Below are positions 1 to 64,000 of a stretch of DNA of 64,000 nt, one piece after another (the first letter of the stretch is position 1; each line of letters starts with the position of its first letter). The translations under genes and the position numbers were made by a program. The notes beneath the pieces are model-generated. The model did not search any database. It worked only from the letters and a program-made list of their open reading frames with translations, and was not told the origin of the DNA. Source of the stretch: Ilumatobacteraceae bacterium (lineage in GTDB: Bacteria; Actinomycetota; Acidimicrobiia; Acidimicrobiales; Ilumatobacteraceae); contig JAWLFC010000003.1 of assembly GCA_041685755.1 (NCBI GenBank), forward strand, positions 26 to 64,025. The letters run 5' to 3'.

Positions 1-436
1 GCCAGCTGCCGTCGGCCGTCTGGTGGTACCGGTAGGCGACGAGGTAGTACTGGCCGGCACCCACCTCCAGGTCGGGGCGGATGACCGTGACCACGTTCAC
101 GCCGGGCAGCGTGGCGTCGTACGCCATCGGCGGCGCGAAGGCGGCGAGCTCGGCCAGCACCGCCGTCTCGTCGACCTCGGAGTAGGTCTCGACCGCAGAG
201 GACAGGTCGACCGGGAGCCAGGTCTGCACGAAGGTGATGTCCTTCGACTCGGCGAGGCGATCGGTGGCCTGGCTCTGGGTGCTCAGCACCGTCGTGAACG
301 CCATCGAGATCGACACGATGAGGATGCCGCTGATCATCATCGCGATCAGCAGTTCGGGCAGGGTGAAGCCGTCGTCGCGGCTCGTCCGGGGCGGTCGGCC
401 CACGGGGTGCTGTGGGTGCTCAACCGGCCGAGACAT
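1..436 (-). CDS. pseudopilin-like protein with prepilin-type N-terminal cleavage/methylation motif (3' end beyond window)
   Basis: Not in ORF track because it is open at the window edge. Own translation from ATG 436 on minus strand: MSRPVEHPQHPVGRPPRTSRDDG-FTLPELLIAMMISGILIVSISMAF..., no stop down to nt 2. AAGGAGG SD 6 nt upstream. Start overlaps upstream gene by 17 nt. Confidence 0.7.
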   Translation of the reverse strand, partial: MSRPVEHPQHPVGRPPRTSRDDGFTLPELLIAMMISGILIVSISMAFTTVLSTQSQATDRLAESKDITFVQTWLPVDLSSAVETYSEVDETAVLAELAAFAPPMAYDATLPGVNVVTVIRPDLEVGAGQYYLVAYRYHQTADGSW

Positions 437-974
437 CTTTGACCTCCTTGGGGCGAATGTCGGACTTCACGATGTCGACCGTCGCCGAGTAGCCGCCGCC
501 GGGCGACGTGGCCACGATCGTCAGCTTCTGCAGCGTCTTGGAGGTGGTCAGCCCGACGTTGGGGTTGCAGTCGTCGCCCTGGATCGAGTTGTTCTGGTCC
601 CAGGACCCGGTCTCGGGGTTCCAGTACTGGTAGTCGACGATCTCCACGGTCTCGAGCGGCCAACCGACCGATGCCGCCGCCTTCTGGCCGAACTGCTCGT
701 AGCCCTCGTCGACCTCGGGGCAGGCGATGTAGCGGTAGTTGGAGATGCCGTCGCCGGCGGCGCCGAGCACGGCGCCGACCTTGGCCCGCTGGTCGTTCTG
801 CGACGAGGCCCGCACGACGGCCCACATCCCGCCCATGATCGCCAGCACGATCGAGCCCATGAGGACGATCGCCACCAGCATCTCGACCAGGGTGTAGCCC
901 CGATCGGCGGGCTCGCCGCTGTGGTCAGGGGGTCGCTGGTGCATGATCGTCTCGCTGTGACACTGTCGGGTCAT
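420..974 (-). CDS. pseudopilin-like protein with prepilin-type N-terminal cleavage/methylation motif
   Basis: ORF 420..1064. Motif ADRG-YTLVEMLVAIVLMGSIVLAI (G/[FY]TLxE plus hydrophobic helix). Start set at ATG 974 (AGGAAAG SD 5 nt upstream); ATG 944 is also possible. Confidence 0.75.
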   Translation of the reverse strand: MTRQCHSETIMHQRPPDHSGEPADRGYTLVEMLVAIVLMGSIVLAIMGGMWAVVRASSQNDQRAKVGAVLGAAGDGISNYRYIACPEVDEGYEQFGQKAAASVGWPLETVEIVDYQYWNPETGSWDQNNSIQGDDCNPNVGLTTSKTLQKLTIVATSPGGGYSATVDIVKSDIRPKEVKDVSAG

Positions 975-1165
975 CGGCACTTTCCTGTTCCGCCTTGAGC
1001 GACCGACCTCCGATCGCTTCGTTTCGAACACCGAGCACGGTATGACGACCACGGTCAGCGGCATCGGTGTGCCGGGTCAGGGGTCTGCAAAGTCAAGAGA
1101 CGACGGCCGATCTTGAGGATTCGGGCGAATGGGGGCGCCCGGCCGCGAGGTGCGACAATCTCGGG

Positions 1166-2305
1166 GTGATCGAGGCTGCGCTCCGTGCCGCTGCGGTGCC
1201 ACCGTTCCACGCGATGGCGATGAGCAGGGAGGCCAGTGCGCTGGAGGCGACCGGGCGGCGCATCTTGCACCTGGAGGTCGGCCAGCCGTCGACCCCGCTG
1301 CCCCGGGCGGCTCGCGACGCCGTGCGTGCCGAACTCGACCGGCCGATGGGCTACACCAACGCCGCCGGGCTGGCGTCGCTGCGGCGCCGGCTCGCCGTAC
1401 GCACACCGGGGGTCGATCCCGAGCGGATCGTCGTGGTGGCCGGGGCGTCGGCCGGGTTCACACTGGCATTCCTGACGCTGTTCGATCCCGGCGACCGCGT
1501 CGGTGTGCTGGAGCCCGGCTACCCCTGCTACCGCAACGCCCTGCTGGCCCTCGGCGTCACGCCGGTGCCGATCCCGGTCGGGGCCGACACCCGCTTCGCT
1601 CCCACGGCCGGGCACCTCGAGCGGGCCGGGCACCTCGACGGCCTGATCCTCGCGTCGCCGTCGAACCCGACGGGGACGGTCCTCGGCGACGCTGCGCTGG
1701 CCGAGATCGCCGCCGCCTGCCGACAGCGCGGCATCGCGATCGTCGGCGACGAGATCTACCACGGCATCGTCGACGGCGGCCCGGCACCGCGCCTGCTCGA
1801 CCACGAACCGTCGGCCGTGGTGATCAACAGCTTCTCCAAGTACTGGTCGATGACCGGCTGGCGCGTGGGGTGGATGGTGGTGCCGGATTCGCTGGTCGAC
1901 ACCGTCGAGCGCCTGCAGCAGAACCTCTACATCTGCGCGCCCCACGTGTCGCAGGTGGCGGCGCTGGCGGCACTCGACGCGACCGACGAACTCGATGCCC
2001 ACGTCGAGCGGTACCGGACCAACAAGGAGGTGCTGGTCGCCGGGCTGGCAGCGGCCGGGATCGTCGACATCGCCCCGGCCGACGGCGCGTTCTACGTGTA
2101 CGCCCACGTGCCGCACCTGACGACGGCAATCGGCATCGACTCGGTCGAGCTGACGCGACGCTGGCTCCACGAGGCGGGGGTCGCGGCGACGCCGGGCGTC
2201 GACTTCGACCTCGCCCGCGGTGGGGAGTACGTACGGTTCTCCTGTGCCGGCACGCCGGCCGACATGGCCGAGGCCTGCGGCCTCCTGGCGGAGTGGACCC
2301 CGTGA
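1166..2305 (+). CDS. class I/II PLP-dependent aminotransferase
   Basis: ORF 1067..2305. Motifs LEVGQPS, SPSNPTG and SFSKYWSMTGWRVGW (Schiff-base Lys). Start tentatively GTG 1166, so the conserved PPFHAM segment lies near the N-terminus. Confidence 0.85.
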   Translation: MIEAALRAAAVPPFHAMAMSREASALEATGRRILHLEVGQPSTPLPRAARDAVRAELDRPMGYTNAAGLASLRRRLAVRTPGVDPERIVVVAGASAGFTLAFLTLFDPGDRVGVLEPGYPCYRNALLALGVTPVPIPVGADTRFAPTAGHLERAGHLDGLILASPSNPTGTVLGDAALAEIAAACRQRGIAIVGDEIYHGIVDGGPAPRLLDHEPSAVVINSFSKYWSMTGWRVGWMVVPDSLVDTVERLQQNLYICAPHVSQVAALAALDATDELDAHVERYRTNKEVLVAGLAAAGIVDIAPADGAFYVYAHVPHLTTAIGIDSVELTRRWLHEAGVAATPGVDFDLARGGEYVRFSCAGTPADMAEACGLLAEWTP

Positions 2306-3414
2306 CCGGGCCGCTCGCCGACCTCCGGGTGATCGACATGTCGACGGTGCTGGCGGGGCCGAACTGCGCCCGCTACCTCGCCGACTTCGGCGCCGAGGTG
2401 ATCAAGGTCGAGCGACCCGGCGGCGACAGCCTGCGCAACATGGCCTGGCGCGACCCGCGCGACGGCACCGGCCTGTGGTGGAAGCTCGTGAACCGCAACA
2501 AGCGCACGGTGGTGCTCGACGTGAAGGACGACGCCGACCGAGACGTGCTGCTGCGTCTCGTCGACGACGCCCACGTGCTCGTCGAGAACTCCCGTCCGGG
2601 CACACTCGAGCGGCTCGGCCTCGGCCCCGACGTGCTGCTCGAGCGCAACCCCGACCTCGTGATCACCCGCGTCAGCGGATTCGGCCAGGACGGGCCGTAC
2701 GCGTCACGGCCGGGGTTCGCCACCATCGCCGAGGCCATGTCGGGTCTGGCGGCGTTGAGCGGCGAGCCCGACGGCCAGCCACTGCTCCCGCCGATCGCGC
2801 TGACCGACGAGGTCACCGGGCTGGCAGCCGCGTTCGCCACGATGGTGGCGCTGCACTCCGGTGTCGGCCAGGTCGTCGACGCCAACCTGCTGGAGACCAT
2901 GTTCCAGATGATGGGCCCCCTGGTGTCGCTCTACGCGGTCACCGGTGAGCAACAGGAGCGCCTCGGCGCCGGGTTGCCGTACACGGTGCCGCGCGGGACC
3001 TACCGCTGCGCCGACGGGCGATGGGTGGCGGTGTCGACGAGCAGCGACACCGTCGCGACACGCGTGATGGAGGTCCTCGGGGTCGGCGGCGACGAGCGCT
3101 TCGCGTCGTTCGAGGGTCGGGTCGAGCACCGCCTCGAACTGGAGCAGATCATGACCGACTGGTGCGCGGCCCGCACGCAGGAGGACGTGGTGGACGCCTT
3201 CACCGCGGCCGAGGCCGCGATCGGGCCGGTGCTCGACATGGCCGACATCGCCACCGACCCGCACTACGCCGCCCGCCAGTCGATCACCGCCGTCGACGCC
3301 ACGCCGATGCAGGGCCTGATCGCCAGGTTGTCGGCGACACCCGGGGAGCTGCGCTGGAGCGGACGAGCCCTCGACGCCGACGGCGACGACATCCGCTCCT
3401 CCGGCTGGCCCTGA
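2302..3414 (+). CDS. family III CoA-transferase (CaiB/BaiF type)
   Basis: Last 370 aa of ORF 1129..3414: LADLRVIDMSTVLAGPNCARYLADFGAEVIKVERPG. GTG 2302 overlaps the upstream stop (GTGA). Confidence 0.85.
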   Translation: MTGPLADLRVIDMSTVLAGPNCARYLADFGAEVIKVERPGGDSLRNMAWRDPRDGTGLWWKLVNRNKRTVVLDVKDDADRDVLLRLVDDAHVLVENSRPGTLERLGLGPDVLLERNPDLVITRVSGFGQDGPYASRPGFATIAEAMSGLAALSGEPDGQPLLPPIALTDEVTGLAAAFATMVALHSGVGQVVDANLLETMFQMMGPLVSLYAVTGEQQERLGAGLPYTVPRGTYRCADGRWVAVSTSSDTVATRVMEVLGVGGDERFASFEGRVEHRLELEQIMTDWCAARTQEDVVDAFTAAEAAIGPVLDMADIATDPHYAARQSITAVDATPMQGLIARLSATPGELRWSGRALDADGDDIRSSGWP

Positions 3415-3441
3415 CGGACCCGACCGACTCCCGGCCCACCA

Positions 3442-3496
3442 CCCGAAATCTCGCGGCGGGATTGCGCTGAGCGCAATCCCAGCGCGACATTTCGGG
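3442..3496. terminator. long imperfect hairpin between convergent genes (candidate bidirectional terminator)
   Basis: CCCGAAATCTCGCGGCGGGATTGCGC-TGA-GCGCAATCCCAGCGCGACATTTCGGG. 23 of 26 arm positions are complementary. Lies between stops at 3414 (+) and 3522 (-). Confidence 0.5.
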
Positions 3497-3521
3497 TCTG
3501 GGGGCGGGGACGGGGGCGACG

Positions 3522-4178
3522 TCAGGTGGAGAGGCCGATGGGGCAGCTCACACCGGTACCGCCGACACCGCAGTAGCCGTTCGGGTTCTTGGCGAGGTAC
3601 TGCTGGTGGTACGGCTCGGCGTAGAAGAAGCCGGTCTCGAGATCGATGGGCTGGATCTCACTCGTGATCTCGCCGTAGCCGGCAGCGGTGAGACGTTCCT
3701 GGAACATCGCCCACGACGACTGGATGACGGGACCCTGGGCGTCGTCGGTGACGAAGATGGCACTGCGGTACTGGCTGCCGATGTCGTTGCCCTGGCGCAT
3801 CCCCTGGGTGGGGTCGTGCTCCTCCCAGAACGTCTGGAGCAGGCGCTCGTAGGAGATCACTTCGGGGTCGTACACCACGACGACGGCCTCGGTGTGACCG
3901 GTACGGCCGGAGCACACCTCTTCGTAGGTTGCGTTCGGGGTGTAGCCGCCGGCGTAGCCGACGAAGGTCGAGTACACGCCGTCGAGTTGCCAGAACTTGC
4001 GCTCGACACCCCAGAAGCACCCCATCGCGAACGCCGCCGTCTTCATCCCCTCGGGCCACGGGCCCACGAGCGGATTGCCGTTGACGAAGTGCGCGTCGGG
4101 AACCGGCATCGTCTGGTCGGTGCGGCCGGGCAGGGCGTCGGCCTCGGCCACCATCTGGGCGCTCTTGCGGAAAAGCAT
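3522..4178 (-). CDS. msrA: peptide-methionine (S)-S-oxide reductase
   Basis: 218-aa ORF with the MsrA active-site motif [11 protein letters not shown] and conserved GHTEAV and YHQQYL segments. Confidence 0.95.
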
Positions 4179-4233
4179 GACATCAGCCTAGAAGTGCATC
4201 GGTGACACCCCTGTGTCGAACCCGTCACTGTTC

Positions 4234-4295
4234 TGCGCGTCGGGGTCGGGTCCGGACGGGCAGGTGCGCGTCGGGGTCGGGTCCGGACGGGCAGG
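4234..4295. repeat. two perfect tandem copies of a 31-bp G-rich unit
   Basis: TGCGCGTCGGGGTCGGGTCCGGACGGGCAGG at 4234-4264 and 4265-4295, 3 nt from the stop of the permease gene. The same unit recurs twice at 38401-38463. Confidence 0.9.
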
Positions 4296-4298
4296 TGG

Positions 4299-5129
4299 TC
4301 AGCGGAGCAGGAGATGGCCGACGCGGCGCGAGATCAGGGCGACACCGGCGACGGCGATGGCCAGCAGCACCGCGAGGTTCACGAGCATGCTCCACTCGAG
4401 CGAACCGACGGCGCAGCCCCGCACGACGACCACGCCGTGGTACAGCGGACTCAGCTGCACGACCCAGCTCCAGTCGCCGTAGCTCGACAGCGGGTAGAAC
4501 GTCGCCGAGAACAGCAGCATCGGCACGATGGCCACGTTGACGTACTCCAGGTCGGCCCACCCCCGCATGTAGGTCGCATAGGCCATCCCGATCGCGCCGA
4601 ACGCGAACGCGATCAGCGCACACACCGGGATCGCCAACAGGATCAGCGGTGAGCCGACGAGGCCGAGCACCACCATGGCGACGACGAAGGCCACCGAGTA
4701 CAGCGTCCCCCGCACGACGGCGGTCATGATCTCGCCGAGGGCGACATCGGCGGCGGTCATCGGCGTGGCCAACACCGTGTCGTACAGCTTGGTGCGCTTG
4801 AGCTTCTCGAAGGCGCCACCCGTCGCGTCGAAGATCGCGCCGTTCATCGCCGCCGACGCGAGCAGCGCCGGAGCGACGAACTCGGCGTAGTCGTAGGTGA
4901 TGCCGCCGTCGGTGACGGTGCCGACGAGCGTGGCGAAGCCGACCTGCACCGACACCAGGTACAGCAGCGGCTCGAAGAAGCCCGAGACGAACAGCACCCA
5001 GTTGCGGCGGTAGAACATCACGCCCCGCTCGAGCATCCGCTGCGGCCGCCGGGCGCTGAACAGCTCGAGCGGCAGGATGCGCAGCAGTGCCGCCGGGCGG
5101 CTACCGGCAGTGGACGCGGTCGTCGTCAC
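4299..5129 (-). CDS. ABC-2 type transporter permease
   Basis: Last 276 aa of ORF 4299..5561 (FYRRNWVLFVSGFFEPLLYLVSVQ..., polytopic). GTG 5129 overlaps the upstream stop (GTGA). The longer N-terminus is Arg-rich and overlaps the preceding permease. Confidence 0.8.
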   Translation of the reverse strand: MTTTASTAGSRPAALLRILPLELFSARRPQRMLERGVMFYRRNWVLFVSGFFEPLLYLVSVQVGFATLVGTVTDGGITYDYAEFVAPALLASAAMNGAIFDATGGAFEKLKRTKLYDTVLATPMTAADVALGEIMTAVVRGTLYSVAFVVAMVVLGLVGSPLILLAIPVCALIAFAFGAIGMAYATYMRGWADLEYVNVAIVPMLLFSATFYPLSSYGDWSWVVQLSPLYHGVVVVRGCAVGSLEWSMLVNLAVLLAIAVAGVALISRRVGHLLLR

Positions 5130-5908
5130 GGTCGCAACCTCCGCTCGAACGTCACCCGGCACGCCGCCCAACCGGCGAGCGCGTACCCGACCAACACGGC
5201 GAGATGCACGGCGACGTTGCCGGGGTCGACCTCGGCGATCACGGCGCCCCGGCACAGCTCGATGCCGTGCCACAGCGGGGTGACGTAGGCGACGGGCTGC
5301 AGCCAGCCGGGCAACTGCTCGATCGGGAAGAACGCACCACCGAACAGGAACATGGGCAACAGCACGAAGCGGATCACGGTGGGGAACGCCGCCCCACTCT
5401 GCCGGGTCGCCGACCAGGCCGACAGCGGCAGCGCGAACGCCAGGCCGGTGAGCACGGCGACGGGCACGGCGACGAGCAGCGCCCACGAGCGCGTCTCGTC
5501 GAAGAACACCAGCACGACCGCAACCCCGCTGACACCGATCGTCGTGCGTGTGGCGTGCCACAGCGCGAGTCCCGACGCGATCTCACCGGAGCCGAGCGGC
5601 GTCGCCGCCATCGCCCGGTACCGGTTGCTCCACATGAACCCGTCGAGCACCTCCCACAGCGACGCCTGCCCTGCGCTCAACATCGCCGTCGTCGCCAGCA
5701 GCGCCGGAGCGAGGAACGCGAAGTAGGTGATCCCACCGAGGGCCGAGAGCGAGTCGGTGTTGGCGTCGACGAGCGCACCGACACCGAGGCCCATGCCCAG
5801 CAGGTAGAGCGTCGGCTGCACGAACGCCAAGAGGACGTGGCCGTGCCAGATCCGCTTGTAGACGGCGAGGTGACTCTCCCAGACCCGGATCGTGGTCGGC
5901 GTCGACAT
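5126..5908 (-). CDS. ABC-2 type transporter permease
   Basis: 260-aa polytopic ORF (IWHGHVLLAFVQPTLYLLGMGLG...). Start shares 1 nt with the ATPase stop. Confidence 0.85.
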   Translation of the reverse strand: MSTPTTIRVWESHLAVYKRIWHGHVLLAFVQPTLYLLGMGLGVGALVDANTDSLSALGGITYFAFLAPALLATTAMLSAGQASLWEVLDGFMWSNRYRAMAATPLGSGEIASGLALWHATRTTIGVSGVAVVLVFFDETRSWALLVAVPVAVLTGLAFALPLSAWSATRQSGAAFPTVIRFVLLPMFLFGGAFFPIEQLPGWLQPVAYVTPLWHGIELCRGAVIAEVDPGNVAVHLAVLVGYALAGWAACRVTFERRLRP

Positions 5909-6834
5909 CAGTCGACCAGCGTCCGTCCGGTGAGTCGCAGGAACACGTCTTCGAGCGACGCCCGCCGCACGAGCGAACCGACGGGATCGAGGCCACGTCG
6001 GTGCACCTCGGCGAGCGCTCCGTCGCCGTCGTGGACGTAGATCAGGATCCGATCGGGCAGCGTCTCGACGCGGTCGCCGATGCCCTCGACGTCCGGGGCG
6101 AACGTCTCGGCGTCACCGACCGGGAACCGCAACTCGAGGACCTCACGGGTGGCGTGCTGGTCGATCAGGGAACGTGGTGACCCCTCGGCGACGATCCGTC
6201 CCCGATCCATCACGACGAGCCGGTCGCAGAGCTGCTCGGCCTCGTCCATGTAGTGGGTGGTGAGCACGAGCGTGACCCCGTCCTGCTTGAGCCGGTACAG
6301 ACGGTCCCACAGGATGTGGCGGGCCTGGGGGTCGAGCCCGGTCGTCGGCTCGTCGAGCAGCAGCAGATCGGGGTCGCTCATCAGCGACCGGGCGATCGTG
6401 AGCCGGCGCTTCATCCCTCCCGACAGCGGGTCGACGAGGTCGTCGGAGCGCTCGCCGAGCTGCACGAAGTCGAGCAGCTCACCGGCCCGTCGCCGCGATT
6501 CACGACGGGAGAGGTCGAAGTAGCGGCCGTAGATGACGAGGTTCTCCATCACGGTCAGCTCGGGGTCGAGCTGGTCGGCCTGGGGAACCACGCCCATGCG
6601 GGCCCGGATGGCCGAACCGTCGTGGCCGGGGTCGAGGTCGAAGATCCGCAGGTGCCCGGCGGTGATCGGCGAGACGCAACCGATCATGCGCATCGTCGAG
6701 GTCTTGCCGGCGCCGTTCGGGCCGAGGAACCCGAAGGACTCTCCCTGCTCGACGTCGAAGTCGATCCCGTCGACCGCCACGAAGTCGCCGAACTCCTTGC
6801 GCAGGTCGCGAGCGGAGATCACGGCGGCGGACAC
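5908..6834 (-). CDS. ABC transporter ATP-binding protein (DrrA/NodI-like exporter ATPase)
   Basis: Walker A GPNGAGKTST, signature LSGGMKRRL, Walker B LLLLDEPT. GTG start at 6834. Confidence 0.9.
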   Translation of the reverse strand: MSAAVISARDLRKEFGDFVAVDGIDFDVEQGESFGFLGPNGAGKTSTMRMIGCVSPITAGHLRIFDLDPGHDGSAIRARMGVVPQADQLDPELTVMENLVIYGRYFDLSRRESRRRAGELLDFVQLGERSDDLVDPLSGGMKRRLTIARSLMSDPDLLLLDEPTTGLDPQARHILWDRLYRLKQDGVTLVLTTHYMDEAEQLCDRLVVMDRGRIVAEGSPRSLIDQHATREVLELRFPVGDAETFAPDVEGIGDRVETLPDRILIYVHDGDGALAEVHRRGLDPVGSLVRRASLEDVFLRLTGRTLVD

Positions 6835-6840
6835 GGGGTT

Positions 6841-6887
6841 CGACGGTAACGGACGAAGCGGATGACGAGTTCGTCCGGTTACCGTCG
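6841..6887. promoter_or_regulatory. 47-bp near-perfect palindrome filling a divergent intergenic region
   Basis: CGACGGTAACGGACGAA-N12-TTCGTCCGGTTACCGTCG (17/18-nt arms, one bulged C). Occupies most of the 59-bp gap between start 6834 (-) and ATG 6894 (+). Confidence 0.4.
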
Positions 6888-6893
6888 CCTCGA

Positions 6894-7403
6894 ATGGCTG
6901 CCGTCCGCCCCGTCTCCCCCTCCGATCTGCCTCGACTCCTGGAGATCAACCAGGCCAATGTGCCCGCCGTCGGCTCGGTCGATCTCGACCGGCTGACGTT
7001 CCTCGTCGCCGAGAGTCCGATCGCCCTGGCGGTCGAGCTCGACGCCGAACCGGTCGGTTTCTGCCTCGTGCTCGCCGCCGACTCGAACTACGACTCGGTG
7101 AACTACCGGTGGTTCACCCAGCGCTACGACCGCTTCATGTACCTCGATCGCGTGGCGTTCGACCCGGCGGCGCGCAATCGGGGGCTCGGCACCCTGCTGT
7201 ACGGAGAGGTCGACCGGTTGCTGCGCCAGCGCGCCGACGTCGATCACCTGGCGCTGGAGGTGAACCTCGACCCACCGAACGAGGGCTCGCTGCGCTTCCA
7301 CGCCCGCCTCGGCTTCGACGAGGTCGGCCAGCAGGACACCCCGTACGGCATCCGCGTCTCGATGCAGATGCGCCCCGTCCACCCCCCCAGCCGCAACGCG
7401 TGA
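6894..7403 (+). CDS. GNAT family N-acetyltransferase
   Basis: 169-aa ORF with acetyl-CoA binding motif A (RNRGLGTLLY) followed by LEVNLDPPNEGSLRFHARLGF. Confidence 0.8.
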   Translation: MAAVRPVSPSDLPRLLEINQANVPAVGSVDLDRLTFLVAESPIALAVELDAEPVGFCLVLAADSNYDSVNYRWFTQRYDRFMYLDRVAFDPAARNRGLGTLLYGEVDRLLRQRADVDHLALEVNLDPPNEGSLRFHARLGFDEVGQQDTPYGIRVSMQMRPVHPPSRNA

Positions 7404-7441
7404 ACGCATGGCGCCCGGAGGCGACCATTTGTTCACGCGTT
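7395..7441. terminator. hairpin with 11-bp perfect arms between convergent genes
   Basis: AACGCGTGAAC-N25-GTTCACGCGTT. The left arm contains the GNAT stop codon, and the amidase gene stop is at 7481. Confidence 0.35.
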
Positions 7442-7480
7442 CGCCGACCGGGAACCGGACGGCGGTGGGGGTGGGGGGCG

Positions 7481-8260
7481 TCAGCGGCGGTCCTGCAGGA
7501 AACGGAAGTGGTCGCGGGTGGCGGCGACGTGGGTGGCCTGGAGGTCGGCGAGCAGCACGGTCTCGACGCCGGCGCCCGTGGCGAGGATCTCGCCGAGCGG
7601 ATCGATCACGGCGCTGTCGCCCGAGTACGCCAGCCCACCGCCGGTACCCACGCGGTTGACGCCGACCACATAGGCCTGGTTCTCGATCGCCCGCGCCCGC
7701 AGCAGGGCCGACCAGTGCAGACGTCGCTTGGCCGGCCAGTTCGCCACCACGAGATAGGCATCGGTGTCGGCAGCGAGCGCCCAGAACTCGTCGGCGAAGC
7801 GGAGGTCGTAGCAGACGAACAGGCTGCATCGCAGACCGTCCACGTCGACGGTGACGAACTCGGTCCCGGCCCGGACGTAGCGCTCCTCGTCGGCGTGGGA
7901 GAACGGATGGATCTTGCGGTACCGGTGCTGGGCGCCGTCGGGCGAGGCCATCACGAACACGTTCGACGGACGCTGGTCGTCGTCGGGCGCGTCGGGTGCC
8001 ACCTCCGGACACGAGCCGCCGACCCAGATGTCGTGCGTCGCCGCCATCGACGCCAGGAACTGCGACGACGGGCCACCCTCGGGTTCGGCGATGCCCGGTG
8101 TGTCGAAGGAGAACCCGGTCGAGAACGTCTCGGTGAGCAGCACGAGCCGAGCGCCCGAGGCGGCGGCGCCGGCGACCTTCGGGGCGAGGTGCTCGAAATT
8201 GGCGTCGCGGTCGTGCCAGACGATGTCGTGCTGGACGGCGGCGACCCGCACGCCACTCAC
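7481..8260 (-). CDS. carbon-nitrogen hydrolase (nitrilase superfamily, omega-amidase/YafV-like)
   Basis: Glu-Lys-Cys triad contexts LLTETF, YRKIHPF and FVCYDLRF. GTG 8260 overlaps the upstream stop (GTGA). Confidence 0.85.
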   Translation of the reverse strand: MSGVRVAAVQHDIVWHDRDANFEHLAPKVAGAAASGARLVLLTETFSTGFSFDTPGIAEPEGGPSSQFLASMAATHDIWVGGSCPEVAPDAPDDDQRPSNVFVMASPDGAQHRYRKIHPFSHADEERYVRAGTEFVTVDVDGLRCSLFVCYDLRFADEFWALAADTDAYLVVANWPAKRRLHWSALLRARAIENQAYVVGVNRVGTGGGLAYSGDSAVIDPLGEILATGAGVETVLLADLQATHVAATRDHFRFLQDRR

Positions 8261-9438
8261 GACGCGAACCCCTCGACGAGCCGCTCGACGGCGGCATCGA
8301 TCACCTCGAGGCGCTTGCAGCAGGCGAAGCGCACGAGGTGGCGACCGTGTTCCGGGTGGGCGTAGAACACCTCGTTCGGCACGGCGACGACGCCGCAACG
8401 CTGCGGCAGCGAGCGGCAGAACGCCATCCCGTCGCCCGACGCCTCGACGGAACGGATGTCGACGGTCGTGAAGTAGGTCGCCTCGGGCTCGTGGGCGGTG
8501 AAGCCGGCGGCGCGCAGGCCGGCGACGAGATGATCGCGAGCGGTCTGCAGCTCGGCGGAGAGCCCGGCGAAGTAGGCGTCGGGCAGACCGAGCCCGACCG
8601 CCATCGCCGGCTGGAACGGCGCTCCGTTGACATAGGTGAGGAACTGCTTCGCTGTCCGCGCCGCCGCCACGAGCTGCTCCGGCCCGGTCATCCAGCCGAT
8701 CTTCCAGCCGGTGGTGTGGAATGTCTTGCCGCCCGACGAGATCGTCAGGGTCCGCTCGGCCATTCCGGGCAGCGTCGCGATCGGGACGTGCGCACGCCCG
8801 TCGAACAGCAGGTGCTCGTACACCTCGTCGGTCACGACGATCAGGTCACGTTCGATCGCGACCTCGGCGATCAGTGCCAGTTCCTCCGCGGTGAACACCT
8901 TGCCGGTCGGGTTGTGGGGGGTGTTGAGCAGGACGAGCTTGGTGCGCTCGGTGACCGCCGACCGGAACTCGTCGGGGTCGAACACGTAGCGGCCGTCGGT
9001 GTCGGGCCGCAGCAACACCGGCTTCGCTCGGGCCCCGGCGAGGGCGATGCCCGCCTGGTAGCTGTCGTACATCGGCTCGAACAGCACCACCTCGTCGCCG
9101 GCGTCGAGCATGCCGAGCAGGGCGCCGGCCAATGCCTCGGTGGCACCGGCGGTCACGACGACCTGCGTCGCCGGGTCGAGTTCGTCGCCGTAGAAGCGGC
9201 GCTGGTGATCGGCGATCGCCTGACGCAGCTCGGGCGCTCCCAGGCCGGGTGGGTACTGGTTGACACCGTGGCGGATCGCGTCGACGGCGGCATCGAGCAC
9301 CTCGGATGGGCCGTCGGTGTCGGGAAAGCCCTGGCCCAGGTTGATCGCTCCGGTCTCGACGGCCAGCGCCGACATCTCGGCGAAGATGGTCGTGCCGAAT
9401 CCGACCAACCGGCTGCTGAGAGCGTTGCGCGGTGACAC
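8257..9438 (-). CDS. class I PLP aminotransferase (YbdL / glutamine-transaminase-K-like)
   Basis: 393 aa. Motifs INLGQGFPD, TPHNPTGKVF and SSGGKTFHTTGWKIGW (PLP Lys). Confidence 0.9.
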   Translation of the reverse strand: MSPRNALSSRLVGFGTTIFAEMSALAVETGAINLGQGFPDTDGPSEVLDAAVDAIRHGVNQYPPGLGAPELRQAIADHQRRFYGDELDPATQVVVTAGATEALAGALLGMLDAGDEVVLFEPMYDSYQAGIALAGARAKPVLLRPDTDGRYVFDPDEFRSAVTERTKLVLLNTPHNPTGKVFTAEELALIAEVAIERDLIVVTDEVYEHLLFDGRAHVPIATLPGMAERTLTISSGGKTFHTTGWKIGWMTGPEQLVAAARTAKQFLTYVNGAPFQPAMAVGLGLPDAYFAGLSAELQTARDHLVAGLRAAGFTAHEPEATYFTTVDIRSVEASGDGMAFCRSLPQRCGVVAVPNEVFYAHPEHGRHLVRFACCKRLEVIDAAVERLVEGFAS

Positions 9439-9473
9439 CCGGGGCAGCTTACGCAGTGAACGTCGCAGCCTCG

Positions 9474-10802
9474 TCAGACGGTCTCGGTCCTCCCGGCGGT
9501 CCGGCGGCGCCGGTCGGGCCCGGAGTACCCCGACCGGCCGCCCACATCGTCGTGTGCGCCCCCGAGTGGATCGGCCAGACGGTGCGTGACACCGGTGGTC
9601 TTGGCTTCGTACATCGCCTCGTCGGCGGCGCGGATCAGCTCGTCGAGTGTCTCACCGTGGCGCGGGAAGAGCGCGGCGCCGATCGCCGCCCCGATCGACA
9701 CGTCACCGGCGATCGGCGTGCCGCCGAGTTGGCCGCCGATGCGTTCGGCACTGCTGCGCACGGCGGACGCGTCCTGGATGCCGGGAAGCAGGATGACGAA
9801 CTCGTCGCCGCCCCACCGGCCGACGACGTCGGTGTCGCGCACTGCATCGCGCAGGCGCTTGGCGGCCGCTCGCAGCACGAGGTCGCCGAACTGGTGACCG
9901 AGGGTGTCGTTGATCTGCTTGAACCCGTTGAGGTCGATCAGCATGACGCACACCCCGGTGTTGAACCGCTCGGCGGCGAGCAGCTCCTCCTCGGTCAGGT
10001 GTTCGAACTCGCGCCGGTTCGGCAGGCCGGTGAGGTCGTCGGTGGTCGCCCGCCGTTCGAGGATGCGACGGTCGAGCAGGAACGTCCAGCCGGCGAGCGC
10101 CATCAGGATCGTGCCGAGGAAGAGCAGCAGGCCGTACGCGGCCAGCCCGCCGTCGGCGATGCCGGCGTCGTCGGAGACACTCACCGTGACGCGGACCGAG
10201 CCGCCGTCGCCGCCGAGGGGGAGGGTGTCGACCACCACGAGGCGGCCGTCGTTCGCCTGGGGACCGGCGCGACTGGTGCCTCCCTCGCCGACCACCTCCG
10301 AGGACAGTTCGACCGTGACCGTCGCATCGTTGCGGCGGGCGGCGTCGACGACGAACGTTCCGACGAGTTCCGATGCCGGAATCCGCAGTGCCGGCGTGAC
10401 GTCGCCGCGAGAGGCGACGAGGACGGAATCGGTGGAGTGGTCGACGACGACGGCAGGTCCCGAGCGGTCGACGCTGGCCGCGACGACCTCGCCGAAGGCC
10501 GTGCTGGTGCCGAGATCGGGGCCGTTGCAACGCGCTTCGCCACCGTCGAAGATGCAGGCGTCGGATCCGTCACCGAAGGACCGGGCCATCGAACCCGGGT
10601 CGGTGTCGGCAGCTGCCGCCTCGACCACCGCGAGCGCGCGCACGATGGTGGCCTCGACGGCCTGGTCGGCCAGCAGCACCGTGGCCACGACGCGCGCCTG
10701 CTGCTCGGCACTGCGCTCGGCGCGCTGGTTGACCATCGAGACCGTCGTCGCGACGAGCAGCACCACGCTGCCCACGAGCGCGCCGAGCCTGATGAGTCTC
10801 AT
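9474..10802 (-). CDS. diguanylate cyclase (GGDEF domain) with N-terminal TM-flanked extracytoplasmic region
   Basis: Motifs LTGLPNRREF and RWGGDEFVILL. Start set to ATG 10802 (MRLIRLGALVGSVVLLV, TM helix), because the longer ORF 9474..10982 would run through a hairpin into tRNA-Arg. Confidence 0.85.
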   Translation of the reverse strand: MRLIRLGALVGSVVLLVATTVSMVNQRAERSAEQQARVVATVLLADQAVEATIVRALAVVEAAAADTDPGSMARSFGDGSDACIFDGGEARCNGPDLGTSTAFGEVVAASVDRSGPAVVVDHSTDSVLVASRGDVTPALRIPASELVGTFVVDAARRNDATVTVELSSEVVGEGGTSRAGPQANDGRLVVVDTLPLGGDGGSVRVTVSVSDDAGIADGGLAAYGLLLFLGTILMALAGWTFLLDRRILERRATTDDLTGLPNRREFEHLTEEELLAAERFNTGVCVMLIDLNGFKQINDTLGHQFGDLVLRAAAKRLRDAVRDTDVVGRWGGDEFVILLPGIQDASAVRSSAERIGGQLGGTPIAGDVSIGAAIGAALFPRHGETLDELIRAADEAMYEAKTTGVTHRLADPLGGAHDDVGGRSGYSGPDRRRRTAGRTETV

Positions 10803-10894
10803 GAGCGAGCATCGGCTGATCGGCCGCTCGAGTTGAGGAAAACCTGAGAGTGCACGCCTCGACCGTTCCCGCGTCGTGGGCGAACAGTCCGGAC

Positions 10895-10932
10895 GCGAAT
10901 GGGGCGGCACCTGGAGGTGCCGCCCCATTCGC
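10895..10932 (-). terminator. 17-bp perfect-stem hairpin immediately 3' of tRNA-Arg
   Basis: GCGAATGGGGCGGCACC-TGGA-GGTGCCGCCCCATTCGC, 1 nt from the tRNA 3' end. No U-tract follows. Confidence 0.5.
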
Positions 10933-10933
10933 C

Positions 10934-11009
10934 TGGCGCGCTCGGAGAGAGTCGAACTCCCAACCGCTTGATCCGTAGTCAAGTGCTCTATCCATTGAGC
11001 TACGAGCGC
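10934..11009 (-). tRNA. tRNA-Arg (anticodon ACG)
   Basis: Hand-folded cloverleaf of the reverse complement: acceptor GCGCTCG/CGAGCGC, D arm GCTC-AATGGATA-GAGC, anticodon arm CTTGA-CTACGGA-TCAAG, T arm GGGAG-TTCGACT-CTCTC. CCA is encoded. 76 nt. Confidence 0.95.
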
Positions 11010-11072
11010 TGGTTGTTTGCGGCCGACAGTGTAGAGGCGATCACGGCGTGTTGCCGACCCCGATCGCGCGTC

Positions 11073-12665
11073 TCAGCCGCCCCAGGGGCCCCAACCGCCC
11101 GCACGCTGGTACAGCACGAGGGCCGCGCGCGCGTTGACCGTCGGGTCGTAGAGCTGTTCGGCGGAGGTGACACCCATGTCGGCGAGCCATCCCTGGTGGA
11201 CGCTCCAGTAGATCTGGAACACGCCGTAGCAACAGAAGTTCTTGGCGGTCGGAATGTAGTTGCTCTCGCGCCAGGCGACCTGCAGGGCGCGCTCTTCGAG
11301 CTCGTCGGGCCACACGGCCCGGATGATCGCCTGGACCTCGGCGGCACTGGCGTTCGACGCCGGCGGAGGCGGAGGCGGGGGCGGTGACGTCGTGGGCGGT
11401 GCCGTCGTGGTCGGCGACGGCGTCGGCGGTCGAGTCGGCGTCGGCGCCGGCGCCGGGGTGGAGGGGGCCCGATCGGTGTCGGCGGTGGGCGTCGGCGCCG
11501 GCGGAGGGGAGGGTGTCGTCGCTCCGGCGGGCAGGCAGATCGTCGAGCCCGGGAACAGTGGGGTCGAGACCGTGGCGTCGTTGGCAGCGAGGAGGTCGGC
11601 GAGCGCAACGCCCGATCCGTCGGCGATGCGGATCCAGAAGTCGCCGCCGGCGATCTCGTACTCGAGCGCACACGTGTCGACCGTCAGCTGCTCGGTCGGC
11701 GCGACGACCGCGGCCGCGGTCGACGTCGCGGCCGGGGCAGCAGTCGTCGTGGCTGCGGTGGTCGGCTGGGCCGTGCTCGGCTCGGCGGCCGCAGGTGGGG
11801 CGGCAGCAGCGACGACATCGGGCTCCACGACGGTCTCGGAGGTGTCGGCGGCGCTCGACGCTGCGGGCGGCTCGATCGGCACGTCGGCGTCTGACGCCGC
11901 GGGCGGAGACGGCGCGGTTCGCAGGGCATCGTCGTCGTCGGAGCCGGACGCGAAGCCGAGCACGACCGGTACGAGCAGCGTGACGATCACCGCGAGTCCA
12001 CCCAGCCGGGCGAGCAGTGGGTCGACGCCACCGCGCGGGGGCGCAACGGGAGCGTCCCAGCCGTCGTCCTGATCGTCCTGGTCGACGTCAGGGCCGACAG
12101 GTCGTTCACTGCGACGAACGAGCGGGTCGTCACCCGACGACCAGTCGTCCAGTTCGTGCTCGCGCACCCAGTCGGCGCTCGACCACTCGCCGGGATCCCG
12201 GTCGACCTGTTCCCGCGTCAGGGGCGCAGGGCCGACGTCGGGAGCGCTCGACCGATCGGAGCGTTCGGTGAAGGCGGCGTCGAGCCAGTCGTCCAGTCCG
12301 AGTTCGTCGGTGTCGTCACCGGGAGTGGTGACGCCGGTCGCCGCCGCGGGAGCGCGGTGCGATCTCGTCGCCGGGACCGCACCGGTCGTGTTCCACCAGC
12401 GGCGAACCGCGGAGCCGAGGCCGTGCGATTCCTCGGGGAGACCCGAGTCGACCACGGGCTGCTCGGTGGTCGGCCAATCCGCTCCTGGGCCCCAGAACTC
12501 CCTCGTGACGTCGTCGACCGGGTCGAGTTCGCGCGCTCGCCGGCGGTCGGGGTGGTGGGAAGGAGTCGTCATCGTCGGTCTCCGGTCGGCGCCCAGCTCG
12601 TCGCTCGGCGTCGACGTGCCACCGATCGGTGGCGTCGTCGGGCTTCGTTCTATCCCAGTCGTCAC
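11073..12665 (-). CDS. membrane-anchored LysM plus SLT-like lytic transglycosylase domain protein with Pro/Ala/Thr-rich linkers
   Basis: TM helix LLARLGGLAVIVTLLVPVVLGF. LysM-like segment YEIAGGDFWIRIADGSGVALADLLAANDA. C-terminal WRESNYIPTAKN..YGVFQIYW (catalytic Glu-Ser context of SLT domains). Start uncertain. Confidence 0.75.
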   Translation of the reverse strand: MTTGIERSPTTPPIGGTSTPSDELGADRRPTMTTPSHHPDRRRARELDPVDDVTREFWGPGADWPTTEQPVVDSGLPEESHGLGSAVRRWWNTTGAVPATRSHRAPAAATGVTTPGDDTDELGLDDWLDAAFTERSDRSSAPDVGPAPLTREQVDRDPGEWSSADWVREHELDDWSSGDDPLVRRSERPVGPDVDQDDQDDGWDAPVAPPRGGVDPLLARLGGLAVIVTLLVPVVLGFASGSDDDDALRTAPSPPAASDADVPIEPPAASSAADTSETVVEPDVVAAAAPPAAAEPSTAQPTTAATTTAAPAATSTAAAVVAPTEQLTVDTCALEYEIAGGDFWIRIADGSGVALADLLAANDATVSTPLFPGSTICLPAGATTPSPPPAPTPTADTDRAPSTPAPAPTPTRPPTPSPTTTAPPTTSPPPPPPPPASNASAAEVQAIIRAVWPDELEERALQVAWRESNYIPTAKNFCCYGVFQIYWSVHQGWLADMGVTSAEQLYDPTVNARAALVLYQRAGGWGPWGG

Positions 12666-12786
12666 GAAACCGCAACACGAGCGTCACGCGAACGACATCA
12701 CTGTCATTTGGACCGGCCTCACGCGGCACTCGGCGGCACCAGCGAAAAGGACGACGACCGACGCGCTCACGGGAGCACGTCGGTCG

Positions 12787-12878
12787 TGGCGGAGAGGGTG
12801 GGATTTGAACCCACGGACCGCGTTACCACGATCAACGCCTTAGCAGGGCGCCCCATTCGGCCGCTCTGGCACCTCTCC
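12787..12878 (-). tRNA. tRNA-Ser (anticodon GCU)
   Basis: Reverse complement folds with acceptor GGAGAGG/CCTCTCC, anticodon loop CTGCTAA, a long variable arm and T loop TTCAAAT. CCA is encoded. 92 nt. Confidence 0.95.
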
Positions 12879-12915
12879 TGGGAGCCCCGGAGTGTAGCCC
12901 GGTAACGTCAGGACC

Positions 12916-13000
12916 GGAACGGTGGCAGAGCGGACGAATGCAGCCGCCTTGAAAGCGGCCGACCTTCACGGGTCCGGGGGTTCGAATCCCTCCCGTTCCG
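12916..13000 (+). tRNA. tRNA-Ser (anticodon UGA)
   Basis: Acceptor GGAACGG/CCGTTCC, anticodon arm GCCGC-CTTGAAA-GCGGC, long variable arm, T arm GGGGG-TTCGAAT-CCCTC. CCA is not encoded. 85 nt. Confidence 0.9.
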
Positions 13001-13066
13001 CTGGTGGGCTCGACGGCGACTCCGTAGCGAGTCCGTCGTCGGGGCTCCCGCTTCCCGACAGCCCCC

Positions 13067-13909
13067 TCACGTCTTCTCGAATGCGAAGATTCCCCACGTC
13101 AGGAGTCCGTCGCGTCCGCCGTCGACCCAGTGCGACAGGCCTGACTTCATCCGCTGGAGATAGTCGTCACTCATCCCCTTCTCGCGGAGGCTGTCTGCGT
13201 TCTCGACCAGCACCTCTCGGACCCGGGCGTAGTGGCGCGACAGTTGTTCGGGTTGTTCCTCGAAGGCGATCTCGCGCATGCCGCACGCGACAAGTGCATC
13301 TCGGTAGAAGCTCGGCGAGGCGAGAGAACCGAGCTGAAGCCGGTCGTAGATCGCCTGCAGGGAATCCGGCGAAGCGTCGTCGGCCTGCATCGGATCGGTG
13401 AACACGAACCGACCACCTGGCTTCAGGACGCGCGCGGCTTCCCGGCACACCTGCTCGCGGGCATCGGTGTGCAGAAGGGCTTCCTGCGACCAAGCGACGT
13501 CGAAACTGGCGTCGGGGAAGTCCAACGAAGCGAAGTCGCCCTCGACGACATCGATGCGATCATCCAGCCCTGCCTCGCGGTTCATCTGACGATCGCGATC
13601 GTTCTGCACGTCGCTCAAGTTCAGCGCAACACAGTGCGAGCCGAACTCCCGGGCGATGTGGCGCATGGATCCGCCGTAGCCCGCGCCGAGATCGATCACT
13701 CGACTCTGCGGGGTCAGCGTGCCGGCCAGCTCCGCCATTCGCGCCACGGTTCGCCGGCTGGCCGCAGCGACCGATTCGGTTTCGGAGTGGTACAGGCCGA
13801 CGTGGATGTCGTCGCCGCCCCACACCTCTCGATAGAAGAGGTCCGCATCGGCGCTGTTGTAGTACTCACGCGCGATCTGGACAGCTTCGGAATCTCGACG
13901 ATCACGCAT
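13067..13909 (-). CDS. SAM-dependent N-methyltransferase resembling sarcosine/dimethylglycine N-methyltransferase (glycine betaine synthesis)
   Basis: 280 aa. N-terminal YYNSADADLFYREVWGGDDIHVGLY, SAM motif VIDLGAGYGGS, VLKPGGRFVFTDPM and C-terminal LTWGIFAF. From memory, this pattern matches halophile SDMT/DMT enzymes. Confidence 0.75.
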   Translation of the reverse strand: MRDRRDSEAVQIAREYYNSADADLFYREVWGGDDIHVGLYHSETESVAAASRRTVARMAELAGTLTPQSRVIDLGAGYGGSMRHIAREFGSHCVALNLSDVQNDRDRQMNREAGLDDRIDVVEGDFASLDFPDASFDVAWSQEALLHTDAREQVCREAARVLKPGGRFVFTDPMQADDASPDSLQAIYDRLQLGSLASPSFYRDALVACGMREIAFEEQPEQLSRHYARVREVLVENADSLREKGMSDDYLQRMKSGLSHWVDGGRDGLLTWGIFAFEKT

Positions 13910-13953
13910 CGAGGTGGGTCCGGCTGCGGTGGTGGTGTCCGAGCATGACGATC

Positions 13954-15600
13954 TCAGCCCTCGGACTTCGGCGACGAGTCCAGGAGCGAGGGCTCGTAGT
14001 CGGCCGGGATCTCCAGGTCGAGCAACTGCAGGATCGTCGCTGCGACGTTCGCGAGCCCGGCGGTGGGCAGATCGTCGCGGAGTCGAACCGAGGAATCGGC
14101 GTAGTCGTGCACGGCGAACATCACCGGGTTGAGTGAGTGCGCCGTCCGCAGCTCGGGTTCACCGGCGTCGCTCATCAGCGGCTCCCCCTCGCTGTTGCGC
14201 TCGACCTTGTCGTCGGCGTTGCCGTGATCGGCGGTGACGAGCAGACATCCCGACGCCGCGGCGACGGCCTCGGCGAGCCGGCCGATGCCCAGGTCGACGC
14301 TCTCGACGGCGATGCGAGTGGCGGCGAGATCGGCGGTGTGGCCGACCATGTCTCCACCGGCGAAGTTCATCCTGATGAAGCCGTACTCGCCGGAGCGCAC
14401 CGCCTCGATCGCGGCGTCGGCGGTCTCGGCGGACTTCATCCAGGGTCGCTCGTTGAACGGCACCAGGTCGGACGGGATCTCGACGTAGGTCTCCAACTGC
14501 TGGTCGAACTTGCTGGAGCGGTTGCCGTTCCAGAAGTAGGTGATGTGGCCGAACTTCTGCGTCTCCGCCCCGGCCCACTGGGCGACACCGGCCGACGCGA
14601 TGATCTCGCTGACCGTCGTGTCGACCGACTCGGGGCCGACCAGATACGACCCCGGGGTGTTCGTGTCACCGTCGTACAGCGCCATCCCCGCGAAGTACAC
14701 GTCGGGAACGCGCTGCCGGTCGAACTCGTCGAACTCCGGTCCCGCCTCGAACGCCTGCGACAACTCGATCGCCCGGTCGCCGCGGAAGTTGAAGATGACC
14801 ACGGCATCACCGTCGACGATCGAGCCGACCGGTTGCTGCGACTCGTCGACCACCGTGAACGCGGGGAGCAGCTGATCGCTGCGTACACCGGTCGACCGAC
14901 CCCACTCGACACCCGAGCGCAGGTCGGGCACCGGGTGCGCCGTGCCGAGGACGTGGGAGCGCCAGCCCGCCTCGACGACGCTCCAATCGGCTCCGTAGCG
15001 GTCCATGGTCGTGACCATTCGCCCGCCACCCGACGCGAACCGGATGTCGAGGTCGGGGTACTTCGCGAACTCCTCCTCGGTCCGTGCGATGTAGCGCTCG
15101 GCGGAGGGATCGGGCACATCGCGCCCGTCGAAGAGCGCGTGGACCCTGATCGTCGAGATCCCGTCCTCGGCCGCCTGGCGGAAGATCTCGAACAGGTGGC
15201 TGATGTTGGAGTGGACGTTGCCGTCCGACAGCAGACCGATCAGGTGGAGTGTTCCCCCGTCACCGCCGCAGCGGTCGACGATCTGCTGCCATGCGTCGGA
15301 CTTCCAGATCGAACCGGAGGCGACGGCATTGTCGATCCGCTTCGCCCCTTGATCGAAGATGCGTCCTGCACCGAGGATGTTGTGTCCGACCTCGGAGTTG
15401 CCCATGTCCGCATCCGAGGGGAGCCCCACAGCGGTTCCGTGTGCCTCGAGCGTTCGGCACGACCCCGACGCCAGCCGGTCCAGGTTCGGTGTGTGCGCAC
15501 GTGCGACCAGATCGAAGGCGTCGCCCTTGCCGACGCCGATGCCGTCCATCACGACGAGCACGAGTGGACGATCGCGGCCCAACTGAGTTGCGGAGCTCAT
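13954..15600 (-). CDS. gpmI: 2,3-bisphosphoglycerate-independent phosphoglycerate mutase
   Basis: Motifs LVVMDGIGVG, GNSEVGHNILGAGR and TADHGNAD. Start set to ATG 15600 (MSSATQLG...). Confidence 0.9.
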   Translation of the reverse strand: MSSATQLGRDRPLVLVVMDGIGVGKGDAFDLVARAHTPNLDRLASGSCRTLEAHGTAVGLPSDADMGNSEVGHNILGAGRIFDQGAKRIDNAVASGSIWKSDAWQQIVDRCGGDGGTLHLIGLLSDGNVHSNISHLFEIFRQAAEDGISTIRVHALFDGRDVPDPSAERYIARTEEEFAKYPDLDIRFASGGGRMVTTMDRYGADWSVVEAGWRSHVLGTAHPVPDLRSGVEWGRSTGVRSDQLLPAFTVVDESQQPVGSIVDGDAVVIFNFRGDRAIELSQAFEAGPEFDEFDRQRVPDVYFAGMALYDGDTNTPGSYLVGPESVDTTVSEIIASAGVAQWAGAETQKFGHITYFWNGNRSSKFDQQLETYVEIPSDLVPFNERPWMKSAETADAAIEAVRSGEYGFIRMNFAGGDMVGHTADLAATRIAVESVDLGIGRLAEAVAAASGCLLVTADHGNADDKVERNSEGEPLMSDAGEPELRTAHSLNPVMFAVHDYADSSVRLRDDLPTAGLANVAATILQLLDLEIPADYEPSLLDSSPKSEG

Positions 15601-15744
15601 GGCAATTCTCGATTCCTCGCAGATGTGCGACCGTTGCGTGAGCGGCGGCCGGCCCGTGACGTGCATCAGTCTACGGACACGTCGGCGAGCTGATCGGCCG
15701 TCCCGCCGAGGCGACCCCGGCAGCGGCGGATGCGCTGCAGCTGG

Positions 15745-16167
15745 TCAGCCGCAACAGCCGGCCGACGAGCCGGTGCTGGCGGACACGACGGTGTTGAGGA
15801 GCTGCTCGGCGTCGCCACGCTTGACGTACCACTCCCAGCGGTTGCCGTCGGGGGCGTGCACCCAGGTCTCGGTCTTCTCCGCATAGCAGCAGATCGTGTC
15901 GTCGACGCCGGTCGTCGCCAGCCCGGAGTCGGCGAGACGGGCCTCGGCGGCCACGACGTCGGCGGCGGTCTCGGTCTCGACACCGAGATGGTTGATCGTC
16001 CCCGGCTCACCGTCGCCTTCGAACAGCACGAGCTTGAGCGGGGGGTTCTCGATCGAGAAGTTGGCGTAGCCGGGCCTGGTCTTGGCCGGTTCGGTACCGA
16101 ACATCTTGCTGTAGAAATCGATCGCCTGATCGAGGTCGTCGACGTTGAGGGCGAGCTGAAGGCGCAT
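15745..16167 (-). CDS. ArsI/CadI family glyoxalase-fold metalloenzyme (candidate C-As lyase)
   Basis: 140 aa from ATG 16167. VOC fold start MRLQLALNVDDLDQAIDFY, HLGVE, and a vicinal Cys pair in DDTICCYAEKTETWV as in ArsI. Divergent from arsR. Confidence 0.8.
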   Translation of the reverse strand: MRLQLALNVDDLDQAIDFYSKMFGTEPAKTRPGYANFSIENPPLKLVLFEGDGEPGTINHLGVETETAADVVAAEARLADSGLATTGVDDTICCYAEKTETWVHAPDGNRWEWYVKRGDAEQLLNTVVSASTGSSAGCCG

Positions 16168-16214
16168 GGCTGATCTCCTGTGGATGATGGGGGGGCTCGA
16201 TCGGAGGGTGATCG

Positions 16215-16238
16215 ACGTTTCGATGTTGATCGATACGT
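16215..16238. promoter_or_regulatory. candidate ArsR operator (10-4-10 imperfect palindrome)
   Basis: ACGTTTCGAT-GTTG-ATCGATACGT, 9 of 10 arm positions complementary. Lies in the 98-bp divergent region between the arsI-like gene and arsR. Confidence 0.35.
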
Positions 16239-16265
16239 TAGCGGAACGCGTCGACATCCGTCAAT

Positions 16266-16622
16266 ATGAAGTTCATGAATACGTCGAGCGCCTCCACCGA
16301 GCCCGAATCCTGCTGTGCGCCGCTGCTGCGAGCTGCGCTCGACGAGGAACAGGCGGTCGACCTGGCCGAGGTACTCAAGGCGCTCGCCGATCCGGTGCGA
16401 CTGCGACTCGTCTCGATCATCGGGACGGCCGAAGCGGGAGAAGTGTGCACCTGCGACCTGCCGGCGCTGGTCGATCGCACGCAACCCACGGTCAGCCATC
16501 ACCTGTCGTTGCTGGTGAAGGCGGGCGTGCTCGAGCGAGAGCAACGCGGCAAGTGGGCGTGGTTCCGCCTCCGCCGGGAGCGGCTGGCCGCCGTCGGTGA
16601 CGCCCTGGTGAACACCGGGTGA
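16266..16622 (+). CDS. arsR: ArsR/SmtB family metalloregulator
   Basis: Motifs LADPVRLRLVSII, VCTCDL (As(III)-site-like CxC) and TVSHHLSLLVKAGVL. Extra N-terminal vicinal Cys pair (ESCCAP). Confidence 0.9.
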   Translation: MKFMNTSSASTEPESCCAPLLRAALDEEQAVDLAEVLKALADPVRLRLVSIIGTAEAGEVCTCDLPALVDRTQPTVSHHLSLLVKAGVLEREQRGKWAWFRLRRERLAAVGDALVNTG

Positions 16623-16675
16623 ATTCGCTCAATTTCTGTTGACTCAATGAGCACTGAGAGTCCAGGCTGTCGTCC

Positions 16676-17320
16676 ATGGACTCGATCGCCCGACGCGCAG
16701 CGATACACGCCGCACTCGGCGAGCCGGCGCGGTTGGCGATCGTGGACGACCTCGCGGCCAGCGATCGGTCGCCGACGGAGCTCGCCGCCCGGCTCTCGAT
16801 GCCGACCAACCTGCTCGCCCACCACCTCGACGTCCTCGAAGGTGTCGGACTGATCGAGCGATTCGTGTCGGCGGGCGACCGCCGCCGTCGCTACGTCCGA
16901 CTCCTGCGGGCGCCGCTCACCCGGCTCGGCGTGGCCACGGCGCCTCCCGCGGGACAGGTGTTGTTCGTCTGCAGCCACAACTCCGCCCGCTCGCAACTGG
17001 CAGCAGCGCTGTGGGCAGCTCGCACCGGCGGGCTGGCGACGTCCGCCGGCACGCACCCCGCCGATCGCGTCCACCCCGGAGCGGTCGCTGCGGCGTCGCG
17101 CGTCGGGCTCGATCTCGGCAGCGCCGAGCCCCGCACGCTCGATGCCGACGAGCACGCCGATCTCGTCGTGACCGTGTGCGACCAGGCGCACGAGGAACTC
17201 GATCCCGAACCGGGTTGGTGGCACTGGTCGCTGCCCGACCCGGTCGAGGACGGCCGCGCCGCGGCGTTCGACGCCGTGATCACCGAACTCGACGACCGCA
17301 TCCGCGCGGTTGCGAACTGA
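16676..17320 (+). CDS. ArsR-type HTH domain fused to LMW-PTP-type arsenate reductase domain
   Basis: N-terminal LGEPARLAIVDDL...LLAHHLDVLEGVGLIER (wHTH). C-terminal VLFVCSHNSARSQLAAAL (CX5R P-loop) and VVTVCDQA. Confidence 0.8.
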   Translation: MDSIARRAAIHAALGEPARLAIVDDLAASDRSPTELAARLSMPTNLLAHHLDVLEGVGLIERFVSAGDRRRRYVRLLRAPLTRLGVATAPPAGQVLFVCSHNSARSQLAAALWAARTGGLATSAGTHPADRVHPGAVAAASRVGLDLGSAEPRTLDADEHADLVVTVCDQAHEELDPEPGWWHWSLPDPVEDGRAAAFDAVITELDDRIRAVAN

Positions 17321-17344
17321 GCGAGAAGAGAAAGAGGAACCGCG

Positions 17345-18007
17345 ATGACCGACGATCGGGTCGAACTCACCACCGAAGAGATCATGTTGATCCGCCAAGG
17401 TGCGGAGCGGCTGCGCCACCAGTTCGAGGGCACGTTCAACGTGGAGACCATCGAGCGGTACATGCTCGACTCCCAGGAGCTGCTGCAGGCAAAGGCGAAG
17501 TTCACGAAGTGGCTGCCGCTACTGATCGAGCGCCTCACCCGCGACCGGCTGCGCGCGCTGACGCGCCTCGAAAACGGCAGCAACGCCAAGCCGGCGGTGT
17601 TGTTCCTGTGCGTCCACAACGCCGGACGCTCGCAGATGGGTGCCGGCTGGTTGCACCACCTCGCCGGTGACACCGTCGACGTGTTCTCCGGTGGCACCGA
17701 TCCTGGCATCGAACTGAACGCTGCTGCGGTCGCGGCGATGGCCGAGGTCGGCATCGACATCGGTGGCGAGCTGCCGCAACCGTGGACCGACGAGATCGCT
17801 CGTGCCGTGGACGTGATCGTCTCCATGGGGTGCGGCGACGCCTGTCCGATCTACCCGGGCAAGCGCTACGAGGAGTGGGACCTGGGCAGCCCGTCCGGCC
17901 AGCCGATCGAGGTGGTACGCGAGATCCGCGACGACGTCCGCACCCGAGTCGAAGCACTGATCGCCTCGCTCGGACTCGGCGTCACGATCCCGGAACCGCA
18001 ACGGTGA
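17345..18007 (+). CDS. arsC: arsenate reductase (LMW-PTP/thioredoxin-coupled type) with ~80-aa N-terminal helical extension
   Basis: Motifs [15 protein letters not shown] (CX5R) and SMGCGDACP (the Cys pair of Trx-coupled ArsC). N-terminal extension [21 protein letters not shown].... Confidence 0.85.
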
Positions 18008-19056
18008 GCACCAGGATCGGCATCAACGGGTTCGGCCGCATCGGTCGGCTGGTCGTGCGCGCCCTGCGCGAGCAGTCCGGTCTCGAGCTCGTGCACGTGA
18101 ACGAACCGTTCGCCGACGTCGCAACGGCGGCGCATCTGTTGGAGTTCGACACGGTCCACGGGCGCTACGCCGGCTCGGTCTCCGTCGGCGACGGCCAGCT
18201 GGAGATCGACGGAGCCGCGGTCGGCTACTCCTCGATCGCGTCGCCGGGCGACGTGCCGTGGCAGGCCGCCGACGTCGACATCGTGTTGGAGTGCTCCGGC
18301 AAGTTCCGGACCTCCGAGTTGTTGGCGCCGTACTTCGATCGTGGCGTGCGCACGGTGATCGTCGCCGCCCCGGTCAAGGACGACGACGTGCTCAACATCG
18401 TGATGGGCTGCAACGACCACCTCTACGACCCCGCCGTCCATCACGTCGTCACCGCTGCATCGTGCACCACCAACTGCCTGGCCCCGGTCGTCAAGGTCCT
18501 CCACGAGCAGATCGGGATCGAGCGCGGCGTCATCACCACGATCCACGACGCCACCAACACCCAGGTCGTCGTCGACGCACCGCACAAGGACCTGCGACGG
18601 GCGCGCTCGGCCCTCAACTCACTGATCCCGACCTCGACCGGATCGGCCACGGCGATCACCATGATCTATCCCGAGCTGACCGGGAAGTTGAACGGTGTCG
18701 CCGTGCGAGTTCCGTTGCTGAACGCGTCGCTCACCGACGCGGTGTTCTCGATGAACCGCGACGTCACCGTCGAGGAGGTCAACGCGCTGCTGCGCGACGC
18801 CGCCGACGGCGAACTGAAGGGGATCCTGGGCTTCGAGGATCGGCCGCTGGTGTCGGCCGACTACACCAACGACACCCGGTCCGGCATCGTCGACGGCCCG
18901 TCGACGATGGTCGTCGACGACCGCATGGTCAAGGTCCTGATCTGGTACGACAACGAGTACGGCTACGCCTTCCGCATGGCCGACCTCACCGCGATGATCG
19001 CCGGCACGATGGCCGACGGTGTCGGGTCCGGATCGACCGACGAGGGCCCGACGTGA
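18004..19056 (+). CDS. gap: glyceraldehyde-3-phosphate dehydrogenase (ArsJ-associated type)
   Basis: Motifs [11 protein letters not shown] and [10 protein letters not shown] (catalytic Cys). GTG 18004 overlaps the arsC stop, and the gene's own stop overlaps the arsJ start. Confidence 0.9.
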
Positions 19057-20315
19057 AACTGCGGAACTACGTCCTGGTCACCGCCGGCTACTGGGCGTTC
19101 ACGCTCACCGACGGCGCGCTGCGCATGCTCGTGCTGCTGTACTTCCACGAGCTCGGCTACTCGCCGGTGGCGATCGCCTTCCTGTTCCTCCTCTACGAGT
19201 TCATGGGGATCGTCACCAACCTCGTCGGTGGCTGGGTCGGCGCCCGCAGCGGCCTGAACCGCACGCTCCTGGTCGGGCTCGGCATCCAGGTGGTCGCCCT
19301 CGTCGGGCTCACCTTCCACGACCCGAGCTGGATCGAGTGGATCTCGGTCGCGTTCGTGATGGGCCTCCAGGCGCTGTCCGGGGTCGCCAAGGACCTCACC
19401 AAGATGAGCTCCAAGAGCGCCGTCAAGTTCATGGCCGGCGAGGGCGCCCTCTTCCGTCTCGTCGCCATCCTCACCGGCTCGAAGAACGCTCTCAAGGGCT
19501 TCGGCTTCTTCGTCGGTGCGGTGCTGCTGTCGTGGATCGGCTACGACGCCGCTCTGTGGTCGATGGCGGCGATGATCACCGTCGTACTCGTCGCCGTCGG
19601 CGTGCTCCTCGACGAGGACATCGGTCGGGCGAAGGTGAAGCCCGAGCTGCGGTCGATCCTGTCGAAGTCGGCGGCGATCAACCGGTTGTCGGCCGCCCGC
19701 TTCTTCCTGTTCGCGTCGCGCGACATCTGGTTCGTCGTTGCGCTGCCGATCTTCCTGACCGACGTGTTCGACTGGTCGTTCGAGCAGGTCGGCGGGTTCC
19801 TCGCCGCCTGGTTGATCGGATACGGCATCGTGCAGTCGTTCGCTCCACGCCTGTTGCGCCGCTCGATCGCCAGCGTCGACGCCGAGATCGGGGCCGCTCG
19901 CACCTGGGCGTTCGTGCTCGCTGTCGTCTCGGCGGCGATGGCGATCGGCGTGGCGCTCGACGTCGCGGTCACCGCAGTGGTCGTCGGCGGGTTGATCGTG
20001 TTCGGCGTGGTGTTCGCGATCAACTCGTCGCTGCACTCGTACCTGATCCTGGCCTACTCCCGGGGCGACGACGTGTCGCTCGACGTCGGCTTCTACTATT
20101 CCGCCAATGCCACCGGACGCCTGGTCGGCACGCTCCTCTCGGGCGTGCTCTACCTGTGGGGTGGCCTCGAGCTGGCGCTGTGGGGATCAGCCGCCTTCGT
20201 CGCCGTCACCTGGCTGCTGACCCTGCGCTTGCCGGCGCTCACCACCGACGACGAACAGCGCGAGGACACCTCGACCACACGCCGACCTGCCGGAACGCCG
20301 ACGTCGGACCGGTGA
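19053..20315 (+). CDS. arsJ: MFS transporter ArsJ (organoarsenical/1-arseno-3-phosphoglycerate efflux)
   Basis: Last 420 aa of ORF 18258..20315. Starts [38 protein letters not shown] and is polytopic. Translationally coupled to GAPDH (GTGA). Confidence 0.85.
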
Positions 20316-20331
20316 CACCCTCGATCGTCGG

Positions 20332-20637
20332 TCAGCCTGCCACGAGGTCGACGCCCAGCACCACGAGCCGACGCCACCGCGCGAACCCGTCGGTGTCGAT
20401 CGTCCAGGAACCGTCGGCTCCGACCACTCCCGGATCCACGTAGACGACGGTGCCCGACACCTCGAACCGCTCCACGCCGTCGAGCAGTTCCGGCGCACCG
20501 GGCTCGGCGACCGGCACGGCCGCGGCACCGCCGCAGCACCCGTGACGACGGCTCGGGCGGACGTGTACCGGTCGACCGGCGAGGAGCGCTCGGGCCGACG
20601 CAGTCAGCTGTGGTGGGGTCACCGCAGCGTCACTCAT
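20332..20637 (-). CDS. 101-aa conserved-looking hypothetical protein with vicinal Cys-Cys motif
   Basis: Last 101 aa of ORF 20332..20883: MSDAAVTPPQLTASARALLAGRPVHVRPSRRHGCCGGAAAVPV...TVVYVDPG...WTIDTDGFARWRRLVVLG. Its ATG overlaps the acr3 stop (ATGA). GC-rich third positions are consistent with coding. Confidence 0.6.
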   Translation of the reverse strand: MSDAAVTPPQLTASARALLAGRPVHVRPSRRHGCCGGAAAVPVAEPGAPELLDGVERFEVSGTVVYVDPGVVGADGSWTIDTDGFARWRRLVVLGVDLVAG

Positions 20638-21764
20638 GTCGCCGGTCGCGGTCGGGTCGCCGGTGTGTTCGGGAACTGGTGTCGGGTCCGGTTGGCGTAG
20701 CGCACCAGGGCCAGCATCAGCGGAACCTCCACCAGCACGCCGACCACGGTGGCCAGTGCCGCACCGGACTGCAGGCCGAACAGGGCGATCGCCGCGGCCA
20801 CGGCGAGCTCGAAGAAGTTGCTGGCGCCGATCAGCGCGCCGGGTGCGGCGACGGCGTGGCGGATCTTCCAGACATGCATCCACCGATACGCCACGGCGAA
20901 GATGAGCACGGTCTGGATCGTCAGCGGAACCGCGATCAACACGATGTGGAACGGGTTGTCGAGGATCACTTCACCCTGGAACGCGAAGAGCAGGACGAGC
21001 GTCAGGATCAACCCGGTCGGCGTCACCACCCCGATGCGCTTCATGAACACGTCGTCGAACCACACCGAGCCCTTGCGCCGCAGCAGCCACAGCCGGGTCG
21101 TGTAGCCGGCCGCCAATGGGATCACGATGTACAGCACGACCGACAGTGCCACGGTGTCCCACGGCACGGCGATGTCGGACACCCCGAGCAGGAACACGAC
21201 GATCGGAGCGAATGCCACCAGCATGATCAGGTCGTTGAGCGAGACCTGGACCAGCGTGTAGGCCGGATCACCGCGGACGAGGAGGCTCCACACGAAGACC
21301 ATGGCGGTACAGGGAGCCGCACCCAGCAGGATGGCGCCGGCCAGGTATTCGCGTGCCAGCGCCTCCTCGATGAACGGCGAGAACACCACCAGCAGGAAGA
21401 ACCAGGCGATCGCGAACATCGTGAACGGCTTGATCAGCCAGTTCACGACGGTCGTGACGACGAGGCCCCGCGGTTCGCGTCGCACCCCCACGATCGACCC
21501 GAAGTCGATCTGGACCATCATCGGGAAGATCATCGCCCAGATCAGGATCGCCACCGGGACCGACACGTTGGCGTACTCGTAACGCGACAACGTGTCGGGA
21601 ATCGCCGGGAGCCACTGCCCGAGCGCGACGCCCACCACGATCGCCAACGCCACCCACAGCGTGAGGTACCGGCCGAAGACGCCGAGGGCTGCGGCGGTGC
21701 TCGGCTCGGCGGCCGTACCACTGGTCGTCACGGCGTCGAGGTCGGATCCATCGCCGGGCGACAT
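20634..21764 (-). CDS. acr3: ACR3 family arsenite efflux transporter
   Basis: Last 376 aa of ORF 20634..22577. Motifs FGRYLTLWVALAIVVG, MIFPMMVQIDF and GAAPCTAMVFVWS (conserved Cys in the TM4 context). Confidence 0.9.
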   Translation of the reverse strand: MSPGDGSDLDAVTTSGTAAEPSTAAALGVFGRYLTLWVALAIVVGVALGQWLPAIPDTLSRYEYANVSVPVAILIWAMIFPMMVQIDFGSIVGVRREPRGLVVTTVVNWLIKPFTMFAIAWFFLLVVFSPFIEEALAREYLAGAILLGAAPCTAMVFVWSLLVRGDPAYTLVQVSLNDLIMLVAFAPIVVFLLGVSDIAVPWDTVALSVVLYIVIPLAAGYTTRLWLLRRKGSVWFDDVFMKRIGVVTPTGLILTLVLLFAFQGEVILDNPFHIVLIAVPLTIQTVLIFAVAYRWMHVWKIRHAVAAPGALIGASNFFELAVAAAIALFGLQSGAALATVVGVLVEVPLMLALVRYANRTRHQFPNTPATRPRPAT

Positions 21765-21924
21765 GATCCCAGTCTGGCGGACGCTGCCGGACGAACCTCG
21801 GCGTACTTCACACAAACCCCCAACGGGTAGCTGTCGGGCACGTTCCGGCTCATCGACGAGTGCTCGACGCTGCAAGACTCGCGGCATCGGACCGTCGTGC
21901 GACGGTCGAGAGAGGGGGACCGAG

Positions 21925-23139
21925 ATGGCATACGGGGGCGAACACGTCGAGATGGCGCCGGTGGAGAACTGGCTGACCGACTGGGACTGGCTCGACGACC
22001 AGTGGGGCGAGAACGCCATCGACATCTGGAACTCGGTGCGCGAGCAGTGCCCCGTGGCCACCACGGAGCGGTACGGACGAGCGTTCATGCCCGTGACGAT
22101 GGAGAGCGTCGCCCAGGTGGCCAACGACACCGAGCACTTCTCCTCGATCTGGGTCAACGTCGGTCGGCCCGACGCGCCCCGACGCCCCGCCCCGCCGATC
22201 ACCTCCGACCCGCCCGACCACCACGGCCACCGGCGATTGCTCCTCCCGGCGTTCAGCCCGAAGAACGTCGCCCCGCTCGAAGCCGACCTGCGAGCGTTCT
22301 GCCGCAGTCTGATCGCGGAGCTCGACGGTGCCGACACCGCCGACGCCGCCGCGCAGTTCGCGCAGCACATCCCGGTGCACGGGATCTGCAAGCTGACCGG
22401 ACTGCCCGAGGAGGACGCCGATCTCTTCCGTGACTGGATCCACCGCAACTTCCAGCTGGCGCCACGCGACAACGCCGTGCGAATCGCGGTCGCCACCGAG
22501 ATGCGCGAATACGTCGACGGGCTGCTGAACGAACGCCTCGCCGACCCCCGCGACGACATGCTGACCACGATCGCCAATGCCGAGATCGACGGCGCACCGG
22601 TCGACTGGGACCTGAAGGTCGGCTACATCAACCTGCTGATCATCGCCGGGATCGACACGACCTGGAGTGCGATCGGCTCCGGCCTCTGGCACTTCGCTCA
22701 GCACCCCGAACAGGTCGCCCGCCTCGTCGCTGTCGACGACGACGACCTGCTGTGGAACACCGCCACCGAGGAGGTGCTGCGGTACTACGCCCCGGTGACG
22801 ATGGCCCGCAAGGTGATCGGCGAGACCGAGGTGGGCGGCTGCCCGGTCCACCCCGGCGACCAGATGCTGCTCACCTTCCCCGCCGCCAACCACGACCCTG
22901 CCGCCTTCGAACGCGCCGACGAGTTCGACATGGATCGCCTCAACAACCGCCACGTCGCGTTCGGGCTCGGCATCCACCGCTGCGTCGGCTCGAACCTGGC
23001 GCGTCTCGAGTGCACGGTCGCCTTCCAGGAATGGCTCCGTGCCTTTCCGAACTACACGCTCGACACCAGCCGTACGACCACCTGGGCCAACGGCCAGGTC
23101 CGCGGCCCCCGCAACATCCCGGTCCTGCTCGACCGCTGA
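21925..23139 (+). CDS. cytochrome P450
   Basis: Heme-binding loop FGLGIHRCVGSNLA, I-helix AGIDTT and an EEVLR (ExxR) motif. ATG 21925 is preceded by AGAGGGGGA. Confidence 0.9.
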   Translation: MAYGGEHVEMAPVENWLTDWDWLDDQWGENAIDIWNSVREQCPVATTERYGRAFMPVTMESVAQVANDTEHFSSIWVNVGRPDAPRRPAPPITSDPPDHHGHRRLLLPAFSPKNVAPLEADLRAFCRSLIAELDGADTADAAAQFAQHIPVHGICKLTGLPEEDADLFRDWIHRNFQLAPRDNAVRIAVATEMREYVDGLLNERLADPRDDMLTTIANAEIDGAPVDWDLKVGYINLLIIAGIDTTWSAIGSGLWHFAQHPEQVARLVAVDDDDLLWNTATEEVLRYYAPVTMARKVIGETEVGGCPVHPGDQMLLTFPAANHDPAAFERADEFDMDRLNNRHVAFGLGIHRCVGSNLARLECTVAFQEWLRAFPNYTLDTSRTTTWANGQVRGPRNIPVLLDR

Positions 23140-23186
23140 GCCCTGTCGACGTTTCGACGAGCGGACCGCGTGCAAGCCTGGAGGGC

Positions 23187-24116
23187 ATGGCCGATCAGCT
23201 GATCCTGCGCGGCATCAGCCACTCCTTCGGAGAGCGACAGGTACTCGACGACGTCGACCTCGTCGTGCCACCCGGGCGCATCGTCGGGCTGCTCGGCCCG
23301 AACGGTGCCGGCAAGTCGACGCTGATGCGCGTGCTGTTCGGCGTGATCGAACCCGACGCCGGCAGCGTGCAGTGGCGCGGCCGGGACGCCACCGACGTCG
23401 ATCGGCGGGGCTGGGGCTACATGCCCCAGGAGCGCGGCCTGTACCTCGACATGCGCGTCCACGACCAACTCGTGTGGCTCGCTCGTCTGCACGGCGTCGA
23501 CCGTGAGACCGCGAGCTCGCGGGCCGCCGACCTGCTGGAGCGCCTCGACCTCGGCGACCGCGGCGGCGACATCGTCAAGGACCTCTCCGGCGGGATGGCC
23601 CAACGGGTGCAGCTCGCGGCAGCGCTCGTTCACCAGCCCGAGGTCGTCGTGCTCGACGAACCGTTCGCCGGCCTCGACCCGGGCGCGGTCGACTTCCTCA
23701 CCGACCTGCTGTTCGAACACGTCGCCGCCGGACGTCACCTCGTGTTCTCGAGCCACCAGCTCGACCTCGTCGAGCACATCTGCGAGTCGATCACGCTGAT
23801 CGACCACGGACGAGTCGTCCTCGACGGCAACCTGCGCGAGCTCCGGGCGGCGAGCAGCGACCGCTACCTGCGCGTCGACGCCACCGTTGAACCGTCGTGG
23901 CTGCCGCCCGGCACCGACGTCGCCGACTCCGGAGTTCGCGTCGGTACCCGGCTACGGCTCGAACCCGACGTCGACGCCGCTGCCGTACTCGATGACATCC
24001 GCCGGCATGCGACCGTCACCGACTTCGCTGTGGAGAGTCCATCGCTGTCGGAGCTGTTCCGAGCTTCGACCACGGCTCGTCCCGAAACGACACCCGAGAC
24101 CGCGGGGGTCGACTGA
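23187..24116 (+). CDS. ABC transporter ATP-binding protein (NatA-like)
   Basis: Walker A GPNGAGKSTL, signature LSGGMAQRV, Walker B VVVLDEPF. C-terminal accessory domain. Confidence 0.9.
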   Translation: MADQLILRGISHSFGERQVLDDVDLVVPPGRIVGLLGPNGAGKSTLMRVLFGVIEPDAGSVQWRGRDATDVDRRGWGYMPQERGLYLDMRVHDQLVWLARLHGVDRETASSRAADLLERLDLGDRGGDIVKDLSGGMAQRVQLAAALVHQPEVVVLDEPFAGLDPGAVDFLTDLLFEHVAAGRHLVFSSHQLDLVEHICESITLIDHGRVVLDGNLRELRAASSDRYLRVDATVEPSWLPPGTDVADSGVRVGTRLRLEPDVDAAAVLDDIRRHATVTDFAVESPSLSELFRASTTARPETTPETAGVD

Positions 24117-25264
24117 TGGCGGGCACCGCCCGTCTCGTCGTCGAGCGCGAGCTGCGCGAGTCGTTCCGCCGCCGCTCGTTCTGGGTTGTCGTCGGGCTGT
24201 TCGTGCTGGCCAGCACGGCGTTGGTCGTCGTGCCCGAGTTCGTCGACCGGGGAGGCTCCGACGAGCGCCGCATCGGCGTCGGCGGTGAGGACGCGGCGTT
24301 CGCCGATGCCCTCGCCGAGCTGGCACCGGCATTCGATCTCGCCGTCGAGATCGACGACGTGTCGAGTGCCGGAGCCGCCCGGGCCGGCGTCGAGGAGGGT
24401 GAGATCGACATCGCGGTCGATCTGACGACCGACCCGGTCGTCGTGATCGCGGAGTCGGCCGACTCGACGGCGGTGACGCTGGTGAGCCAGGCGGTGACGG
24501 TGTCCACGTTCAGCTCACAGCTCGCCGAGGCCGGGCTGACCGACGACCAGATCGCCGGGGTGTTCGCCGCGTCGGACCCGGTGATCGAGGAACTGGAACC
24601 GGTCGACGACGCCCGCCAGGGGGTCGCTTCCATCGTCACGCTCGTGCTGTACCTGATGTTGCTCCTGCTCTCGACGACGGTGGCGAACGGAGTCGCGATC
24701 GAGAAGTCGAACCGGGTCAGCGAGGTACTGCTGGCGATCGTGCCGGCGCGACACCTGCTGTTCGGCAAGGTCGTCGGGGTCGCCATCGTCGGAATCCTGA
24801 CGTTGATCGTCGGGACGCTGCCGATCGCCGTGCGCGCTGCGGTCGGGGGGTCACTGCCCGACGGCACCGGCGCGGCCGTCGCTGCCAGCGCTGCCTGGTT
24901 CGTGATGGGCCTGGCGCTGTACCTCACCGCTGCCGCAGCCCTCGGCGCGCTCGTCGATCGCCAGGAGGAGGTCGGCGCGACGATTGCCCCGCTGTCGGGA
25001 GCACTCATCGTGGCCTACTTCGTCGGTGTGACCAGCCCCGACTCGGTGGTCGCCATGGTGCTCGCCTACGTGCCGTTCACGTCACCGATGGTGATGCCGG
25101 CGCGCATCGCCCTCGGCCAGACCTCGACGGTCGAGTTGGTCCTCTCACTCGTCCTCGGTGTGGTCGCGGTCGTCGTGATGGCCCGCTTCGCCGAGCAGGT
25201 GTACCGCCGCGCGATCGTGCGCACCGGCCGGAAGCTCCGGCTCCGCCAGGTCGTGCAGAGCTGA
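24116..25264 (+). CDS. ABC-2 family permease (NatB-like)
   Basis: 382 aa. One N-terminal TM, a large extracytoplasmic loop, then about 5 C-terminal TMs. Shares 1 nt with the ATPase stop. Confidence 0.8.
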   Translation: MAGTARLVVERELRESFRRRSFWVVVGLFVLASTALVVVPEFVDRGGSDERRIGVGGEDAAFADALAELAPAFDLAVEIDDVSSAGAARAGVEEGEIDIAVDLTTDPVVVIAESADSTAVTLVSQAVTVSTFSSQLAEAGLTDDQIAGVFAASDPVIEELEPVDDARQGVASIVTLVLYLMLLLLSTTVANGVAIEKSNRVSEVLLAIVPARHLLFGKVVGVAIVGILTLIVGTLPIAVRAAVGGSLPDGTGAAVAASAAWFVMGLALYLTAAAALGALVDRQEEVGATIAPLSGALIVAYFVGVTSPDSVVAMVLAYVPFTSPMVMPARIALGQTSTVELVLSLVLGVVAVVVMARFAEQVYRRAIVRTGRKLRLRQVVQS

Positions 25265-25266
25265 CG

Positions 25267-27606
25267 TCAGGCGAGCCGGGCGCGGGTCAGGCGGGGAATG
25301 GCGATGATGACGGCCCCGGCAACGGCGACGGCGGCAGCCGAGAACCACCACGCCGAGTTCCAGAACAGCTCCAGTTCGAAGAAGTCCCGGAGGAACGGCA
25401 CCACCATCACCACGGCGTAGCCGAGACCCATGCCGATCACCAGCCCCAGCTTCCACGACTGCAACGGCCGGCTGGTGACGGCGAGCACCACGAGGCCGAT
25501 CGCCAACAGCGTCAGCGTGGCCAAGCTGCGAGCCTGGTCGAGGGGCAGGTCGCTGAAGTAGCGGGCGGACTCGTACGCGGCGAGCGTGGCGGCGCCGGCG
25601 ACGACGCCGGCCGGAACCGAGAACCACAGCACACGGCGCAGGAAGCCCGGGCGGACGAGGTGGACCTCGGGGGCGAGCGCCAGGAAGAAGCCGGGGATCC
25701 CGATGCTGAAGGTGCCGATCAGGGTCAGATGGCGCGGCAGGAACGGGAACGGTTCACCCAACAGACCCACCGCGAGCGTCAGGAGCACGGCGTAGGCGGC
25801 CTTGGTGACGAACAGGTTCGACACCCGCTCGACGTTGTTGATCACCTTGCGGCCCTCGTTCACGACGACGGGCAGACTGGAGAAGGCGTCGTCGGTCAGT
25901 ACCAGGTCGGCGACGGCCTTGGTGGCCTCGCTCCCCGACCCCATCGAGATCCCGAGGTCGGCGTCCTTCAGGGCGAGGACGTCATTGACGCCGTCGCCGG
26001 TCATCGCGACCACGTGGCCCCGGGCCTGCAGTGCGCGCACCATCGCCTGCTTCTGCTGCGGCTTGACCCGGCCGAAGACGGTGTGGCCGTCGAGCACCCT
26101 GCCGAGTTCGGCAATGTCCTCCGGAAGCTCGCGAGCGTCGATGGCGTCGCCGACGACGTCCAGCCCGGCCCGTTCGGCGATGGCCGCCACCGTCTCGGGG
26201 TTGTCGCCCGAGATCACCTTGAGCGTCACGTCCTGTTCCGCGAAGTAGGCGAGGATCTCCGGTGCGTCCGGGCGGATCTCGTCCTCCAACTCGACGACGG
26301 CGAGCGTGCGGGCATCGGTCGGGAGGCGCCCGTCGTCGTGGGCGTGCGCCGACACCACCACGGCCAGCAACCGCTTGCCCGCTCCGCTCAGCTGCTCGAC
26401 GAGACTCCGGGCCGGGTCGTCGACGCCGAGGAGGAAGTCCGGTGCGCCGATGTAGAACCAGCCCTGGTCGACGAACGCCGCCGCCGACCACTTGCGTTCG
26501 CTGTCGAAGGGCTCGACGTGCTCCACCGACCACGAGGTGGCGGTGCCGACCTCGGCGGCGATCGCCGCCATCGTGGCGTTCGGGGCCCGATCGGCAGCGG
26601 CGAGCGCGACGAGCGCCGCGTGTGCCTCGGCGTGATCGACCCCGGCGGCCGGGTGGAGCTGGCCGAAGCGGATGTCTCCGGTCGTGATCGTGCCCGTCTT
26701 GTCGAGGCACAGCACGTCGACGCGGGCGAGCACCTCGACCGTCGAGAGCTGCTTGGCCAACGCATTGCGACGGGCGAGGGCGATGACCCCGGCCATGAAC
26801 GCGAGGCTCGTCAACAACACGAGTCCGTCGGGCACCATCGCCACCGCGGCGGCGACGGTGCCGATCAGCGCGTCCTGCCAGCGGTCCTCGGCGTCGAGCA
26901 GGTTGACGAACAGGAAGATCGACGCCACGGGGATGATCACGGTGAGCCACCGCAGGATCAGGTCGATGCCGCGGCGCAGGTTCGACTCGGCAGCGTTGAA
27001 GCGCTTGGCCTCCAGCGCCAGTTGGCTGGCGTAGCTGTCGGCGCCGACGGCGGTCGCCGCCAGCGAGCCGTTGCCCGCGACGACGAAACTTCCGGAGAGC
27101 ACCTCGTCGCCGATGTCCTTGTGGACCGGCAGCGACTCGCCGGTCAGCATCGACTCGTCGAGGCGCAGACCGGTCGACTCCAGCACCATCCCGTCGACGG
27201 CGACCTGGCCGCCGAGGCGCAGCACGACGACGTCGTCGAGCACGATCGAGTCGGAGTCGATCTCGACCTGCTCGCCGTCGCGCACCACCGTGGCCAGCGG
27301 CTCGGTGACCACCTCGAGACGCCGGAGTTCGCGTCGGGCCCGGACCTCTTGCACGACGCCGATCACCGAGTTGGACAGCACCACCCCCACGAACAGGCCG
27401 TCCTGGGGGCTGCCGGCGACGAGCACGAGCACGAACAGCGTGAGCATGATCGCGTTGACGATCGTGAACACGTTCGCCGCCACGATCTGGCCGAGCGACC
27501 GATCGGGCGGGTCGGGGACGATGTTCACCTGGCCGGCGGCGACCCGCTCGGCGACCTCGGCCTCGGAGAGCCCGCGTGTGGGGGCGGCGACACGGGCGGC
27601 GTCCAT
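25267..27606 (-). CDS. cation-transporting P-type ATPase (HAD-IC, type II-like)
   Basis: Motifs CLDKTGTITTG (phosphorylation site), TGES, MVPDGLVLL and MTGDGVNDVLALKDADLGISMG. Start set to ATG 27606. ATG 27666 is possible, but it would overlap the divergent gene's start. Confidence 0.85.
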   Translation of the reverse strand: MDAARVAAPTRGLSEAEVAERVAAGQVNIVPDPPDRSLGQIVAANVFTIVNAIMLTLFVLVLVAGSPQDGLFVGVVLSNSVIGVVQEVRARRELRRLEVVTEPLATVVRDGEQVEIDSDSIVLDDVVVLRLGGQVAVDGMVLESTGLRLDESMLTGESLPVHKDIGDEVLSGSFVVAGNGSLAATAVGADSYASQLALEAKRFNAAESNLRRGIDLILRWLTVIIPVASIFLFVNLLDAEDRWQDALIGTVAAAVAMVPDGLVLLTSLAFMAGVIALARRNALAKQLSTVEVLARVDVLCLDKTGTITTGDIRFGQLHPAAGVDHAEAHAALVALAAADRAPNATMAAIAAEVGTATSWSVEHVEPFDSERKWSAAAFVDQGWFYIGAPDFLLGVDDPARSLVEQLSGAGKRLLAVVVSAHAHDDGRLPTDARTLAVVELEDEIRPDAPEILAYFAEQDVTLKVISGDNPETVAAIAERAGLDVVGDAIDARELPEDIAELGRVLDGHTVFGRVKPQQKQAMVRALQARGHVVAMTGDGVNDVLALKDADLGISMGSGSEATKAVADLVLTDDAFSSLPVVVNEGRKVINNVERVSNLFVTKAAYAVLLTLAVGLLGEPFPFLPRHLTLIGTFSIGIPGFFLALAPEVHLVRPGFLRRVLWFSVPAGVVAGAATLAAYESARYFSDLPLDQARSLATLTLLAIGLVVLAVTSRPLQSWKLGLVIGMGLGYAVVMVVPFLRDFFELELFWNSAWWFSAAAVAVAGAVIIAIPRLTRARLA

Positions 27607-27664
27607 CTCTGCCGCAGAGTACTCAGCTCCGGCAGGCTGCGCCCGGAGCTGGTTCACTGGTGTC

Positions 27665-29365
27665 ATGACATCTGCCGACGAGGCGCTCATCGGATACGTC
27701 CGGGACTCGGTCATCGGCCGCGACGACGTGCTCGACGGCCCGTACGGTCCCCGGCCGATCATCTACGCCGACTACACCGCGTCGGGTCGCTCGCTGTCGT
27801 TCATCGAGGACTACATCCGCAACGTCGTCCTCCCGCTCTACGCCAACACCCACACCGAGTCGTCCGGCACGGGCCTGCAGACCACGCGGCTTCGCGAAGA
27901 GGCCCGCAGCATCATCGCCCGTTGCGTCGGGGCGACACCCGACGAGCACGCCGTGGTGTTCTGCGGCAGCGGCGCCACCCACGCCATCGCCAAGCTGATC
28001 GGCGTCCTCGGCCTCAAGATCCCCTCGGCCCTCGACGACCGGTACCGGTTCGGCGACTCGATCCCCGCCGCCGAACGCCCGGTGGTCTTCATCGGCCCGT
28101 ACGAGCACCACTCCAACGAGCTCCCGTGGCGCGAGTCGATCGCCGACGTGGTGATCATCGACGAGGACGCCGACGGCCACGTCAGCCTCGACCACCTCGA
28201 ACGCGAGCTCGTCCGCCATGGCGACCGATCGATGCTGATCGGCTCGTTCTCGGCCGCCTCGAACGTGACCGGCATCATCACCGACACCGTGGCCGTCTCG
28301 ACGCTGTTGCACGAACACGGCGCGCTGTCGCTGTGGGACCACGCCGCCGCCGCGCCGTACGTGCCGATCGACATGGGGTCGAGCGCCGACGGCAACCTCG
28401 CGTACAAGGACGCGGTGTTCATCTCGCCGCACAAGCTGATCGGTGGGCCCGGGACACCGGGCGTGCTCGTGGCCCGCAGGGAGTTGTTCGCCAACCGGGT
28501 GCCCGACGTCCCCGGGGGTGGGACGGTGCGCTACGTGAGCACCAGCGAGCACGACTACCACCCCGAGATCGAACACCGGGAGGAGGCGGGGACGCCGGCG
28601 ATCATCGAGTCGATCCGGGCCGGGCTCGTGTTCCAGCTGAAGGAGGCGGTGGGCCCCGACGTGATCGAGGCGCGCGAGTCGGCCTTCGTGCGCCGGGCGA
28701 TCGAGTCGTGGGAGGCGAACCCGAGCATCGACGTCCTCGGTAGTCACGAGGCCGAGCGGCTGTCGATCGTGTCGTTCGTCATCCGCCACGGCGAGCGTCA
28801 CCTGCACCACAACTTCGTCGTCGCCGTGCTCAACGACGTGTTCGGCATCCAGTCCCGCGGCGGCTGTTCGTGCGCCGGCCCGTACGGGCACCGCCTCCTC
28901 GGGATCGACCTCGACCGCTCCCACGAGTTCCAGCGCGAGATCACCCGCGGCTGCGAAGGCATCAAGCCGGGGTGGGTGCGGGTGAACTTCAACTACTTCA
29001 TCGACGACGCGACGTTCGACTACATCGTCGATGCCGTGCACCTGGTCGCCTCGCACGGCGCCGCACTGCTCGACGAGTACGACTTCGAGCCCGACAGCGG
29101 CCTGTGGCACCACCGGCGGGGCACCAGGGGCCCGGCGATGAGCTTGGAGGAGATCTCCTACGCCGGCGGGTCGATGAGCTTCGTCGATCGACGACACCAG
29201 GAGACGATCGACCTCGACCGTCACCTCGCCGCCGCCCACGAGCTGTTCCACGCTGCACGCGGCCGGGTGTCGTCACCGACACCGCACCCGATCACCAACC
29301 CCGACTTCGAGCACCTCCGCTGGTTCCCCTACGCCGACGAGCTCTCCGGCGCCCGTTCCCGATGA
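27665..29365 (+). CDS. class V-fold PLP-dependent enzyme (cysteine desulfurase-like) with C-terminal extension
   Basis: Last 566 aa of ORF 27071..29365. Motifs YADYTASGRSL, NVTGII and FISPHKLIGGPGTPGVLV (PLP Lys). Confidence 0.8.
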   Translation: MTSADEALIGYVRDSVIGRDDVLDGPYGPRPIIYADYTASGRSLSFIEDYIRNVVLPLYANTHTESSGTGLQTTRLREEARSIIARCVGATPDEHAVVFCGSGATHAIAKLIGVLGLKIPSALDDRYRFGDSIPAAERPVVFIGPYEHHSNELPWRESIADVVIIDEDADGHVSLDHLERELVRHGDRSMLIGSFSAASNVTGIITDTVAVSTLLHEHGALSLWDHAAAAPYVPIDMGSSADGNLAYKDAVFISPHKLIGGPGTPGVLVARRELFANRVPDVPGGGTVRYVSTSEHDYHPEIEHREEAGTPAIIESIRAGLVFQLKEAVGPDVIEARESAFVRRAIESWEANPSIDVLGSHEAERLSIVSFVIRHGERHLHHNFVVAVLNDVFGIQSRGGCSCAGPYGHRLLGIDLDRSHEFQREITRGCEGIKPGWVRVNFNYFIDDATFDYIVDAVHLVASHGAALLDEYDFEPDSGLWHHRRGTRGPAMSLEEISYAGGSMSFVDRRHQETIDLDRHLAAAHELFHAARGRVSSPTPHPITNPDFEHLRWFPYADELSGARSR

Positions 29366-29369
29366 TCCG

Positions 29370-30848
29370 CTAACCGAGCAGGGCGGCGACGACCGGCTCG
29401 AGGATCTGCTCCACGATGACCACGTTCCCGACACCGAGGGCCAGCACCGCCACGGCCAACGCCACGACCGGGATCACGACGGCCGTCGCCGGTTCACCGA
29501 CCTGTTCGGCGGCCTCGGCATCGACCGGCGGGCGGAACCACACCAGCTCCAACACCCGCAGGAAGTAGAGCAGGGTGAGCACGCTGGCGCCGACGACGAC
29601 GAGGCCGATCACCCACCGGTCGGCCTCCACCGCACCCGAGACCAGGTACCACTTCGAGACGAAGCCGGCCGTCGGCGGCAGGCCGACCATCGAGATCGCC
29701 GCCACCGTGAATGCCGCCATCGTGATCGGCATGCGCTGTCCGAGACCGGCGTAGCCGGCGATCTTCTTGGTGCGCGCCTGCTCGAGCACACCGCCCGCCA
29801 CGAAGAACATGCACGCCTTCATCGCGGCATGGTTCACCACGTGCAGCAGCGCACCGATCAACGCCATCCGGGTGCCGAGCCCGATCCCGACCGCGATGTA
29901 GCCGAGCTGTGCCACCGTCGAGTGGGCGAGCATCCGCTTGACGTCGTCCTGGCGGATCGCCATCACCGACCCCACGACGATGCCCGCCGCACCGAACCAC
30001 GTCAGCATCGTCATCACGGGCAACTGGTCGGTGACGTAGCCGGTCGGGAACACGTCGAGCAGGATCCGGATCAGCGCATACGCCGCCACCTTCACCTGGA
30101 CGGCGGCGAGGAGTGCAGCCACCGCCGGCGGCGCGTGGCTGTGCGCGTCCGGAAGCCACACGTGCAACGGGAAGATCGCCATCTTCGTGCCCAGGCCGAT
30201 GACGATCAAGGCCACGGCGGCGGCCGTGGTGGGCGAGTCGGTGAGCTGCTCCAGCGCCGGGCCGACGGAGTCCATGCCGAGCGACCCGGTCGTGAAGTAC
30301 ACGAAGCCCACACCGAGCAGGTAGAGGCTGCTGCCCATGGTGCCGATCAGGAGGTAGCGATAGCTCGCAACGGCCGCGGCAGGACCCCCGAGCGCGATCA
30401 GTGCGTACGACGCGATCGAATAGATCTCGAGGCTGACGAACAGGTTGAACAGGTCGCCCGTGACCGCCACACCGAACAGCGCACCGAGCAGCAGGAGCAC
30501 CAGGGGGTAGACGACGACACCGCGCTCGGGCTCGACACCGAAGCCGGTGACGGTCGGGTAGACGACGACGAGCAACCCGATGACGCCGATGAGGACGGCA
30601 ACGAAACCCGAGAGCGGGTCGAGCACGTACTCGATGCCGAGCGGCTGGGCCCAGCCACCCATCGCGTGGCGGAGCTCGCCGTGGTCCAGCACCCGCAGCA
30701 GACCCCACGACGCCAGCACCGTCGCGAGGGCCATCGTCGCCGCGGCGACCCACTGCGCAGCCCGAGGCCGGAACAGGGCCGCGACGGTGGCCACGACCGC
30801 CCCGGTGAAGGGCACCATCGGCAACAGCGCCGGGATCGCGGAGTTCAT
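29370..30848 (-). CDS. MrpD/NuoN-like antiporter subunit (third D-like gene of non-canonical cluster)
   Basis: 492-aa polytopic ORF. Motifs LFNLFVSLEIYSIASYALI, HVWLPDAHSHAP and VNHAAMKACMFF. 4-nt overlap with the upstream gene. Confidence 0.85.
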   Translation of the reverse strand: MNSAIPALLPMVPFTGAVVATVAALFRPRAAQWVAAATMALATVLASWGLLRVLDHGELRHAMGGWAQPLGIEYVLDPLSGFVAVLIGVIGLLVVVYPTVTGFGVEPERGVVVYPLVLLLLGALFGVAVTGDLFNLFVSLEIYSIASYALIALGGPAAAVASYRYLLIGTMGSSLYLLGVGFVYFTTGSLGMDSVGPALEQLTDSPTTAAAVALIVIGLGTKMAIFPLHVWLPDAHSHAPPAVAALLAAVQVKVAAYALIRILLDVFPTGYVTDQLPVMTMLTWFGAAGIVVGSVMAIRQDDVKRMLAHSTVAQLGYIAVGIGLGTRMALIGALLHVVNHAAMKACMFFVAGGVLEQARTKKIAGYAGLGQRMPITMAAFTVAAISMVGLPPTAGFVSKWYLVSGAVEADRWVIGLVVVGASVLTLLYFLRVLELVWFRPPVDAEAAEQVGEPATAVVIPVVALAVAVLALGVGNVVIVEQILEPVVAALLG

Positions 30849-31258
30849 GCGCCGGCTCCTCCGCTCGCGCCGTCTCCTCCGCTGGCGCCGTCTTCGGCGT
30901 CACGCAGCGAGAGGGCCGCATCGTCGAGCGTGCCGAACGCCCGGCGGATCACCACGATGAGCGCGAGCGCCACGCCGATCACCGCCACGCCGACGACCAA
31001 CGCGGTGAGGATGAGCAGGTGCGGCAACGGGTTGACGTAGGCATCCGGATCGGGGCCGACCGCCGGGTCGATGACGGGGACGTCGCCGTCGACGCGCACG
31101 CTGCCCTCGATGAAGAACAGGAACACCGCCGTCTGGAACAGGACGAGACCGACGAGCTTCTTGACCAGGTGCCGCTCGGTCAGCATGGCGAACAGCCCGA
31201 GCGAGAGCAGTCCGACGACGAACAGGTAGACGTAGCGATCGGCGATGAGCTCGAACAT
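30845..31258 (-). CDS. MrpC/NuoK-like subunit
   Basis: Last 137 aa of ORF 30845..31861: MFELIADRYVYLFVVGLLSLGLFAMLTERHLVKKLVGLVLFQTAVFLFFI. Gly/Asp-rich tail. Start shares 1 nt with the upstream stop. Confidence 0.8.
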   Translation of the reverse strand: MFELIADRYVYLFVVGLLSLGLFAMLTERHLVKKLVGLVLFQTAVFLFFIEGSVRVDGDVPVIDPAVGPDPDAYVNPLPHLLILTALVVGVAVIGVALALIVVIRRAFGTLDDAALSLRDAEDGASGGDGASGGAGA

Positions 31259-31695
31259 CAGCGCCTCACCTGGGCCGACAGCCGGTCGAAGATCGACAGG
31301 ATCCCTCCGAACACCACGGCGCCGACGCCGAACTCGACGATCATGATGCCGAGGTATCGACGCCGCGAGTCCGTCGCAGAACCGACGTCGACCGCCGCGT
31401 AGTCGAGCAGTTGCCCACCGAACAGCATCGGCACCAACGCCGACAGCAGGAACACCGACATCCCCACGACGAGCGCCAGGGTCCCGACGATCGGCGGGAA
31501 CACCCGATCGACCAGCTTCGGGTCGATCGTCAAGCGCGCGAGCACCACCCCGACGGCGAGCACGACCCCGCCGGCGAAGCCACCGCCGGGCCCGTAGTGA
31601 CCGTGCGCGATGACGTAGACGCCGAACACACCGATGAACGGCATGGTGAGGGCCGCGACGACCCGCACGTTCTCGCTCGGGTGCCGGCCGATCAC
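31258..31695 (-). CDS. MrpB-like subunit
   Basis: Last 145 aa of ORF 31258..32295. MnhB-type motif HGHYGPGGGFAGGVVLA. GTG 31695 overlaps the upstream stop. Confidence 0.8.
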   Translation of the reverse strand: MIGRHPSENVRVVAALTMPFIGVFGVYVIAHGHYGPGGGFAGGVVLAVGVVLARLTIDPKLVDRVFPPIVGTLALVVGMSVFLLSALVPMLFGGQLLDYAAVDVGSATDSRRRYLGIMIVEFGVGAVVFGGILSIFDRLSAQVRR

Positions 31696-32222
31696 GACGT
31701 CGACCTCCGGCGGAGCACCAGCGTCGCGGCGAGGGCCGCGGTGAACACGACGAGCGTCTCGCCGAGCGTGTCGAGCGACCGGTAGTCGGCGAGGACCGCC
31801 GTGACGACGTTCGGTGTCTCGCTGTCGGTGATCGACCGCTCGAGGAACTCGCGGGCCACACCCTGATGGGCGGGCGCGTCCGGATCTCCGCGATCGGGCA
31901 GATCGACGCTCGCCACGAGCAGGAGCCCGGCGAACAGCAGGGTGCACGGCCCGGCGATCCAGACCGCGCGACGATCCCGGCCCGCCGGACGGTCGCCGGT
32001 GGCGAAGACGGCGACGAGCAGGAGCACGCCGACGAACGCCGAGCCGAGCACCGCCTCGACGAACGCGACGTCGGGCGCGCCCATCCCGGCGAACAACAGG
32101 GCGACGAACAGGCTGAAGGCGGCGAGCACGGCGACGGTGGCGATCATCGACCGCACCCAGACCGCCACGACGGCACAGGCCATCAGCAGCGTGAGCAGCA
32201 ACAGATCCAGCTGCCAGGTCAT
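31692..32222 (-). CDS. MrpA C-terminal-region-like (DUF4040-type) membrane subunit
   Basis: 176 aa. PNVVTAVLADYRSLDTLGETLVVF parallels NVVNVILTDTRALDTLGEVIVLL at the C-terminus of the canonical MrpA in this window. Confidence 0.75.
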   Translation of the reverse strand: MTWQLDLLLLTLLMACAVVAVWVRSMIATVAVLAAFSLFVALLFAGMGAPDVAFVEAVLGSAFVGVLLLVAVFATGDRPAGRDRRAVWIAGPCTLLFAGLLLVASVDLPDRGDPDAPAHQGVAREFLERSITDSETPNVVTAVLADYRSLDTLGETLVVFTAALAATLVLRRRSTS

Positions 32223-32563
32223 CGGTGATCCTCGGCATCATCGCTGTGCAGCTCGCCGTTCGAGTCCGCTGCATCCTCGTCGACCCCGCCGCCACCGCGC
32301 AGCGCGCTGCGCGCCAACGCGTGGATCGCCGTCGGATTGACCAGCAACGAGAACGCCGCGATCAGCACGAGCTGCAGGCTCCCCGGCCCGAAGCGGTTCA
32401 GGACGACGAGACCCATGAACACGAGCACGAGGCCGAGTGTCTCGGCCTTGGCCACGGCATGGGCGCGCGTCCAGAAGTCGGGAAACCGGATCAGGCCGAG
32501 CGCGCTGATCATCAGGAATGCGGTCCCTGCGATGAGGAGCGCCGCCGCGATGACGTCGGTCAC
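32219..32563 (-). CDS. MrpG-like subunit
   Basis: Last 114 aa of ORF 32219..33166: LGLIRFPDFWTRAHAVAKAETLG. GTGA overlap. Confidence 0.8.
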   Translation of the reverse strand: MTDVIAAALLIAGTAFLMISALGLIRFPDFWTRAHAVAKAETLGLVLVFMGLVVLNRFGPGSLQLVLIAAFSLLVNPTAIHALARSALRGGGGVDEDAADSNGELHSDDAEDHR

Positions 32564-32826
32564 GGCGACTTCCTCGACTCGAGGTAGCGGGCGAACGCGA
32601 GCGGGAACAGGAAGGCCAGCAGCGCGTACGACAACCCGATGTCGACGAACAGTTCGGGCCGACCGAAGATGAAGCCGATCAGCATCAGCAGCACGACGCT
32701 CGACACCGCCCCGAACGAGCTCGACAGGAGTCGATCGATCACGGTCGGGCCGCGGGCGACACCGATCACCGCGGTGATGGTCAGACCTCCGACCACGAAC
32801 GCGAGCACGAGCAGCAGACCGGTCAC
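32560..32826 (-). CDS. MrpF-like subunit
   Basis: Last 88 aa of ORF 32560..33858. Three TMs and ARGPTVIDRLLS. GTGA overlap. Confidence 0.75.
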   Translation of the reverse strand: MTGLLLVLAFVVGGLTITAVIGVARGPTVIDRLLSSSFGAVSSVVLLMLIGFIFGRPELFVDIGLSYALLAFLFPLAFARYLESRKSP

Positions 32827-33383
32827 GACAGTTCTCCCCGGTTGACGAGATCGAGGTCGAGCGGCGGCTGCGGGCCCTCGAGGAAGATCCCGGCGATCTT
32901 GTTCTGGAGTCGACCGGACACGAGGTCCTGCACCTGCGCCGGCGACAACGCGTGGACGAGGATGTCCTGGCCCTCGATGTCGACGGTGAGCGTGCCCGGC
33001 ACGAGCGAGATCGAGTTGGCGAGTGTGGCGCGTGCCAGCGGGCTGCGCAGCTCGGTACGGAAGCGGACAGAGCACGGATCCAGCGGCATCGTCGGCGACA
33101 GCACGATCCGCGCCAGCTGGACGCTGGCGACGAGGATCCGGCCGGCCATCCACACCACGAACGCACCGGCCCGCACGACCGCCACCGGGATGCGCCGGAT
33201 CGCGACGTGGTCGCGGTCGGGCCGCAGACACACCCCGACGATGCGCGAGGTGAGCGCGGTGACGACGAGGGCGGCGATGGCCCCGGTCACCAGGAACAGC
33301 GGCTCGGTCCGGCCGGACAACGCGAACCAGAACGCGAACAGCGACACCGCCTGGACGATCGTGGTCCGTCGGACGTGCCCCAT
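32823..33383 (-). CDS. MrpE-like subunit
   Basis: Last 186 aa of ORF 32823..33584: VSLFAFWFALSGRTEPLFLVTG...GTLTVDIEG. ATG shares 1 nt with the upstream stop. Confidence 0.75.
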   Translation of the reverse strand: MGHVRRTTIVQAVSLFAFWFALSGRTEPLFLVTGAIAALVVTALTSRIVGVCLRPDRDHVAIRRIPVAVVRAGAFVVWMAGRILVASVQLARIVLSPTMPLDPCSVRFRTELRSPLARATLANSISLVPGTLTVDIEGQDILVHALSPAQVQDLVSGRLQNKIAGIFLEGPQPPLDLDLVNRGELS

Positions 33384-35056
33384 CACCGCACCACCACCGT
33401 GAGAGCCAGGACGAACACCATGGCGCCGGCGATGGTGCCGCCGAGCACCCAGCCCGGCGCCACCGTCCCGCCGAGCCCCGGCAACGCTCCCCGCCGCCAC
33501 GCGGCCGGCACCGTCGGCAATGCCGGGCGAGGCAGCGACGCCACGACCGCGCCGACGCGCGGACCGAGACGCGGACCGAGCCACACGGGGAGCTCGCGGT
33601 AGACGACATCGGTGTCGAGGCTGGTGGTCGCCTTCGGCGTGAGTCGTGCCCGTAGCACGACGAACGCGATCGCCGTGACACCGAGCAGGACGGTCGACTC
33701 GACGAGCTTGCCGGCGGTGTAGGGAACGAAGGGCTCGGGTGCCGGCAACAGGTCGAACAGCAGCGACGGGCGCAGTCCGATCGCGATGTTGGCGATCGCG
33801 GCGACGCCCATCGCCACGTACATCGTCGCCGGGATCCGCTGGACGGACACCGGCTCACGGGCAGGACCGAACCACGTGAACGCCGGAAGCTTGAGCGCGA
33901 CGCTCAGGAAGGTGCCCACCGAGGCGAGCTTCAGCAGCCACTGGGCCACGGACTCACCACCGGCGCCGATCGACGACACGGCGAGCTCCTTGGCGGGGAA
34001 CCCGCTGAACCCGGCCAGCCCCGAGATCGAGAGCGCGCCGACCATGTACAACACGAGGACGATCGGCAGCGCCCCGCGCAGACCACCCAGCTGCGAGGTA
34101 CGGCTGCGACCCGTCGCGTACACCACCGCACCGGCACCCATGAGCAGTAGCCCCTTGTACAGCACGTGCGCCGTCGCGTGGGCGGTCGCGCCGTTGACCG
34201 CGGCGGCCGTGCCGACGCCGATCGCCGCGACCATGAACCCGACCTGGCTGACGATGTGATAGCTGAGCAGACGACGGATGTCGTCTTCGAGGATGGCGAA
34301 CACGACGCCGAACAGCGCCATGACGACGCCGATCCAGATCAGCAGGTCGAGACCGGGGAACCCGCGCGCCAACGCGTAGACCGCCGACTTGGTGGTGAAC
34401 GCGCTGAGCAGGACGGTGGCCGCGACCGTCGCCGTGGGGTACGTGTCCGGGAGCCAGGCGTGCAACGGCACCGCCGCCGCCGACACGAGGAAACCCGTCA
34501 GGACGAGCGATGTCGGTCCGGTGAGCTCGAGTCCCTCGAACTGCAACGAACCCGTCGAGACGTGGTGCCACATCACCCCACCGAGCAGCACGACGCCGCC
34601 GACGAGGTGGACCGGCAGGTACCTCGTCGCCGCCGCACTCGACACGGCGCGGCGACGGGCGAGCACGAGCAGGACCACCGTGGTGACCTTCAGCTCCCAG
34701 AAGAAGAACAGCGTGAGGAGATCACCGGCGAGGACGACGCCGATGGCCGCTCCCGCGGTGGCCAGGCCGGCGACGCGCTCGAGCGTGCCCATGGTCGACC
34801 AGCCGAACACCGCGCCGAGCAGCATGATCGAGGCGAAGACGAGGGCGAAGGGTCGCGCCAGCCCGTCGAAACGCATGGTGGTGAGTTCGATGCCGTAGAA
34901 GTCGTAGGTCGCCGTCGCGCCGAGTGGCAGGCCAACCGTGACGAGCAGCGCGAGGGCGGCAACGGCCACCGTCGTGACGGCCCCGAACCGGCGGGGCACC
35001 ATCGCGACGACCAGGGCACCGACCAGCAGCACGAACGCCGGACTGAACTCAGGCAT
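33383..35056 (-). CDS. MrpD/MrpA-like antiporter subunit with ~100-aa C-terminal extension
   Basis: Last 557 aa of ORF 33383..35179. Motifs FFFWELKV, HAWLPDTYP, TTKSAVYAL and HVLYKGLLLMG. The extension ends in a TM helix (GTIAGAMVFVLALTVVV). Confidence 0.85.
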   Translation of the reverse strand: MPEFSPAFVLLVGALVVAMVPRRFGAVTTVAVAALALLVTVGLPLGATATYDFYGIELTTMRFDGLARPFALVFASIMLLGAVFGWSTMGTLERVAGLATAGAAIGVVLAGDLLTLFFFWELKVTTVVLLVLARRRAVSSAAATRYLPVHLVGGVVLLGGVMWHHVSTGSLQFEGLELTGPTSLVLTGFLVSAAAVPLHAWLPDTYPTATVAATVLLSAFTTKSAVYALARGFPGLDLLIWIGVVMALFGVVFAILEDDIRRLLSYHIVSQVGFMVAAIGVGTAAAVNGATAHATAHVLYKGLLLMGAGAVVYATGRSRTSQLGGLRGALPIVLVLYMVGALSISGLAGFSGFPAKELAVSSIGAGGESVAQWLLKLASVGTFLSVALKLPAFTWFGPAREPVSVQRIPATMYVAMGVAAIANIAIGLRPSLLFDLLPAPEPFVPYTAGKLVESTVLLGVTAIAFVVLRARLTPKATTSLDTDVVYRELPVWLGPRLGPRVGAVVASLPRPALPTVPAAWRRGALPGLGGTVAPGWVLGGTIAGAMVFVLALTVVVR

Positions 35057-35243
35057 CGTCGACCTCCCCGGTCCGGGCGTCCGCGGGCGCATCGACGAGG
35101 TCGTCCCGCGGGTCACCGAGTTCACCGGCGCGGGTTCCGGCGGGACGGGACACGACGGCCGACCCGAGCCACTTGGCACCGATCACGAGCACGACCGACG
35201 CGGCCATCGCGAAGACCCCGATGATCACGGCGTCGACGATCAT
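35049..35243 (-). CDS. 64-aa single-TM protein embedded in Mrp-like cluster
   Basis: Last 64 aa of ORF 35049..36383: MIVDAVIIGVFAMAASVVLVIGAKWLG plus an acidic tail. ATGA overlap with the upstream D-like gene and 8-nt overlap with the downstream one. Confidence 0.55.
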   Translation of the reverse strand: MIVDAVIIGVFAMAASVVLVIGAKWLGSAVVSRPAGTRAGELGDPRDDLVDAPADARTGEVDDA

Positions 35244-36727
35244 GGCGTCACCCCGACGACGGCCCGAGCCACCGCGTTCGTGAGCTGACCGATCGCGACG
35301 ACGTCGCCGAGGCCGAGCACCACGCCGAGTACCGCAGTCGTCACGATCGGCACGAGCATCGCGGGGACGGCGTCGGTGCGCACGGTGGTGGGGCCGGCGA
35401 AGGCGTCCGAGCTCCGGAAGAACGCCCGGTGCACGATCGGCAACAGGTATCCGGCGGTGAGCAGACCGCTGCCGATCACGATCACGGCGAGCACCGGCTG
35501 GTCGGCCTCGATCGTTCCCGAACCGAGGAACCACTTGCTGACGAACCCCCCGACCGGCGGCAGCCCGGCCAGGCCCAGCGCCGCGACCCCGAACGCTGCC
35601 ATCGTGACGGGCATCCTCCGGCCGATGCCGTCCAACTGCGACACCCGGTCGACGCCGGTGGTGACGTAGATCGCCCCGGCGGCGAAGAACAGGGTGATCT
35701 TCAGTACGGCATGGTTCGCGAGGTGCAGCAGCGCCCCGTTCCACGCCGAGGCCGACAGCAGTGAGACACCGAGCACGATGTAGGAGAGATGGGCGATGGT
35801 GGAGTAGGCCAGCCGACGCTTCAGCTGGTCCTGCCGGAACGCCATGACCGACGCGGTCACGATGGTGGCCCCCGCCAGCACGGCCACCACGAGACCGATG
35901 CCGATGTCGGCCATTCGCTCGGGACCGATCACGTAGCCGAACATCCGGACGAAGCCGAACACCCCGGCCTTGACGACCGCGACCGCGTGCAGCAGCGCGC
36001 TGACCGGCGTCGGGGCGACCATGGCGGTGGGAAGCCATCCGTGCAGTGGCATGACGGCCGCCTTCGTCCCGAAGCCGAAGAACGCCAGCACGACCAGGGC
36101 GATCACCATCGTGTCGCTCACCGCCCCCGTGGCGGCGTCGCCGAGCACGCCACCGGCGGTGAAGGTCGCCGTCGGCACGGTGTACTGCACGATCGCGACC
36201 GCCAGCAGCAACGCCGTCCCGCCACCGAGCAGCGTCAGCAGGTATCGCTTGCCGGCGGCGAACGCGGCGGGCGTCTGCTTGTGCACCACGAGCGGGTAGG
36301 TGGCGAGCGTCAGCAACTCGTAGAACACGAAGAACGTGAACAGGTTCCCGGCGAACGCCAGACCCATCGTGGTCGACACGCACAGGGCGAAGGTCGCGAA
36401 GAAGCGGGTGAGGTGTTGCTCACCGGCTCCGGCCACGTACCCGAACGAGTACGAGGAAGCCAGGATCCAGAGGGCGGCCGCCGAGAGGGCGAAGACCATG
36501 CCGGCGGCATCCACCCGCAACAGGAGTTCGACGCCCGGCGCCAACTCGCCGAGTCGACGGGTGGGCTCGTGCCCGTCGAGCACCTGCGGCAGCATCGCGA
36601 CCACCAGCGCGAACGTCGTGAGCGCCGCCACCGCCGTCCACAGCACGCGCAGGCGGTGCCGATCGCCCGAGAGGGCGATGGCGACAGCGCCGACGAGCGG
36701 CGTGAGGACGGCAAGGACAGCAAGCAT
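35240..36727 (-). CDS. MrpD/NuoM-like antiporter subunit (first gene of non-canonical cluster)
   Basis: 495-aa polytopic ORF. Motifs NLFTFFVFYELLTLATYPLV, HGWLPTAMVAPTP and ANHAVLKITLFF. Confidence 0.85.
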   Translation of the reverse strand: MLAVLAVLTPLVGAVAIALSGDRHRLRVLWTAVAALTTFALVVAMLPQVLDGHEPTRRLGELAPGVELLLRVDAAGMVFALSAAALWILASSYSFGYVAGAGEQHLTRFFATFALCVSTTMGLAFAGNLFTFFVFYELLTLATYPLVVHKQTPAAFAAGKRYLLTLLGGGTALLLAVAIVQYTVPTATFTAGGVLGDAATGAVSDTMVIALVVLAFFGFGTKAAVMPLHGWLPTAMVAPTPVSALLHAVAVVKAGVFGFVRMFGYVIGPERMADIGIGLVVAVLAGATIVTASVMAFRQDQLKRRLAYSTIAHLSYIVLGVSLLSASAWNGALLHLANHAVLKITLFFAAGAIYVTTGVDRVSQLDGIGRRMPVTMAAFGVAALGLAGLPPVGGFVSKWFLGSGTIEADQPVLAVIVIGSGLLTAGYLLPIVHRAFFRSSDAFAGPTTVRTDAVPAMLVPIVTTAVLGVVLGLGDVVAIGQLTNAVARAVVGVTP

Positions 36728-37118
36728 GGACGATCAGGGCTTCGGGTGGATCACGGCAACGGCAGGTCCGACCATCGGGGCAGACGAGCAGGAATCCCAC
36801 GGAATCGCATCGCGGCGACCGGACGGGTCGCGCCGGCGATGTCGAAATCAGCGCAGCAGCAGGCGGGCGAGCGGCGGCCCGGCGTTGCACACCGGACCGC
36901 GCGTCCCGGGGTGAAGGCACCCGAGCAGCAGCGACCGACGCAACATGCAGTGCACCTTACGGATACTTCCGGTCGGACCAAACCCGAATCGGATCAGGGT
37001 TCACACCCCGTTCATGCAGGAGCTTCGCCGCCACCGTCGACGAGAGGGCCACCGCGCTCACGATCGGTCCGTCACCCGATCGACACACAACCGTCATGTT
37101 GCGATAGCTTGAGCGGCC

Positions 37119-38396
37119 ATGCCTGCGACCGAGCGAGAACCCCACCGACAGCGCCGCGTCGCCGCCGTTCTCGCTGTCATCGTTCTGGGCCTCCTCGGGC
37201 CGGTCGTGGTTCCCGCTGGAGTCGGCGCCCAGGATCCTGCAGCCGAGCAGGCCGCACGCGAAATCCAGGAGGCGCGCGACCGCGCCAACGCCGCCGCGCA
37301 GGCGATGTTCGACGCCGAGTCGCAGCTCGACACGCTCGACCTGGAGATCGTCGAGGCCGAGCGACAGCTGGCTGCGGTCGAGGCCGAGGCGGCCGCGATG
37401 CAGACGAGCCTGCAGGCCGACGCCCAGCGCAGCTTCGTCAACTCGGGCACCAACATCCCGCTCCTGATCGACCTCGACGACGCCAACGCCGACATCACGG
37501 CGAGCCGACTGGCCTCGGTCGCTCGCGGCGCCGCAGCGGTCGAACTCGACGACTACGACGCGGTGATGAAGGAGGTCCGCTCCCAGCGCGCCGACCTCGA
37601 ACGCCGCAAGGAGGCCACGGCCGAGGCCCGCGAGCAGTACGAGCAGCTCAAGGCGGCCGCCGAGGCCGAGGTCGTGAAGCTGACCGAGATCGAGGAGCAG
37701 CGCCTGCGCGACGTCGCCGTGCAGCGCGAACTCGAACGCCAACGCAAGCTCCGTGCCGAGCAGGAGGCCGCCGAGGCGGCAGCCGCCGCCGCGGCCGCAC
37801 AGCAGACGCAATCACGAGCGCAGTCGAGCCGCGTGGCCGCACCCGCACCGAGCGGCGCGGCCAGTGCCGGATCGAGCGGCGGGTCGAATGACAGCTCGAA
37901 CGGCGGGTCGAACGGCGGCTCGAACGGCAGCTCGAACACTCGCCCGCAGGCCGCAGCACCGCCACCGGCGCCCACGCCGGCTCCCCCACCGCCACCGCCG
38001 GCGAACGCCGGGAGCGGAATCGTGTGCCCCGTCGCCGGTCCCCATGCCTTCGCCGACACGTGGGGCGCACCCCGCTCGGGCGGCCGCCGCCACGAGGGCG
38101 TCGACATGATGGCCGCTCGCGGCGTTCCGCTCGTCGCCGTCGAGTCCGGCTACGCCCAGTTCAAGACCACCCGCCTCGGCGGCAACTCGGTCTGGGTCAA
38201 CGGCAACAGTGGCACCCGCTACTTCTACGCCCACCTCAGCGCCTGGGAGGGCTCGAGCCGCAACGTGTCACGCGGTGAGGTGATCGGCTACGTCGGCGCC
38301 ACCGGCAACACGAGCGCCAACCACCTCCACTTCGAAGTGCACCCCGGCGGCGGTCGCGCCGTCAATCCCTACCCCTACGTCCGCGCCGTCTGCTGA
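37119..38396 (+). CDS. secreted M23 (LytM-type) metallopeptidase with N-terminal coiled-coil region
   Basis: Signal/TM VAAVLAVIVLGLLGPVVV. Ala/Glu/Gln-rich heptad-like region. Motifs HEGVDMMA and GATGNTSANHLHFEVH (HxxxD and HxH). Confidence 0.85.
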   Translation: MPATEREPHRQRRVAAVLAVIVLGLLGPVVVPAGVGAQDPAAEQAAREIQEARDRANAAAQAMFDAESQLDTLDLEIVEAERQLAAVEAEAAAMQTSLQADAQRSFVNSGTNIPLLIDLDDANADITASRLASVARGAAAVELDDYDAVMKEVRSQRADLERRKEATAEAREQYEQLKAAAEAEVVKLTEIEEQRLRDVAVQRELERQRKLRAEQEAAEAAAAAAAAQQTQSRAQSSRVAAPAPSGAASAGSSGGSNDSSNGGSNGGSNGSSNTRPQAAAPPPAPTPAPPPPPPANAGSGIVCPVAGPHAFADTWGAPRSGGRRHEGVDMMAARGVPLVAVESGYAQFKTTRLGGNSVWVNGNSGTRYFYAHLSAWEGSSRNVSRGEVIGYVGATGNTSANHLHFEVHPGGGRAVNPYPYVRAVC

Positions 38397-38400
38397 CCCC

Positions 38401-38463
38401 GGCGCGTCGGGGTCGGGTCCGGACGGGCAGGGTGCGCGTCGGGGTCGGGTCCGGACGGGCAGG
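38401..38463. repeat. second locus of the 31-bp G-rich unit, two tandem copies
   Basis: GGCGCGTCGGGGTCGGGTCCGGACGGGCAGG (38401-38431, 1 mismatch), a single G, then TGCGCGTCGGGGTCGGGTCCGGACGGGCAGG (38433-38463). Lies 8 nt from the stop of the minus-strand gene at 38472. Confidence 0.9.
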
Positions 38464-38471
38464 AGATGGGG

Positions 38472-39512
38472 TCAGCGGGTGCGGGTCCGCGAGAGCGGGA
38501 CGGTGCCGCGCATGACACGACTGGTGTAGGTCGCGATGTTGCCGATGTAGTTGGCCCGCTCGTAGGCCGCCGGGTCAGCGGCGCCGCGGCTCGAGACCGC
38601 TCCACGCATCTGCTCCACCGAGTCGTACTCGTGCTCGGTCATCCAGTCGACGAGTTGCGCCTCGATCGTCGCGACGTGGCTCGCGCCCTCACGGAGCAGC
38701 GACGAGGTCGCCATCGCCACATCGGCGCCGGCCAGGATCACCTTCGCAGCATCGAAGCCCGAGTGGACGCCGCTCGACGCGGCGATCGACATCGACAGGT
38801 GCTCGCGCAGGATGCCGATCCAACGCAGCGGAAGGCGGACCTCCTCGGGCGTGCTCAGCGCGATGCGCGGCTCCACGTCGAGCGTCTCGAGGTCGAGATC
38901 GGGCGAGTAGAACCGGTTGAACATCACCACGCCGTCGGCACCGGCACGTTGGACGGCGACCACGAAGTTGGCCAGCGAGGAGTAGTACGGCGAGATCTTG
39001 ACCGCGACCGGCACGTCGACCTCCTCGGCGACGAGCGCCACGAGCTCGAGGTGCTCACCCTCGAGCGATGCGCCGTCGACGGCGGGATCGGCGGCGACGG
39101 TGTAGAGGTTCAACTCGAGTGCGTCGGCGCCGGCGCCTTCGAGCAGCCGGGCGTACTTGACCCAGCCGCCGATGTTGGCCCCGTTGAGACTGGCGATCAC
39201 CGGCACGTCGATCGCCACCTTGGCGTTCTCGATCAGCTCGAGATACGAGTCGATGGCCGAGCCGTAGTCGTCGATCTCGGGGAAGAACGACGTCGCCTCG
39301 TTGAAGCTGTCGTCGTGCACGGTGAACAGCCGGTCGATCTCGGCGGTCTCGTGCTCGATCTGCTCTTCGAAGATCGACGGCAACACGACCGCTCCGACGC
39401 CGGCGAGGTCGAGCTCGGTGAGCCGGTCGAGATCACCCGTGAACGGCCCTGCCGACGCCACGATCGGCGACCGCAGCGACAGTCCGAGATAGGTGGTGTG
39501 CAGGTCAGGCAT
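38472..39512 (-). CDS. dihydroorotate dehydrogenase-like (PyrD-fold) protein, PFOR-associated
   Basis: 346-aa TIM-barrel flavoprotein-like ORF (LGLSLRSPIVASAGPFTG, GAGADALELNLY). 8-nt overlap with the nifJ 3' end. Confidence 0.8.
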   Translation of the reverse strand: MPDLHTTYLGLSLRSPIVASAGPFTGDLDRLTELDLAGVGAVVLPSIFEEQIEHETAEIDRLFTVHDDSFNEATSFFPEIDDYGSAIDSYLELIENAKVAIDVPVIASLNGANIGGWVKYARLLEGAGADALELNLYTVAADPAVDGASLEGEHLELVALVAEEVDVPVAVKISPYYSSLANFVVAVQRAGADGVVMFNRFYSPDLDLETLDVEPRIALSTPEEVRLPLRWIGILREHLSMSIAASSGVHSGFDAAKVILAGADVAMATSSLLREGASHVATIEAQLVDWMTEHEYDSVEQMRGAVSSRGAADPAAYERANYIGNIATYTSRVMRGTVPLSRTRTR

Positions 39513-42500
39513 CGTCGTCCTCCGACTCGGGCTCGCCGTCGATCATGTCCAGGTCGACGGCGTGGGGCTCGCGGAGCGTGCGCTCCACACCGGCGAGTTG
39601 TTCGTAGTAGCGCCAGCGCTCGTCGATCTCCTCCTGGGCGAGATCGAGCAGCATCGCCGAGCGCTCGGGGTCCGACCGCGCCAACATCGAGTAGCGGGCC
39701 TCCTTCAGCGCGAACTCGCGCAACGGGATGCTCGGTGCCGCCGAGTCGAGGTGGAACGGCTGCTCGTGCTCCTCGACGGTCGGCTGATAGCGGTACAGCG
39801 GCCAGTAGCCGGACTTCACCGCCTCCTTCATGTGCGACATCGAGGTCTCCATGTCGATGCCGTGGGCGATGCACGTCGAGTAGGCGATGACGAGCGACGG
39901 TCCGTCCCAGGCGTCGGCCTCGGCGAGCGCCTTGACGGTCTGGATGTCGCTGCCGCCGATGGCGACCTGAGCGACGTAGACGTTGCCGTAGCGTCGGGCG
40001 ATCGCCCCGAGGTCCTTCTTCCCGGTCGGTTTGCCGGCCATCGCGAACTTGGCGACAGCTCCGAGCGGCGTCGCCTTCGACGCCTGGCCACCGGTGTTGG
40101 AGTACACCTCGGTGTCGAGCACCAGCAGGTTGACGTTGCGGCCGCTGCCGAGCACGTGATCGACGCCACCGAAGCCGATGTCGTACGCCCAGCCGTCGCC
40201 GCCGACGATCCAGGTACTCGTACGCACCAGCTCGTCGGCGATCGACGCGAGCCGTCGAGCCGACTCGGCCACGACGGGATCGGCGTCCTCGACCAGGTCG
40301 GCGAGACGTTCGCGCAGCACGCCGACGCGGGCACGCTGCTCGATGACAGCCGCCTCGGTCGGCGCCGGGTCGGCGAGCAGGGCGTCGGTGAGTTCGGCGC
40401 CGACACCGTCGCGCAGGTCGGCGAGCAGACGGCGCGCTTCGCGCTGGTGGTGCTCGATACCGAGGCGCATGCCGAAGCCGAACTCGGCGTTGTCCTCGAA
40501 CAACGAGTTCGACCACGCCGGGCCGAGACCGTTGGTGTCGGTCGCCCACGGCGTGGTGGGCAGATTGCCGCCGTAGATGGACGAACAGCCCGTGGCGTTG
40601 GCGACCACGAGGCGGTCGCCGAACAGCTGGGTGAGGAGCTTGAGGTACGGCGTCTCACCGCAGCCCGAACAGGCACCGGAGAACTCGAACAGCGGTTGCA
40701 GCAGCTGGGAGTTCTTGACCGAGCCGTGGGTGATCGACGCCCGATCGATCTCGGGGATCTCGGTGAAGAAGTCCCAGCGTTCGCGCTCGACCTCGCGGTG
40801 CTCGTCGGCGGGCGCCATGTTGATCGCCTTACGACTCACCTGGGTCTTGTCCTTGGCCGGACACACGTCGACGCAGATGCCGCAGCCGGTGCAGTCGTCG
40901 GGGGCGACCTGGATCGTCAGCTGGTGGCCGTCGAGTTCCCGTGAGCGGAAGTTCTTCGTGAGGAAGCCGTCCGGGGCGCCGTCGAGAGCGGCGGGTTCGT
41001 AGGCCTTCATGCGGATCGTGGCGTGCGGGCACACGACGGCGCACTTGCCGCAGTCGATGCACAGGTCGGGCTCCCACACCGGGATCGAAAGCGCCAGCTT
41101 GCGCTTCTCGAACCGGGTGGTGCCGGTCGGAAAGCTGCCGTCGATCGGCATCGCCGACACCGGCAGCAGGTCGCCCTCACCGGCGATCATCCGCATCGTC
41201 ACCTTCTCGACGAAGTCGTCGGTGGCGGCCTCGCGCACCGAGTCGAGCACGTCGAGCGTCTCGTCGATCGGGGTCTCGTCGCCCACCGTCGCCGGCACCG
41301 TCACCTCGGCCAGTTCGGTCAGCGCACGATCGACCGCGGCCTCGTTGCGTTCGACGACGAGGCGACCGCGGCGGCCGTAGGCCTTCTCGATCGACTCCTT
41401 GATCGCGCCGACCGCCCGGTCGAGCTCCATCACCTCGGACAGCGCGAAGAAGCACGGCTGCATGATCGTGTTGATGCGCCCCGGCATCTTCAGCTCGCGG
41501 GCGATGCGGGTCGCGTCGATCGTGACGACGCGCAACTCGCGCTCGACGATGCGACGCTGGATCTTGCGTGGCAGGTGTTCCCACAACTCGTCGGCGGTGT
41601 AGGGGGCGTTGAGCAGGAACGTGCCACCGTGGCGGATGTCGGCGAGCACGTCGAAGCGGTCGAGCAGGCCGAACTGGTGGCAGGCGACGAGGTCGGCCTC
41701 CTGGACCAGATAGGTCGAGCGGATGGGTTCGGGCCCGAAGCGCAGGTGCGAGACGGTCATCGAGCCGGACTTCTTGGAGTCGTACACGAAGTAGCCCTGG
41801 GCGAAGAGGTCGGGTTCGTCGCCGATGATCTTCACCGACGCCTTGTTGGCACCGACGGTGCCGTCGGACCCGAGGGCGTAGAACACCGCCGAGCGTCCCG
41901 ACCGCTCGACGTGGAAGCCGTCGTCGACGTCGAGGCTGAGGCCGCCGACGTCGTCGACGATGCCGACGGTGAAGCGCCGCTTCGGGTCGTCACGGCCGGC
42001 TTCGTCGAACACCGCCTTGGCCATCGCCGGGGTGAACTCCTTCGAGCCGAGGCCGTAGCGGCCACCGATCACCCTCACCTTCGGCCGGTCCGATTCGGCG
42101 AGGGCGGTGACGACGTCCTGGAACAGCGGCTCGCCGGCGGCGCCGGGCTCCTTCGTCCGATCGAGAACGGCGATGTGGCGGACGGTGTCGGGCAGGGCAG
42201 CGAGCAGCGCGTCGGTCGGGAACGGCCGGAACAGCCGGATCGTCGCGAGGCCGACCTTCTCGCCGTCGGCGACGAGTTTCGCCACGGTCTCGCCGACAGC
42301 ACCGGCGCCCGAGCCCATCATGACGATGACCCGTTCGGCGTCCGGCGCCCCCTCGTAGTCGACGAGACCGTAGCGACGGCCGGTCAGCTCGGCGAGCTCG
42401 GCGAAGACCTGCTCGACGGCGGCCGGCACGGCGGCGTGGAAGGGGTTGGCGGCTTCGCGCGCCTGGAAGAACACGTCGGGGTTCTGGGCTGTTCCCCGCA

Positions 42501-43143
42501 CGACCGGCGCCGTCGGCCGCAACCGGCGGGCCTTGTGGGCCTCGATGTCGCCCTCGTCGACCAATCGGCGCAGGTCGTCGTCGCCGAGCAGGTCGATGCG
42601 GTTGATCTCGTGCGAGGTGCGGAACCCGTCGAAGAAGTGCAGGAACGGCACCCTCGTGCGCAGCGAGACAGCGTGCGACACGGCGGCGAAGTCGTGGGCC
42701 TCCTGCACCGAACTGGCACAGAGCATGGAGAATCCGGTGGTGCGCGCCGCCATCACGTCGGAGTGGTCACCGAAGATCGACAGGGCGTGGGTCGCCAGGG
42801 CACGGGCAGCGACGTGGATCACCGTCGGGGTGAGTTCGCCGGCGATCTTGAACATGTTGGGCAGCATCAGCAGCAGGCCCTGCGACGCCGTGAACGTCGT
42901 CGCCAGCGCACCGGTCTGCAGCGCGCCGTGCAGCGTGCCGGCGGCCCCGGCCTCCGACTGCAGCTCGACGACCTCGGGCACCGAGCCCCACAGGTTCGCC
43001 ACCCCGGCCGCCGACCAAGCATCGGACAGCTCGCCCATCGGTGACGCCGGTGTGATCGGGTAGATCGCCACCACCTCCGACAGTGCATAGGCGACCTTGG
43101 CGGCTGCCTCGTTGCCGTCGATACACGCAGTGGTTGAACTCAT
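39505..43143 (-). CDS. nifJ: pyruvate:ferredoxin (flavodoxin) oxidoreductase
   Basis: ~1212 aa. Motif DGNEAAAKVAYALSEVVAIYPITPASPMGE, two 4Fe-4S motifs (CIDCGKCAVVCP, CTGCGICVDVCP) and a TPP region (GGDGWAYDIG). ATG 43143 has an AAGGA SD 8 nt upstream; ATG 43152 is the alternative. Confidence 0.95.
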   Translation of the reverse strand: MSSTTACIDGNEAAAKVAYALSEVVAIYPITPASPMGELSDAWSAAGVANLWGSVPEVVELQSEAGAAGTLHGALQTGALATTFTASQGLLLMLPNMFKIAGELTPTVIHVAARALATHALSIFGDHSDVMAARTTGFSMLCASSVQEAHDFAAVSHAVSLRTRVPFLHFFDGFRTSHEINRIDLLGDDDLRRLVDEGDIEAHKARRLRPTAPVVRGTAQNPDVFFQAREAANPFHAAVPAAVEQVFAELAELTGRRYGLVDYEGAPDAERVIVMMGSGAGAVGETVAKLVADGEKVGLATIRLFRPFPTDALLAALPDTVRHIAVLDRTKEPGAAGEPLFQDVVTALAESDRPKVRVIGGRYGLGSKEFTPAMAKAVFDEAGRDDPKRRFTVGIVDDVGGLSLDVDDGFHVERSGRSAVFYALGSDGTVGANKASVKIIGDEPDLFAQGYFVYDSKKSGSMTVSHLRFGPEPIRSTYLVQEADLVACHQFGLLDRFDVLADIRHGGTFLLNAPYTADELWEHLPRKIQRRIVERELRVVTIDATRIARELKMPGRINTIMQPCFFALSEVMELDRAVGAIKESIEKAYGRRGRLVVERNEAAVDRALTELAEVTVPATVGDETPIDETLDVLDSVREAATDDFVEKVTMRMIAGEGDLLPVSAMPIDGSFPTGTTRFEKRKLALSIPVWEPDLCIDCGKCAVVCPHATIRMKAYEPAALDGAPDGFLTKNFRSRELDGHQLTIQVAPDDCTGCGICVDVCPAKDKTQVSRKAINMAPADEHREVERERWDFFTEIPEIDRASITHGSVKNSQLLQPLFEFSGACSGCGETPYLKLLTQLFGDRLVVANATGCSSIYGGNLPTTPWATDTNGLGPAWSNSLFEDNAEFGFGMRLGIEHHQREARRLLADLRDGVGAELTDALLADPAPTEAAVIEQRARVGVLRERLADLVEDADPVVAESARRLASIADELVRTSTWIVGGDGWAYDIGFGGVDHVLGSGRNVNLLVLDTEVYSNTGGQASKATPLGAVAKFAMAGKPTGKKDLGAIARRYGNVYVAQVAIGGSDIQTVKALAEADAWDGPSLVIAYSTCIAHGIDMETSMSHMKEAVKSGYWPLYRYQPTVEEHEQPFHLDSAAPSIPLREFALKEARYSMLARSDPERSAMLLDLAQEEIDERWRYYEQLAGVERTLREPHAVDLDMIDGEPESEDDDA

Positions 43144-43271
43144 GTGATCCATCCTTGCGCTCGCAATCCCCGCTGACGACCGCCCAAAGTCCCCAATCGC
43201 AGCGTCGACCGGCAGGATGGGGCGGTGACGTCGCGTTCCGCAGCTCTCGGCCTCGTCGCGGGAGCCCGACG

Positions 43272-44738
43272 GTGAGTTCGACGTTCTCGATCGACCCCGG
43301 GGCACTGCTCATCGGGGTGCTCGTGCTCGTCGGCGTCGTCGCCAGCGGGTTCACGTCGCGCCTTCGGATCCCGAGCCTACTGCTCTTCCTCGCGCTCGGG
43401 ATGGCGGTGGCAGACGACGGCCTGGCCTGGGTGCGCTTCGACGACGCCGAGCTCGCCCAGAACATCGCCCTCGCAGCGTTGGCGATCATCCTGTTCGACG
43501 GCGGGTTGGGCACCGACCCGCGCTCGTTCCGGTCCGTCGGCGTGCCGGCAGGTCTGCTGGCGACCGTCGGCGTGGCGGTGACCGCCGGTGTCGTCGCCGG
43601 GGCGGCGTGGTGGCTTGGCGGGTTGGACGCGACGACGGCGCTGCTGCTCGGTGCCGTGATCGCGTCGACCGACGCCGCGGCCGTGTTCGCCGCGCTGCGC
43701 AACGAACCGTTGCCGAACCGGACGACGCGCCTGCTGCAGCTCGAGTCGGGATTGAACGACCCCACCGCCGTGCTGCTGACGGTGGGGATGGTCGAGGTGT
43801 GGCGCGCCGACCCGGACGGTTGGGACTGGGCGTCGTACCTCGGTGCGCAGTTGGCCGTCGGCGTGGTGGTCGGCCTCGGCGTCGGATGGCTCGGCCGGTG
43901 GGTCGTGGACCACGTACGCGGCGCAGCGGCGGCGTCGCTGGGCGTCGTCACGCTGGCGATCGCGGCCATCTCCTACGGCGGCGCTGCCGTGCTCGGCGGA
44001 TCGGGCCTCCTGGCGGTGTACCTGACCGGTGTGGCGCTGACCGGCTCGGAACGGGCGAGCCGCAGCGTGCTGTTCTTCCACGAAGGACTCGCTGCCACCG
44101 CCCAGAGCGTGTTGTTCCTGCTGCTCGGCATCCTCGTGTTCCCGAGCGAGCTCTTCGGCGACCTCGGGCTCGGTCTCCTCGTGGCGGCCGTGCTCGTCCT
44201 GCTGGCCCGGCCGTTGGCGGTCGTGTCGGTGCTCGGATGGTGGCGAATGCCGCTGCGGGAGATGACGATCGTGTCGTGGGCCGGTCTGCGGGGTGCAGTT
44301 CCGGTCGTGCTGGCCACGATCCCCTTCACCGCCGGCCACCCCGACGGCGGACTGATCTTCGATGTCGCCTTCGTCGTCGTCGTGGTGTCGGTGGCGGTGC
44401 AAGCACCGACGATCGGCATGCTGACGAGACGTCTCGGGGTCGTCGCCGACGACAGCGTGCTCGTCCGGCGGGAGATCGTGCCGATCGACGCGCTCGACGC
44501 CGACATCGTCGAGATGACCGTCCCCGCCACCACGCGCCTGGCACGAATCACGCTGCGGGAGTCCCCACCGCCGAGCGGCGCCCGGGTGGCGGTCATCCAC
44601 CGCGACGACACCACCGTGATCCCGACGGGGAGCACGACGATCGAGCCCGGTGACGTCCTGCTGGTGGTGACCCCGCGCAGCTGCGACCTCGATCGCCTCG
44701 AGGTGTGGAGCCGGACGTTCCTGCCGCCCGAGCGATGA
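43272..44738 (+). CDS. K+/H+ (CPA1, NhaP2/CvrA-like) antiporter with C-terminal RCK_C/TrkA-C domain
   Basis: Last 488 aa of ORF 43083..44738. Motifs LLLFLALGMAVADDGL, ESGLNDP and SWAGLRGAVP. C-terminal soluble domain (IEPGDVLLVV). GTG start 43272. Confidence 0.85.
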   Translation: MSSTFSIDPGALLIGVLVLVGVVASGFTSRLRIPSLLLFLALGMAVADDGLAWVRFDDAELAQNIALAALAIILFDGGLGTDPRSFRSVGVPAGLLATVGVAVTAGVVAGAAWWLGGLDATTALLLGAVIASTDAAAVFAALRNEPLPNRTTRLLQLESGLNDPTAVLLTVGMVEVWRADPDGWDWASYLGAQLAVGVVVGLGVGWLGRWVVDHVRGAAAASLGVVTLAIAAISYGGAAVLGGSGLLAVYLTGVALTGSERASRSVLFFHEGLAATAQSVLFLLLGILVFPSELFGDLGLGLLVAAVLVLLARPLAVVSVLGWWRMPLREMTIVSWAGLRGAVPVVLATIPFTAGHPDGGLIFDVAFVVVVVSVAVQAPTIGMLTRRLGVVADDSVLVRREIVPIDALDADIVEMTVPATTRLARITLRESPPPSGARVAVIHRDDTTVIPTGSTTIEPGDVLLVVTPRSCDLDRLEVWSRTFLPPER

Positions 44739-44772
44739 GCGAGACGCCGGCATCCGGTCCGTTCGCTCATCG
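44733..44772. repeat. 40-nt hairpin repeat (REP-like), copy 1
   Basis: CGATGAGCGAGACGCCGGCATCCGGTCCGTTCGCTCATCG. 11-12 bp stem CGATGAGCGA.../...TCGCTCATCG. Its TGA (element nt 4-6) is the antiporter's stop codon. Confidence 0.85.
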
Positions 44773-44785
44773 CCGTCGAGGACCT

Positions 44786-44801
44786 CGTGACGTCGGTCAC
44801 G
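44786..44801. promoter_or_regulatory. candidate Rex/CRP-type operator upstream of cydA
   Basis: cGTGA-CGTCGG-TCACg, a perfect 16-bp palindrome of the form GTGA-N6-TCAC, 61 nt upstream of the cydA ATG. Confidence 0.35.
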
Positions 44802-44861
44802 GCGTACGCAGGGTCCTAGGTCCCTAGGTCACCCCGGGGGGTACCACCAGAGTGGTGGGCG

Positions 44862-46391
44862 ATGTTCGCGCTCGAGGCACTCCCCCTGGCCCGTTGGCAG
44901 TTCGGAATCACCACCGTCTACCACTTCCTCATGGTCCCGCTGACGATCGGCCTGTCGGCGTTCGTCGCCTGGTTCCACACCCGGTGGTACCTCCACGGCC
45001 GCGAGTCCGACCTGCGGCTCACCAAGTTCTTCGGCAAGTTGTTCCTGATCAACTTCGCGATGGGCGTCGTCACCGGCATCGTCCAGGAATTCCAGTTCGG
45101 GATGAACTGGAGCGAGTACTCCCGCTTCGTCGGCGACGTGTTCGGCGCCCCGCTCGCCATGGAGGGCCTCGTCGCCTTCTTCCTCGAGTCGACGTTCCTC
45201 GGTCTGTGGATCTTCGGCTGGGGTCGCCTCAACCCGAAGGTCCACCTGGCCACCATCTGGGCAGCGGCGATCGGCACGTGGCTGTCGGCGTACTTCATCA
45301 TCGCCGCCAACTCCTGGATGCAGCACCCGGTCGGAGCGATCTTCAACGCCGAGCGTGGGCGGGCCGAGCTCGTCGACATCTGGGCGATCCTGACCAACCC
45401 GACCACGCTCGCGGCCTACCCCCACGTGATCAGCGGCTCGGTCCTCACCGCAGCGGTGTTCGTGGCGGGGATCTCGGCGTGGTGGCTGATCCGGCGCGAC
45501 CCGAGCCCCGTCGACCGCGAGGGATTCACGCGGGCGATGCGGGCCGGGCTGTGGGTGTCGATCGTCGCCGGCATCGCCCTCGTGGTCTCCGGGCACTACC
45601 AGACCCAGCTCATGTTCGAGCAGCAACCGATGAAGATGGCTGCGGCAGAAGCGCTGTGCGAGACCGAGACGGGACCCGGATTGTCGGTGTTCGCCGTCGG
45701 CGACGTCAGCGCCGAGTGCGACGTCCGCTCACTGGTGATCCCGGGCCTGCTGTCGTTCCTGGCGACCGAGACCTGGGACGCCGAGATCCCCGGGGTCATC
45801 GACACCCAGGCCGACTTCCAGGAACGCTTCGGGCCCGGCGACTACCGCCCGAACCTGATCATCACGTACTGGAGTTTCCGGGCGATGATCGGTATCGGCA
45901 TGCTCAGCGTCGGTGTGGCCGCCGCCACGCTGCTCTACCTGCGGTTCAAGAAGGAGCTGCCGCGCCACGTGTGGGCCGGACGGGCGGCGATCGCCCTGAT
46001 CGTCACGCCGTTCCTCGCCAACACCGCCGGGTGGATCTTCACCGAGATGGGCCGCCAGCCGTGGGTGGTGGCGCCGAACCTCGACGAGGAACTCGAGGTC
46101 CGGCTCCTCACCGCCGACGCCGTCTCGGGAGCGGTCGGCGGCTGGACGGTCCTGCTGTCGATGGTCACCTTCACCCTCGTGTACGGCGGGTTGGGACTGG
46201 TCGAGATCATGCTGCTCAAGCGCTACGTCGAAGCGGGCCCCGACGCGGCGATCACCGGCATCCTCGAGGGCGGGGGCGGTGACGGCGACGACGAGTCTCC
46301 GCGCGGCCCCGAGGACCGCGACGACTGGCCACCGGACGGCGAGGAGCCGCCCGAACCCGACGACGACGAACGCCTCGTGTTCGCCTACTGA
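44862..46391 (+). CDS. cydA: cytochrome bd ubiquinol oxidase subunit I
   Basis: Motifs LARWQFGITTVYHFLMVPLTIGL, WGRLNPKVH and a Q-loop. 509 aa with an acidic C-terminal tail. Confidence 0.95.
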   Translation: MFALEALPLARWQFGITTVYHFLMVPLTIGLSAFVAWFHTRWYLHGRESDLRLTKFFGKLFLINFAMGVVTGIVQEFQFGMNWSEYSRFVGDVFGAPLAMEGLVAFFLESTFLGLWIFGWGRLNPKVHLATIWAAAIGTWLSAYFIIAANSWMQHPVGAIFNAERGRAELVDIWAILTNPTTLAAYPHVISGSVLTAAVFVAGISAWWLIRRDPSPVDREGFTRAMRAGLWVSIVAGIALVVSGHYQTQLMFEQQPMKMAAAEALCETETGPGLSVFAVGDVSAECDVRSLVIPGLLSFLATETWDAEIPGVIDTQADFQERFGPGDYRPNLIITYWSFRAMIGIGMLSVGVAAATLLYLRFKKELPRHVWAGRAAIALIVTPFLANTAGWIFTEMGRQPWVVAPNLDEELEVRLLTADAVSGAVGGWTVLLSMVTFTLVYGGLGLVEIMLLKRYVEAGPDAAITGILEGGGGDGDDESPRGPEDRDDWPPDGEEPPEPDDDERLVFAY

Positions 46392-46408
46392 CCACTGGAG
46401 CGATCGAC

Positions 46409-47416
46409 ATGGAACTCACCACCTTCTGGTTCATCACCATCGCCGTGCTGTGGATCGGCTACTTCTTCCTCGAAGGGTTCGACTTCGGGGTCGGCATGCT
46501 GCTGCACCCGCTCGGGCGCACCGACGAGGACCGTCGCGTGATGATCAACACGATCGGTCCGGTGTGGGACGGCAACGAGGTGTGGCTGCTCGTCGCCGGC
46601 GGCGCGACGTTCGCCGCGTTCCCCAACTGGTACGCCACCCTGTTCTCCGGCTTCTACCTGCCGCTGTTCCTCATCCTGCTCGCCCTCATCTTCCGGGGCG
46701 TCGCCTTCGAATACCGCGGCAAGATCAACGACGCCCGGTGGCGGCAACGCTGGGATCTCGCCATCGCCGTCGGATCGTGGGTGCCGGCCGTGCTGTGGGG
46801 CGTGGCGTTCGCCAACATCGTGCGCGGGGTGCCGATCGACGAGAACCAGGACTTCACCGGCACCCTGTTCACCCTGCTCAACCCGTTCGGCCTGCTCGGC
46901 GGCGTCACCACGGCGTCGCTGTTCATCCTCCACGGCGCCAACTTCCTCAGCCTCAAGACCGTCGGCGACATCCGCGACCGCGCCCACCGCGCCTCGGAGG
47001 TGGCCGGTGTCGTCGCCATCGTCGCCGGCGGCACGTTCCTCGTGTGGAACCAACTCGCCCGCGGTGCCGCCTGGACGTGGGTGCCGGTACTCGGCGCCGC
47101 CGTCGCTCTCGTCGCCGGCGTGTTCGCCGAGCGGGTGAAGCGTGAGGGGTACGCCTTCGCCGCCACCGGTGTGGCGATCGCCCTCGCGGTCGTGGCGCTG
47201 TTCGGTTCGCTGTGGCCCGACGTGATGCCGTCGAGCACCGACCCGGCGTTCAGCCTGACCGTGGAGAACGCCTCGTCGACCGACTACACCTTGCGGGTGA
47301 TGACCGTGGTCGCGCTGGTGATGACGCCGATCGTGCTGCTCTACCAGGGGTGGACCTACTGGGTGTTCCGCAAGCGGATCGGCACCCAGCACCTCCCGGC
47401 CATCGGCAAGTCGTGA
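46409..47416 (+). CDS. cydB: cytochrome bd ubiquinol oxidase subunit II
   Basis: Motifs FWFITIAVLWIGYFFLEGFDFGVGML and WDGNEVWLL. 335 aa. Confidence 0.95.
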   Translation: MELTTFWFITIAVLWIGYFFLEGFDFGVGMLLHPLGRTDEDRRVMINTIGPVWDGNEVWLLVAGGATFAAFPNWYATLFSGFYLPLFLILLALIFRGVAFEYRGKINDARWRQRWDLAIAVGSWVPAVLWGVAFANIVRGVPIDENQDFTGTLFTLLNPFGLLGGVTTASLFILHGANFLSLKTVGDIRDRAHRASEVAGVVAIVAGGTFLVWNQLARGAAWTWVPVLGAAVALVAGVFAERVKREGYAFAATGVAIALAVVALFGSLWPDVMPSSTDPAFSLTVENASSTDYTLRVMTVVALVMTPIVLLYQGWTYWVFRKRIGTQHLPAIGKS

Positions 47417-50400
47417 CCGACAGCGGCCGGCGCGGGCCGGTCGATGTCCGCCTGCTCCATCTCGTTCCTGCGCTGCGGCGTCACCTCGTCGTCGTCGGCA
47501 TCGTCGCTGCCGTCACCGCCGTCGCCGTCGTCGTCCAGGCGGGCCTGCTCGCCCGCGGGCTGAGCGACCTCGTCCAACGCGGTGACGTCGACGGCGGTCT
47601 GGCCCAGCTGGCGATCGCACTGACGGCGGTGGCCGTCGTCCGCGGCGGCGCCGTCGCCGTGACCGAGTGGTCGGCGGGGCGGGCCATGACGGCCACCCGC
47701 GCCCGGGTGCTCGACGCCGTGCTCGACCACGCCGCGGCCGACGGCGACCGGGCGTCGAGCGGGCTCGCCAGTCGCGAGGCCACGATCGCCACGGCGGGCG
47801 CCGACGAACTCGAACCGTACGTGCGCCAGTTCCTGCCGGCGCTGATGCTCGCCGTGGCGGTGCCGCTCGTCGCCGGGGTGCGCATCCTGACCGCCGACCT
47901 GCTCTCGGCGGTGCTCGTCGCCGTGACCGTGCCGCTGATCCCGGTGTTCATGGTGCTGATCGGGCGGATGACCGAACGGCGAACACAACGCCAGTGGGCG
48001 ACGCTGCAGCGCCTCGGCGGCCACTTCCTCGACGTGGTCGAGGGACTGCCGACGCTGCGGTTGTTCGGCCGCGCCGACGCCCAGCGTGACTCCGTGCACC
48101 GGGTGTCGGAGCAGTACCGCTCGACGACGATGGGGGCGCTGCGCATCGCGTTCCTGTCGGCGCTGGCGCTCGAGCTGATCGCCACGCTGTCCGTCGCGTT
48201 GATCGCCGTGGAAATCGGCCTGCGTCTCGCAGCGGGCTCGTTCGAGCTGTACCCGGCACTGGTGATCCTGCTGCTGGCGCCGGAGTGCTACTTCCCGATC
48301 CGGCGGGTCGGGGCGAGCTTCCACGCCGCCCAGGCCGGCCTCGACGCCTCCGACGACCTGCACGAACTCCTCGACCGCCCGACGCTGCCGGCCGGCACGC
48401 GACCGGCCCCGGAGCGCGCGACGGTCGAGTTGCGCAACGTCCGGCTGCGACGAGACGGGCGCAGCGTGGTCGACGGACTCGACCTCGACCTGGTGCCCGG
48501 CACCGTCGTCGCCGTGGTCGGCCCGAGCGGCATCGGCAAGTCGACCGTGATCGAGGCCGTGCGCGGCCGCCTCCTCGACCGCGACGGTGCGATCAGCGTC
48601 GAGGGCATCGACGTCGACGACCTCGACCCCGACTCCTGGGCCGAGCGGTTGGCGGTGATCGGCCAGCGCCTGGTGGCGAGCACTGCGACGGTCGCCGACG
48701 CCGTTCGAGCCGGGACCGACGTCACGCCCGCCGAGGTGACCGCGGCGCTCGCTGCGGTCGGCCTGGTCGACCTGGACGCCGATCACCGTCGGCTCGAGGA
48801 ACTCTCCGGTGGCCAGCTGCGCCGGGTCCAGGTGGCCCGGGCGACCATCGCCGTGCGCTGCGGGCGGGCGTCGATCGTCCTCGCCGACGAACCGACCGCC
48901 CACCTCGACGCGGACGCTGCCGAGGCCGTGTGGCGAGCGCTGGATGGCCTCGCACGCGAGCACGGAGCTGCCGTGCTGGTCGCCACCCACGACGAGCGAG
49001 CCATCGCCGACCGCGTCGTCGAACTCCACTCGACCGCAGCGACCGCAGCGATCCCGGCCGCAGCGTCTGCCGCCACTCCCGCCCTCGCGGTGAGCTCCCT
49101 GCTCGACGACAGCGCGTTCGAGGTCACGTCGCTGCCCGCCCGCGACGAAGCCGGCTCGGTCGGACCACGTCGTGACGGGGGCCGAGGCGTCGAGCCGTCC
49201 CGGAGGTCTTCATGGGAGTCGGGGCAGGAATCGTGGCGGGCGGTGCGACGGGTGATGGCGATGGCGCGCCCGGCGCGACGTCGCTTCTTCGGGGCCACCG
49301 GGCTCGGCATCGCCGCCGAGGTGAGCACGCTGGGCTTGGCCGCGTTCGCCGCCTGGCTGATCGTGCGCGCCAGCAGCCAACCCGACCTCGCCGAGTTGTC
49401 GCTCGCCATCCTCGCCGTGCGCGCCTTCGGCACCGGCAAGGGCGTGTTCCGATACGGCGAGCGCCTCGCCACGCACGATGCCGGACTGCGGGCCCTGAGC
49501 GAGATCCGTGCCTCGGTCGTCGACCGGCTGGCCAGGATCGCGCCCGCCGGCATTCCGGGCTGGGAACGCGGTGACCTCCTCCAGCGCGTCGTCGCCGACA
49601 TCGACCGGCTGCTCGACCTGTTCGTCCGCCTGCTCGGTCCGATCATCGCCGTCGCCGTCACCGCCGGGTCGGCAGCGGTGATCTCCCTGGTGCTCGACGT
49701 TCGCGCCGGGCTCGTGCTGCTCGGTGGTCTGGCCGTCGTCGCTGTCGTCGTCCCGGCTGCCACACTCGCCACCGAGTCGGCGATCGGACCCTCGATCACC
49801 AGCGTGCGCTCCCGATTGTCGGCGCGGGTGCTCGCCCACACCGAGCGCCTCGACGACATGATCGCCGACCGCACCGCCACCGCCGACCGTGGCCGAATCC
49901 GCGAGCTCGACGCCGAACGGAACCGCGATGAACAGCGGCGCACGACCGTGCGGGCGCTGACCGGGGCGGTCGTCGCCGCCGGGCCGTTGGCCACGGTGAT
50001 CGTCACGCTGCTCGTCGTCGACCCCGGTTCGATCGCCGCTCCGATCCTGGGCGTGCTCGTGCTGTGGCCGCTCGCCGTGGTCGAACTCGCCGGATCGACC
50101 AACGAGGCAGCGGCCACGGTGCCCACCGTCGCCACCAGCGCCCAGCGCGTGCTGGCCGTGCTCGACACCCCCGATCCCAGCCCCGCAACCTCGCCGGCGA
50201 CGACCGTGCTCGGTGCGGGGCCGCCGTCGATCACACTCGAGGCACTGACGGCGCGCTGGCCCGGCGCCGAGGTCGACGCCGTCGGACCGGTCTCCCTCGA
50301 CGTCGCGCCGGCGAGCCGCCACCTGATCGTCGGGCCGAGCGGATCGGGGAAGTCGACGCTGGCCGCCGTGCTCGTCGGGTTCCTCCCACCCGCCAGTGGC

Positions 50401-50904
50401 GACTACCGCTTGGACGACGTCTCCGTCGACGCGGTCGCCGACGTGCGACGGTCGGTCACCTGGATCCAACAGATCCCGTGGCTGGCCGATTCGACGGTGC
50501 GCGAGAACCTGCGCATCGCCGATCCCGAGGCGAATGACGAGGTGCTCGCCGACGTGCTCCGGGCCGTACACCTCACCACCTGGCTCGACCACCTCCCGCA
50601 CGGCCTCGACTCGCACCTCGGCCGCGGCGGCGCGGCGATGAGCGGCGGTGAAGCCCAACGGCTCGCACTGGCGCGTGTGCTGCTCGCCGACCAGCGGGTG
50701 GTCGTGCTCGACGAGCCGACCGCCAACCTCGACCGGGCAACCGCCGACGCCGTCATGGCGACGGTGCTCGAGCGCTGCGCCGACCGCAGCACGATCGTCC
50801 TCGGCCACGCCGATCGCCCCGACACCTCCCCGCCGGGCGATGAGCGAAACGCCGGCATCAGGTCCGTTCGCTCATCGGCCGGAACCCCGTCTGCGGAGCG
50901 ATGA
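47413..50904 (+). CDS. cydDC: fused CydD-CydC thiol-reductant ABC exporter
   Basis: Last 1163 aa of ORF 47212..50904, with two TMD-NBD halves in one frame. NBD1 has GPSGIGKST, LSGGQLRRV and VLADEPT. NBD2 has GPSGSGKST, MSGGEAQRL and VVLDEPT. GTG 47413 overlaps the cydB stop. Confidence 0.9.
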   Translation: MTDSGRRGPVDVRLLHLVPALRRHLVVVGIVAAVTAVAVVVQAGLLARGLSDLVQRGDVDGGLAQLAIALTAVAVVRGGAVAVTEWSAGRAMTATRARVLDAVLDHAAADGDRASSGLASREATIATAGADELEPYVRQFLPALMLAVAVPLVAGVRILTADLLSAVLVAVTVPLIPVFMVLIGRMTERRTQRQWATLQRLGGHFLDVVEGLPTLRLFGRADAQRDSVHRVSEQYRSTTMGALRIAFLSALALELIATLSVALIAVEIGLRLAAGSFELYPALVILLLAPECYFPIRRVGASFHAAQAGLDASDDLHELLDRPTLPAGTRPAPERATVELRNVRLRRDGRSVVDGLDLDLVPGTVVAVVGPSGIGKSTVIEAVRGRLLDRDGAISVEGIDVDDLDPDSWAERLAVIGQRLVASTATVADAVRAGTDVTPAEVTAALAAVGLVDLDADHRRLEELSGGQLRRVQVARATIAVRCGRASIVLADEPTAHLDADAAEAVWRALDGLAREHGAAVLVATHDERAIADRVVELHSTAATAAIPAAASAATPALAVSSLLDDSAFEVTSLPARDEAGSVGPRRDGGRGVEPSRRSSWESGQESWRAVRRVMAMARPARRRFFGATGLGIAAEVSTLGLAAFAAWLIVRASSQPDLAELSLAILAVRAFGTGKGVFRYGERLATHDAGLRALSEIRASVVDRLARIAPAGIPGWERGDLLQRVVADIDRLLDLFVRLLGPIIAVAVTAGSAAVISLVLDVRAGLVLLGGLAVVAVVVPAATLATESAIGPSITSVRSRLSARVLAHTERLDDMIADRTATADRGRIRELDAERNRDEQRRTTVRALTGAVVAAGPLATVIVTLLVVDPGSIAAPILGVLVLWPLAVVELAGSTNEAAATVPTVATSAQRVLAVLDTPDPSPATSPATTVLGAGPPSITLEALTARWPGAEVDAVGPVSLDVAPASRHLIVGPSGSGKSTLAAVLVGFLPPASGDYRLDDVSVDAVADVRRSVTWIQQIPWLADSTVRENLRIADPEANDEVLADVLRAVHLTTWLDHLPHGLDSHLGRGGAAMSGGEAQRLALARVLLADQRVVVLDEPTANLDRATADAVMATVLERCADRSTIVLGHADRPDTSPPGDERNAGIRSVRSSAGTPSAER
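50838..50877. repeat. 40-nt hairpin repeat, copy 2 (inside 3' end of cydDC)
   Basis: CGATGAGCGAAACGCCGGCATCAGGTCCGTTCGCTCATCG. Its TGA is out of frame here, so it is read through as GDERNAGIRSVRSS. Confidence 0.85.
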
Positions 50905-50938
50905 GTGAAACGCCGATGTCCGGGCGGTTCGCTCATCG
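50899..50938. repeat. 40-nt hairpin repeat, copy 3
   Basis: CGATGAGTGAAACGCCGATGTCCGGGCGGTTCGCTCATCG. Its TGA at 50902-50904 is the cydDC stop codon. Confidence 0.85.
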
Positions 50939-50970
50939 CTGAAGGTTGATCGGCCAGGCGGGGGACGCGG

Positions 50971-51843
50971 TCAGGTGTCGCTGGGTGGCGGGTACTCGGG
51001 GAACCAGAGGGTGCGCTGCGGGAACGGGATCGTGATGTCGGCGTCGCGGAGACCGGCGTCGACGGCGAGCGCCACGTTGCTCTTCGTGCGCCAGTGCTCG
51101 GCGATGGTCGGCAGATGCCAGAACCGGACGACGAAATCGACCGACGAGTCACCGAAACCGTCGACGAGTACCTCCGGGGTCGGCCAACCGACCACGCCGT
51201 CAGCGGCTCGAACGGCCTCGATGAGCACGACGGTCGCCAGCGCGAGATCGGTGCCGTAGGCGACGCCGACCTCGAGCGTGGTGCGGCGCAGGCCGTGCTC
51301 GGTGTAGTTGTTCAGATCCGACTTGATCACCGTCGAGGCCGGGATCTTGACCGTCTCACCGTCGGGCGTCGTGATCGTCACGAGCCGGGCACCGATGTCG
51401 CGCACGGTGCCCTCGTGCTCGTTGATCGCCACCTGGTCGCCGTAGGTGAACGGACGCTGCAACTGCAGCAGGATGCCGGCGATGAAGTTCTCCAGGATGT
51501 CGCGGAACGCGAACGCCAGGGCGATACCGATGATGCCCAGCGCACCGAGCAGCGGACCGATGGCCACCCCGAGCGACTCGAGACTGTAGACGAGCGCGAA
51601 GACGACCACGGCGTAGCCGACGAGCCGACCGACCAGAGCGGCGAGCGCGGCGTCGACGCGCCGCTGCAGCATTCTGTTGATCAGCCACTTGAGGACGATG
51701 GCCGCGACGACGCCGCCGGCGAGCACCAAACCGGCCGTCGCCCACGACCACCCGTCGATACCATCACCGGCGAAGGCGTCGGCGAGAGCGTCGGTGTCGA
51801 CGTCGGTGTCGGTCTGCCCGGGCCACAGGGCACCGGCGCGCAT
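50971..51843 (-). CDS. small-conductance mechanosensitive channel (MscS family)
   Basis: Motifs GALGIIGIALAFAFRDILENFIAGILLQLQRPF and GTVRDIGARLVTITTPDGETVKIP. 290 aa. Confidence 0.9.
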   Translation of the reverse strand: MRAGALWPGQTDTDVDTDALADAFAGDGIDGWSWATAGLVLAGGVVAAIVLKWLINRMLQRRVDAALAALVGRLVGYAVVVFALVYSLESLGVAIGPLLGALGIIGIALAFAFRDILENFIAGILLQLQRPFTYGDQVAINEHEGTVRDIGARLVTITTPDGETVKIPASTVIKSDLNNYTEHGLRRTTLEVGVAYGTDLALATVVLIEAVRAADGVVGWPTPEVLVDGFGDSSVDFVVRFWHLPTIAEHWRTKSNVALAVDAGLRDADITIPFPQRTLWFPEYPPPSDT

Positions 51844-51845
51844 GC

Positions 51846-52139
51846 TCAGTCCTCGGCGGGGAGTTCGGAGACGTTGCCCTCGGGTCCGGGGAACTCGTCG
51901 CCGTCGAAGCCCTGGTTCTCGACCTCGTTGGTGTCGGTGTCGACACCCTCGGGCACATCGGGGTCGAACGGTACGTCGCCGTCGTCCAGAATCGTGGAGT
52001 CGACGTCATCGACCTCGTTGGAATCGTCGTCGCAGGCACCCACGGCGAGCGCGGAGGCGGCGAGCAGTCCGACGGTGAGGGTGACACGCAACATGTTCGG
52101 GGGGTACCCGGTCGGGCGGCGCCGAAACCGCCGCGGCAC
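51846..52139 (-). CDS. small acidic lipoprotein (candidate)
   Basis: Signal peptide plus lipobox LLAASALAVGA-C. The mature 62 aa have 24 Asp/Glu and no Lys/Arg/His. Start is GTG 52139 or ATG 52094. Stop abuts the MscS start. Confidence 0.6.
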   Translation of the reverse strand: MPRRFRRRPTGYPPNMLRVTLTVGLLAASALAVGACDDDSNEVDDVDSTILDDGDVPFDPDVPEGVDTDTNEVENQGFDGDEFPGPEGNVSELPAED

Positions 52140-52153
52140 CGCCCGACGTCAGC

Positions 52154-52342
52154 TCACTCCTCGACTTCCTCCTCGATCTCGTCGCCGACGTCCTCGAGGT
52201 CCTCCTCGACCTCGTCGATGCCGTCGTCGATGTCCTGCTCGATGTCGTCGTCATCGTCGTCGTCGCATGCGACGACGCCCAACGACAGGGTGGCGACTGC
52301 CGAGGCGGCGATGATCCTGTGCGTGATGCTGGTTCTCCTCAT
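52154..52342 (-). CDS. small extremely acidic lipoprotein (candidate)
   Basis: MRRTSITHRIIAASAVATLSLGVVA-C (lipobox), then 37 aa with 25 Asp/Glu and no basic residue (CDDDDDDDIEQDIDDGIDEVEEDLEDVGDEIEEEVEE). Confidence 0.6.
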   Translation of the reverse strand: MRRTSITHRIIAASAVATLSLGVVACDDDDDDDIEQDIDDGIDEVEEDLEDVGDEIEEEVEE

Positions 52343-52380
52343 GCGCTCGCCGGTACCCGAACGGCGCGATGGGGAAACGC

Positions 52381-52764
52381 TCAGTCGTGGAGCATGTCGA
52401 GCAGCTCGCCGACGGTGTGCTGGCCCTCGAGGGGGTGGCGCAGCGGCGTGCGGTCGATGATCTCGTAGTGGTTCCGACGACCGATCTTCTCGCGACGGAG
52501 GTAGCCGGCCTCCTCGAGGTCGTCGAGGATGCGCTGGACGGCGCCGGGCGTGATGCCGACCACGTAGCTGAGGTCGCGCTGGCGGAGGTCGGGGTCACGG
52601 CTGAGTGCGACCATGACGTGCGCGTGGTTCGTCAGGAAGGTCCACGACGGGAGGTCGGGTTTCGGTTCGATCAGCGTCACCACACGATTATACGTATTGG
52701 AAGACGTATGTTGCCCGGGTGGATTCGTGCTGGTGTTCATGATGGAGTGAACGACGCTGTTCAC
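52381..52764 (-). CDS. winged helix-turn-helix transcriptional regulator (MarR/ArsR-like)
   Basis: Motif LRQRDLSYVVGITPGAVQRILDDLEEAGYLRREKIGRRNHY. GTG 52764 overlaps the mrpG stop (GTGA); ATG 52740 is the alternative. Confidence 0.7.
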   Translation of the reverse strand: MNSVVHSIMNTSTNPPGQHTSSNTYNRVVTLIEPKPDLPSWTFLTNHAHVMVALSRDPDLRQRDLSYVVGITPGAVQRILDDLEEAGYLRREKIGRRNHYEIIDRTPLRHPLEGQHTVGELLDMLHD

Positions 52765-53135
52765 GACCGCTCCTCGCCCTCGGAGGACACCGCGCCGCTG
52801 GCGCCGTCACGATCGACCAGCTCGGCTTCGGCGGCGGAGAGATCGTCGACGTGCAGGTGTTCCGACGACGTCGTGCGATGGGTCGCCCGGAACAGCAGGT
52901 GCGTACTCGCCGGCAACGTCAACAGCAGCGCCACGGCCACGATCCCCAGCTCGGCCGCACCGAGTGGACCGACCTCGATGGCCGCACCGATCGCCACGAG
53001 CAAGAACGCGATCGGGCTCGCCTTGCCGGCGGCATGGAACCGGCCGTACGACGTACGGAACCGCAACAACCCGATCGAGGCCAGGAGCGCCACGAATGCC
53101 CCGAGCAGCACGAAGACCGACGAGACGGGATTCAC
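52761..53135 (-). CDS. mrpG: Na+/H+ antiporter Mrp subunit G
   Basis: Motif IGLLRFRTSYGRFHAAGKASPIA. 124 aa. GTGA overlap with mrpF. Confidence 0.8.
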   Translation of the reverse strand: MNPVSSVFVLLGAFVALLASIGLLRFRTSYGRFHAAGKASPIAFLLVAIGAAIEVGPLGAAELGIVAVALLLTLPASTHLLFRATHRTTSSEHLHVDDLSAAEAELVDRDGASGAVSSEGEERS

Positions 53136-53392
53136 GATGATCGTCCCGTCGTCTCCACGAAGCGGCTCAACACGACCGTCGCCGTGAAGGCCACGATCGC
53201 GATCACCACCAGGATGCCGATGTAGAGCGTGTCACCGGTCTCGGCGACGCGGATGGCGATGGCCCCCATCAAGGCCACGAGTGCCGCGTCGAGCGAGATC
53301 ACGCGGTCGGCGAGGTCGGGGCCACGAACGAGCCGGATCCCAGCGAGCACGCCGGCGAGCAGGAACACCGCCACGGCGATGTCGGCGATCAC
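53132..53392 (-). CDS. mrpF: Na+/H+ antiporter Mrp subunit F
   Basis: Last 86 aa of ORF 53132..53875. Motif VRGPDLADRVISLDA, three TMs. GTGA overlap with mrpE. Confidence 0.8.
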   Translation of the reverse strand: MIADIAVAVFLLAGVLAGIRLVRGPDLADRVISLDAALVALMGAIAIRVAETGDTLYIGILVVIAIVAFTATVVLSRFVETTGRSS

Positions 53393-53949
53393 GAACGGAC
53401 CTCCGACTCGGCGCCGGACGCGATCCCGGCGTTGTCGTCTCCGTCGTCGACGGGCAGTGCCCGACACGCCAGGTCGGCGAGACGGCGAACGTGGGCCGTG
53501 ATCTCGTCGGCCTTGTCGGCGTGCAGCAGGTGCAGGTAGAGCCGGCCCGTGTCGGCGTCGGTGTCGACCACCGCAGTGCCCGGCGTCACGGTGACCGCGA
53601 TGACGAGCATCAGCAGGTGCGACCGACTCTCGGCACGGGTGTCGACGGCGATGATCGCCTCGTCGGTGTAGTCGGTCGGCGTCAGGATCTCCCAGGCCAC
53701 GTTCGCCGTCGACACGACGAGGTCGACCGCCACGAGCCACAGGAACTGCAGCAGCGGGACGAAGCGGATCCGGCCGTGGGCCGGATCGACACCGGCGATC
53801 ACGGTGACGGCCAGAGCCACGAGCGTTCCGCTGAGGACGTTCGCCACCGACACCGCCCCCCACAACGCGCACCACGCGGCGACGAGCAGCAGCAGCGTCA
53901 GCAGACGCCGCGGCATCAGGAGCCCCCGGGCGACGCGTCCGGCGTTCAT
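53389..53949 (-). CDS. mrpE: Na+/H+ antiporter Mrp subunit E
   Basis: Last 186 aa of ORF 53389..54741. Motifs LLLLVAAWCALWG and VTPGTAVVD. ATGA overlap with mrpD. Confidence 0.8.
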   Translation of the reverse strand: MNAGRVARGLLMPRRLLTLLLLVAAWCALWGAVSVANVLSGTLVALAVTVIAGVDPAHGRIRFVPLLQFLWLVAVDLVVSTANVAWEILTPTDYTDEAIIAVDTRAESRSHLLMLVIAVTVTPGTAVVDTDADTGRLYLHLLHADKADEITAHVRRLADLACRALPVDDGDDNAGIASGAESEVRS

Positions 53950-55424
53950 CCGAGCACCGCCGTCATGTAGGGGGCACGAGCGAGCAGGTCGCCGCCGATC
54001 TGCTCGCTCATCCGCCACAGTGGGCCGGCCAGGACGGCGATGAGGATCGTGCCGGCGACGGCGATCGTGGCCGCGGACTGCATCACGGTGACCGATCTCC
54101 GACTCGAGGCCGGAACCGCGGGCGGCGTCACCTCGCCCCAGAACGCCCCCATCCAGATCTTCGTCATCGACAGCAGCGTCAGGATGCTGCCGACGAGCGA
54201 CACCGCCACGATCACGTAGGCGCCGGTGGCGATGCCGGCGTCGACGAGCGCGAGCTTGGCCACGAACCCGGAGAACGGCGGCAGACCGGCAAGGCTCAGC
54301 GCCGGCAACGCGAACAGCACGGCGATCACCGGCTTGCTGGTGGCGAGGCCACCCACCTTGTTGAGCGCGGACGTTCCCTGGTCGTCCTCGATCAGCCCGC
54401 CGGCGAGGAACATCACGGTCTTGACCGGGATCTGGTGGACGAGGAACAACACGGCGCCGGCCACGCCGGCGACGGTGAAGAACCCGAGCCCCATGATCAT
54501 GTAGCCGATCTGGCTGACGACGTGGAACGACAAGATGCGCTTGACGTCGTCCTGGGCGAGCGCGCCGGCGACACCGATGATCATCGTGAGCCCGGCGATC
54601 ACCAACAGCAGCGGCCCGAGCTCGTCGAGTTCCATCAGCGTGAAGAACCGGATGAGGACGTACACGCCGATCTTGGTGAGCAGGCCGGCGAAGACGGCGG
54701 TGATCGTCGTCGGTGCCGTCGGATACGAGTCGGGCAGCCACGAGAACAGCGGGAAGATCGCCGCCTTGGTGCCGAACACCACGAGGAACCAGAGCCCGAT
54801 GCCGACCTGGGTTCCCGCCGGCAGCTCGGGGATGCGTTCGGCGAGCAGCGCCATGTTGACCGTGCCGGTCGCCGCGTAGACGATCGCGACCCCGAACAGG
54901 AACAGCGTCGAGGCGAACAGGTTGATCACCACGTAGGTCATGCCGGTGCGGACCTGGGCCTCGCGGCCCTGGTGGGTGAGCAGGACGTAGCTGGCGACCA
55001 GGATCAACTCGAACGCGACGAACAGGGTGAAGAGGTCACCGGTGAGGATGGCCAGGCTGACACCGCCGGTGAGCACCAACAGCATCGGCGCCACGACCGC
55101 CGGGTCGGCTCCGGCAGGGGTGCGGCGCTGGCCGATGGCGAACAGCTCGACGACGAGGATCGTCGCCGTCGACACCAGCAGGATCAGCGCCGCGAACAGG
55201 TCGGCGACGAGCACGATGCCGAGTTCGGGGGCCCACCCGCCGACGCGCAGCACGACCGTGCCGTCACGGTCGACGGCGACGAGCAGCGCCGCCGACAGCC
55301 CGGTCGTGGCCGCCAGGACCGCCAGCGTCACGACGTCGCGCACGGTCGCCCGGCTGCGGAGGCCGAGCACGACCGCCGCGGCGAGCAGCGGGAGCACGGC
55401 CACGAGGCCCACGACGGAGGTCAC
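53946..55424 (-). CDS. mrpD: Na+/H+ antiporter Mrp subunit D
   Basis: 492-aa polytopic ORF. Motifs LFTLFVAFELILVASYVLL, FSWLPDSYPTAP and LVHQIPVKTVMFL. Confidence 0.9.
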   Translation of the reverse strand: MTSVVGLVAVLPLLAAAVVLGLRSRATVRDVVTLAVLAATTGLSAALLVAVDRDGTVVLRVGGWAPELGIVLVADLFAALILLVSTATILVVELFAIGQRRTPAGADPAVVAPMLLVLTGGVSLAILTGDLFTLFVAFELILVASYVLLTHQGREAQVRTGMTYVVINLFASTLFLFGVAIVYAATGTVNMALLAERIPELPAGTQVGIGLWFLVVFGTKAAIFPLFSWLPDSYPTAPTTITAVFAGLLTKIGVYVLIRFFTLMELDELGPLLLVIAGLTMIIGVAGALAQDDVKRILSFHVVSQIGYMIMGLGFFTVAGVAGAVLFLVHQIPVKTVMFLAGGLIEDDQGTSALNKVGGLATSKPVIAVLFALPALSLAGLPPFSGFVAKLALVDAGIATGAYVIVAVSLVGSILTLLSMTKIWMGAFWGEVTPPAVPASSRRSVTVMQSAATIAVAGTILIAVLAGPLWRMSEQIGGDLLARAPYMTAVLG

Positions 55425-55885
55425 GGTGACGCCTCCCCGGTGTCGCGCCCGTCCACGGGCTGGTTCTGGAGCCCCGAGCCGTCCTCGTGATGGGTCTCGA
55501 TCGCCCGCGTCTCGTCGGTGCGTTCGGCGTGTCGCTCGGCGGAGGCGGCGACGCGGCGGTCCTCGACGTCGTCTTCGACCAGATCGTCGCCGGTCAACTG
55601 CTGCTGCCGACGGGCGAGGGCGAGCACGTACAACGTCAGGCCGAACGAGATGACGATGGCGGTCAACGACAGTGCCTGGGGAAGCGGGTTCGCCGTGTCG
55701 TCACGGACGGCGCCGTCGACGATCGGGGGGTCACCGGCAGGGCCACCCGACGCGAGCAGGGCGATCACGGCGGCGTGGCCGAACATGGCGAAACCGAGCA
55801 CCACCCGACTCAGAGACCGCGAGGTCACGAGGAAGGTGCCGGCTGCTGCCAGCCCGGCGACGGCGAGGATCATGGCGGCACTCAC
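55421..55885 (-). CDS. mrpC: Na+/H+ antiporter Mrp subunit C
   Basis: NuoK-like. Motifs SRVVLGFAMFGHAAVIALL and NPLPQALSLTAIVISF. Long acidic C-terminal tail. Confidence 0.85.
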   Translation of the reverse strand: MSAAMILAVAGLAAAGTFLVTSRSLSRVVLGFAMFGHAAVIALLASGGPAGDPPIVDGAVRDDTANPLPQALSLTAIVISFGLTLYVLALARRQQQLTGDDLVEDDVEDRRVAASAERHAERTDETRAIETHHEDGSGLQNQPVDGRDTGEASP

Positions 55886-55889
55886 GGCC

Positions 55890-56348
55890 TCACCGGCGTG
55901 CCTTCATCTCGGAATCGGTGGGAGTGCGGCCACGCTCGGCGAGATCCGACGCGCCGAACCCCTCGAGCAGGGCGATGACGAGCCCGACGACGACCGCGAC
56001 GACGCCGAGATCGAACAACAGCGCCGAGCCGGTCTTCACCGTCCCGAGCACCGGTACGTCCCAGGAGACGACGAACTGGTCGAGCAGCGGCTCACCCCAC
56101 AGCAGCGGCGACAGGGCGTCGACGCCGACGATGACACCACCGATGGCGAGCAGCACTGCTGCGTACTTGGGCTCTTGCAGCCCCGACACGGTGCGCAGGA
56201 CGAGCACGGCGCCGAGCAGCAACCCGGCGGCGAAGCCGCCCCCGGGCTGATTGTGACCGACGAACAGTGCGTACGCGGCGATCAGGAGGGCGATCGGTGT
56301 GACAGCGCTCACCGCCAGCGCCACGATCGGCGAGGTACGAGCGATCAC
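55890..56348 (-). CDS. mrpB: Na+/H+ antiporter Mrp subunit B
   Basis: Motif VGHNQPGGGFAGGLLLG (MnhB motif). 152 aa. 4-nt overlap with mrpA. Confidence 0.85.
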   Translation of the reverse strand: MIARTSPIVALAVSAVTPIALLIAAYALFVGHNQPGGGFAAGLLLGAVLVLRTVSGLQEPKYAAVLLAIGGVIVGVDALSPLLWGEPLLDQFVVSWDVPVLGTVKTGSALLFDLGVVAVVVGLVIALLEGFGASDLAERGRTPTDSEMKARR

Positions 56349-58678
56349 GGCGAGGTCTCCGAGGCGATCGGCTGCGGGTCGCTGCCGCTCGGCGGCAGGT
56401 CGACGGCGGCCGGGACCTTCGCCGGAGCGGGCGTGGTCGCCCGCCGACGGGTGAGCGTGAGGATCCCGACCGCGACCGCCAGCAGCACGATGACCTCACC
56501 GAGCGTGTCGAGCGCCCGGGTGTCGGTGAGGATGACGTTGACCACGTTGTTGCCGCCGCCTTCGTCGACGGCCGACTGCGCGAGTTCGTCGATGGGCGGT
56601 TGCCCGGTCGGCGACGATGCGGCACCGGCGAGCGCCACGGCGATCGCCGCGCCGATGACGACCGACACGGCGATCCGGCCCGCCAGCCACAGACGAGTCG
56701 GCCTCGGGAACTTGGTGGCGAGGCGGCCGAGGCCGAGCACGAAGCCGACGACGATCACCGTCTCGACGAGCAGCTGGGTGAGCACGAGATCGGGTGCACC
56801 GAGCGCCACGAACAGCCCCGCCATGCTGAAGCCGACGGCACCGAGCACGAGGGCCGCGCCCAGACGCGAGCTGACCACCGTGGCGGCCACCGCAGCGGCG
56901 ACGATCATCACGACCAGCACGGCTTCGGCACGGTTGTCCCACAAGTACAGGGCGTCGGTGTCGATCTCGCCGACGAAGGCAGCGGAGGCGGCGCCGACCG
57001 TCGCGACCGTCGTCGCGAGGTACAGCGGCAGCGAGCCGTGCTGGACGACGCCGGCGATGCCCCGGGCGGCACGGCCGATGCTGTCGATGACGGTGTCGGC
57101 GAACGCGGCGCCGCGCGCCGCCGGTCCGGTGAGCACCGTCCGGCGGGCGAGGAGGCCGCCCAGGAGCACGCCGAGCGCCACGACGATCATCGAGGTGACG
57201 AAGGCATCGGTGAGCCCCGGCCAGCGGTACAGCGTGTAGACCACCGCATCGGGTTCGACGATCACGCTGGCCGTCCGCACGACGTCGGTCACCCAGCCGA
57301 GCGCGACGAACCCGGCGACCGACCCGGTGGCGAGGACCACCTGGGGCGCCGACATCGCCGGGCGTCGCGGTGCGACGGTCCGCTCGGCCATCGGCGCCGA
57401 TCCGCCGAACATGCCGAGCAGCAGGCGGGTCGTGTAGGCAACGGTGAGGACGGCACCACCGATGACCAGGCCGCCGACGACGAGGAGCTCGGTGTCGGCG
57501 AGGCCGAGCACGGCTTCGATCGCGGCTTCCTTGGCCGGGAACCCGAGCAGCGGCGGGATGCCGGCCATCGACAGACCCGACACCACCGCGACGCCGAACG
57601 TGATCGGCATCGAACGCCGCAGACCCGAGAGCTCGTTGATGTTGCGGGTGCCGGCGCGGACGTCCACCTCGCCGACCACCATGAACAACGCCGCCTTGAA
57701 CACGGCGTGAGCGACCAGGATCGAGATGGCGGCGAAGGTCGCCTTCGGCGTGCCCATCGCCAGCAGCGTGATCAGCAGGCCGAGCTGCGACACCGTGCCC
57801 CAGGCGAGGATCAGCTTCGCGTCGACGTGGCGCAGCGCGCCGACCGAGCCCCAGATCATGGTGACGAGACCGAACGTCAGCCCGAGCGGCTTCCACACGT
57901 CGGTCTCCTGGAACGCCGGTGCGATCAGGGCGACGAGGATGACACCGGCCTTGACCATCGTCGCCGAGTGCAGGTAGGCGCTGACGGGAGTCGGTGCCGC
58001 CATGGCGCCGGGGAGCCAGACGTGGAACGGGACCTGCGCCGACTTGGTGGCGGCGGCGACGAGGATCAGGATCGCCGCAGCGGTGGCCGTGGACCCGGTG
58101 ACCGGCGTGATGTCGCTCAGCACGGAGGTGCCGGCGGCGTCGACGAACAGCACGAAGCCGGCGAGGAGGGCGAGACCGCCCGAGGCGGTGATGACGAGGG
58201 CGCGCCGCGCCGCAGTGCGGGCGACCGGGTCGGTGTTCTTGAAGCCGACGAGGAGGAACGAGGTGATCGACGTCGCCTCCCAGAACACGAACAACGTCCA
58301 GACCGAGTCGGCCCAGACGAGGCCGACCATCGCCCACGAGAACGCGAGTAGCGTCGCGGCGAACTTGCCCATACCCGCAGCGCTCGAGGAGAAGTAGCCG
58401 ACGGCGTAGACGCACACGAGCGCACCGATGCCGGCGACGAGCAGCGACAGCACTGCTCGGAGGCCGTCGACCCGGAACAAGATCTCCAGGTCGAGTCCAG
58501 GAACCCAGCTGAAGCCCGCCTCGACGACCTCGTCGGAGCCGAGGAGGGTCACCGACCACAGCGCCGTCGCCGCCATCGGGACGGCCGCCACCCACAGCGA
58601 GCTGCGACCGAGGCGCGACCCGGCCACGGCAATCACGAGCACCGCGACGACGAACAGGGCGAGCAGGAACCAGATCAA
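56345..58678 (-). CDS. mrpA: Na+/H+ antiporter Mrp subunit A
   Basis: 777 aa. NuoL-like N-terminal part (FVFWEATSITSFLLVG, HVWLPGAMAAPTP) plus a C-terminal DUF4040/MnhB-like part (VILTDTRALDTLGE). TTG start at 58678 per ORF track, uncertain. Confidence 0.9.
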   Translation of the reverse strand: MIWFLLALFVVAVLVIAVAGSRLGRSSLWVAAVPMAATALWSVTLLGSDEVVEAGFSWVPGLDLEILFRVDGLRAVLSLLVAGIGALVCVYAVGYFSSSAAGMGKFAATLLAFSWAMVGLVWADSVWTLFVFWEATSITSFLLVGFKNTDPVARTAARRALVITASGGLALLAGFVLFVDAAGTSVLSDITPVTGSTATAAAILILVAAATKSAQVPFHVWLPGAMAAPTPVSAYLHSATMVKAGVILVALIAPAFQETDVWKPLGLTFGLVTMIWGSVGALRHVDAKLILAWGTVSQLGLLITLLAMGTPKATFAAISILVAHAVFKAALFMVVGEVDVRAGTRNINELSGLRRSMPITFGVAVVSGLSMAGIPPLLGFPAKEAAIEAVLGLADTELLVVGGLVIGGAVLTVAYTTRLLLGMFGGSAPMAERTVAPRRPAMSAPQVVLATGSVAGFVALGWVTDVVRTASVIVEPDAVVYTLYRWPGLTDAFVTSMIVVALGVLLGGLLARRTVLTGPAARGAAFADTVIDSIGRAARGIAGVVQHGSLPLYLATTVATVGAASAAFVGEIDTDALYLWDNRAEAVLVVMIVAAAVAATVVSSRLGAALVLGAVGFSMAGLFVALGAPDLVLTQLLVETVIVVGFVLGLGRLATKFPRPTRLWLAGRIAVSVVIGAAIAVALAGAASSPTGQPPIDELAQSAVDEGGGNNVVNVILTDTRALDTLGEVIVLLAVAVGILTLTRRRATTPAPAKVPAAVDLPPSGSDPQPIASETSP

Positions 58679-58719
58679 CAGACCCGCACGATAGCGGTCG
58701 ATTTATCTACCCGACCACA

Positions 58720-58748
58720 TTGACCTTTTACAATAGGTGTTTTAAGAT
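58720..58748 (+). promoter_or_regulatory. sigma-70-type promoter predicting a leaderless sigma-factor mRNA
   Basis: TTGACC (58720-58725), 17-nt spacer, TAAGAT (58743-58748). The ATG at 58755 is 7 nt from the -10 hexamer, and no SD is possible. Lies in the most AT-rich stretch of the window. Confidence 0.5.
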
Positions 58749-58754
58749 ACGTCC

Positions 58755-59603
58755 ATGTCCTCAGCATCTGCCACGCGCTCGACGACCACTCCGACGACCA
58801 CTGCGCCGGGCCGTCGACACCGCGTCGACCGACGGGCACTGTTGACCGCGCAGGACGAGCGCACGCTCTCCAAGGCGATCGAGGCGGGGCGTGACGCCGC
58901 CCAGCGCATCGCCGACGGCGCCGCCCGTCACGGCGATGACGAACTGGTCGTCGCCGCCGAGGCGGCCCGCCATCACTTCATCGAGGCCAACATCCGGCTG
59001 GTGCAGAGCATCGCCAACAAGTTCAGCGTCCCCGCCCACCTCGACCGCGAGGACATCGTCCAGGACGGCATGATCGGGCTCGACAAGGCCGTCGAGAAGT
59101 TCGACTGGCGCCGCGGCTACAAGTTCTCCACCTACGCCACGTGGTGGATCCGTCAGTCGATCCAGCGCGGGCTCGAGGCGTCGGCCACGACGATCCGCAT
59201 CCCGGGCCATCGCAGCCGCGAGCTCCGGACCGCGGCGGCTGCCAACCCGGGGCGCCTCCCCGACGAACTGGCAATGGTCGACATGTTGACCCAGCTCGAA
59301 TCGATGGACCGGCCGCTGGGTGACGGCCACGACACGCTCGGCACGATGGTCGCGAGCGACGACGACGGGCCCGACGAGGTCGCCGAGCGCAACGTGCAAC
59401 GCGAGAAGATCGACGCCCTGCTCGAGCACCTCGATGCCACCAGCCAGTATGCAGTCGCCGCCCGGTTCGGGCTCCGCGGTCACGAGCCGGTCACGTTCGC
59501 GGTCATCGCCGAAGAACTCGGCGTCACCCCGCAGGCGGTGCGGCGGCGCGTCGAACGGGCGATCGCCAAGCTGCGCTCGCACGCCGAGCCCATCGCCGCC
59601 TGA
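58755..59603 (+). CDS. sigma-70 family RNA polymerase sigma factor (group 2/3-like, regions 2-4)
   Basis: Motifs ANIRLVQSIANKF, DIVQDGMIGLDKAVEKFD, FSTYATWWIRQSIQR and a C-terminal HTH (FAVIAEELGVTPQAVRR). Confidence 0.9.
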   Translation: MSSASATRSTTTPTTTAPGRRHRVDRRALLTAQDERTLSKAIEAGRDAAQRIADGAARHGDDELVVAAEAARHHFIEANIRLVQSIANKFSVPAHLDREDIVQDGMIGLDKAVEKFDWRRGYKFSTYATWWIRQSIQRGLEASATTIRIPGHRSRELRTAAAANPGRLPDELAMVDMLTQLESMDRPLGDGHDTLGTMVASDDDGPDEVAERNVQREKIDALLEHLDATSQYAVAARFGLRGHEPVTFAVIAEELGVTPQAVRRRVERAIAKLRSHAEPIAA

Positions 59604-59617
59604 GCGTCGACGGTCCC

Positions 59618-60184
59618 GTGACCGAGGCGCCGCCCGCCGACCTCGTTGCCGCCCACGACGTGGTGGCACTCGACGTGCACGGCGTGGTGTTCAACAACCC
59701 GCTGCCGTGGTTCCTCGCCGAGCTGGGCGCGCGATCCGAACTCGGCAGCAACCGGTTCAAGCGGGTGTGGCGGTCGACCTGGCGCGTGCCGTTCTGGGAG
59801 GGGCGCATCAGCGAATCGGAGATGTGGGAGGGGATCGCGCCGGGACTCGACCCGGCGTACCTGCGCGCCGACCTGGAACGGCGCTACCGGCCGGGCCCGT
59901 GGTTCGACTTCGTCGTCGCCCACGACGGACCGGTGTGGCTGCTGTCGAACCACCGCACCGACTGGCTGCTGCCGCGCCTCGAACGCTTCGGACTCACCGA
60001 CCGTTTCGAACGGGTACTGGTGTCGGACGCGCTCGGCGTCGCCAAACCGTCACCCGGAGCGTTCGCGCCGCTCGTCGAGAAGGGGTCGGTGGTGTTCTTC
60101 GACGACTCGCAACGCAACGTCGATGCCGCTCGGGCAGAGGGCCTCGCCGCCGAGCGCGTCGCACCGTCACCACGCCCGGGGTGA
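59618..60184 (+). CDS. HAD superfamily hydrolase (subfamily IA-like, variant motif I)
   Basis: Motif I VVALDVHGVV (DxH instead of DxD), motif II LLSNH, motif III GVAKPSP and motif IV FFDDSQRNV. Confidence 0.7.
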   Translation: MTEAPPADLVAAHDVVALDVHGVVFNNPLPWFLAELGARSELGSNRFKRVWRSTWRVPFWEGRISESEMWEGIAPGLDPAYLRADLERRYRPGPWFDFVVAHDGPVWLLSNHRTDWLLPRLERFGLTDRFERVLVSDALGVAKPSPGAFAPLVEKGSVVFFDDSQRNVDAARAEGLAAERVAPSPRPG

Positions 60185-60186
60185 GT

Positions 60187-61140
60187 TCAGCGGGGGTCGA
60201 CCTCGTTGCGCAACGGCTCGCCGTTGACGAACCGGGCGAGGTTGTCGAGGAAGATCTCGGCGACGCGGCCGTCGGTGCCGTCGCTCGAACCCGAGTTGTG
60301 GGGGCTGATGATCACGTTCGGGAGATCCCACAGCGGATCGTCCGCCGGCAGTGGCTCGGGGTCGAACACGTCGAGGCCGGCACCACCGAGGCGGCCGGAC
60401 ACGAGCGCGTCGGTGAGCGCGGCCTGATCGACGAGTTCACCGCGCCCGACGTTGACGAACACGGCGTGATCCGCCATCGCGTCGATCACCTCGGCGTTCA
60501 CGATCCCGCGCGTCTCGGGCGCCAGCGGGAGCGCGACGACGACGGCGTCGGCATCTGCGACCGCATCGGCGAGCTCCGCCAGCGGACGCACCGGGCACGG
60601 CTCGTCACCCCGCGCCGCCCGCCGCACGACGACCGGCTCCATCCGCAACGCCGTCGCCAGACGGACGACCTCCTGGCCGATCGGTCCGTAGCCGACGACG
60701 ACGATGCGCTGGCCGTCGAGTTCACGGAACGGCGCCGGTGCCCACTCGTGCGCCGCCTGTGACCGCAGCCAGCCGGGGAGATCACGGCTGAGCGCGAGGA
60801 GGTACAACATGACCGTGCCGGCGATCGGTGGAGCGCTCGCCCCCGACGAGTTCGTCAGCCGGGCGCCTCGTTCGAGAAACGTGGAGAACACCGGGCTGTC
60901 GACGCCCGCCGACATCGAATGGAACCACCGCAGGTTCGTCGTGGCCAGTGCGACCGTGAAGAACGCCCCTGCCCGATCGGGCCACGCGTCGTTGGAGAAG
61001 AAGGCGATCGTGATGCGCTCGATGTCGGCGGGGCTGACCTCCTCCCCGGGACGCAGCGCGATCACCTCGAGATCGGGAGCGATCGAGCGGATCCGGTCGC
61101 CGTAGGCGTCGAGCACCGTGTCGGTGCAGAACAGCGCCAC
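60187..61140 (-). CDS. D-isomer-specific 2-hydroxyacid dehydrogenase family protein
   Basis: NAD-binding VVGYGPIGQEV, NVGRGELVD, and catalytic His context ISPHNSG. GTG 61140 lies 2 nt after the upstream stop. Confidence 0.8.
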   Translation of the reverse strand: MALFCTDTVLDAYGDRIRSIAPDLEVIALRPGEEVSPADIERITIAFFSNDAWPDRAGAFFTVALATTNLRWFHSMSAGVDSPVFSTFLERGARLTNSSGASAPPIAGTVMLYLLALSRDLPGWLRSQAAHEWAPAPFRELDGQRIVVVGYGPIGQEVVRLATALRMEPVVVRRAARGDEPCPVRPLAELADAVADADAVVVALPLAPETRGIVNAEVIDAMADHAVFVNVGRGELVDQAALTDALVSGRLGGAGLDVFDPEPLPADDPLWDLPNVIISPHNSGSSDGTDGRVAEIFLDNLARFVNGEPLRNEVDPR

Positions 61141-61142
61141 GC

Positions 61143-62516
61143 TCAGGCGGTGAGTTCGTCGACGAACTCGGCGAAGACGTCGGCGTACCGCATCGCGTCG
61201 GCCTCGGAGTGCATGACCGAGATCAGCCACTGCTCGTCGAGGCCGGGCGGCAGCAGGATTCCGCGGTTGATGCCGTGCATCCACTGGGCGAACGCGAGGT
61301 CGAAGTCGGTCGCCTTGTAATCGCGGTAGTTGCGCACCGGATCCTCCGACCAGGTGATGCAGCCCTTGGCGCCGAACTCGACGGTGTGAGCCGGGATGCC
61401 GGCGTCGTCGATGATGCGCTGACAGGCCTCGACCAGACGATGGTTGAGCGCGATCGCCGCATCGATCGTCTCGCGGGTGCAGGCCTCGGTCAACGTGGCC
61501 TTCGCCGCTGCCATCACCAACGGATTGCCGTTGTAGGTACCGAGGTGGAGCACCTCACCGGTGGTGATCAGGTCCATGTACTCGGCCTTGCCGCCGAACG
61601 CTCCGACGGGGAATCCGCCGCCGATCGACTTGGCGAGCGTGACGAGGTCGGGCTCGACACCGAGCTTCTTGGTGGCGCCGCCGAACCCGGCGGTCAGGCC
61701 GGTCTTGACCTCGTCGAAGATCAAGAGGGTGCCGAAGCGGGTGCAGATCTCGCGGACCGCCTCGAGGTAGCCGGGCTCGGGCAGGCAGATGCCGATGTTC
61801 TCCATCACCGGCTCGACGATGAACGCCGCGACCTCGCCGCTCGCCAGGGCTCGTTCCAGCGCCGGCGCGTCGTTGAACGGGATCACGATGACGTCGTCGA
61901 TCGTGCCCTGGGTGATGCCACCCGACTGGGGGATCGAGTGCGGCGCGTCGGCGGGGCCGGCATCGGCGAGCGCCGGCTTGTTGGAGATCATGACCTCGTC
62001 GTGGTGGCCGTGGTAGCCGCCTTCGACCTTCACCAGCTTGTCGCGCTTGGTGACGCCGCGGGCGAGGCGGATGGCGTCCATCGTGGCCTCGGTACCGGAG
62101 TTCGTGGGGCGCCACATCGGGAAGCCGTAGCGCTCCCCGAGGAGCTCGGCGACGTCGGCGTCGAGTTCGCACGGCGTGACGTAGAGGGTTCCCTCGCCGA
62201 GCTGCGCCTCGACGGCGCGGCGGACCGCGGGGTGCATGTGGCCGGCGAACAGTGCGCCGAAGCCCATGTCGTAGTCGATGTACTCGTTGCCGTCGACGTC
62301 GACCATGCGCGAGCCCGACGAGTGACGCACGACGATCGGATGCGGGTCGTACGCCTGGAAGCTCGACGGCACGCCGGCGGGCAGGACCCTGCGGGCCCGC
62401 TCGGTGGCGGCCTGCGATCCCGTGGTTCGTTCTGCGTAGATCGCCAGCTCGCGCTCGGTGATCTCCTTCGCCCTGGCGACGAGCTCGGACGTCGCGGTCG
62501 AGTCGGTCACGGACAT
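61143..62516 (-). CDS. class III PLP aminotransferase (GSA aminomutase-like)
   Basis: Last 457 aa of ORF 61143..63884. Motifs NSGTEATMDAIRLAR, LIFDEVKTG and LAKSIGGGFPVGAFGG. The N-terminal ~456 aa of the ORF are antisense artefact. Confidence 0.85.
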   Translation of the reverse strand: MSVTDSTATSELVARAKEITERELAIYAERTTGSQAATERARRVLPAGVPSSFQAYDPHPIVVRHSSGSRMVDVDGNEYIDYDMGFGALFAGHMHPAVRRAVEAQLGEGTLYVTPCELDADVAELLGERYGFPMWRPTNSGTEATMDAIRLARGVTKRDKLVKVEGGYHGHHDEVMISNKPALADAGPADAPHSIPQSGGITQGTIDDVIVIPFNDAPALERALASGEVAAFIVEPVMENIGICLPEPGYLEAVREICTRFGTLLIFDEVKTGLTAGFGGATKKLGVEPDLVTLAKSIGGGFPVGAFGGKAEYMDLITTGEVLHLGTYNGNPLVMAAAKATLTEACTRETIDAAIALNHRLVEACQRIIDDAGIPAHTVEFGAKGCITWSEDPVRNYRDYKATDFDLAFAQWMHGINRGILLPPGLDEQWLISVMHSEADAMRYADVFAEFVDELTA

Positions 62517-62672
62517 GAGATATCTGCTCCTGTTGTCGTACCCGACGCGGTGCCGGGCCGCCGCCCAGCGTACGCGCTCGGTCCGCCGAGCGCGACGGCC
62601 GCAGCGGCTTCGTCGCTCGGATCGGCGGGCGGTCACAATGGGTGCGTCCGCACCGCCGTCAGGAGACACCGA

Positions 62673-63818
62673 ATGAAGACCGCCGCCACCGAGATGTTGG
62701 GGATCGAGTTCCCGATCTTCGCCTTCAGCCACTGCCGCGACGTCGTCGCCGCGGTCTCGAAGGCGGGCGGGCTCGGCGTGCTCGGCGCCGTCGCCCACTC
62801 CCCCGAGCAACTCGAGATCGACCTCGCGTGGATCGAGGACGAGATCGGAGACCGTCCGTACGGTGTCGACCTGATCGTGCCGGCGAAGTACGCCGGCGAC
62901 GAGGGCGGTGGCTACAGCCTCGACGACATCAGGGCGCTGATCCCCGACACGCACCGAGAGTTCGTCGACGACATCCTTCGTCGCTACGACGTCCCCGAGT
63001 TCCCGCCCGACGAGGAGCGCGCCAGCGGCCGTTCGACCGGTGGTCACGGCGGTGTCGCCCCGTTCAGCGCGGCCGCAGCCGGTCCACAGCTGGAGATCTC
63101 GCTCGCCCACAAGGCCGCGTTCGTCGCGAACGCGCTCGGCCCGCCGCCGCAGTTCCTGATCGACCGCGTCAAGGAGGAGGGTCGCCTCGTCGGTGCGCTG
63201 GCGGGTCGTGCGGTCCATGCCGAGCGCCATCAGGCGGCCGGTGTCGACATCATCATCGCCCAGGGATCCGAGGCCGGCGGGCACACCGGCGAGATCGGCT
63301 CGATGGTGCTGATCCCCGAGATCGTCGACGCCGTCGACATCCCGGTGCTCGGTGCCGGCGGCATCGGCCGCGGCCGCCAGATGGCCGCGGCGATGGCACT
63401 CGGCGCGCAGGGTGTGTGGTGCGGGTCGGTGTGGTTGACCACCGACGAGGCCGAGACGCACCCGGTCGTGAAGCAGAAGTTCCTCGCGGCGACGTCGGCC
63501 GACACGATCCGTTCGCGGTCGCTCACCGGCAAGCACGCCCGGATGCTGAAGACGGCCTGGACCGAGGAGTGGGATCGACCCGACACACCCGACCCGCTGG
63601 GCATGCCGTTGCAGCCGATCCTCACCAACGAGGCGCAGGCCCGCATCAACCGGGCCGCCCACACCCACGGATCCGGGGCCGAGAAGCTGGCGAACTACTT
63701 CGTCGGCCAGATCGTCGGCACGATGAACCAGCCGAAGTCGGCGGGGCAGGTCGTGATGGAGATGGTGGAGGAGTTCATCGACACCGTCGAGTCGCTGGCG
63801 AAGCAACTCGAGTACTGA
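62673..63818 (+). CDS. nitronate monooxygenase / FMN-dependent NMO-family oxidoreductase
   Basis: Last 381 aa of ORF 61209..63818. Motifs MLGIEFPIFAFSH, AQGSEAGGHTG and PVLGAGGIGRG. AGGAGA SD upstream of ATG 62673. Confidence 0.85.
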   Translation: MKTAATEMLGIEFPIFAFSHCRDVVAAVSKAGGLGVLGAVAHSPEQLEIDLAWIEDEIGDRPYGVDLIVPAKYAGDEGGGYSLDDIRALIPDTHREFVDDILRRYDVPEFPPDEERASGRSTGGHGGVAPFSAAAAGPQLEISLAHKAAFVANALGPPPQFLIDRVKEEGRLVGALAGRAVHAERHQAAGVDIIIAQGSEAGGHTGEIGSMVLIPEIVDAVDIPVLGAGGIGRGRQMAAAMALGAQGVWCGSVWLTTDEAETHPVVKQKFLAATSADTIRSRSLTGKHARMLKTAWTEEWDRPDTPDPLGMPLQPILTNEAQARINRAAHTHGSGAEKLANYFVGQIVGTMNQPKSAGQVVMEMVEEFIDTVESLAKQLEY

Positions 63819-63835
63819 CCCACTGCGGAAAACCC

Positions 63836-63887
63836 CGTTTGTGGCGCGTTCTGGCTGGACCGGACCAACGACGACGCGCCGCAAACG
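63836..63887. terminator. 13-bp stem hairpin between convergent genes
   Basis: CGTTTGTGGCGCG-N26-CGCGCCGCAAACG (one G-U pair). Lies between stop 63818 (+) and stop 63906 (-). Confidence 0.35.
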
Positions 63888-63905
63888 TGGTGGGACCGGC
63901 TGACG

Positions 63906-64000
63906 TCACTTCGGGGCGAACCGGGTGCCGGCGTCGAGGCGGATCGTGTCGCCGTTGAGCATCGGGTTCTCGATGATCGCGATCGCCAACCGGGCGTACT
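63906..64000 (-). CDS. short-chain dehydrogenase/reductase, C-terminal fragment (5' part beyond window)
   Basis: Own translation of the minus strand: ...YARLAIAIIENPMLNGDTIRLDAGTRFAPK*, a typical C-terminus of HSD17B10/FadB2-like SDRs. Confidence 0.6.
   Translation of the reverse strand, partial: YARLAIAIIENPMLNGDTIRLDAGTRFAPK

What the first reader, a model, noticed from the sequence alone, without database searches (positions are those of the whole stretch)
20332..20637. 101-aa Cys-Cys protein translationally coupled (ATGA) to the arsenite pump Acr3
The start codon of this small ORF overlaps the acr3 stop, so it should be made together with the pump. Its only cysteines are the vicinal pair in RRHGCCGGAA. 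The alternating beta-like pattern afterwards (VERFEVSGTVVYVDPG...WTIDTDG...RRLVVLG) loosely resembles small HesB/IscA-like or DUF779-like thiol proteins, and it does not resemble ArsD. Vicinal thiols are the classical As(III) ligand. An Acr3-dedicated metallochaperone or sensor of this type has not, to my knowledge, been described.
Basis: partly seen in the sequence, partly recalled or inferred. Interest (0 to 1): 0.65.

Follow-up and report, generated by a model that had tools for sequence, protein, structure and literature searches.

The report
Small Cys-Cys partner of arsenite pump
A real 101-residue protein with one exposed Cys-Cys pair is made together with the arsenite efflux pump Acr3 in bacteria from at least four phyla; it belongs to a named but uncharacterised family and is a good candidate for a new accessory component of arsenic resistance.

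Summary
Window 20332-20637 (minus strand) encodes a 101-aa protein whose ATG overlaps the acr3 stop (ATGA) and whose only cysteines are C34-C35.

It is not an orphan. It passes the NCBIfam model NF041239, "CC/Se motif family (seleno)protein" (56.8 bits, cutoff 40). Its homologues carry Pfam PF28096 (CC_Se_fam). No function is recorded and no paper was found.

In 80 related genomic loci from Actinomycetota, Pseudomonadota, Gemmatimonadota and Planctomycetota:
- All 80 lie among ars genes.
- 75 have acr3 upstream on the same strand.
- In 61 the gap from the acr3 stop to the start codon is -4 to +4 nt.

The AlphaFold model (pLDDT 91.6) has an IscA/SufA (HesB-like) fold. The CC pair sits on a hairpin tip at the position of IscA Cys35. 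The C-terminal CxC of Fe-S carriers is missing.

The ars-linked clade has extra invariant residues (R27, S29, R31, H32, A39, A44, E45). Distant relatives lack them, are not ars-linked, and include a selenocysteine form.

The positional orthologue in Thioalkalivibrio jannaschii is induced by arsenite together with ACR3.

Best reading, by inference: a cytosolic dithiol protein that binds trivalent arsenic and hands it to Acr3. A vicinal-dithiol arsenate reductase is the main rival.

The parts
20332..20637 (-). 101-aa CC/Se-motif family protein (ars-linked clade), stop codon included
   Evidence: Translation. NF041239 at 56.8 bits against cutoff 40. Homologues carry PF28096 CC_Se_fam. AF2 model pLDDT 91.6.
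20634..20637 (-). ATGA start/stop overlap between acr3 and the CC gene (translational coupling)
   Evidence: Read from the sequence. The same -4 overlap occurs in 29 of 75 loci, -1 in 5, and +2 to +4 in 27. There is no clear Shine-Dalgarno sequence upstream in the window.
20533..20538 (-). Codons of the vicinal cysteines C34-C35 (TGC TGC)
   Evidence: Read from the sequence. C34 and C35 are 100% conserved in the ars clade and 93% and 90% in distant relatives. The pair lies on the hairpin tip between strands 24-32 and 38-46. C34 aligns to IscA Cys35.
20503..20559 (-). Extended ars-clade signature R27-x-S29-x-R31-H32-G-C-C-G-G-x-A39-x3-V43-A44-E45
   Evidence: These residues are 92-100% conserved in 79 ars-linked sequences. 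R27, S29, R31, H32, A39, A44 and E45 are not conserved in 61 distant relatives.
20634..21764 (-). acr3 arsenite efflux permease (start at ATG 21764 inferred)
   Evidence: TIGR00832 at 391.9 bits, Pfam SBF. ATG read. 73-93% identical to the Acr3 of the related loci.
19053..20315 (+). arsJ (organoarsenical efflux MFS), convergent with the CC gene; 16 nt lie between the two stops
   Evidence: NF033734 at 560 bits.
18004..19056 (+). ArsJ-associated GAPDH
   Evidence: NF033735 at 534.7 bits. GTGA overlaps at both ends.
17345..18007 (+). LMW-PTP-type arsenate reductase with an N-terminal three-helix-bundle domain
   Evidence: PF01451 plus PF21234, and NF046112.
16676..17320 (+). ArsR(HTH_20)-LMW-PTP fusion
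16266..16622 (+). ArsR/SmtB regulator with an N-terminal CC pair
   Evidence: NF033788 at 77.8 bits. Sequence.
15745..16170 (-). ArsI/CadI family metalloenzyme
   Evidence: NF041414 at 168.7 bits against cutoff 116.

Best explanation
The ORF encodes a small cytosolic protein of the CC/Se-motif family, in a clade specialised as an accessory component of ars operons and above all of the Acr3 arsenite pump. It is made in step with Acr3 by termination-reinitiation at the ATGA overlap.

It adopts an IscA/SufA-like beta fold. A rigid hairpin presents the G-C-C-G-G tip. This tip sits at the position of the first cluster-ligand cysteine of A-type Fe-S carriers, but the C-terminal CxC is absent.

Proposed mechanism (inferred, not shown):
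1. The vicinal dithiol, helped by the invariant R27/R31/H32/E45 patch, captures trivalent arsenic from the cytosol or from low-molecular-weight thiol adducts.
2. A third sulfur ligand comes from a second protomer, or from the conserved transmembrane cysteine of Acr3.
3. The metalloid is passed to Acr3, raising efflux efficiency at low As(III).

This would do for Acr3 what ArsD does for ArsA, with an unrelated fold.
For: Shown:
- Real gene and family membership.
- Acr3 lies directly upstream on the same strand in 75 of 80 loci from Acidimicrobiia, Nitriliruptoraceae, Ectothiorhodospiraceae/Thioalkalivibrio, Halomonas/Vreelandella, Wenzhouxiangella, Rhodovibrio, Rhodocyclaceae, Gemmatimonadota and Phycisphaeraceae. 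In 61 the gap is -4 to +4 nt.
- Of the other five loci, four still place the gene after ArsP or ArsH inside ars clusters (L059, L069, L075, L078). In the fifth, L037, the gene is cut by the contig end, so its upstream side cannot be read.
- Some loci show only Acr3+CC among the ars genes probed (L004, L008, L016).
- More distant members with E between 1e-9 and 1e-13 also follow Acr3: P0104, P0109, P0116.
- Acr3 and CC distance matrices correlate: Mantel r=0.77, 0 of 999 permutations.
- The ars clade has an invariant patch around the CC pair while the rest of the protein diverges to 31-50% identity. The partner Acr3 stays 73-93% identical. This fits a conserved docking or transfer surface.
- Fold: AF2 pLDDT 91.6, pTM 0.83. 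The top five Foldseek PDB hits, and nine of the top ten, are IscA/SufA-fold proteins: SufA 2d2a (prob 1.00, TM 0.52), IscA 1r94, 1s98 and 1x0g, HI1723, AQ_1857 and DsrR. hhalign against E. coli IscA gives 83.6% probability, with C34 on IscA Cys35.
- Expression: in Tv. jannaschii ALM2 the hypothetical gene between ACR3 and uspA (F816_RS0102070) rises by 2.75 (expression value, apparently log2 fold change, p=3e-10) at 5 mM As(III), together with ACR3 (PMC6620896). The identical arsR-glyoxalase-Acr3-CC-Usp order in other Thioalkalivibrio genomes identifies that gene as the CC protein.

Established knowledge (mine): vicinal Cys pairs are As(III)/MAs(III) ligands in ArsD (C12-C13-C18), AfArsR (C95-C96-C102), ArsI (C96-C97) and ArsP (C65-C66).
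Against: - There are no binding, structural or genetic data.
- One protomer offers only two thiols, whereas inorganic As(III) usually takes three sulfur ligands. A dimer or a partner cysteine has to be assumed.
- Known As(III) sites (ArsD, ArsR, ArsA) do not use Arg/His. The invariant R27/R31/H32 patch looks more like an oxyanion site or a catalytic site.
- The wider family contains a selenocysteine form, with TGA in place of CC. Sec/Cys exchange usually marks redox catalysis.
- Distant family members are not ars-linked, so the fold's ancestral job is something else.
- Most Acr3 pumps work without such a partner (B. subtilis, C. glutamicum, yeast; my knowledge).
- A. ehrlichii carries arsD and arsA in the same cluster as ACR3 and this hypothetical gene. 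The role is therefore not a simple replacement of ArsD.
Confidence: 0.4

Rival explanations
1. It is a new type of arsenate reductase, or another arsenic redox enzyme. The R27/R31/H32 patch binds the arsenate oxyanion. C34 attacks it, and C35 resolves the adduct into a strained vicinal disulfide. As(OH)3 is then released next to Acr3, and thioredoxin, glutaredoxin or mycoredoxin recycles the protein.
For: - Invariant Arg-x-Ser-x-Arg-His lies immediately before the CC pair only in the ars-linked clade.
- The family has a selenocysteine form, and HesB-like selenoproteins are classed with redox-active Cys/Sec families (PMC1794560).
- Several full-length loci show Acr3+CC with no ArsC within 6 kb (L008, L054, L056, L068).
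- Reductase-pump coupling is precedented by Acr3-ArsC fusions (my knowledge).
- An exposed G-C-C-G tip resembles the redox-active GCUG and SCCS tails of thioredoxin reductases (my knowledge).
Against: - 43 of 80 loci, and the window itself, already carry one or two LMW-PTP ArsC genes, often directly upstream of acr3.
- There is no similarity to any ArsC family.
- Vicinal disulfides are strained and rare as catalytic intermediates.
- Whole genomes were not examined, so 'no ArsC nearby' does not mean 'no ArsC'.
Confidence: 0.2
2. It binds trivalent arsenicals as a cytosolic buffer or scavenger, possibly preferring two-coordinate organoarsenicals such as MAs(III). It has no physical hand-off to Acr3 and is co-expressed only because both are needed at the same time.
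For: - Two-cysteine vicinal sites are typical of MAs(III)-selective proteins (ArsI, ArsP, MAs(III)-selective ArsR; my knowledge).
- In a few Halomonas/Vreelandella loci the gene follows ArsP or ArsH rather than Acr3.
- ArsI, ArsH, ArsP and ArsJ are frequent neighbours.
Against: - The start/stop coupling to acr3 is extremely tight and conserved.
- The two proteins are co-inherited.
- A stoichiometric buffer would need far higher expression than a pump partner.
Confidence: 0.15
3. It is a thiol-redox guardian or regulator of the pump. It keeps the essential Acr3 cysteine reduced or free of adducts, or gates pump activity in response to As(III).
For: - Stoichiometric co-translation.
- An invariant surface facing a highly conserved partner.
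- Sec/Cys exchange in the family points to redox chemistry.
Against: - No precedent exists for such a partner of BART-family transporters.
- The gene can sit after ArsP or ArsH instead of Acr3.
Confidence: 0.1
4. It is an A-type-like Fe-S carrier or repair factor that protects Fe-S proteins from arsenite damage.
For: - IscA/SufA-like fold.
- Some databases label homologues 'Fe-S cluster assembly iron-binding protein IscA'.
Against: - Two of the three cluster-ligand cysteines (the C-terminal CxC) are absent, and no third conserved Cys exists.
- The window protein has no PF01521 hit. Only 7 of 108 relatives give weak hits, the best at E 0.007.
- No isc or suf genes are nearby.
Confidence: 0.05

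Closest known systems
CC/Se motif family (seleno)protein (NCBIfam NF041239 'Moor_selen_rel'; Pfam PF28096 CC_Se_fam)
   Same: The window protein scores above the curated cutoff. It has the same length (about 95-105 aa), the same G-C-C-G-G motif and the same conserved Pro49. It is a member.
   Different: The family has no assigned function. The window protein belongs to a sub-clade with extra invariant residues (R27, S29, R31, H32, A39, A44, E45) and obligate ars/Acr3 linkage. The distant members sampled lack both.
ArsD, the As(III) metallochaperone of the ArsA ATPase
   Same: Both are small cytosolic proteins encoded in ars operons next to the efflux machinery. ArsD uses a vicinal Cys pair (C12-C13) as part of its As(III) site. 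The proposed role, handing As(III) to a pump, is analogous.
   Different: There is no sequence similarity and the fold differs (IscA-like beta fold against the thioredoxin fold of ArsD). No third cysteine is present. The partner would be a secondary transporter (Acr3), not an ATPase. ArsD and the CC-type gene coexist in Alkalilimnicola ehrlichii.
A-type Fe-S carriers IscA/SufA/ErpA (HesB-like fold, PF01521), the IscA-like DsrR, and HesB-like selenoproteins
   Same: They are the best structural matches. The profile alignment puts C34 on IscA Cys35. HesB-like proteins also occur in Sec and Cys forms (PMC1794560).
   Different: The C-terminal C-x-C ligands are missing. PF01521 does not recognise the protein. 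There is a vicinal second Cys instead. The genomic context is arsenic resistance, not Fe-S biogenesis.
Acr3-ArsC fusions (for example M. tuberculosis Rv2643) and arsC-acr3 operons
   Same: In both, a small thiol protein is physically or translationally coupled to Acr3 so that its product or ligand reaches the pump directly.
   Different: ArsC is an LMW-PTP or Grx-type reductase with a known mechanism. The CC protein is unrelated in sequence and fold.

Membership tests
CC/Se motif family (NF041239 / PF28096) | Score above NCBIfam's curated cutoff over nearly the full model | tested here: met
   56.8 bits against cutoff 40; residues 21-95 on model positions 17-90 of 91.
CC/Se motif family (NF041239 / PF28096) | Vicinal CC (or Sec) motif in a protein of about 90-110 aa | tested here: met
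   G33-C34-C35-G36-G37 in a 101-aa protein. C34 and C35 are at least 90% conserved in 108 family members. The Sec form was seen in L086/L087.
CC/Se motif family (NF041239 / PF28096) | Pfam PF28096 hit | tested here: inconclusive
   The model is absent from the local Pfam copy. All close homologues carry a precomputed PF28096 hit.
A-type Fe-S carrier (IscA/SufA/HesB, PF01521) | PF01521 hit above the gathering score | tested here: not met
   The window protein has no hit at E<=1. 7 of 108 relatives give sub-threshold hits, the best at E 0.0074.
A-type Fe-S carrier (IscA/SufA/HesB, PF01521) | Three conserved cluster-ligand cysteines (Cys35, Cys99, Cys101 in E. coli IscA) | tested here: not met
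   Only the first position is kept (C34 aligns to Cys35). There is no C-terminal CxC and no third cysteine.
A-type Fe-S carrier (IscA/SufA/HesB, PF01521) | HesB/IscA fold | tested here: met
   Foldseek top hits are SufA, IscA, HI1723, AQ_1857 and DsrR, with TM 0.45-0.54 and prob up to 1.00. hhalign probability is 83.6%.
ArsD metallochaperone (PF06953) | ArsD sequence family and thioredoxin-like fold | tested here: not met
   No ArsD hit in Pfam or NCBIfam at E<=1. The model has an IscA-like fold.
ArsD metallochaperone (PF06953) | Three-cysteine As(III) site (C12, C13, C18) | tested here: not met
   Only a vicinal pair is present.
ArsD metallochaperone (PF06953) | Binds As(III) and transfers it to its pump partner | not testable with these tools
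   This needs biochemistry.
Arsenate reductase (ArsC: LMW-PTP, Grx-type) | Membership of PF01451 or PF03960, with a CX5R P-loop or a Cys12/Arg triad | tested here: not met
   No hits. The motif is R-H-G-C-C-G-G.
ars operon component (operational definition) | Conserved co-location and co-orientation with ars genes in unrelated lineages | tested here: met
   80 of 80 loci lie in ars context and 75 of 80 have acr3 upstream on the same strand.
ars operon component (operational definition) | Induction by arsenic | tested here: inconclusive
   Hp1 F816_RS0102070 of Tv. jannaschii is induced by As(III). Its identity with the CC protein rests on synteny with L089-L092, not on its sequence.

The most novel reading that the evidence does not exclude
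The CC protein and Acr3 form a conserved two-component arsenite efflux unit. In it, a soluble IscA-fold dithiol protein docks on the cytosolic face of a secondary transporter and delivers As(III) to it, or reduces As(V) for it. That would be the first dedicated chaperone or partner known for Acr3, and a new use of the HesB/IscA fold. It would deserve its own ars gene name.
Probability: 0.45. Interest if true: 0.75.

Novelty: new variant of a known kind. Interest (0 to 1): 0.62.

Why it matters
Acr3 is the most widespread arsenite efflux pump in bacteria, fungi and non-flowering plants. No protein partner is known for it. ArsD/ArsA is the only established arsenic chaperone-pump pair.

A conserved, co-translated dithiol partner would explain how some Acr3 pumps acquire As(III) from thiol-bound cytosolic pools. 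It would add a gene to arsenic-resistance annotation; homologues are now labelled 'hypothetical', 'IscA' or 'CC/Se motif'. It could also improve engineered arsenic efflux or biosensing.

It would give the first functional handle on the uncharacterised CC/Se-motif family, and show an IscA-like scaffold re-used for metalloid handling.

Tried and rejected
- Pfam and NCBIfam scans for ArsD, ArsC, thioredoxin-like or HMA domains found none.
- A sequence search of the PDB with the family profile gave only a spurious bL25m hit at E 0.22.
- tblastn against 72,556 plasmids found no match, so there is no sign of a plasmid-borne cassette in PLSDB.
- Eight literature searches found no paper on this family or on an Acr3 partner. 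The terms were CC/Se motif; acr3+HesB; acr3+selenoprotein; acr3+metallochaperone; acr3+IscA; acr3+vicinal cysteine; HesB-like+selenoprotein; and novel ars gene/cysteine pair. They did yield the Thioalkalivibrio transcriptome, and one search gave the paper on HesB-like selenoproteins.
- I looked for a Sec form inside the ars-linked clade. Short 'proteins' that start just after the CC motif (P0096, P0155) are gene-calling truncations of normal TGC-TGC genes.
- I looked for natural Acr3-CC fusions. P0135 is a frameshifted assembly fragment, not a fusion.
- I considered modelling an Acr3-CC complex or a CC dimer. The structure tool returns no coordinates or interface scores, so the result could not have been read, and I did not run it.
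- The idea that the ORF is a GC-driven artefact was rejected on cross-phylum protein conservation.

Full report
**1. The observation**

The finding's coordinates describe a minus-strand ORF that runs from 20637 down to 20332. It translates to 101 residues:

MSDAAVTPPQLTASARALLAGRPVHVRPSRRHGCCGGAAAVPVAEPGAPELLDGVERFEVSGTVVYVDPGVVGADGSWTIDTDGFARWRRLVVLGVDLVAG.

- Plus-strand bases 20634-20637 read TCAT. On the coding strand the ATG therefore overlaps the upstream gene's TGA as ATGA.
- The upstream gene is a clear Acr3 arsenite permease: TIGR00832 at 391.9 bits against a cutoff of 282.8, plus Pfam SBF. Its likely start is ATG 21764.
- C34 and C35 are the only cysteines.
- The window is very GC-rich, and long meaningless ORFs overlap on all frames. 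Reality of the gene therefore had to come from homologues. It does, as shown below.

**2. Surroundings**

The gene lies in a compact arsenic island.

| Gene | Coordinates | Strand |
|---|---|---|
| ArsI/CadI | 15745-16170 | - |
| ArsR | 16266-16622 | + |
| ArsR-LMW-PTP fusion | 16676-17320 | + |
| LMW-PTP ArsC with an N-terminal three-helix-bundle domain | 17345-18007 | + |
| ArsJ-associated GAPDH | 18004-19056 | + |
| ArsJ | 19053-20315 | + |
| acr3 followed by the CC gene (convergent with arsJ) | 21764-20332 | - |

Three junctions in the island are 4-nt start/stop overlaps.

**3. Family**

- The protein passes NCBIfam NF041239, "CC/Se motif family (seleno)protein" (model name Moor_selen_rel): 56.8 bits against cutoff 40.
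- Its homologues carry the recent Pfam entry PF28096, CC_Se_fam. So the family has a name but no function.
- An exhaustive HMM search of 1.84 billion representative proteins found only 133 clusters at E<=1e-3. The family is small.
- Across 108 members, the only nearly invariant positions are C34, C35 and P49.
- One distant member from biogas metagenomes has an in-frame TGA in place of the CC pair (R-G-TGA-G-G; L086 and L087). This is the selenocysteine form that the family name refers to.

**4. Neighbourhood survey**

A scan of one genome per GTDB species returned 102 relatives, of which I examined 80 loci. They come from Ilumatobacteraceae and other Acidimicrobiia, Nitriliruptoraceae, Ectothiorhodospiraceae and Thioalkalivibrio, Halomonas and Vreelandella, Wenzhouxiangella, Aquisalimonas, Halofilum, Rhodovibrio, Rhodocyclaceae, Gemmatimonadota and Phycisphaeraceae. 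Many are from soda-lake or arsenic-rich salt-flat samples.

tblastn with the window's ars proteins and with neighbours taken from the loci themselves gave these results:

- All 80 loci lie among ars genes.
- 75 have acr3 upstream on the same strand.

| Distance from acr3 stop to CC start | Number of loci |
|---|---|
| -4 nt (ATGA/GTGA/TTGA) | 29 |
| -1 nt | 5 |
| +2 to +4 nt | 27 |

- In the exceptions among the 75, an ArsH, an FMN reductase, a Grx-type ArsC or an ArsP-like permease is inserted between acr3 and the CC gene.
- Of the five loci with no acr3 found upstream, four have the CC gene following ArsP or ArsH inside an ars cluster. In the fifth (L037) the CC gene is cut by the contig end.
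- Some loci show only Acr3+CC among the ars genes probed (L004, L008, L016).
- A tandem Usp gene follows CC in 31 loci.
- More distant members also follow Acr3: P0104, P0109 and P0116, with E between 1e-13 and 1e-9.
- Three still more distant, low-GC members do not: L081, L082-84 and L085.

The ars linkage is therefore a property of one clade, roughly the top third of the family.

Acr3 and CC distance matrices are strongly correlated (Mantel r=0.77, 0 of 999 permutations). Acr3 is 73-93% identical to the window's, and CC 31-81%. The two genes travel together as a cassette, and CC evolves about 2.7 times faster.

**5. Clade signature**

I aligned 79 ars-linked sequences against 61 distant relatives.

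- The ars clade has R27 (99%), S29 (95%), R31 (100%), H32 (96%), G-C-C-G-G (100%), A39 (100%), V43, A44 (99%) and E45 (94%).
- None of R27, S29, R31, H32, A39, A44 or E45 is conserved in the distant relatives.

A specialised surface has therefore been built around the CC pair in the ars-linked proteins.

**6. Structure**

- AlphaFold2 with the 108-sequence alignment gives a confident model: mean pLDDT 91.6, pTM 0.83. It has one short helix and eight strands. G33-C34-C35-G36-G37 forms the tip of the hairpin between strands 24-32 and 38-46.
- In the Foldseek search of the PDB, the top five hits and nine of the top ten are HesB/IscA-fold proteins: SufA 2d2a (E 3.9e-3, prob 1.00, TM 0.52), IscA 1r94, 1s98 and 1x0g, HI1723, AQ_1857 and DsrR. 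The sixth hit (9a4q_B, ODPA-YNER) is unrelated.
- Profile-to-sequence hhalign against E. coli IscA gives 83.6% probability. I verified the IscA sequence against 1s98. The alignment places C34 on IscA Cys35.
- Weak Pfam hits of family members go to Fe-S_biosyn (7 of 108) and DUF779 (4 of 108).
- The C-terminal C-x-C that completes the Fe-S site of A-type carriers is absent, and no third cysteine is conserved. The protein is a fold relative of that family, not a member.

**7. Expression evidence from a homologue**

In the Thioalkalivibrio transcriptome study (PMC6620896), the ars cluster of Tv. jannaschii ALM2 is arsR, Hp2 (glyoxalase), ACR3, Hp1, uspA. Expression values at 5 mM As(III), apparently log2 fold changes:

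| Gene | Value | p |
|---|---|---|
| Hp1 (F816_RS0102070) | 2.75 | 3.3e-10 |
| ACR3 | 1.96 | - |
| uspA | 3.03 | - |

Cultured Thioalkalivibrio genomes carrying the CC protein show exactly arsR-glyoxalase-Acr3-CC(4-nt overlap)-Usp. The flanking genes are also the same as in ALM2: glycosyl transferase, rhodanese, Crp, desaturase, CsbD, PAS, BON and DUF3309. Hp1 is therefore, by synteny, the CC protein.

Alkalilimnicola ehrlichii has the same hypothetical gene (Mlg_2708) between ACR3 and uspA, in a cluster that also contains arsA and arsD.

**8. Mechanism**

Shown:
- A real, conserved, arsenite-responsive gene (the last point by synteny).
- It is co-translated with Acr3.
- It has an IscA-like fold that presents an exposed vicinal dithiol, framed by clade-specific Arg/His/Glu residues.

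Inferred, as my preferred reading (about 0.4): it captures trivalent arsenic with the dithiol and passes it to Acr3. A third ligand would come from a second protomer or from the conserved Acr3 transmembrane cysteine, which the window's Acr3 retains in LLGAAPCTAMV. This is ArsD-like in role but unrelated in fold and partner.

Arguments for this reading:
- The tight stoichiometric coupling.
- Co-inheritance of the two genes.
- The contrast between an invariant patch on CC and an almost invariant partner.
- The recurrent use of vicinal cysteines for As(III)/MAs(III) in ArsD, ArsR, ArsI and ArsP (established knowledge).

Main rival (about 0.2): a vicinal-dithiol arsenate reductase. It is favoured by the Arg-Ser-Arg-His patch, by the Sec form in the family, and by loci with no ArsC nearby. 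It is weakened by the frequent presence of ArsC in the same operon.

Lesser rivals: a free arsenical buffer, perhaps preferring organoarsenicals; a redox guardian of the pump; and an Fe-S carrier, which is unlikely because the ligands are missing.

**9. Novelty**

- The family is already named in NCBIfam and Pfam, so the protein is not unknown as a sequence family.
- Eight full-text searches found no paper that describes the family, its link to Acr3, or any Acr3 partner. These searches cover open-access literature only.
- The only trace is the unexamined 'Hp' in the Thioalkalivibrio paper.
- I rate it a new variant of a known kind: a pump-associated arsenic thiol protein. It is of clear interest to arsenic-resistance specialists and directly testable.

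Noticed in passing
window 18004-18007, 19053-19056, 20634-20637: Three gene junctions in the ars island are 4-nt start/stop overlaps: ArsC/GAPDH (GTGA), GAPDH/ArsJ (GTGA) and acr3/CC (ATGA). This suggests extensive translational coupling across the island.
   Followed up: partly
window 15745-16170 (-): The ArsI/CadI-family protein has the expected internal vicinal pair (TICCY). It also ends in ...SSAGCCG, a second G-C-C-G motif at the extreme C-terminus. This recalls the CC protein's tip and the tails of thioredoxin reductases.
   Followed up: no
window 17345-18007 (+) and 16676-17320 (+): There are two LMW-PTP arsenate-reductase-like genes in tandem. One carries an N-terminal three-helix-bundle dimerisation domain (PF21234/NF046112). 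The other is fused to an ArsR-type HTH_20 domain.
   Followed up: partly
window 16266-16622 (+): The ArsR regulator has an N-terminal vicinal pair (ESCCAP). Its best match is the Rv2640c-type ArsR model, but below the cutoff (97 bits against 155).
   Followed up: no
L012, L014, L015, L017, L019-L023, L089-L094 and others (31 of 80 loci): A tandem universal-stress-protein (Usp) gene of about 270-300 aa directly follows the CC gene, giving a recurrent Acr3-CC-Usp module. In Tv. jannaschii this uspA is the most arsenite-induced gene of the cluster. The module is absent from the window.
   Followed up: partly
L086 563-847 and L087 73-357: A distant family member from biogas-fermenter metagenomes has an in-frame TGA exactly where the CC pair lies (R-G-TGA-G-G). 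This is presumably selenocysteine, and a single Sec replaces two Cys. I did not look for a SECIS element.
   Followed up: partly
L097 135-461; proteins P0096, P0098, P0118, P0124, P0155: Gene callers often start these ORFs at an internal Met just after the CC motif, which cuts the active-site hairpin off. Database entries of 60-73 aa are truncations, not a short isoform.
   Followed up: yes
L069 473-3429: In Vreelandella vilamensis the ArsP-CC pair lies downstream of a 4Fe-4S subunit, an NrfD-like membrane subunit and a chaperone-like gene. These resemble a molybdopterin oxidoreductase (Arr/Arx/Psr-type) cluster.
   Followed up: no
window 21765-21930: A roughly 165-bp divergent intergenic region separates acr3 from a cytochrome P450 gene (about 21930-23139, +). 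No ArsR gene lies next to acr3 on this side, so how the acr3-CC pair is regulated in this organism is unclear.
   Followed up: no

Follow-up and report, generated by a model that had tools for sequence, protein, structure and literature searches.

A second Mrp-type antiporter operon, predicted to be of the Group 3 kind with three antiporter-like subunits, in an Ilumatobacteraceae bacterium

Does a bacterium with a canonical Mrp operon carry, close to it, a second Mrp antiporter, and if so of which kind? The question is raised by the window analysed here, a stretch of 64,000 nucleotides from an Ilumatobacteraceae bacterium (GCA_041685755.1, JAWLFC010000003.1:26-64025), in which a Group 1 mrpABCDEFG operon (52761-58678) is accompanied by a minus-strand block of Mrp-like genes (29370-36727). 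From its gene content, our analysis identifies this block as an intact, stand-alone, second Mrp-type antiporter operon, predicted to be of the Group 3 kind. We put at roughly 0.7 the probability that its genes encode a single stand-alone membrane complex, powered by the proton motive force, that would exchange monovalent cations for protons as a Group 3 Mrp-type antiporter; the ion specificity, direction and stoichiometry of the exchange are predictions.

GC3 frame analysis and start-codon mapping resolved ten genes in the order D1-x-D2L-E-F-G-A'-B-C-D3, and a public annotation of this contig (GCA_041686635.1), made independently, has the identical ten. Both agree with an earlier note, made from the sequence alone, on the protein lengths and on a chain of genes overlapping by 1-8 nt: the overlap is 1, 4 or 8 nt at each of the nine junctions. 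Along the cluster the Pfam series reads PF00361, none, PF00361, MNHE, MrpF_PhaF, PhaG_MnhG_YufB, MbhD+MbhE, MnhB, Oxidored_q2 and PF00361, each match being above its gathering score; these are the identities that the note had proposed, and the NCBIfam assignments are also Mrp subunits. Upstream, a divergent M23 peptidase gene (37119-38396) marks the limit of the operon; downstream, the limit is a convergent Aminotran_5 gene, whose end is at 29365. A PFOR gene 2.8 kb upstream of the cluster is a separate transcription unit, linked to it only in close relatives. The operon and the peptidase gene share a 391-bp intergenic region (36728..37118), which, by position only, is presumably the site of the operon promoter; neither a match to the sigma-70 consensus, which describes the promoters of an actinobacterium with 70% G+C poorly, nor an Rfam family was found there. 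Within the operon, terminator-like matches were no more frequent than chance. The nine translationally coupled junctions, with no excess of internal terminators, thus predict that the ten genes form a single transcription unit.

In Group 1 and Group 2 Mrp, MrpA is a protein of ~770-960 aa that carries an antiporter-like core, a lateral helix and MbhD/MbhE, plus MrpB in Group 2. The operon at 52761-58678 proved canonical, as had been claimed: its MrpA (777 aa) has Proton_antipo_N, PF00361, MbhD and MbhE all on one protein. Its subunits are only 30-40% identical to those of the ten-gene cluster, confirming that the two systems are distinct. Groups 1 and 2 were ruled out for the cluster, since its largest protein has 557 aa and PF00361 only, and MbhD/MbhE lie on a separate protein of 176 aa. 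A free-standing complex I-type membrane arm, another suggestion of the note, was also discarded, because the cluster has E, F, G and B and lacks NuoH and NuoA. Group 3 Mrp is defined by the absence of mrpA and the presence of mrpD-like large subunits only, sometimes multiple, in an irregular order (PMC8415708, PMC5703873). The cluster has three mrpD-like genes, no mrpA and an irregular order, so what had been taken for a non-canonical, unclassified system fits a published definition (PMC8415708). Moreover, it encodes together homologues of MrpB, MrpC, MrpE, MrpF and MrpG, all above gathering thresholds, and, where Mrp (CPA3) systems have at least two PF00361 subunits, it has three, one of them with TM15, lateral helix and TM16, plus an MbhD/MbhE domain. 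A full-length MrpA is indeed absent from the cluster; however, MrpA is not missing but split over three proteins, D1, D2L and Ac (A' in the gene order).

The channel residues of D1 (35240..36727, minus strand; 495 aa; PF00361, E=3.5e-54) are canonical: TM5 Glu, TM7 Lys, TM8 His and Lys, and TM12 Lys. The TM7 Lys is kept in 33/33 orthologues, and the TM8 motif, SALLHAVAVVKAG, belongs to an MrpA/NuoL-like helix VIII with its His present. D1 aligned with a score of 478 to the canonical MrpA of the window, vs 418 to the canonical MrpD, and its core is predicted to be the most MrpA/NuoL-like among the three antiporter-like subunits. Neither a PF00662 match nor a lateral helix was found in D1.

D2L (33383..35056, minus strand; 557 aa; PF00361) is atypical. 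NCBIfam PRK12668 scored 559 bits on it, under the cutoff of 564. The AF2 model (pLDDT 89) predicts a 14-TM core, TM15 (448-471), a helix (483-507) and TM16 (535-556), in line with the lateral helix that the earlier note had proposed for the C-terminal extension. This lateral helix is short, 25 residues with a pLDDT of about 70-78, and is followed by a low-confidence linker rich in Pro and Gly. The best folds were those of MrpA, NdhF and NuoL, with the MrpA chains 9a6h_A, 6z16_A and 7qru_A as the best Foldseek matches (TMq 0.73-0.77), and the closest solved relative by sequence was MbsH'. Thus, D2L probably corresponds in structure to MrpA TM1-16 and to MbsH'. The marks of the MrpA/NuoL class are PF00662, a TM7 Lys that pairs with the Glu of TM5, and a helix VIII with His-x-x-Thr-Met-Val (PMC4938563). 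Membership of D2L in this class was rejected: unlike the window's own MrpA, it gave no PF00662 (Proton_antipo_N) match, its helix VIII reads FTTKSAVY, and in place of the TM7 Lys, which D1, D3 and the examined canonical MrpD sequences conserve, 82/82 orthologues have Asn or Ser (Ser in the window). Without this Lys, D2L may have a core that does not function as a proton channel.

The remaining subunits, all on the minus strand, follow. MrpE (32823..33386; 187 aa, or 186 aa from the ATG at 33383) matches PF01899 MNHE (E=1.7e-30; dN/dS 0.14), MrpF (32560..32826; 88 aa) matches PF04066 (E=1.3e-9; dN/dS 0.04), and MrpG (32219..32563; 114 aa) matches PF03334 (E=1.6e-21), with TIGR01300 above cutoff. 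Ac (31692..32222; 176 aa; dN/dS 0.07) carries PF13244 MbhD and PF20501 MbhE, scores 143 bits with NCBIfam NF009159 (cutoff 141) and aligns with residues 585-749 of the window's canonical MrpA; it is thus predicted to be the MrpA C-terminal domain (TM17-21) as its own protein, a NuoJ-like fusion of MbhD and MbhE. The MbhF-like MrpB (31258..31695; 145 aa; PF04039 MnhB, E=4.3e-22) and the NuoK-like MrpC (30845..31258; 137 aa; PF00420 Oxidored_q2, E=1.2e-17) precede D3 (29370..30848; 492 aa; PF00361, E=4.3e-66). The best PDB sequence matches of D3 were MbhH (6cfw_H, 216 bits), MbsH (6u8y_H, 212) and MrpD (7qru_D, 190), and its TM7 Lys is present in 36/37 orthologues, pointing to D3 as the MrpD-proper subunit of the MbhH/MbsH/MrpD type. 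In the neighbour-joining (NJ) tree, the phylogeny proposed in the note, D1, D2L and D3 (dN/dS 0.12, 0.20 and 0.11, respectively) each formed a separate orthogroup, suggesting three ancient, distinct lineages. Since MrpA is divided into D1, D2L and Ac beside D3, the complex is predicted to have three antiporter-like subunits instead of two. Three such genes were known earlier from Microbacterium sp. TS-1 (mrpFGBCDDAE; PMC5703873) and from a cluster of Ca. Nitrospira alkalitolerans (PMC7784846).

The small membrane protein x (35049..35243, minus strand; 64 aa, no Pfam match) lies between D1 and D2L. That it is a membrane ORF was correct; that it is anonymous was not. A small ORF was found in 79/79 loci having both D1 and D2L, always between them, and a profile search recovered 2460 representative clusters at E<=1e-3. 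The family is conserved and unannotated (a Pfam match was looked for and not found) and normally has two TM helices and the motif PGF.A.YGF..C..II.VSK.LGH.WL.R.EDYYD, in which a Lys is invariant. In the window, x has neither TM1 nor the EDYY motif, and with a dN/dS of 0.73 its constraint is weak. By its sequence, x appears to be a truncated member of this two-helix family.

How would such a complex work? Every canonical Mrp module is represented in the cluster. E, F, G and B make up the Na+-side module, C and Ac the NuoK/NuoJ-like connecting module, and D3 takes the position of MrpD. D1 contributes a channel core of the MrpA/NuoL-like type, in which every canonical charged residue is in place, D2L a second, atypical core plus TM15, lateral helix and TM16, and Ac TM17-21, with x as a putative small accessory membrane protein. 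The lateral helix of D2L may clamp the row of large subunits, and D1 may be docked beside D2L, probably distally and aided by x. The extra channel would move more H+ per Na+ (or K+), making the exchange more electrogenic. It could then run beside the housekeeping Group 1 Mrp even where pH or salt is high or the proton motive force is low. Note that if the D2L core is not a working channel, this argument from extra stoichiometry is weaker.

Another possibility, which we regard as unlikely, is that the cluster encodes a genuine Mrp-type exchanger with a job other than Na+ extrusion: K+/H+ or Ca2+/H+ exchange, or the reverse reaction, in which Na+ entry drives H+ export. Ca2+/H+ exchange in Thermomicrobium roseum and the Sinorhizobium Pha1 system are documented (PMC5703873), and the P. 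furiosus Mrp runs in reverse (PMC8415708). Moreover, besides the Group 1 Mrp the window already encodes a P-type ATPase and a CPA-type exchanger that has a TrkA_C domain, so a specialised role is plausible. However, the sequence indicates no particular ion, and close relatives of the cluster seem enriched in soda-lake and halophile genomes, a biased sampling, which fits Na+/H+ exchange at high pH.

It is improbable that the cluster encodes the membrane arm of a redox-driven pump (MBS, MBH or complex I-like) whose peripheral module lies elsewhere, taking, for example, ferredoxin reduced by the nearby PFOR. Pumps of this type encode, within one gene cluster, a NuoH/MbhM-type membrane anchor and NuoB/NuoD-type peripheral subunits of NiFe-hydrogenase descent. 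The D1-x-D2L triad is also used inside a rhizobial complex I operon, the closest solved relatives are MbsH' for D2L and MbhH and MbsH for D3, and 1.7-2.8 kb upstream the same strand carries a PFOR and DHO_dh-like operon, found in a close relative too. However, the divergent peptidase gene stands between that operon and the cluster, and the linkage is absent in Rhabdothermincola, the soda-lake contigs and the Type II loci examined. As the earlier note had observed, no redox module is adjacent: neither a NuoH/MbhM-type anchor nor NuoA, NuoB, NuoC or NuoD homologues were found in the operon or within ~10 kb, and no NuoH/MbhM, NuoB/D, hydrogenase or dehydrogenase genes in the operon or flanks of the window and of the Actinomycetota, Dehalococcoidia, Spiribacter and Deltaproteobacteria loci examined. 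Moreover, the flanks of Mrp-type loci are unrelated across several phyla, and MrpE, F, G and B, absent from complex I, are kept in the cluster. Finally, a decaying or silent mrp paralogue is highly improbable: x is down one of two TM helices and a consensus promoter was not found, but the scan used only the ill-suited sigma-70 consensus, the degeneracy that the note had envisaged is not seen in ten intact ORFs (GC3 0.85-0.93), nine of the ten genes have a dN/dS of 0.04-0.26 against an 89%-identical relative, indicating purifying selection, and relatives at 65-97% identity, as well as a cultured isolate, carry all ten genes in intact form.

The favoured reading, a stand-alone Group 3 Mrp antiporter, can be set against known systems. 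This cyclic arrangement of genes is shared by many phyla: the proposed synteny survey found the exact window order in Actinomycetota, including the cultured Rhabdothermincola salaria, and the circular permutation EFG-Ac-B-C-D3-D1-x-D2L in Chloroflexota, Gammaproteobacteria, Desulfobacterota and others. A canonical mrpABCDEFG adjoins the Group 3-type cluster in several loci from Actinomycetota, some of them of soda-lake origin, which points to a link with ion homeostasis. The architecture is therefore a widespread, little-studied Group 3 kind rather than a new kind of machine.

The canonical Group 1/2 complexes (Anoxybacillus flavithermus 6Z16, Bacillus pseudofirmus 7QRU, Dietzia 7D3U) share all Mrp modules with the window cluster, which differs in its split MrpA, one antiporter-like core more and the extra small subunit. 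The rhizobial "green complex I" (PMC9040806) and Complex_I_3 of Ca. Manganitrophaceae have two MrpD-like subunits in place of NuoL. In rhizobia the order is nuoJ-nuoK-D1-x-D2L-nuoM-nuoN, with an orthologous triad in the same order between nuoK and nuoM, and the NuoL-like HL/TM16 tail of D2L is ~27 residues longer than in the window. A NuoL-replacement module was ruled out for the window triad, which is followed by mrpE-F-G and not by nuoM-nuoN.

As the earlier note had pointed out, the order E-F-G-[MbhD/E-like]-B-C-D is that of MBH/MBS, and also of the stand-alone P. furiosus mrpEFGBB'CD, which affects pH homeostasis with Na+ as coupling ion (PMC8415708) and whose "MrpB" is equivalent to Ac. 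Set against the MBS membrane arm (MbsA-E, G, H, H'; PDB 6U8Y) and MBH, D3 is likest MbhH/MbsH and D2L likest MbsH', which bears TM15, helix HL and TM16 (PMC7684303, PMC8415708). MbsH' keeps the TM7 Lys (K217, PMC7684303), in contrast to the Ser or Asn of D2L, and MBS has the redox subunits MbsM/J/K/L/N, none of which is in the window cluster. The P. furiosus Mrp has one antiporter-like subunit, MBS two and the window cluster three.

The likeness to cyanobacterial clusters, also suggested earlier, was borne out. The Group 3 relative mrpCD1D2EFGAB (Aphanothece halophytica; Synechocystis mnh slr2006-slr2013, NdhD5/NdhD6; PMC5703873, PMC8415708, PMC4390856) is cited in PMC5703873 as complementing Na+-sensitive E. 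coli. By published descriptions, the cyanobacterial, TS-1 and window clusters have no full-length mrpA and several mrpD-like genes, and all stand alone without a redox module (PMC5703873, PMC8415708, PMC4390856). The first two have a separate small "A" gene resembling the MrpA C-terminal domain, as Ac does. Published accounts give the cyanobacterial cluster two large subunits, compared to three in the window cluster. By description, all three share the cyclic order ...C-(D3)-D1-x-D2-E-F-G-A'-B-C..., the cyanobacterial and TS-1 operons being opened elsewhere in the cycle than that of the window.

In this MAG (70% G+C), whose nearest protein relatives carry Ilumatobacteraceae/Acidimicrobiales labels, reading frames were called from third-position GC and starts were mapped; this gave ten minus-strand genes running from 36727 to 29370, with an overlap of 1, 4 or 8 nt at every junction. 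The same ten genes are present in the public gene call (JAWLDN010000003.1, GCA_041686635.1). In Pfam, the products matched, in order, PF00361 (D1, 495 aa), no family (x, 64 aa), PF00361 (D2L, 557 aa), MNHE, MrpF_PhaF, PhaG_MnhG_YufB, MbhD plus MbhE (Ac, the MrpA C-terminal domain, 176 aa), MnhB, Oxidored_q2 and PF00361 (D3, 492 aa), and NCBIfam assigned Mrp-subunit models throughout the operon. A divergent M23 peptidase gene borders it on one side and a convergent aminotransferase gene on the other. The nine genes other than x are under purifying selection (dN/dS 0.04-0.26). Since gene model, public gene call, domains and borders agree, the module described in the earlier note is correct in every particular, and the canonical Group 1 mrpABCDEFG operon that it had placed at 52761-58678 is present as claimed. 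A MarR-family regulator gene (52381-52764, minus strand) overlaps the stop of the canonical mrpG by 4 nt and looks like an eighth member of that operon.

Scans of the ten-gene operon for sigma-70 promoters and intrinsic terminators returned nothing above chance, and since the host is a high-GC actinobacterium these models are uninformative here. A search for regulatory RNAs upstream, Na+/Li+ riboswitches among them, gave no Rfam match in 36650-37200 at E<=1; the sole Rfam matches above gathering score in the window were three tRNA genes (10937-11009, 12790-12878 and 12916-13000).

D1, D2L and D3 share 34-35% identity with each other and 31-37% with the MrpA and MrpD of the window's canonical operon; a neighbour-joining tree that included homologues from 20 loci resolves each of the three as an orthogroup of its own. 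How D2L branches from MrpA and MrpD at depth in that tree was judged unreliable and set aside. D3 is MrpD proper: among solved structures its closest relatives are MbhH (216 bits), MbsH (212) and MrpD (190), and it carries the canonical Glu in TM5 and the canonical Lys in TM7, TM8 and TM12. D1 also has the full set of canonical residues. Moreover, its helix VIII (SALLHAVAVVKAG) includes the His described as specific to MrpA and NuoL (PMC4938563), and it scores 478 in alignment with the canonical MrpA versus 418 with the canonical MrpD.

The remaining large subunit, D2L, was modelled with AlphaFold2 from a 72-sequence alignment (pLDDT 89). The prediction comprises a 14-helix core, TM15 (448-471), a 25-residue helix (483-507, pLDDT ~70-78), a low-confidence Pro/Gly-rich linker and TM16 (535-556). 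MrpA chains are the best fold matches, followed by NdhF and NuoL, and the best sequence match is MbsH', which in MBS bears TM15, the helix HL and TM16 (PMC7684303). These predictions favour the proposal that the C-terminal extension of the 557-aa subunit serves as a lateral helix. D2L differs from the other two cores at the TM7 position, which is Lys in D1 (33/33), D3 (36/37) and canonical MrpD (4/4) and Asn or Ser in all 82 D2L sequences; no Proton_antipo_N match was found in D2L with Pfam. Lacking the TM7 Lys, the D2L core may be regulatory or structural and not a full proton channel.

Ac aligns with residues 585-749 of the canonical MrpA, and is the counterpart of the MbhD+MbhE fusion called "MrpB" in the P. 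furiosus Mrp (PMC8415708). Thus, the statement that there is no full-length MrpA holds insofar as no single gene encodes one, but MrpA is not missing, because D1, D2L and Ac carry its parts between them. Beyond these parts there is one extra antiporter-like core.

Between D1 and D2L, a small ORF is present in all 79 loci having both genes, where it fills 180-410 nt and mostly overlaps the two alike. The products align as one family, for which AF2 predicts two helices (pLDDT 80); members share the motif PGF.A.YGF..C..II.VSK.LGH.WL.R.EDYYD and an invariant Lys. Neither Pfam nor NCBIfam assigned a family to the window's x or to four full-length relatives, and members in public data are named solely "hypothetical protein". 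In a profile search against 1.84 billion representatives, 2,460 clusters passed E<=1e-3 and 686 passed E<=1e-10, the top matches listed being small proteins throughout.

The window's x is a truncated member of this family: TM1 is gone, the second helix with the GAKWLG lysine is kept, and the EDYY motif has given way to the lineage-specific SRPAGTRxGELGDP and an acidic tail that varies. Selective constraint on the window's x is weak (dN/dS 0.73, versus 0.04-0.26 in the other nine genes). A longer in-frame x hidden upstream was ruled out, as the upstream translation is Arg-rich, off-frame D1 sequence. Note that loss of the first helix is seen within this Ilumatobacteraceae lineage both in the window (35049-35243) and in L087, an 89%-identical relative (9817-10008). 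Two related loci from sister Ilumatobacter MAGs, L004 and L005, retain a two-helix x yet have the SRPAGTRxGELGDP replacement too.

The earlier note called for a survey of the ten-gene synteny across genomes. A scan of one genome per species showed a D2L relative in at least 583 of them; the best 80 loci were fetched and their ORFs searched with the ten window proteins. Since these loci were chosen by similarity to an actinobacterial query, the counts that follow are a biased census. D1 lies directly upstream of D2L wherever the contig reaches far enough. The exact window order (Type I) occurs in 10 of the 80 loci, all from Actinomycetota (Acidimicrobiia, Nitriliruptoraceae); the cultured Rhabdothermincola salaria and soda-lake contigs carry it as well. 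In Type II (31 loci) the order is E-F-G-Ac-B-C-D3-D1-x-D2L, a circular permutation of the window cycle, with hosts among Dehalococcoidia/SAR202, Gammaproteobacteria (such as Spiribacter and Ectothiorhodospiraceae), Desulfobacterota, Bacillota and others. In Type III (31 loci) D1-x-D2L is followed by two NuoM/NuoN-like genes, with rhizobia, Photobacterium, Aromatoleum, Bryobacterales and others as hosts; the Sinorhizobium kostiense locus has nuoJ and nuoK upstream of D1-x-D2L. Because the Actinomycetota and the Chloroflexota/Proteobacteria orders permute one cycle, they suggest that tandem duplication preceded differential loss, or that the operon was re-opened repeatedly.

Four loci from MAGs of Desulfobacteraceae and other Deltaproteobacteria (L042, L058, L064 and L078) have two tandem D2L-type genes, D1-x-D2L-D2L, with C-terminal tails of 107-126 residues. 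An Mrp of this arrangement would have four antiporter-like subunits.

As stated in the earlier note, no redox module adjoins the operon: NuoH/MbhM, NuoA, NuoB/C/D, hydrogenase and dehydrogenase genes were found neither within it nor within ~10 kb. A PFOR gene (POR_N, PFOR_II, POR, EKR, Fer4; 1266 aa) and a DHO_dh-family gene (346 aa), overlapping by 8 nt at 38472-43305 on the minus strand, lie 1.7 kb upstream on the same strand, with a divergent gene in between. This pair is kept at the same place in L087, not in more distant relatives, and the linkage is absent from Rhabdothermincola, the soda-lake contigs and the Type II loci checked from three phyla. PFOR was therefore rejected as a dedicated partner, being a separate transcription unit whose linkage is confined to close relatives.

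Other ion and energy genes lie at 25267-27762 (minus strand), 43083-44738 and 44862-47416 (plus strand), namely those for a P-type (E1-E2) ATPase, an Na_H_Exchanger with TrkA_C and a cytochrome bd oxidase subunit I; with these and two mrp operons, the window looks like an ion-homeostasis-rich region. The Group 1 Mrp, the Na_H_Exchanger/TrkA_C and P-type ATPase genes of the window, and the canonical mrp beside the cluster in several Actinomycetota, indicate that the neighbourhood points to ion homeostasis. In L084 (2359-15842) and L085, canonical mrpABCDEFG is directly upstream on the same strand, making 17 mrp genes in tandem. Such adjacency is also seen in the Actinomycetota loci L004, L005, L006 and L009, the last with the canonical operon on the opposite strand; some of these loci are from soda lakes.

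The operon combines a complete Mrp subunit set, three antiporter-like cores, one lateral-helix subunit, translational coupling and purifying selection; for the mechanism we reasoned from the structures of Mrp, MBS and complex I (PMC7684303, PMC8165549, PMC7419157). By analogy, E, F, G and B would form the Na+ module, C and Ac a composite proton path next to D3, and the D2L helix with TM16 would clamp the row of large subunits. Canonical Mrp has three H+-translocating units and complex I four (PMC8165549); counted in the same way, the ten-gene complex would have four. A higher H+ per Na+ ratio is the likely consequence of the extra core; it would be an advantage under alkaline or high-salt conditions, in keeping with the many relatives from soda-lake and halophile sources. 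The D2L of the complex I type aligns collinearly with mycobacterial NuoL up to the C-terminus, which suggests that D2L occupies the NuoL position, with D1 added distally. The D2L tail is ~104 residues in the complex I type and 77 in the window; the difference of ~27, roughly one subunit width if helical, hints at one subunit fewer being spanned. However, tails of 79-126 residues in the permuted Type II loci led us to drop tail length as a guide to subunit order.

A bolder reading, to which we give a probability of about 0.35, is that D1/x/D2L is a portable three-gene "split MrpA/NuoL" cassette plugged into both Mrp and complex I, that x is a genuine subunit docking the extra channel, and that the ten genes encode a stand-alone antiporter with complex I's number of proton paths and an altered H+/Na+ ratio. 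With its third antiporter-like subunit, its divided MrpA and a core that lacks the TM7 lysine, this naturally occurring stand-alone Mrp offers a ready-made variant for asking whether channel number sets H+/Na+ stoichiometry and what the lateral helix does. Experiments are feasible because the cluster is present in the cultured R. salaria. The same cassette in place of NuoL in some complex I operons ties antiporter evolution to that of the respiratory chain. Four results of the sequence analysis go beyond the earlier claim, are less expected and merit follow-up: the way MrpA/NuoL features appear to be shared out between D1 and D2L, the seemingly universal TM7 Lys loss in D2L, the putative small subunit x, conserved and unannotated, and the probable reuse of the cassette in complex I.

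The window locus is no discovery in itself, since genome papers had noted the gene content and NCBI names the products as Mrp subunits. The cluster is a member of an already known kind: it matches Group 3 Mrp as defined in the literature (PMC8415708), the class without an mrpA gene, and has neither the fused full-length MrpA of Groups 1 and 2 nor the NuoH/NuoB/NuoD-type module of redox-driven relatives. The earlier description of a distinct, non-canonical system stands with respect to the canonical operon (31-37% identity for the large subunits), but the class itself is published. In the literature searches, neither an Mrp with three MrpD nor the small ORF x turned up as the subject of a study. 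Earlier papers mention clusters of like gene content in Microbacterium TS-1 (PMC5703873) and Ca. Nitrospira alkalitolerans (PMC7784846), and the published orders mrpFGBCDDAE of Microbacterium TS-1 and mrpCD1D2EFGAB of cyanobacteria (PMC5703873) fit, by order alone, the same cycle. Finally, the Type III loci, with D1-x-D2L and NuoM/NuoN-like genes, correspond to the "green complex I", where a pair of MrpD-like subunits takes the place of NuoL (PMC9040806).

Follow-up and report, generated by a model that had tools for sequence, protein, structure and literature searches.

Two small, highly acidic lipoprotein-type genes beside the mrp antiporter operon of an Ilumatobacteraceae bacterium and their possible role in ion homeostasis

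Genes and features of the locus

The DNA analyzed in this study, hereafter the window, is a stretch of 64,000 nucleotides from an Ilumatobacteraceae bacterium. Two short ORFs, named orfA and orfB, are located on its minus strand between the genes of an Mrp-type antiporter with a regulator and the gene of a mechanosensitive channel. The following features were found at the locus.

50971-51843, minus strand: mscS, MscS-type mechanosensitive channel gene (Pfam)
51846-52094, minus strand: orfB, ORF for a putative prolipoprotein of 82 aa
52104-52128, minus strand: SigB/SigF-type promoter-like element of orfB (motif and homologues)
52111-52147, minus strand: GC-rich hairpin of 14 bp directly 3' of the orfA stop (folds in 6/6 lineages)
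52154-52342, minus strand: orfA, ORF for a putative prolipoprotein of 62 aa
52158-52262, minus strand: tandem repeat of 33 nt (11 residues), about 2.8 copies (TRF, 79-81% matches)
52353-52378, minus strand: SigB/SigF-type promoter-like element of orfA (motif and homologues)
52381-52764, minus strand: gene of a MarR-like winged-helix (wHTH) regulator (Pfam)
52761-58678, minus strand: mrpA-B-C-D-E-F-G, Na+(cation)/H+ antiporter operon (Pfam, and gene calls in the syntenic locus L006)

Pfam matches to MrpG, MrpF, MrpE, MrpD and MrpC lie upstream of orfA in the window, and the marR-like gene, which overlaps the end of mrpG, is the final gene of the mrp transcription unit. The orfB stop codon (TGA, 51846-51848) and the mscS start codon (ATG, 51841-51843) are separated by a gap of 2 nt. 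With its start 2 nt past the orfB stop, mscS probably both shares a transcript with orfB and is translationally coupled to it. An earlier reading of this DNA, made before any database search (the sequence-only reading), had placed both ORFs at these coordinates, co-oriented on the minus strand between mrpA-G plus regulator and mscS, with the second stop abutting the mscS start. The whole arrangement was recovered here, the abutting ends being the 2-nt gap.

The ORF list also contained a longer version of orfB (97 aa) starting at GTG 52139. This start was rejected in favor of ATG 52094, because homologues, gene callers and the -10-like box at 52104-52109 agree on the latter. A plus-strand ORF of 406 aa (51094-52314) runs antisense to mscS, orfB and orfA; it is a shadow ORF of high GC and was rejected because the substitutions against a relative hit third positions of the minus-strand frames.

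Lipoprotein signals and amino acid composition

The orfA protein (52154-52342) reads MRRTSITHRIIAASAVATLSLGVVAC and then DDDDDDDIEQDIDDGIDEVEEDLEDVGDEIEEEVEE, with residues 1-25 as signal peptide and the lipobox Cys26 encoded at 52265-52267. The orfB protein reads MLRVTLTVGLLAASALAVGAC and then DDDSNEV...ELPAED, with residues 1-20 as signal peptide and Cys21 encoded at 52032-52034. The N-termini were examined by PROSITE PS51257-type criteria (positive n-region, uncharged hydrophobic h-region, lipobox, and Cys at about 15-35) and by the classical lipobox rule, in which the six positions before [LIVMFWSTAG]2-[LIVMFYSTAGCQ]-[AGS]-C are uncharged and Arg is present in the first seven residues. Both window proteins follow the rule, with Cys at 26 and 21, respectively. 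The n-region of orfA contains R2, R3 and R9 and its h-region is IIAASAVATLSLGVVA, and orfB has R3 and the h-region VTLTVGLLAASALAVGA. A total of 73 of 80 orfB-family sequences also follow the rule, the other seven being N-terminally truncated or near misses, and ...LS(L/V)G(A/V/F)VAC is found in 7/7 orfA homologues. Rule and homologues thus both support the lipobox-terminated signal peptides originally ascribed to the two ORFs, from which we infer that orfA and orfB are probably lipidated at the lipobox Cys.

By direct count, the mature part of orfA has 37 aa with 25 Asp/Glu and no Lys, Arg or His, and that of orfB has 62 aa with 24 Asp/Glu and no Lys or Arg; the recount agrees with the acidic residue numbers given before. 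The run of seven Asp described directly after the presumed lipid-modified Cys of orfA is present as well; it is not conserved, and relatives read DDEDDDE or DDDDNDG. The lack of any basic residue stands for both window ORFs, but across the family it extends to only 24/73 orfB-family members, and many members contain a few basic residues. Against the proteins of the window (median pI 5.5, 12% D/E), orfA and orfB are extreme outliers, and they are the only ORFs in the 64-kb window with both a lipobox and at least 28% D/E.

Conservation and extent of the families

Comparison with the syntenic relative L006 gave dN/dS values of 0.20 for orfA and 0.27 for orfB, and most of the differences lie at codon position 3. 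Conservation within orfA is highest in the signal peptide, with seven synonymous and one non-synonymous change (dN/dS 0.04). The GC3 of orfA (0.905) and orfB (0.855) resembles that of real genes of the window, and an independent gene caller predicted exactly these two ORFs on other assemblies. Both are genuine genes under purifying selection. The sequence-only reading would have been refuted by missing conservation of the ORFs in relatives or by an untranslated spacer, and neither applies.

Profile searches with orfB recovered 26 clusters at 50% identity and 65 proteins, with sizes ranging from 54 to 108 aa. The orfB family thus comprises about 65 small proteins, and the sole taxon label found among them is Ilumatobacteraceae. 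Homologues of orfA were found in seven lineages, two of them by a word-index search with orfA and the remaining ones through synteny. Pattern-based scans gave two loci in the genome collection and three in the metagenome collection. The representative search also matched P0020, a mucin-like protein of 4323 aa rich in Thr, Ser and Cys, which was discarded as spurious, and for P0015 no contig location was found. Neither orfA nor orfB has a match in Pfam or NCBIfam, the family profile has none among PDB sequences, and Rfam gave no family, only a chance miRNA match (E 0.11). A literature search on acidic lipoproteins, or on Ilumatobacter with Mrp or MscS, returned nothing relevant. The previous assertion that no such family had been described is therefore in line with Pfam, NCBIfam and PDB. 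The families are rare and, so far as labels go, confined to a single actinobacterial family, with most members coming from metagenomes; Mrp or MscS function in general therefore does not depend on them.

Promoter-like elements and the intergenic hairpin

A SigB/SigF-type promoter-like element precedes each of the two genes. The orfA element is composed of the -35 box GTTTCC (52373-52378), a 14-nt spacer and the -10 box GGGTAC (52353-52358), with 10 nt to the ATG; that of orfB is composed of GTTTCG (52123-52128), a 13-nt spacer and GGGTAC (52104-52109), with 9 nt to the ATG. The pattern G(T)TTC(G)-N13-15-GGGTA(N)-N9-10-ATG is displayed by 16/16 gene copies, upstream of 5/5 orfA homologues with available upstream DNA and of 11/11 orfB homologues. 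The -10 GGGTA is invariant, positions 1, 3, 4 and 5 of the -35 box (G, T, T, C) are kept in 15-16 of 16, and the sequence between the boxes is variable. GTTT-N15-18-GGGTA occurs twice in the window against 0.09 expected, and the promoter-like motif is confined to these genes across 171 kb.

The SigB consensus of B. subtilis is GTTTAA-N12-14-GGG(A/T)A(A/T), and mapped promoters of SigB homologues in S. coelicolor include GTTTCG-N15-GGGTAC, with the start 8-9 nt after the -10 box (PMC8346170). The elements were tested for -35 GTTT(A/C)N, a spacer of 12-15 nt, -10 GGG(T/A)A(N) and a start about 7-10 nt downstream, and 16/16 copies fit this form, with the ATG 9-10 nt past the -10 box. The boxes GTTT(C) and GGGTA(C/T/G), the spacer of 13-15 nt and the start about 8-10 nt after the -10 box are alike in SigB/SigF regulon promoters of Bacillus, Streptomyces and Mycobacterium (PMC8346170). 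The window yielded neither a SigB/F/G-family sigma factor nor an Rsb partner; its only sigma gene (58755-59603), adjacent to mrpA, reaches 77 bits, against the 234-bit cut-off of TIGR02980 (SigBFG). In other bacteria, stress sigma factors control mechanosensitive channel genes, as RpoS does in E. coli and SigB does for ykuT in B. subtilis. The motifs suggest that the orfA and orfB promoters are stress-induced, and the layout at both elements looks like that of leaderless mRNAs. The initial view of an mrp-linked pair holds for the tight linkage to ion and osmotic genes, but the pair is not simply part of the mrp operon, having its own promoter-like elements.

The hairpin at 52111-52147 lacks a U-tract, and its loop and 3' arm hold the -35 box and spacer of the orfB element. 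A hairpin of 12-18 bp is found at the same position in 6/6 lineages, its stem sequence changing from one to the next; folding of the single sequences gave strong hairpins in all six, and the alignment-based consensus fold is weak. No such hairpin lies upstream of orfA, or ahead of orfB in loci without orfA. A monocistronic orfA transcript likely ends, or is terminated, at this hairpin. A role as MarR operator is unlikely, because the stems differ by lineage while MarR is almost invariant (97/99 C-terminal residues identical between the window protein and L004).

The seven Asp codons of orfA followed by a strong hairpin before the next gene would be in keeping with ORFs that have no function as proteins, but are cis-regulatory uORFs or leader peptides (such as an Asp/Glu-run translation sensor or attenuator, with mscS controlled by the hairpin), or else GAC/GAG-rich spacer. 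Acidic runs destabilize translating ribosomes in E. coli. This explanation appears very improbable: the signal peptide is the most strongly conserved part of orfA while the Asp run varies among relatives, orfB has its own promoter-like element past the hairpin in every lineage and occurs with mscS in loci without orfA, and the orfB motifs described below are conserved at the protein level, with no Rfam family match. A transcription-attenuation leader peptide in particular was rejected, given the variable Asp run, the single hairpin where alternative terminator and antiterminator hairpins would be expected, the promoter-like element of the downstream gene, and the signal peptide under strong purifying selection, as such leaders are short and non-exported.

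Synteny across lineages

In 11/11 lineages with flanking sequence, orfA/orfB are placed after mrpA-G-marR, and in five of these otsA (Glyco_transf_20) lies between, directly upstream of the pair. The gene downstream of orfB encodes MscS in six lineages, Band_7/SPFH in three and neither in three. The 2-nt orfB-mscS junction of the window was also found in L006, L011, L016 and L015, five lineages in total, and the distance is 8 nt in one further lineage. orfB persists in loci without MscS, the orfB-mscS arrangement is also found without orfA, and orfA has been lost in five lineages that retain orfB and MscS or Mrp. The description of the genes as wedged between mrp and mscS thus applies to relatives on the mrp-marR side, which is constant, but not downstream, where MscS varies. 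The locus is a salt/osmotic stress island with the organization mrp-marR-[otsA]-orfA-orfB-[mscS or SPFH].

Repeat, periodicity and motifs of the mature proteins

The acidic tail of orfA is encoded by the 33-nt repeat at 52158-52262. Residues I, V and L are spaced every 3-4 positions in mature orfA, and an alpha-helical hydrophobic periodicity of 98-102 degrees was detected in 7/7 homologues. Conserved motifs of orfB are VPFDxxV, GVDTxT(D/N)E, NxGF(D/E) and PGPxGN, and its non-acidic motifs are invariant across 35-80% identity. A purely electrostatic role leaves the orfB motifs (VPFD, NQGF, PGPxGN) and the hydrophobic stripe of orfA unaccounted for. AF2 gave no fold for either protein (mean pLDDT 66 and 58). 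Both are predicted to be disordered, and orfB is, according to the model, a disordered chain with conserved linear motifs. orfB was also considered for a calcium-binding motif of EF-hand or TSP3 type, which was rejected: the test for EF-hand, thrombospondin type-3 and DxDxDG gave no Pfam match at E<=0.01, and in the alignment of the segment GVDTxT(D/N)E the would-be ligand position 3 varies (P, S, E, G) and the Gly required at position 6 is missing.

The non-acidic motifs of orfB and the hydrophobic stripe of orfA suggest specific binding or assembly. The two proteins might be accessory subunits or modulators, with the orfB motifs and the orfA helix face docking on external parts of MscS, Band_7/SPFH or Mrp and thereby tuning gating, assembly or localization, their acidity being secondary. 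The invariance of the orfB motifs fits such a role, as do the 3-4 spacing of I/V/L in orfA, typical of a binding or coiled-coil helix, the short orfB-mscS gaps, and the fact that the pair is never found outside the mrp-marR neighborhood. However, the downstream gene is inconstant, orfB is kept without MscS, and orfA is missing in the five lineages mentioned above. The external N-terminal segment of the window MscS is itself acidic, and direct electrostatic pairing is therefore unlikely without bridging cations. We regard an accessory function as doubtful.

Repeats of eleven residues are typical of group-3 LEA proteins. The proteins could also be extracytoplasmic hydrophilin/LEA-like protectants, stress-induced and disordered, which would keep the outer membrane surface hydrated and shielded in desiccation or hyperosmotic stress beside trehalose. 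The amphipathic-helix periodicity of the orfA repeats, the predicted disorder of both proteins, the promoter-like motif of general or osmotic stress type and the presence of otsA directly upstream in five lineages are consistent with this. However, LEA 11-mers are Lys-rich and zwitterionic, whereas orfA and orfB are purely acidic, only 2 of the 37 mature orfA residues are Gly, Pfam and NCBIfam contain no LEA or hydrophilin match, and the trehalose made by OtsA is cytoplasmic while orfA and orfB would face outward. A protectant function is unlikely. With group-3 LEA proteins, alpha-synuclein and apolipoproteins, orfA shares the 11-residue repeats, the 3-4-4 hydrophobic spacing and disorder when alone; it differs from them by a wholly acidic polar face without Lys, by the absence of a family match, and by a product that is predicted to be exported and lipid-anchored.

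Proposed function

We tentatively propose that orfA and orfB may encode stress-induced, lipid-anchored polyanions which condition cations or protons at the membrane surface. The two would be paralogous small genes, each read from its own alternative-sigma promoter (SigB/SigF-type, for general or osmotic stress) into a leaderless mRNA; the orfA transcript would be monocistronic and end at the hairpin, and orfB would share a transcript with mscS, the translation of the two being coupled. The two proteins would be exported, lipidated at the lipobox Cys and cut by signal peptidase II. The remaining chains of 37 and 62 residues, base-free and intrinsically disordered, would be polyanions anchored by their lipid on the outside of the cytoplasmic membrane, and orfA may form an acidic amphipathic helix from its 11-residue repeats. 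They would be produced under salt, alkaline or osmotic stress alongside Mrp and, in this island, trehalose synthesis and MscS. Their dense fixed negative charge would attract and retain cations or protons through a Donnan or surface-potential effect, and the retained charge would support Na+/H+ exchange and ion homeostasis. The role in concentrating or buffering cations that the sequence-only reading had suggested would thereby stay the most economical reading.

LTA, teichuronopeptide and SlpA, from Gram-positive bacteria and alkaliphilic Bacillus, are fixed polyanions of the membrane or wall, to which binding of Mg2+, Na+ or H+ is ascribed, as well as a part, beside antiporters of the Mrp type, in pH and cation homeostasis (PMC5938343). 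These are glycopolymers or a large S-layer protein, whereas orfA and orfB would be ribosomal lipopeptides of 37 and 62 residues, and the analogy is functional only. Another likeness is the lipid-anchored cytochrome c-550 of Evansella clarkii, from the obligate alkaliphilic Bacillaceae, whose acidic, base-free and also Asn-rich N-terminal segment was proposed as an "H+ capacitor" (PMC12457358). This capacitor, itself a hypothesis, would keep protons or cations available for bioenergetics under high pH and high Na+, conditions in which Mrp antiporters are important. The acidic segment of c-550 is a linker to a haem domain, whereas in orfA and orfB the acidic chain is the entire mature protein. 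No sequence homology exists between them, orfA and orfB belong to a different phylum (Actinomycetota, Acidimicrobiia), and they are paired genes with their own stress-type promoter-like elements adjoining mrp.

A further reading, which we consider quite unlikely, is that the two proteins constitute a ribosomally made, lipid-anchored polyelectrolyte brush that substitutes for LTA in Ilumatobacteraceae and acts as cation reservoir and ionic sensor. The brush would change conformation with ionic strength, divalent cations or pH, and charge neutralization would be needed for the all-acidic amphipathic 11-mer helix of orfA to fold or self-associate. Such a brush might serve as cation or proton reservoir for Mrp and as sensor of external ionic strength, and altered lateral pressure or microdomains of the outer leaflet might bias MscS or SPFH during osmotic shifts.

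Independent of their function, orfA and orfB represent two new small-protein families, with a clean and invariant SigB-type promoter motif in leaderless-like layout from the little-studied Acidimicrobiia, and with a defined salt/osmotic stress island. If the peptides do condition cations and protons, and thus set the ionic microenvironment of the membrane surface, they would be a two-gene protein equivalent of polyanions of the teichoic acid type. The retention of protons and cations by fixed surface charge for antiporters and ATP synthesis, an idea long debated and so far argued mostly for alkaliphilic Bacillus, would then become directly testable.

Locus organization and coding evidence

The small acidic prolipoprotein genes orfA and orfB lie on the minus strand of the window, whose G+C content is 69%. 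A fused cydDC ABC transporter gene is convergent from the far side of the locus, with cydA and cydB farther out.

Features of the locus in order of transcription
mrpA-B-C-D-E-F-G, minus strand; mrpG at 52761-53135
52381-52764, minus strand, MarR-like winged-helix gene, overlapping the end of mrpG
52154-52342, minus strand, orfA, 62 aa
52111-52147, GC-rich hairpin of 14 bp, directly 3' of the orfA stop (orfA-orfB spacer, 59 nt)
51846-52094, minus strand, orfB, 82 aa
50971-51843, minus strand, MscS-type channel gene, 2 nt past orfB

A second Mrp/Mbh-like membrane cluster is found on the minus strand at 29370-36727, with three Proton_antipo_M proteins (29370-30848, 33383-35179 and 35240-36727) and an MbhD/MbhE-like protein (31692-32222); the organism thus has two multisubunit antiporter-type loci inside 30 kb.

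All numbers of the sequence-only reading were reproduced by recount. The mature part of OrfA, from the lipobox Cys onward, has 37 aa with 25 Asp/Glu, including the seven Asp after the Cys, and that of OrfB has 62 aa with 24 Asp/Glu. Both N-termini satisfy the classical lipobox rule, as had been proposed. The absence of basic residues holds for the two mature parts in the window (no Lys, Arg or His) but not for the orfB family, where just 24 of 73 members are base-free. Nowhere else in the 64 kb do a lipobox and an acidic mature part occur together in one ORF, and the window proteins are only mildly acidic (median pI 5.5, 12% D/E, 8.6% K/R).

Both ORFs are genes. Their GC3 values (orfA 0.905, orfB 0.855) resemble those of neighbouring genes, and the same two ORFs were predicted by gene callers on independent assemblies. 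A syntenic relative from JGI metagenomes (L006-L010) carries the sigma factor gene, mrp, marR, orfA, orfB, mscS, cydDC and cydBA in the same order. Comparison with this relative gives dN/dS values of 0.20 (orfA) and 0.27 (orfB), next to 0.12 for MscS, 0.25 for MarR and 0.055 for MrpD; of the differences, 12 of 17 (orfA) and 23 of 36 (orfB) fall on third codon positions. Within the signal peptide of orfA, seven changes are synonymous and one is non-synonymous, and the acidic tails keep a constant length and differ by exchanges within D/E and within I/L/V. The ORFs are conserved as protein rather than as an untranslated spacer, and it is highly improbable that they are merely regulatory or non-coding sequence.

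The orfB and orfA families

A word-index search with orfB returned 12 relatives at 62-81% identity, and an exhaustive profile search of 1.84 billion representatives gave 26 clusters, all of 60-95 aa bar one; the odd-sized match is a mucin-like protein and was judged spurious. The 65 proteins listed by a second profile search (54-108 aa) contain no Pfam domain, and any name given is "hypothetical protein". Taxon labels are confined to Ilumatobacteraceae, a family of Acidimicrobiia. The common pattern is a signal peptide, Cys and an acidic stretch, followed by (D/N)VPFDxxVxxGV(D/E)TxT(D/N)ExxNxGF(D/E)x(D/E)xPGPxGNxxxP. A total of 73 of 80 sequences satisfy the lipobox rule, the other seven being N-terminally truncated or near misses, and the mature part has a median of 33% D/E. 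AlphaFold2 with a 26-sequence alignment predicted only the signal-peptide helix of OrfB (mean pLDDT 66), and the family profile had no match among PDB sequences.

Only two relatives of orfA were found by word-index search. Synteny added orfA-like genes directly upstream of orfB homologues in L017, L018, L019 and L014/L015, for seven lineages in total. All homologues share AASAVAxLSLG(A/V)VAC-DDDD and continue with D/E-rich repeats, of which DDVEEGVDDV is an example; in the window, the orfA tail consists of about 2.8 tandem copies of a 33-nt (11-residue) unit. The sole hydrophobic residues (I, V, L, F) are spaced 3-4 positions apart in all seven, with a periodicity peak at 98-102 degrees, the alpha-helical value. 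This was never reached in 5000 shuffles for five homologues (p<0.01 for the other two). AlphaFold2 gave no confident OrfA structure (mean pLDDT 58), as expected for a helix with a wholly acidic polar face. The first 44 residues of OrfA and OrfB align with 43% identity (pairwise E=1e-5), and the two are probably old paralogues. In agreement with the earlier claim of no described family, no curated family includes either product.

Genomic association

Flanking sequence is available for 11 distinct lineages, and in every one of them the genes come right after mrpA-G-marR, in some with otsA between.

Gene orders in the window and related loci of other assemblies and metagenomes
Window, L006: marR-orfA-orfB-mscS
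L011, L016: marR-orfB-mscS
L012/L013: marR-otsA-orfB-mscS
L005: marR-otsA-orfB, without mscS
L004: marR-orfB, without mscS
L014: orfA-orfB, without mscS; contig starts within orfA, mrp-marR outside view
L015: orfA-orfB, next gene 2 nt past the stop; contig too short for mrp-marR
L017, L019: marR-otsA-orfA-orfB-Band_7
L018: marR-orfA-orfB-Band_7

These orders identify mrp-marR as the constant partner. The position between mrp with its regulator and mscS, noted from the sequence alone, is correct for the window, but across lineages mscS is variable. Trehalose-6-phosphate synthase, MscS and the SPFH protein also belong to this island but are present in some lineages and not in others. A gap of 2 nt (8 nt in L012) separates the orfB stop from mscS wherever the latter occurs, and the close spacing described earlier is borne out.

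Several further features were observed. The MarR-like regulator, for which no specific family assignment was obtained, is unusually conserved between the window and L004, an Ilumatobacteraceae MAG (7318-7758; 97 of 99 C-terminal residues identical), whereas their orfB products share only 66% identity over the matched segment. The MscS N-terminal segment (window 51739-51843; L012 6159-6260), presumably external, is itself acidic, and its TDTDVDTD (DVDTD in L012) resembles the GVDTDT motif of OrfB, which could be chance or a common cation-binding feature. Downstream of orfB in the more divergent lineages, mscS is replaced by a Band_7/SPFH gene and a gene of 222-230 aa that overlaps it (together L017 6373-7958, L018 6326-7905 and L019 6392-7962); the second product has a single hydrophobic segment by prediction and no match in Pfam. 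A third small acidic ORF of 79-80 aa without signal peptide (…DDEFPTHADADAERPVDEGLIEEEESEVV…; L012 7056-7295, L013 3444-3683, L005 8201-8443) has MscS (or orfB) on one side and a pyruvate:ferredoxin oxidoreductase-like gene on the other. Comparison of L005 (8150-8200) with its close relative L012 (6150-7010) shows the entire mscS past orfB in L012/L013 and its absence in L005, which suggests recent loss or a MAG assembly difference.

Promoter-like elements and transcript ends

Alignment of upstream DNA revealed one shared element ahead of each of the 16 copies (5 orfA, 11 orfB): G(T)TTC(G), 13-15 nt, GGGTA(N), 9-10 nt, ATG. None of the five GGGTA bases varies, and the inter-box sequence is unconserved. 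GTTT-N15-18-GGGTA occurs twice in the window, exactly at the orfA and orfB sites (expected 0.09; two occurrences in none of 100 shuffles), and in 171 kb of window and related loci solely ahead of these genes. The element agrees with the Bacillus subtilis SigB consensus GTTTAA-N12-14-GGG(A/T)A(A/T). It also fits promoters that were mapped by experiment for the nine SigB homologues of Streptomyces coelicolor, such as SCO3167p (GTTTCG-N15-GGGTAC) and SCO1089p (GTTTCC-N13-GGGTAT), where transcription starts 8-9 nt past the -10 box; the same paper describes these sigma factors as major players in the response to osmotic stress (PMC8346170). With such start sites, the fixed 9-10 nt from -10 box to ATG implies leaderless orfA and orfB mRNAs, which would explain the missing Shine-Dalgarno sequence, and sets the start codon of orfB at 52094. 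For the L018 orfB homologue (5959-6207), the start called at 6001 is likely 14 codons too far 3', since an in-frame ATG lies 10 nt past a GGGTAA box, matching all other copies. A sigma-70 family gene (58755-59603, plus strand, 282 aa, regions 2 and 4 present) is divergent from mrpA and retained there in L006/L007; it reaches none of the NCBIfam subfamily cut-offs (SigBFG, a score of 77 bits vs a cut-off of 234 bits).

Neither a sigma-70-type promoter nor a U-tailed terminator was found in the region. A hairpin of 12-18 bp occupies the site after orfA in all six lineages with the orfA-orfB junction (Z-scores -2.3 to -6.6), with differing stem sequences and the orfB -35 box in or beside the loop. 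The window and L006 stems differ from each other by wobble changes, at different positions. Regions upstream of orfA, and of orfB without orfA, have no comparable structure. We read the hairpin as the putative 3' end of a monocistronic orfA transcript and orfB-mscS as a second transcription unit.

Possible function

orfA and orfB encode two conserved, exported-looking, lipobox-bearing, hyper-acidic small proteins predicted to be disordered, each behind a stress-sigma-type promoter-like element within a cation and osmotic homeostasis island. The most economical mechanism, which we advance tentatively, would be a stress-induced layer of fixed negative charge: anchored on the external side of the membrane, such polyanions would enrich cations and protons locally. 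Comparable roles have been proposed for lipoteichoic acid and acidic wall polymers (see also PMC5938343). In obligate alkaliphiles, lipid-anchored cytochrome c-550 has an acidic anchor segment free of basic residues, for which PMC12457358 makes a similar proposal. Charge alone leaves two features unexplained, the conserved non-acidic motifs in OrfB and the hydrophobic stripe along OrfA. These argue for specific contacts and give real room to two other roles, accessory subunits, which we consider unlikely, and LEA-like protectants, which seem less likely still.

The membrane-surface polyanion as such is already known, and no description of the OrfA or OrfB proteins was found in the literature searched. 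What is new is the form: stand-alone ribosomal lipopeptides, paired, with dedicated, predicted leaderless promoters of stress type, in a location beside mrp. Both families are rare and have a narrow taxonomic range; their anatomy is clean, and the charge-layer hypothesis is testable.
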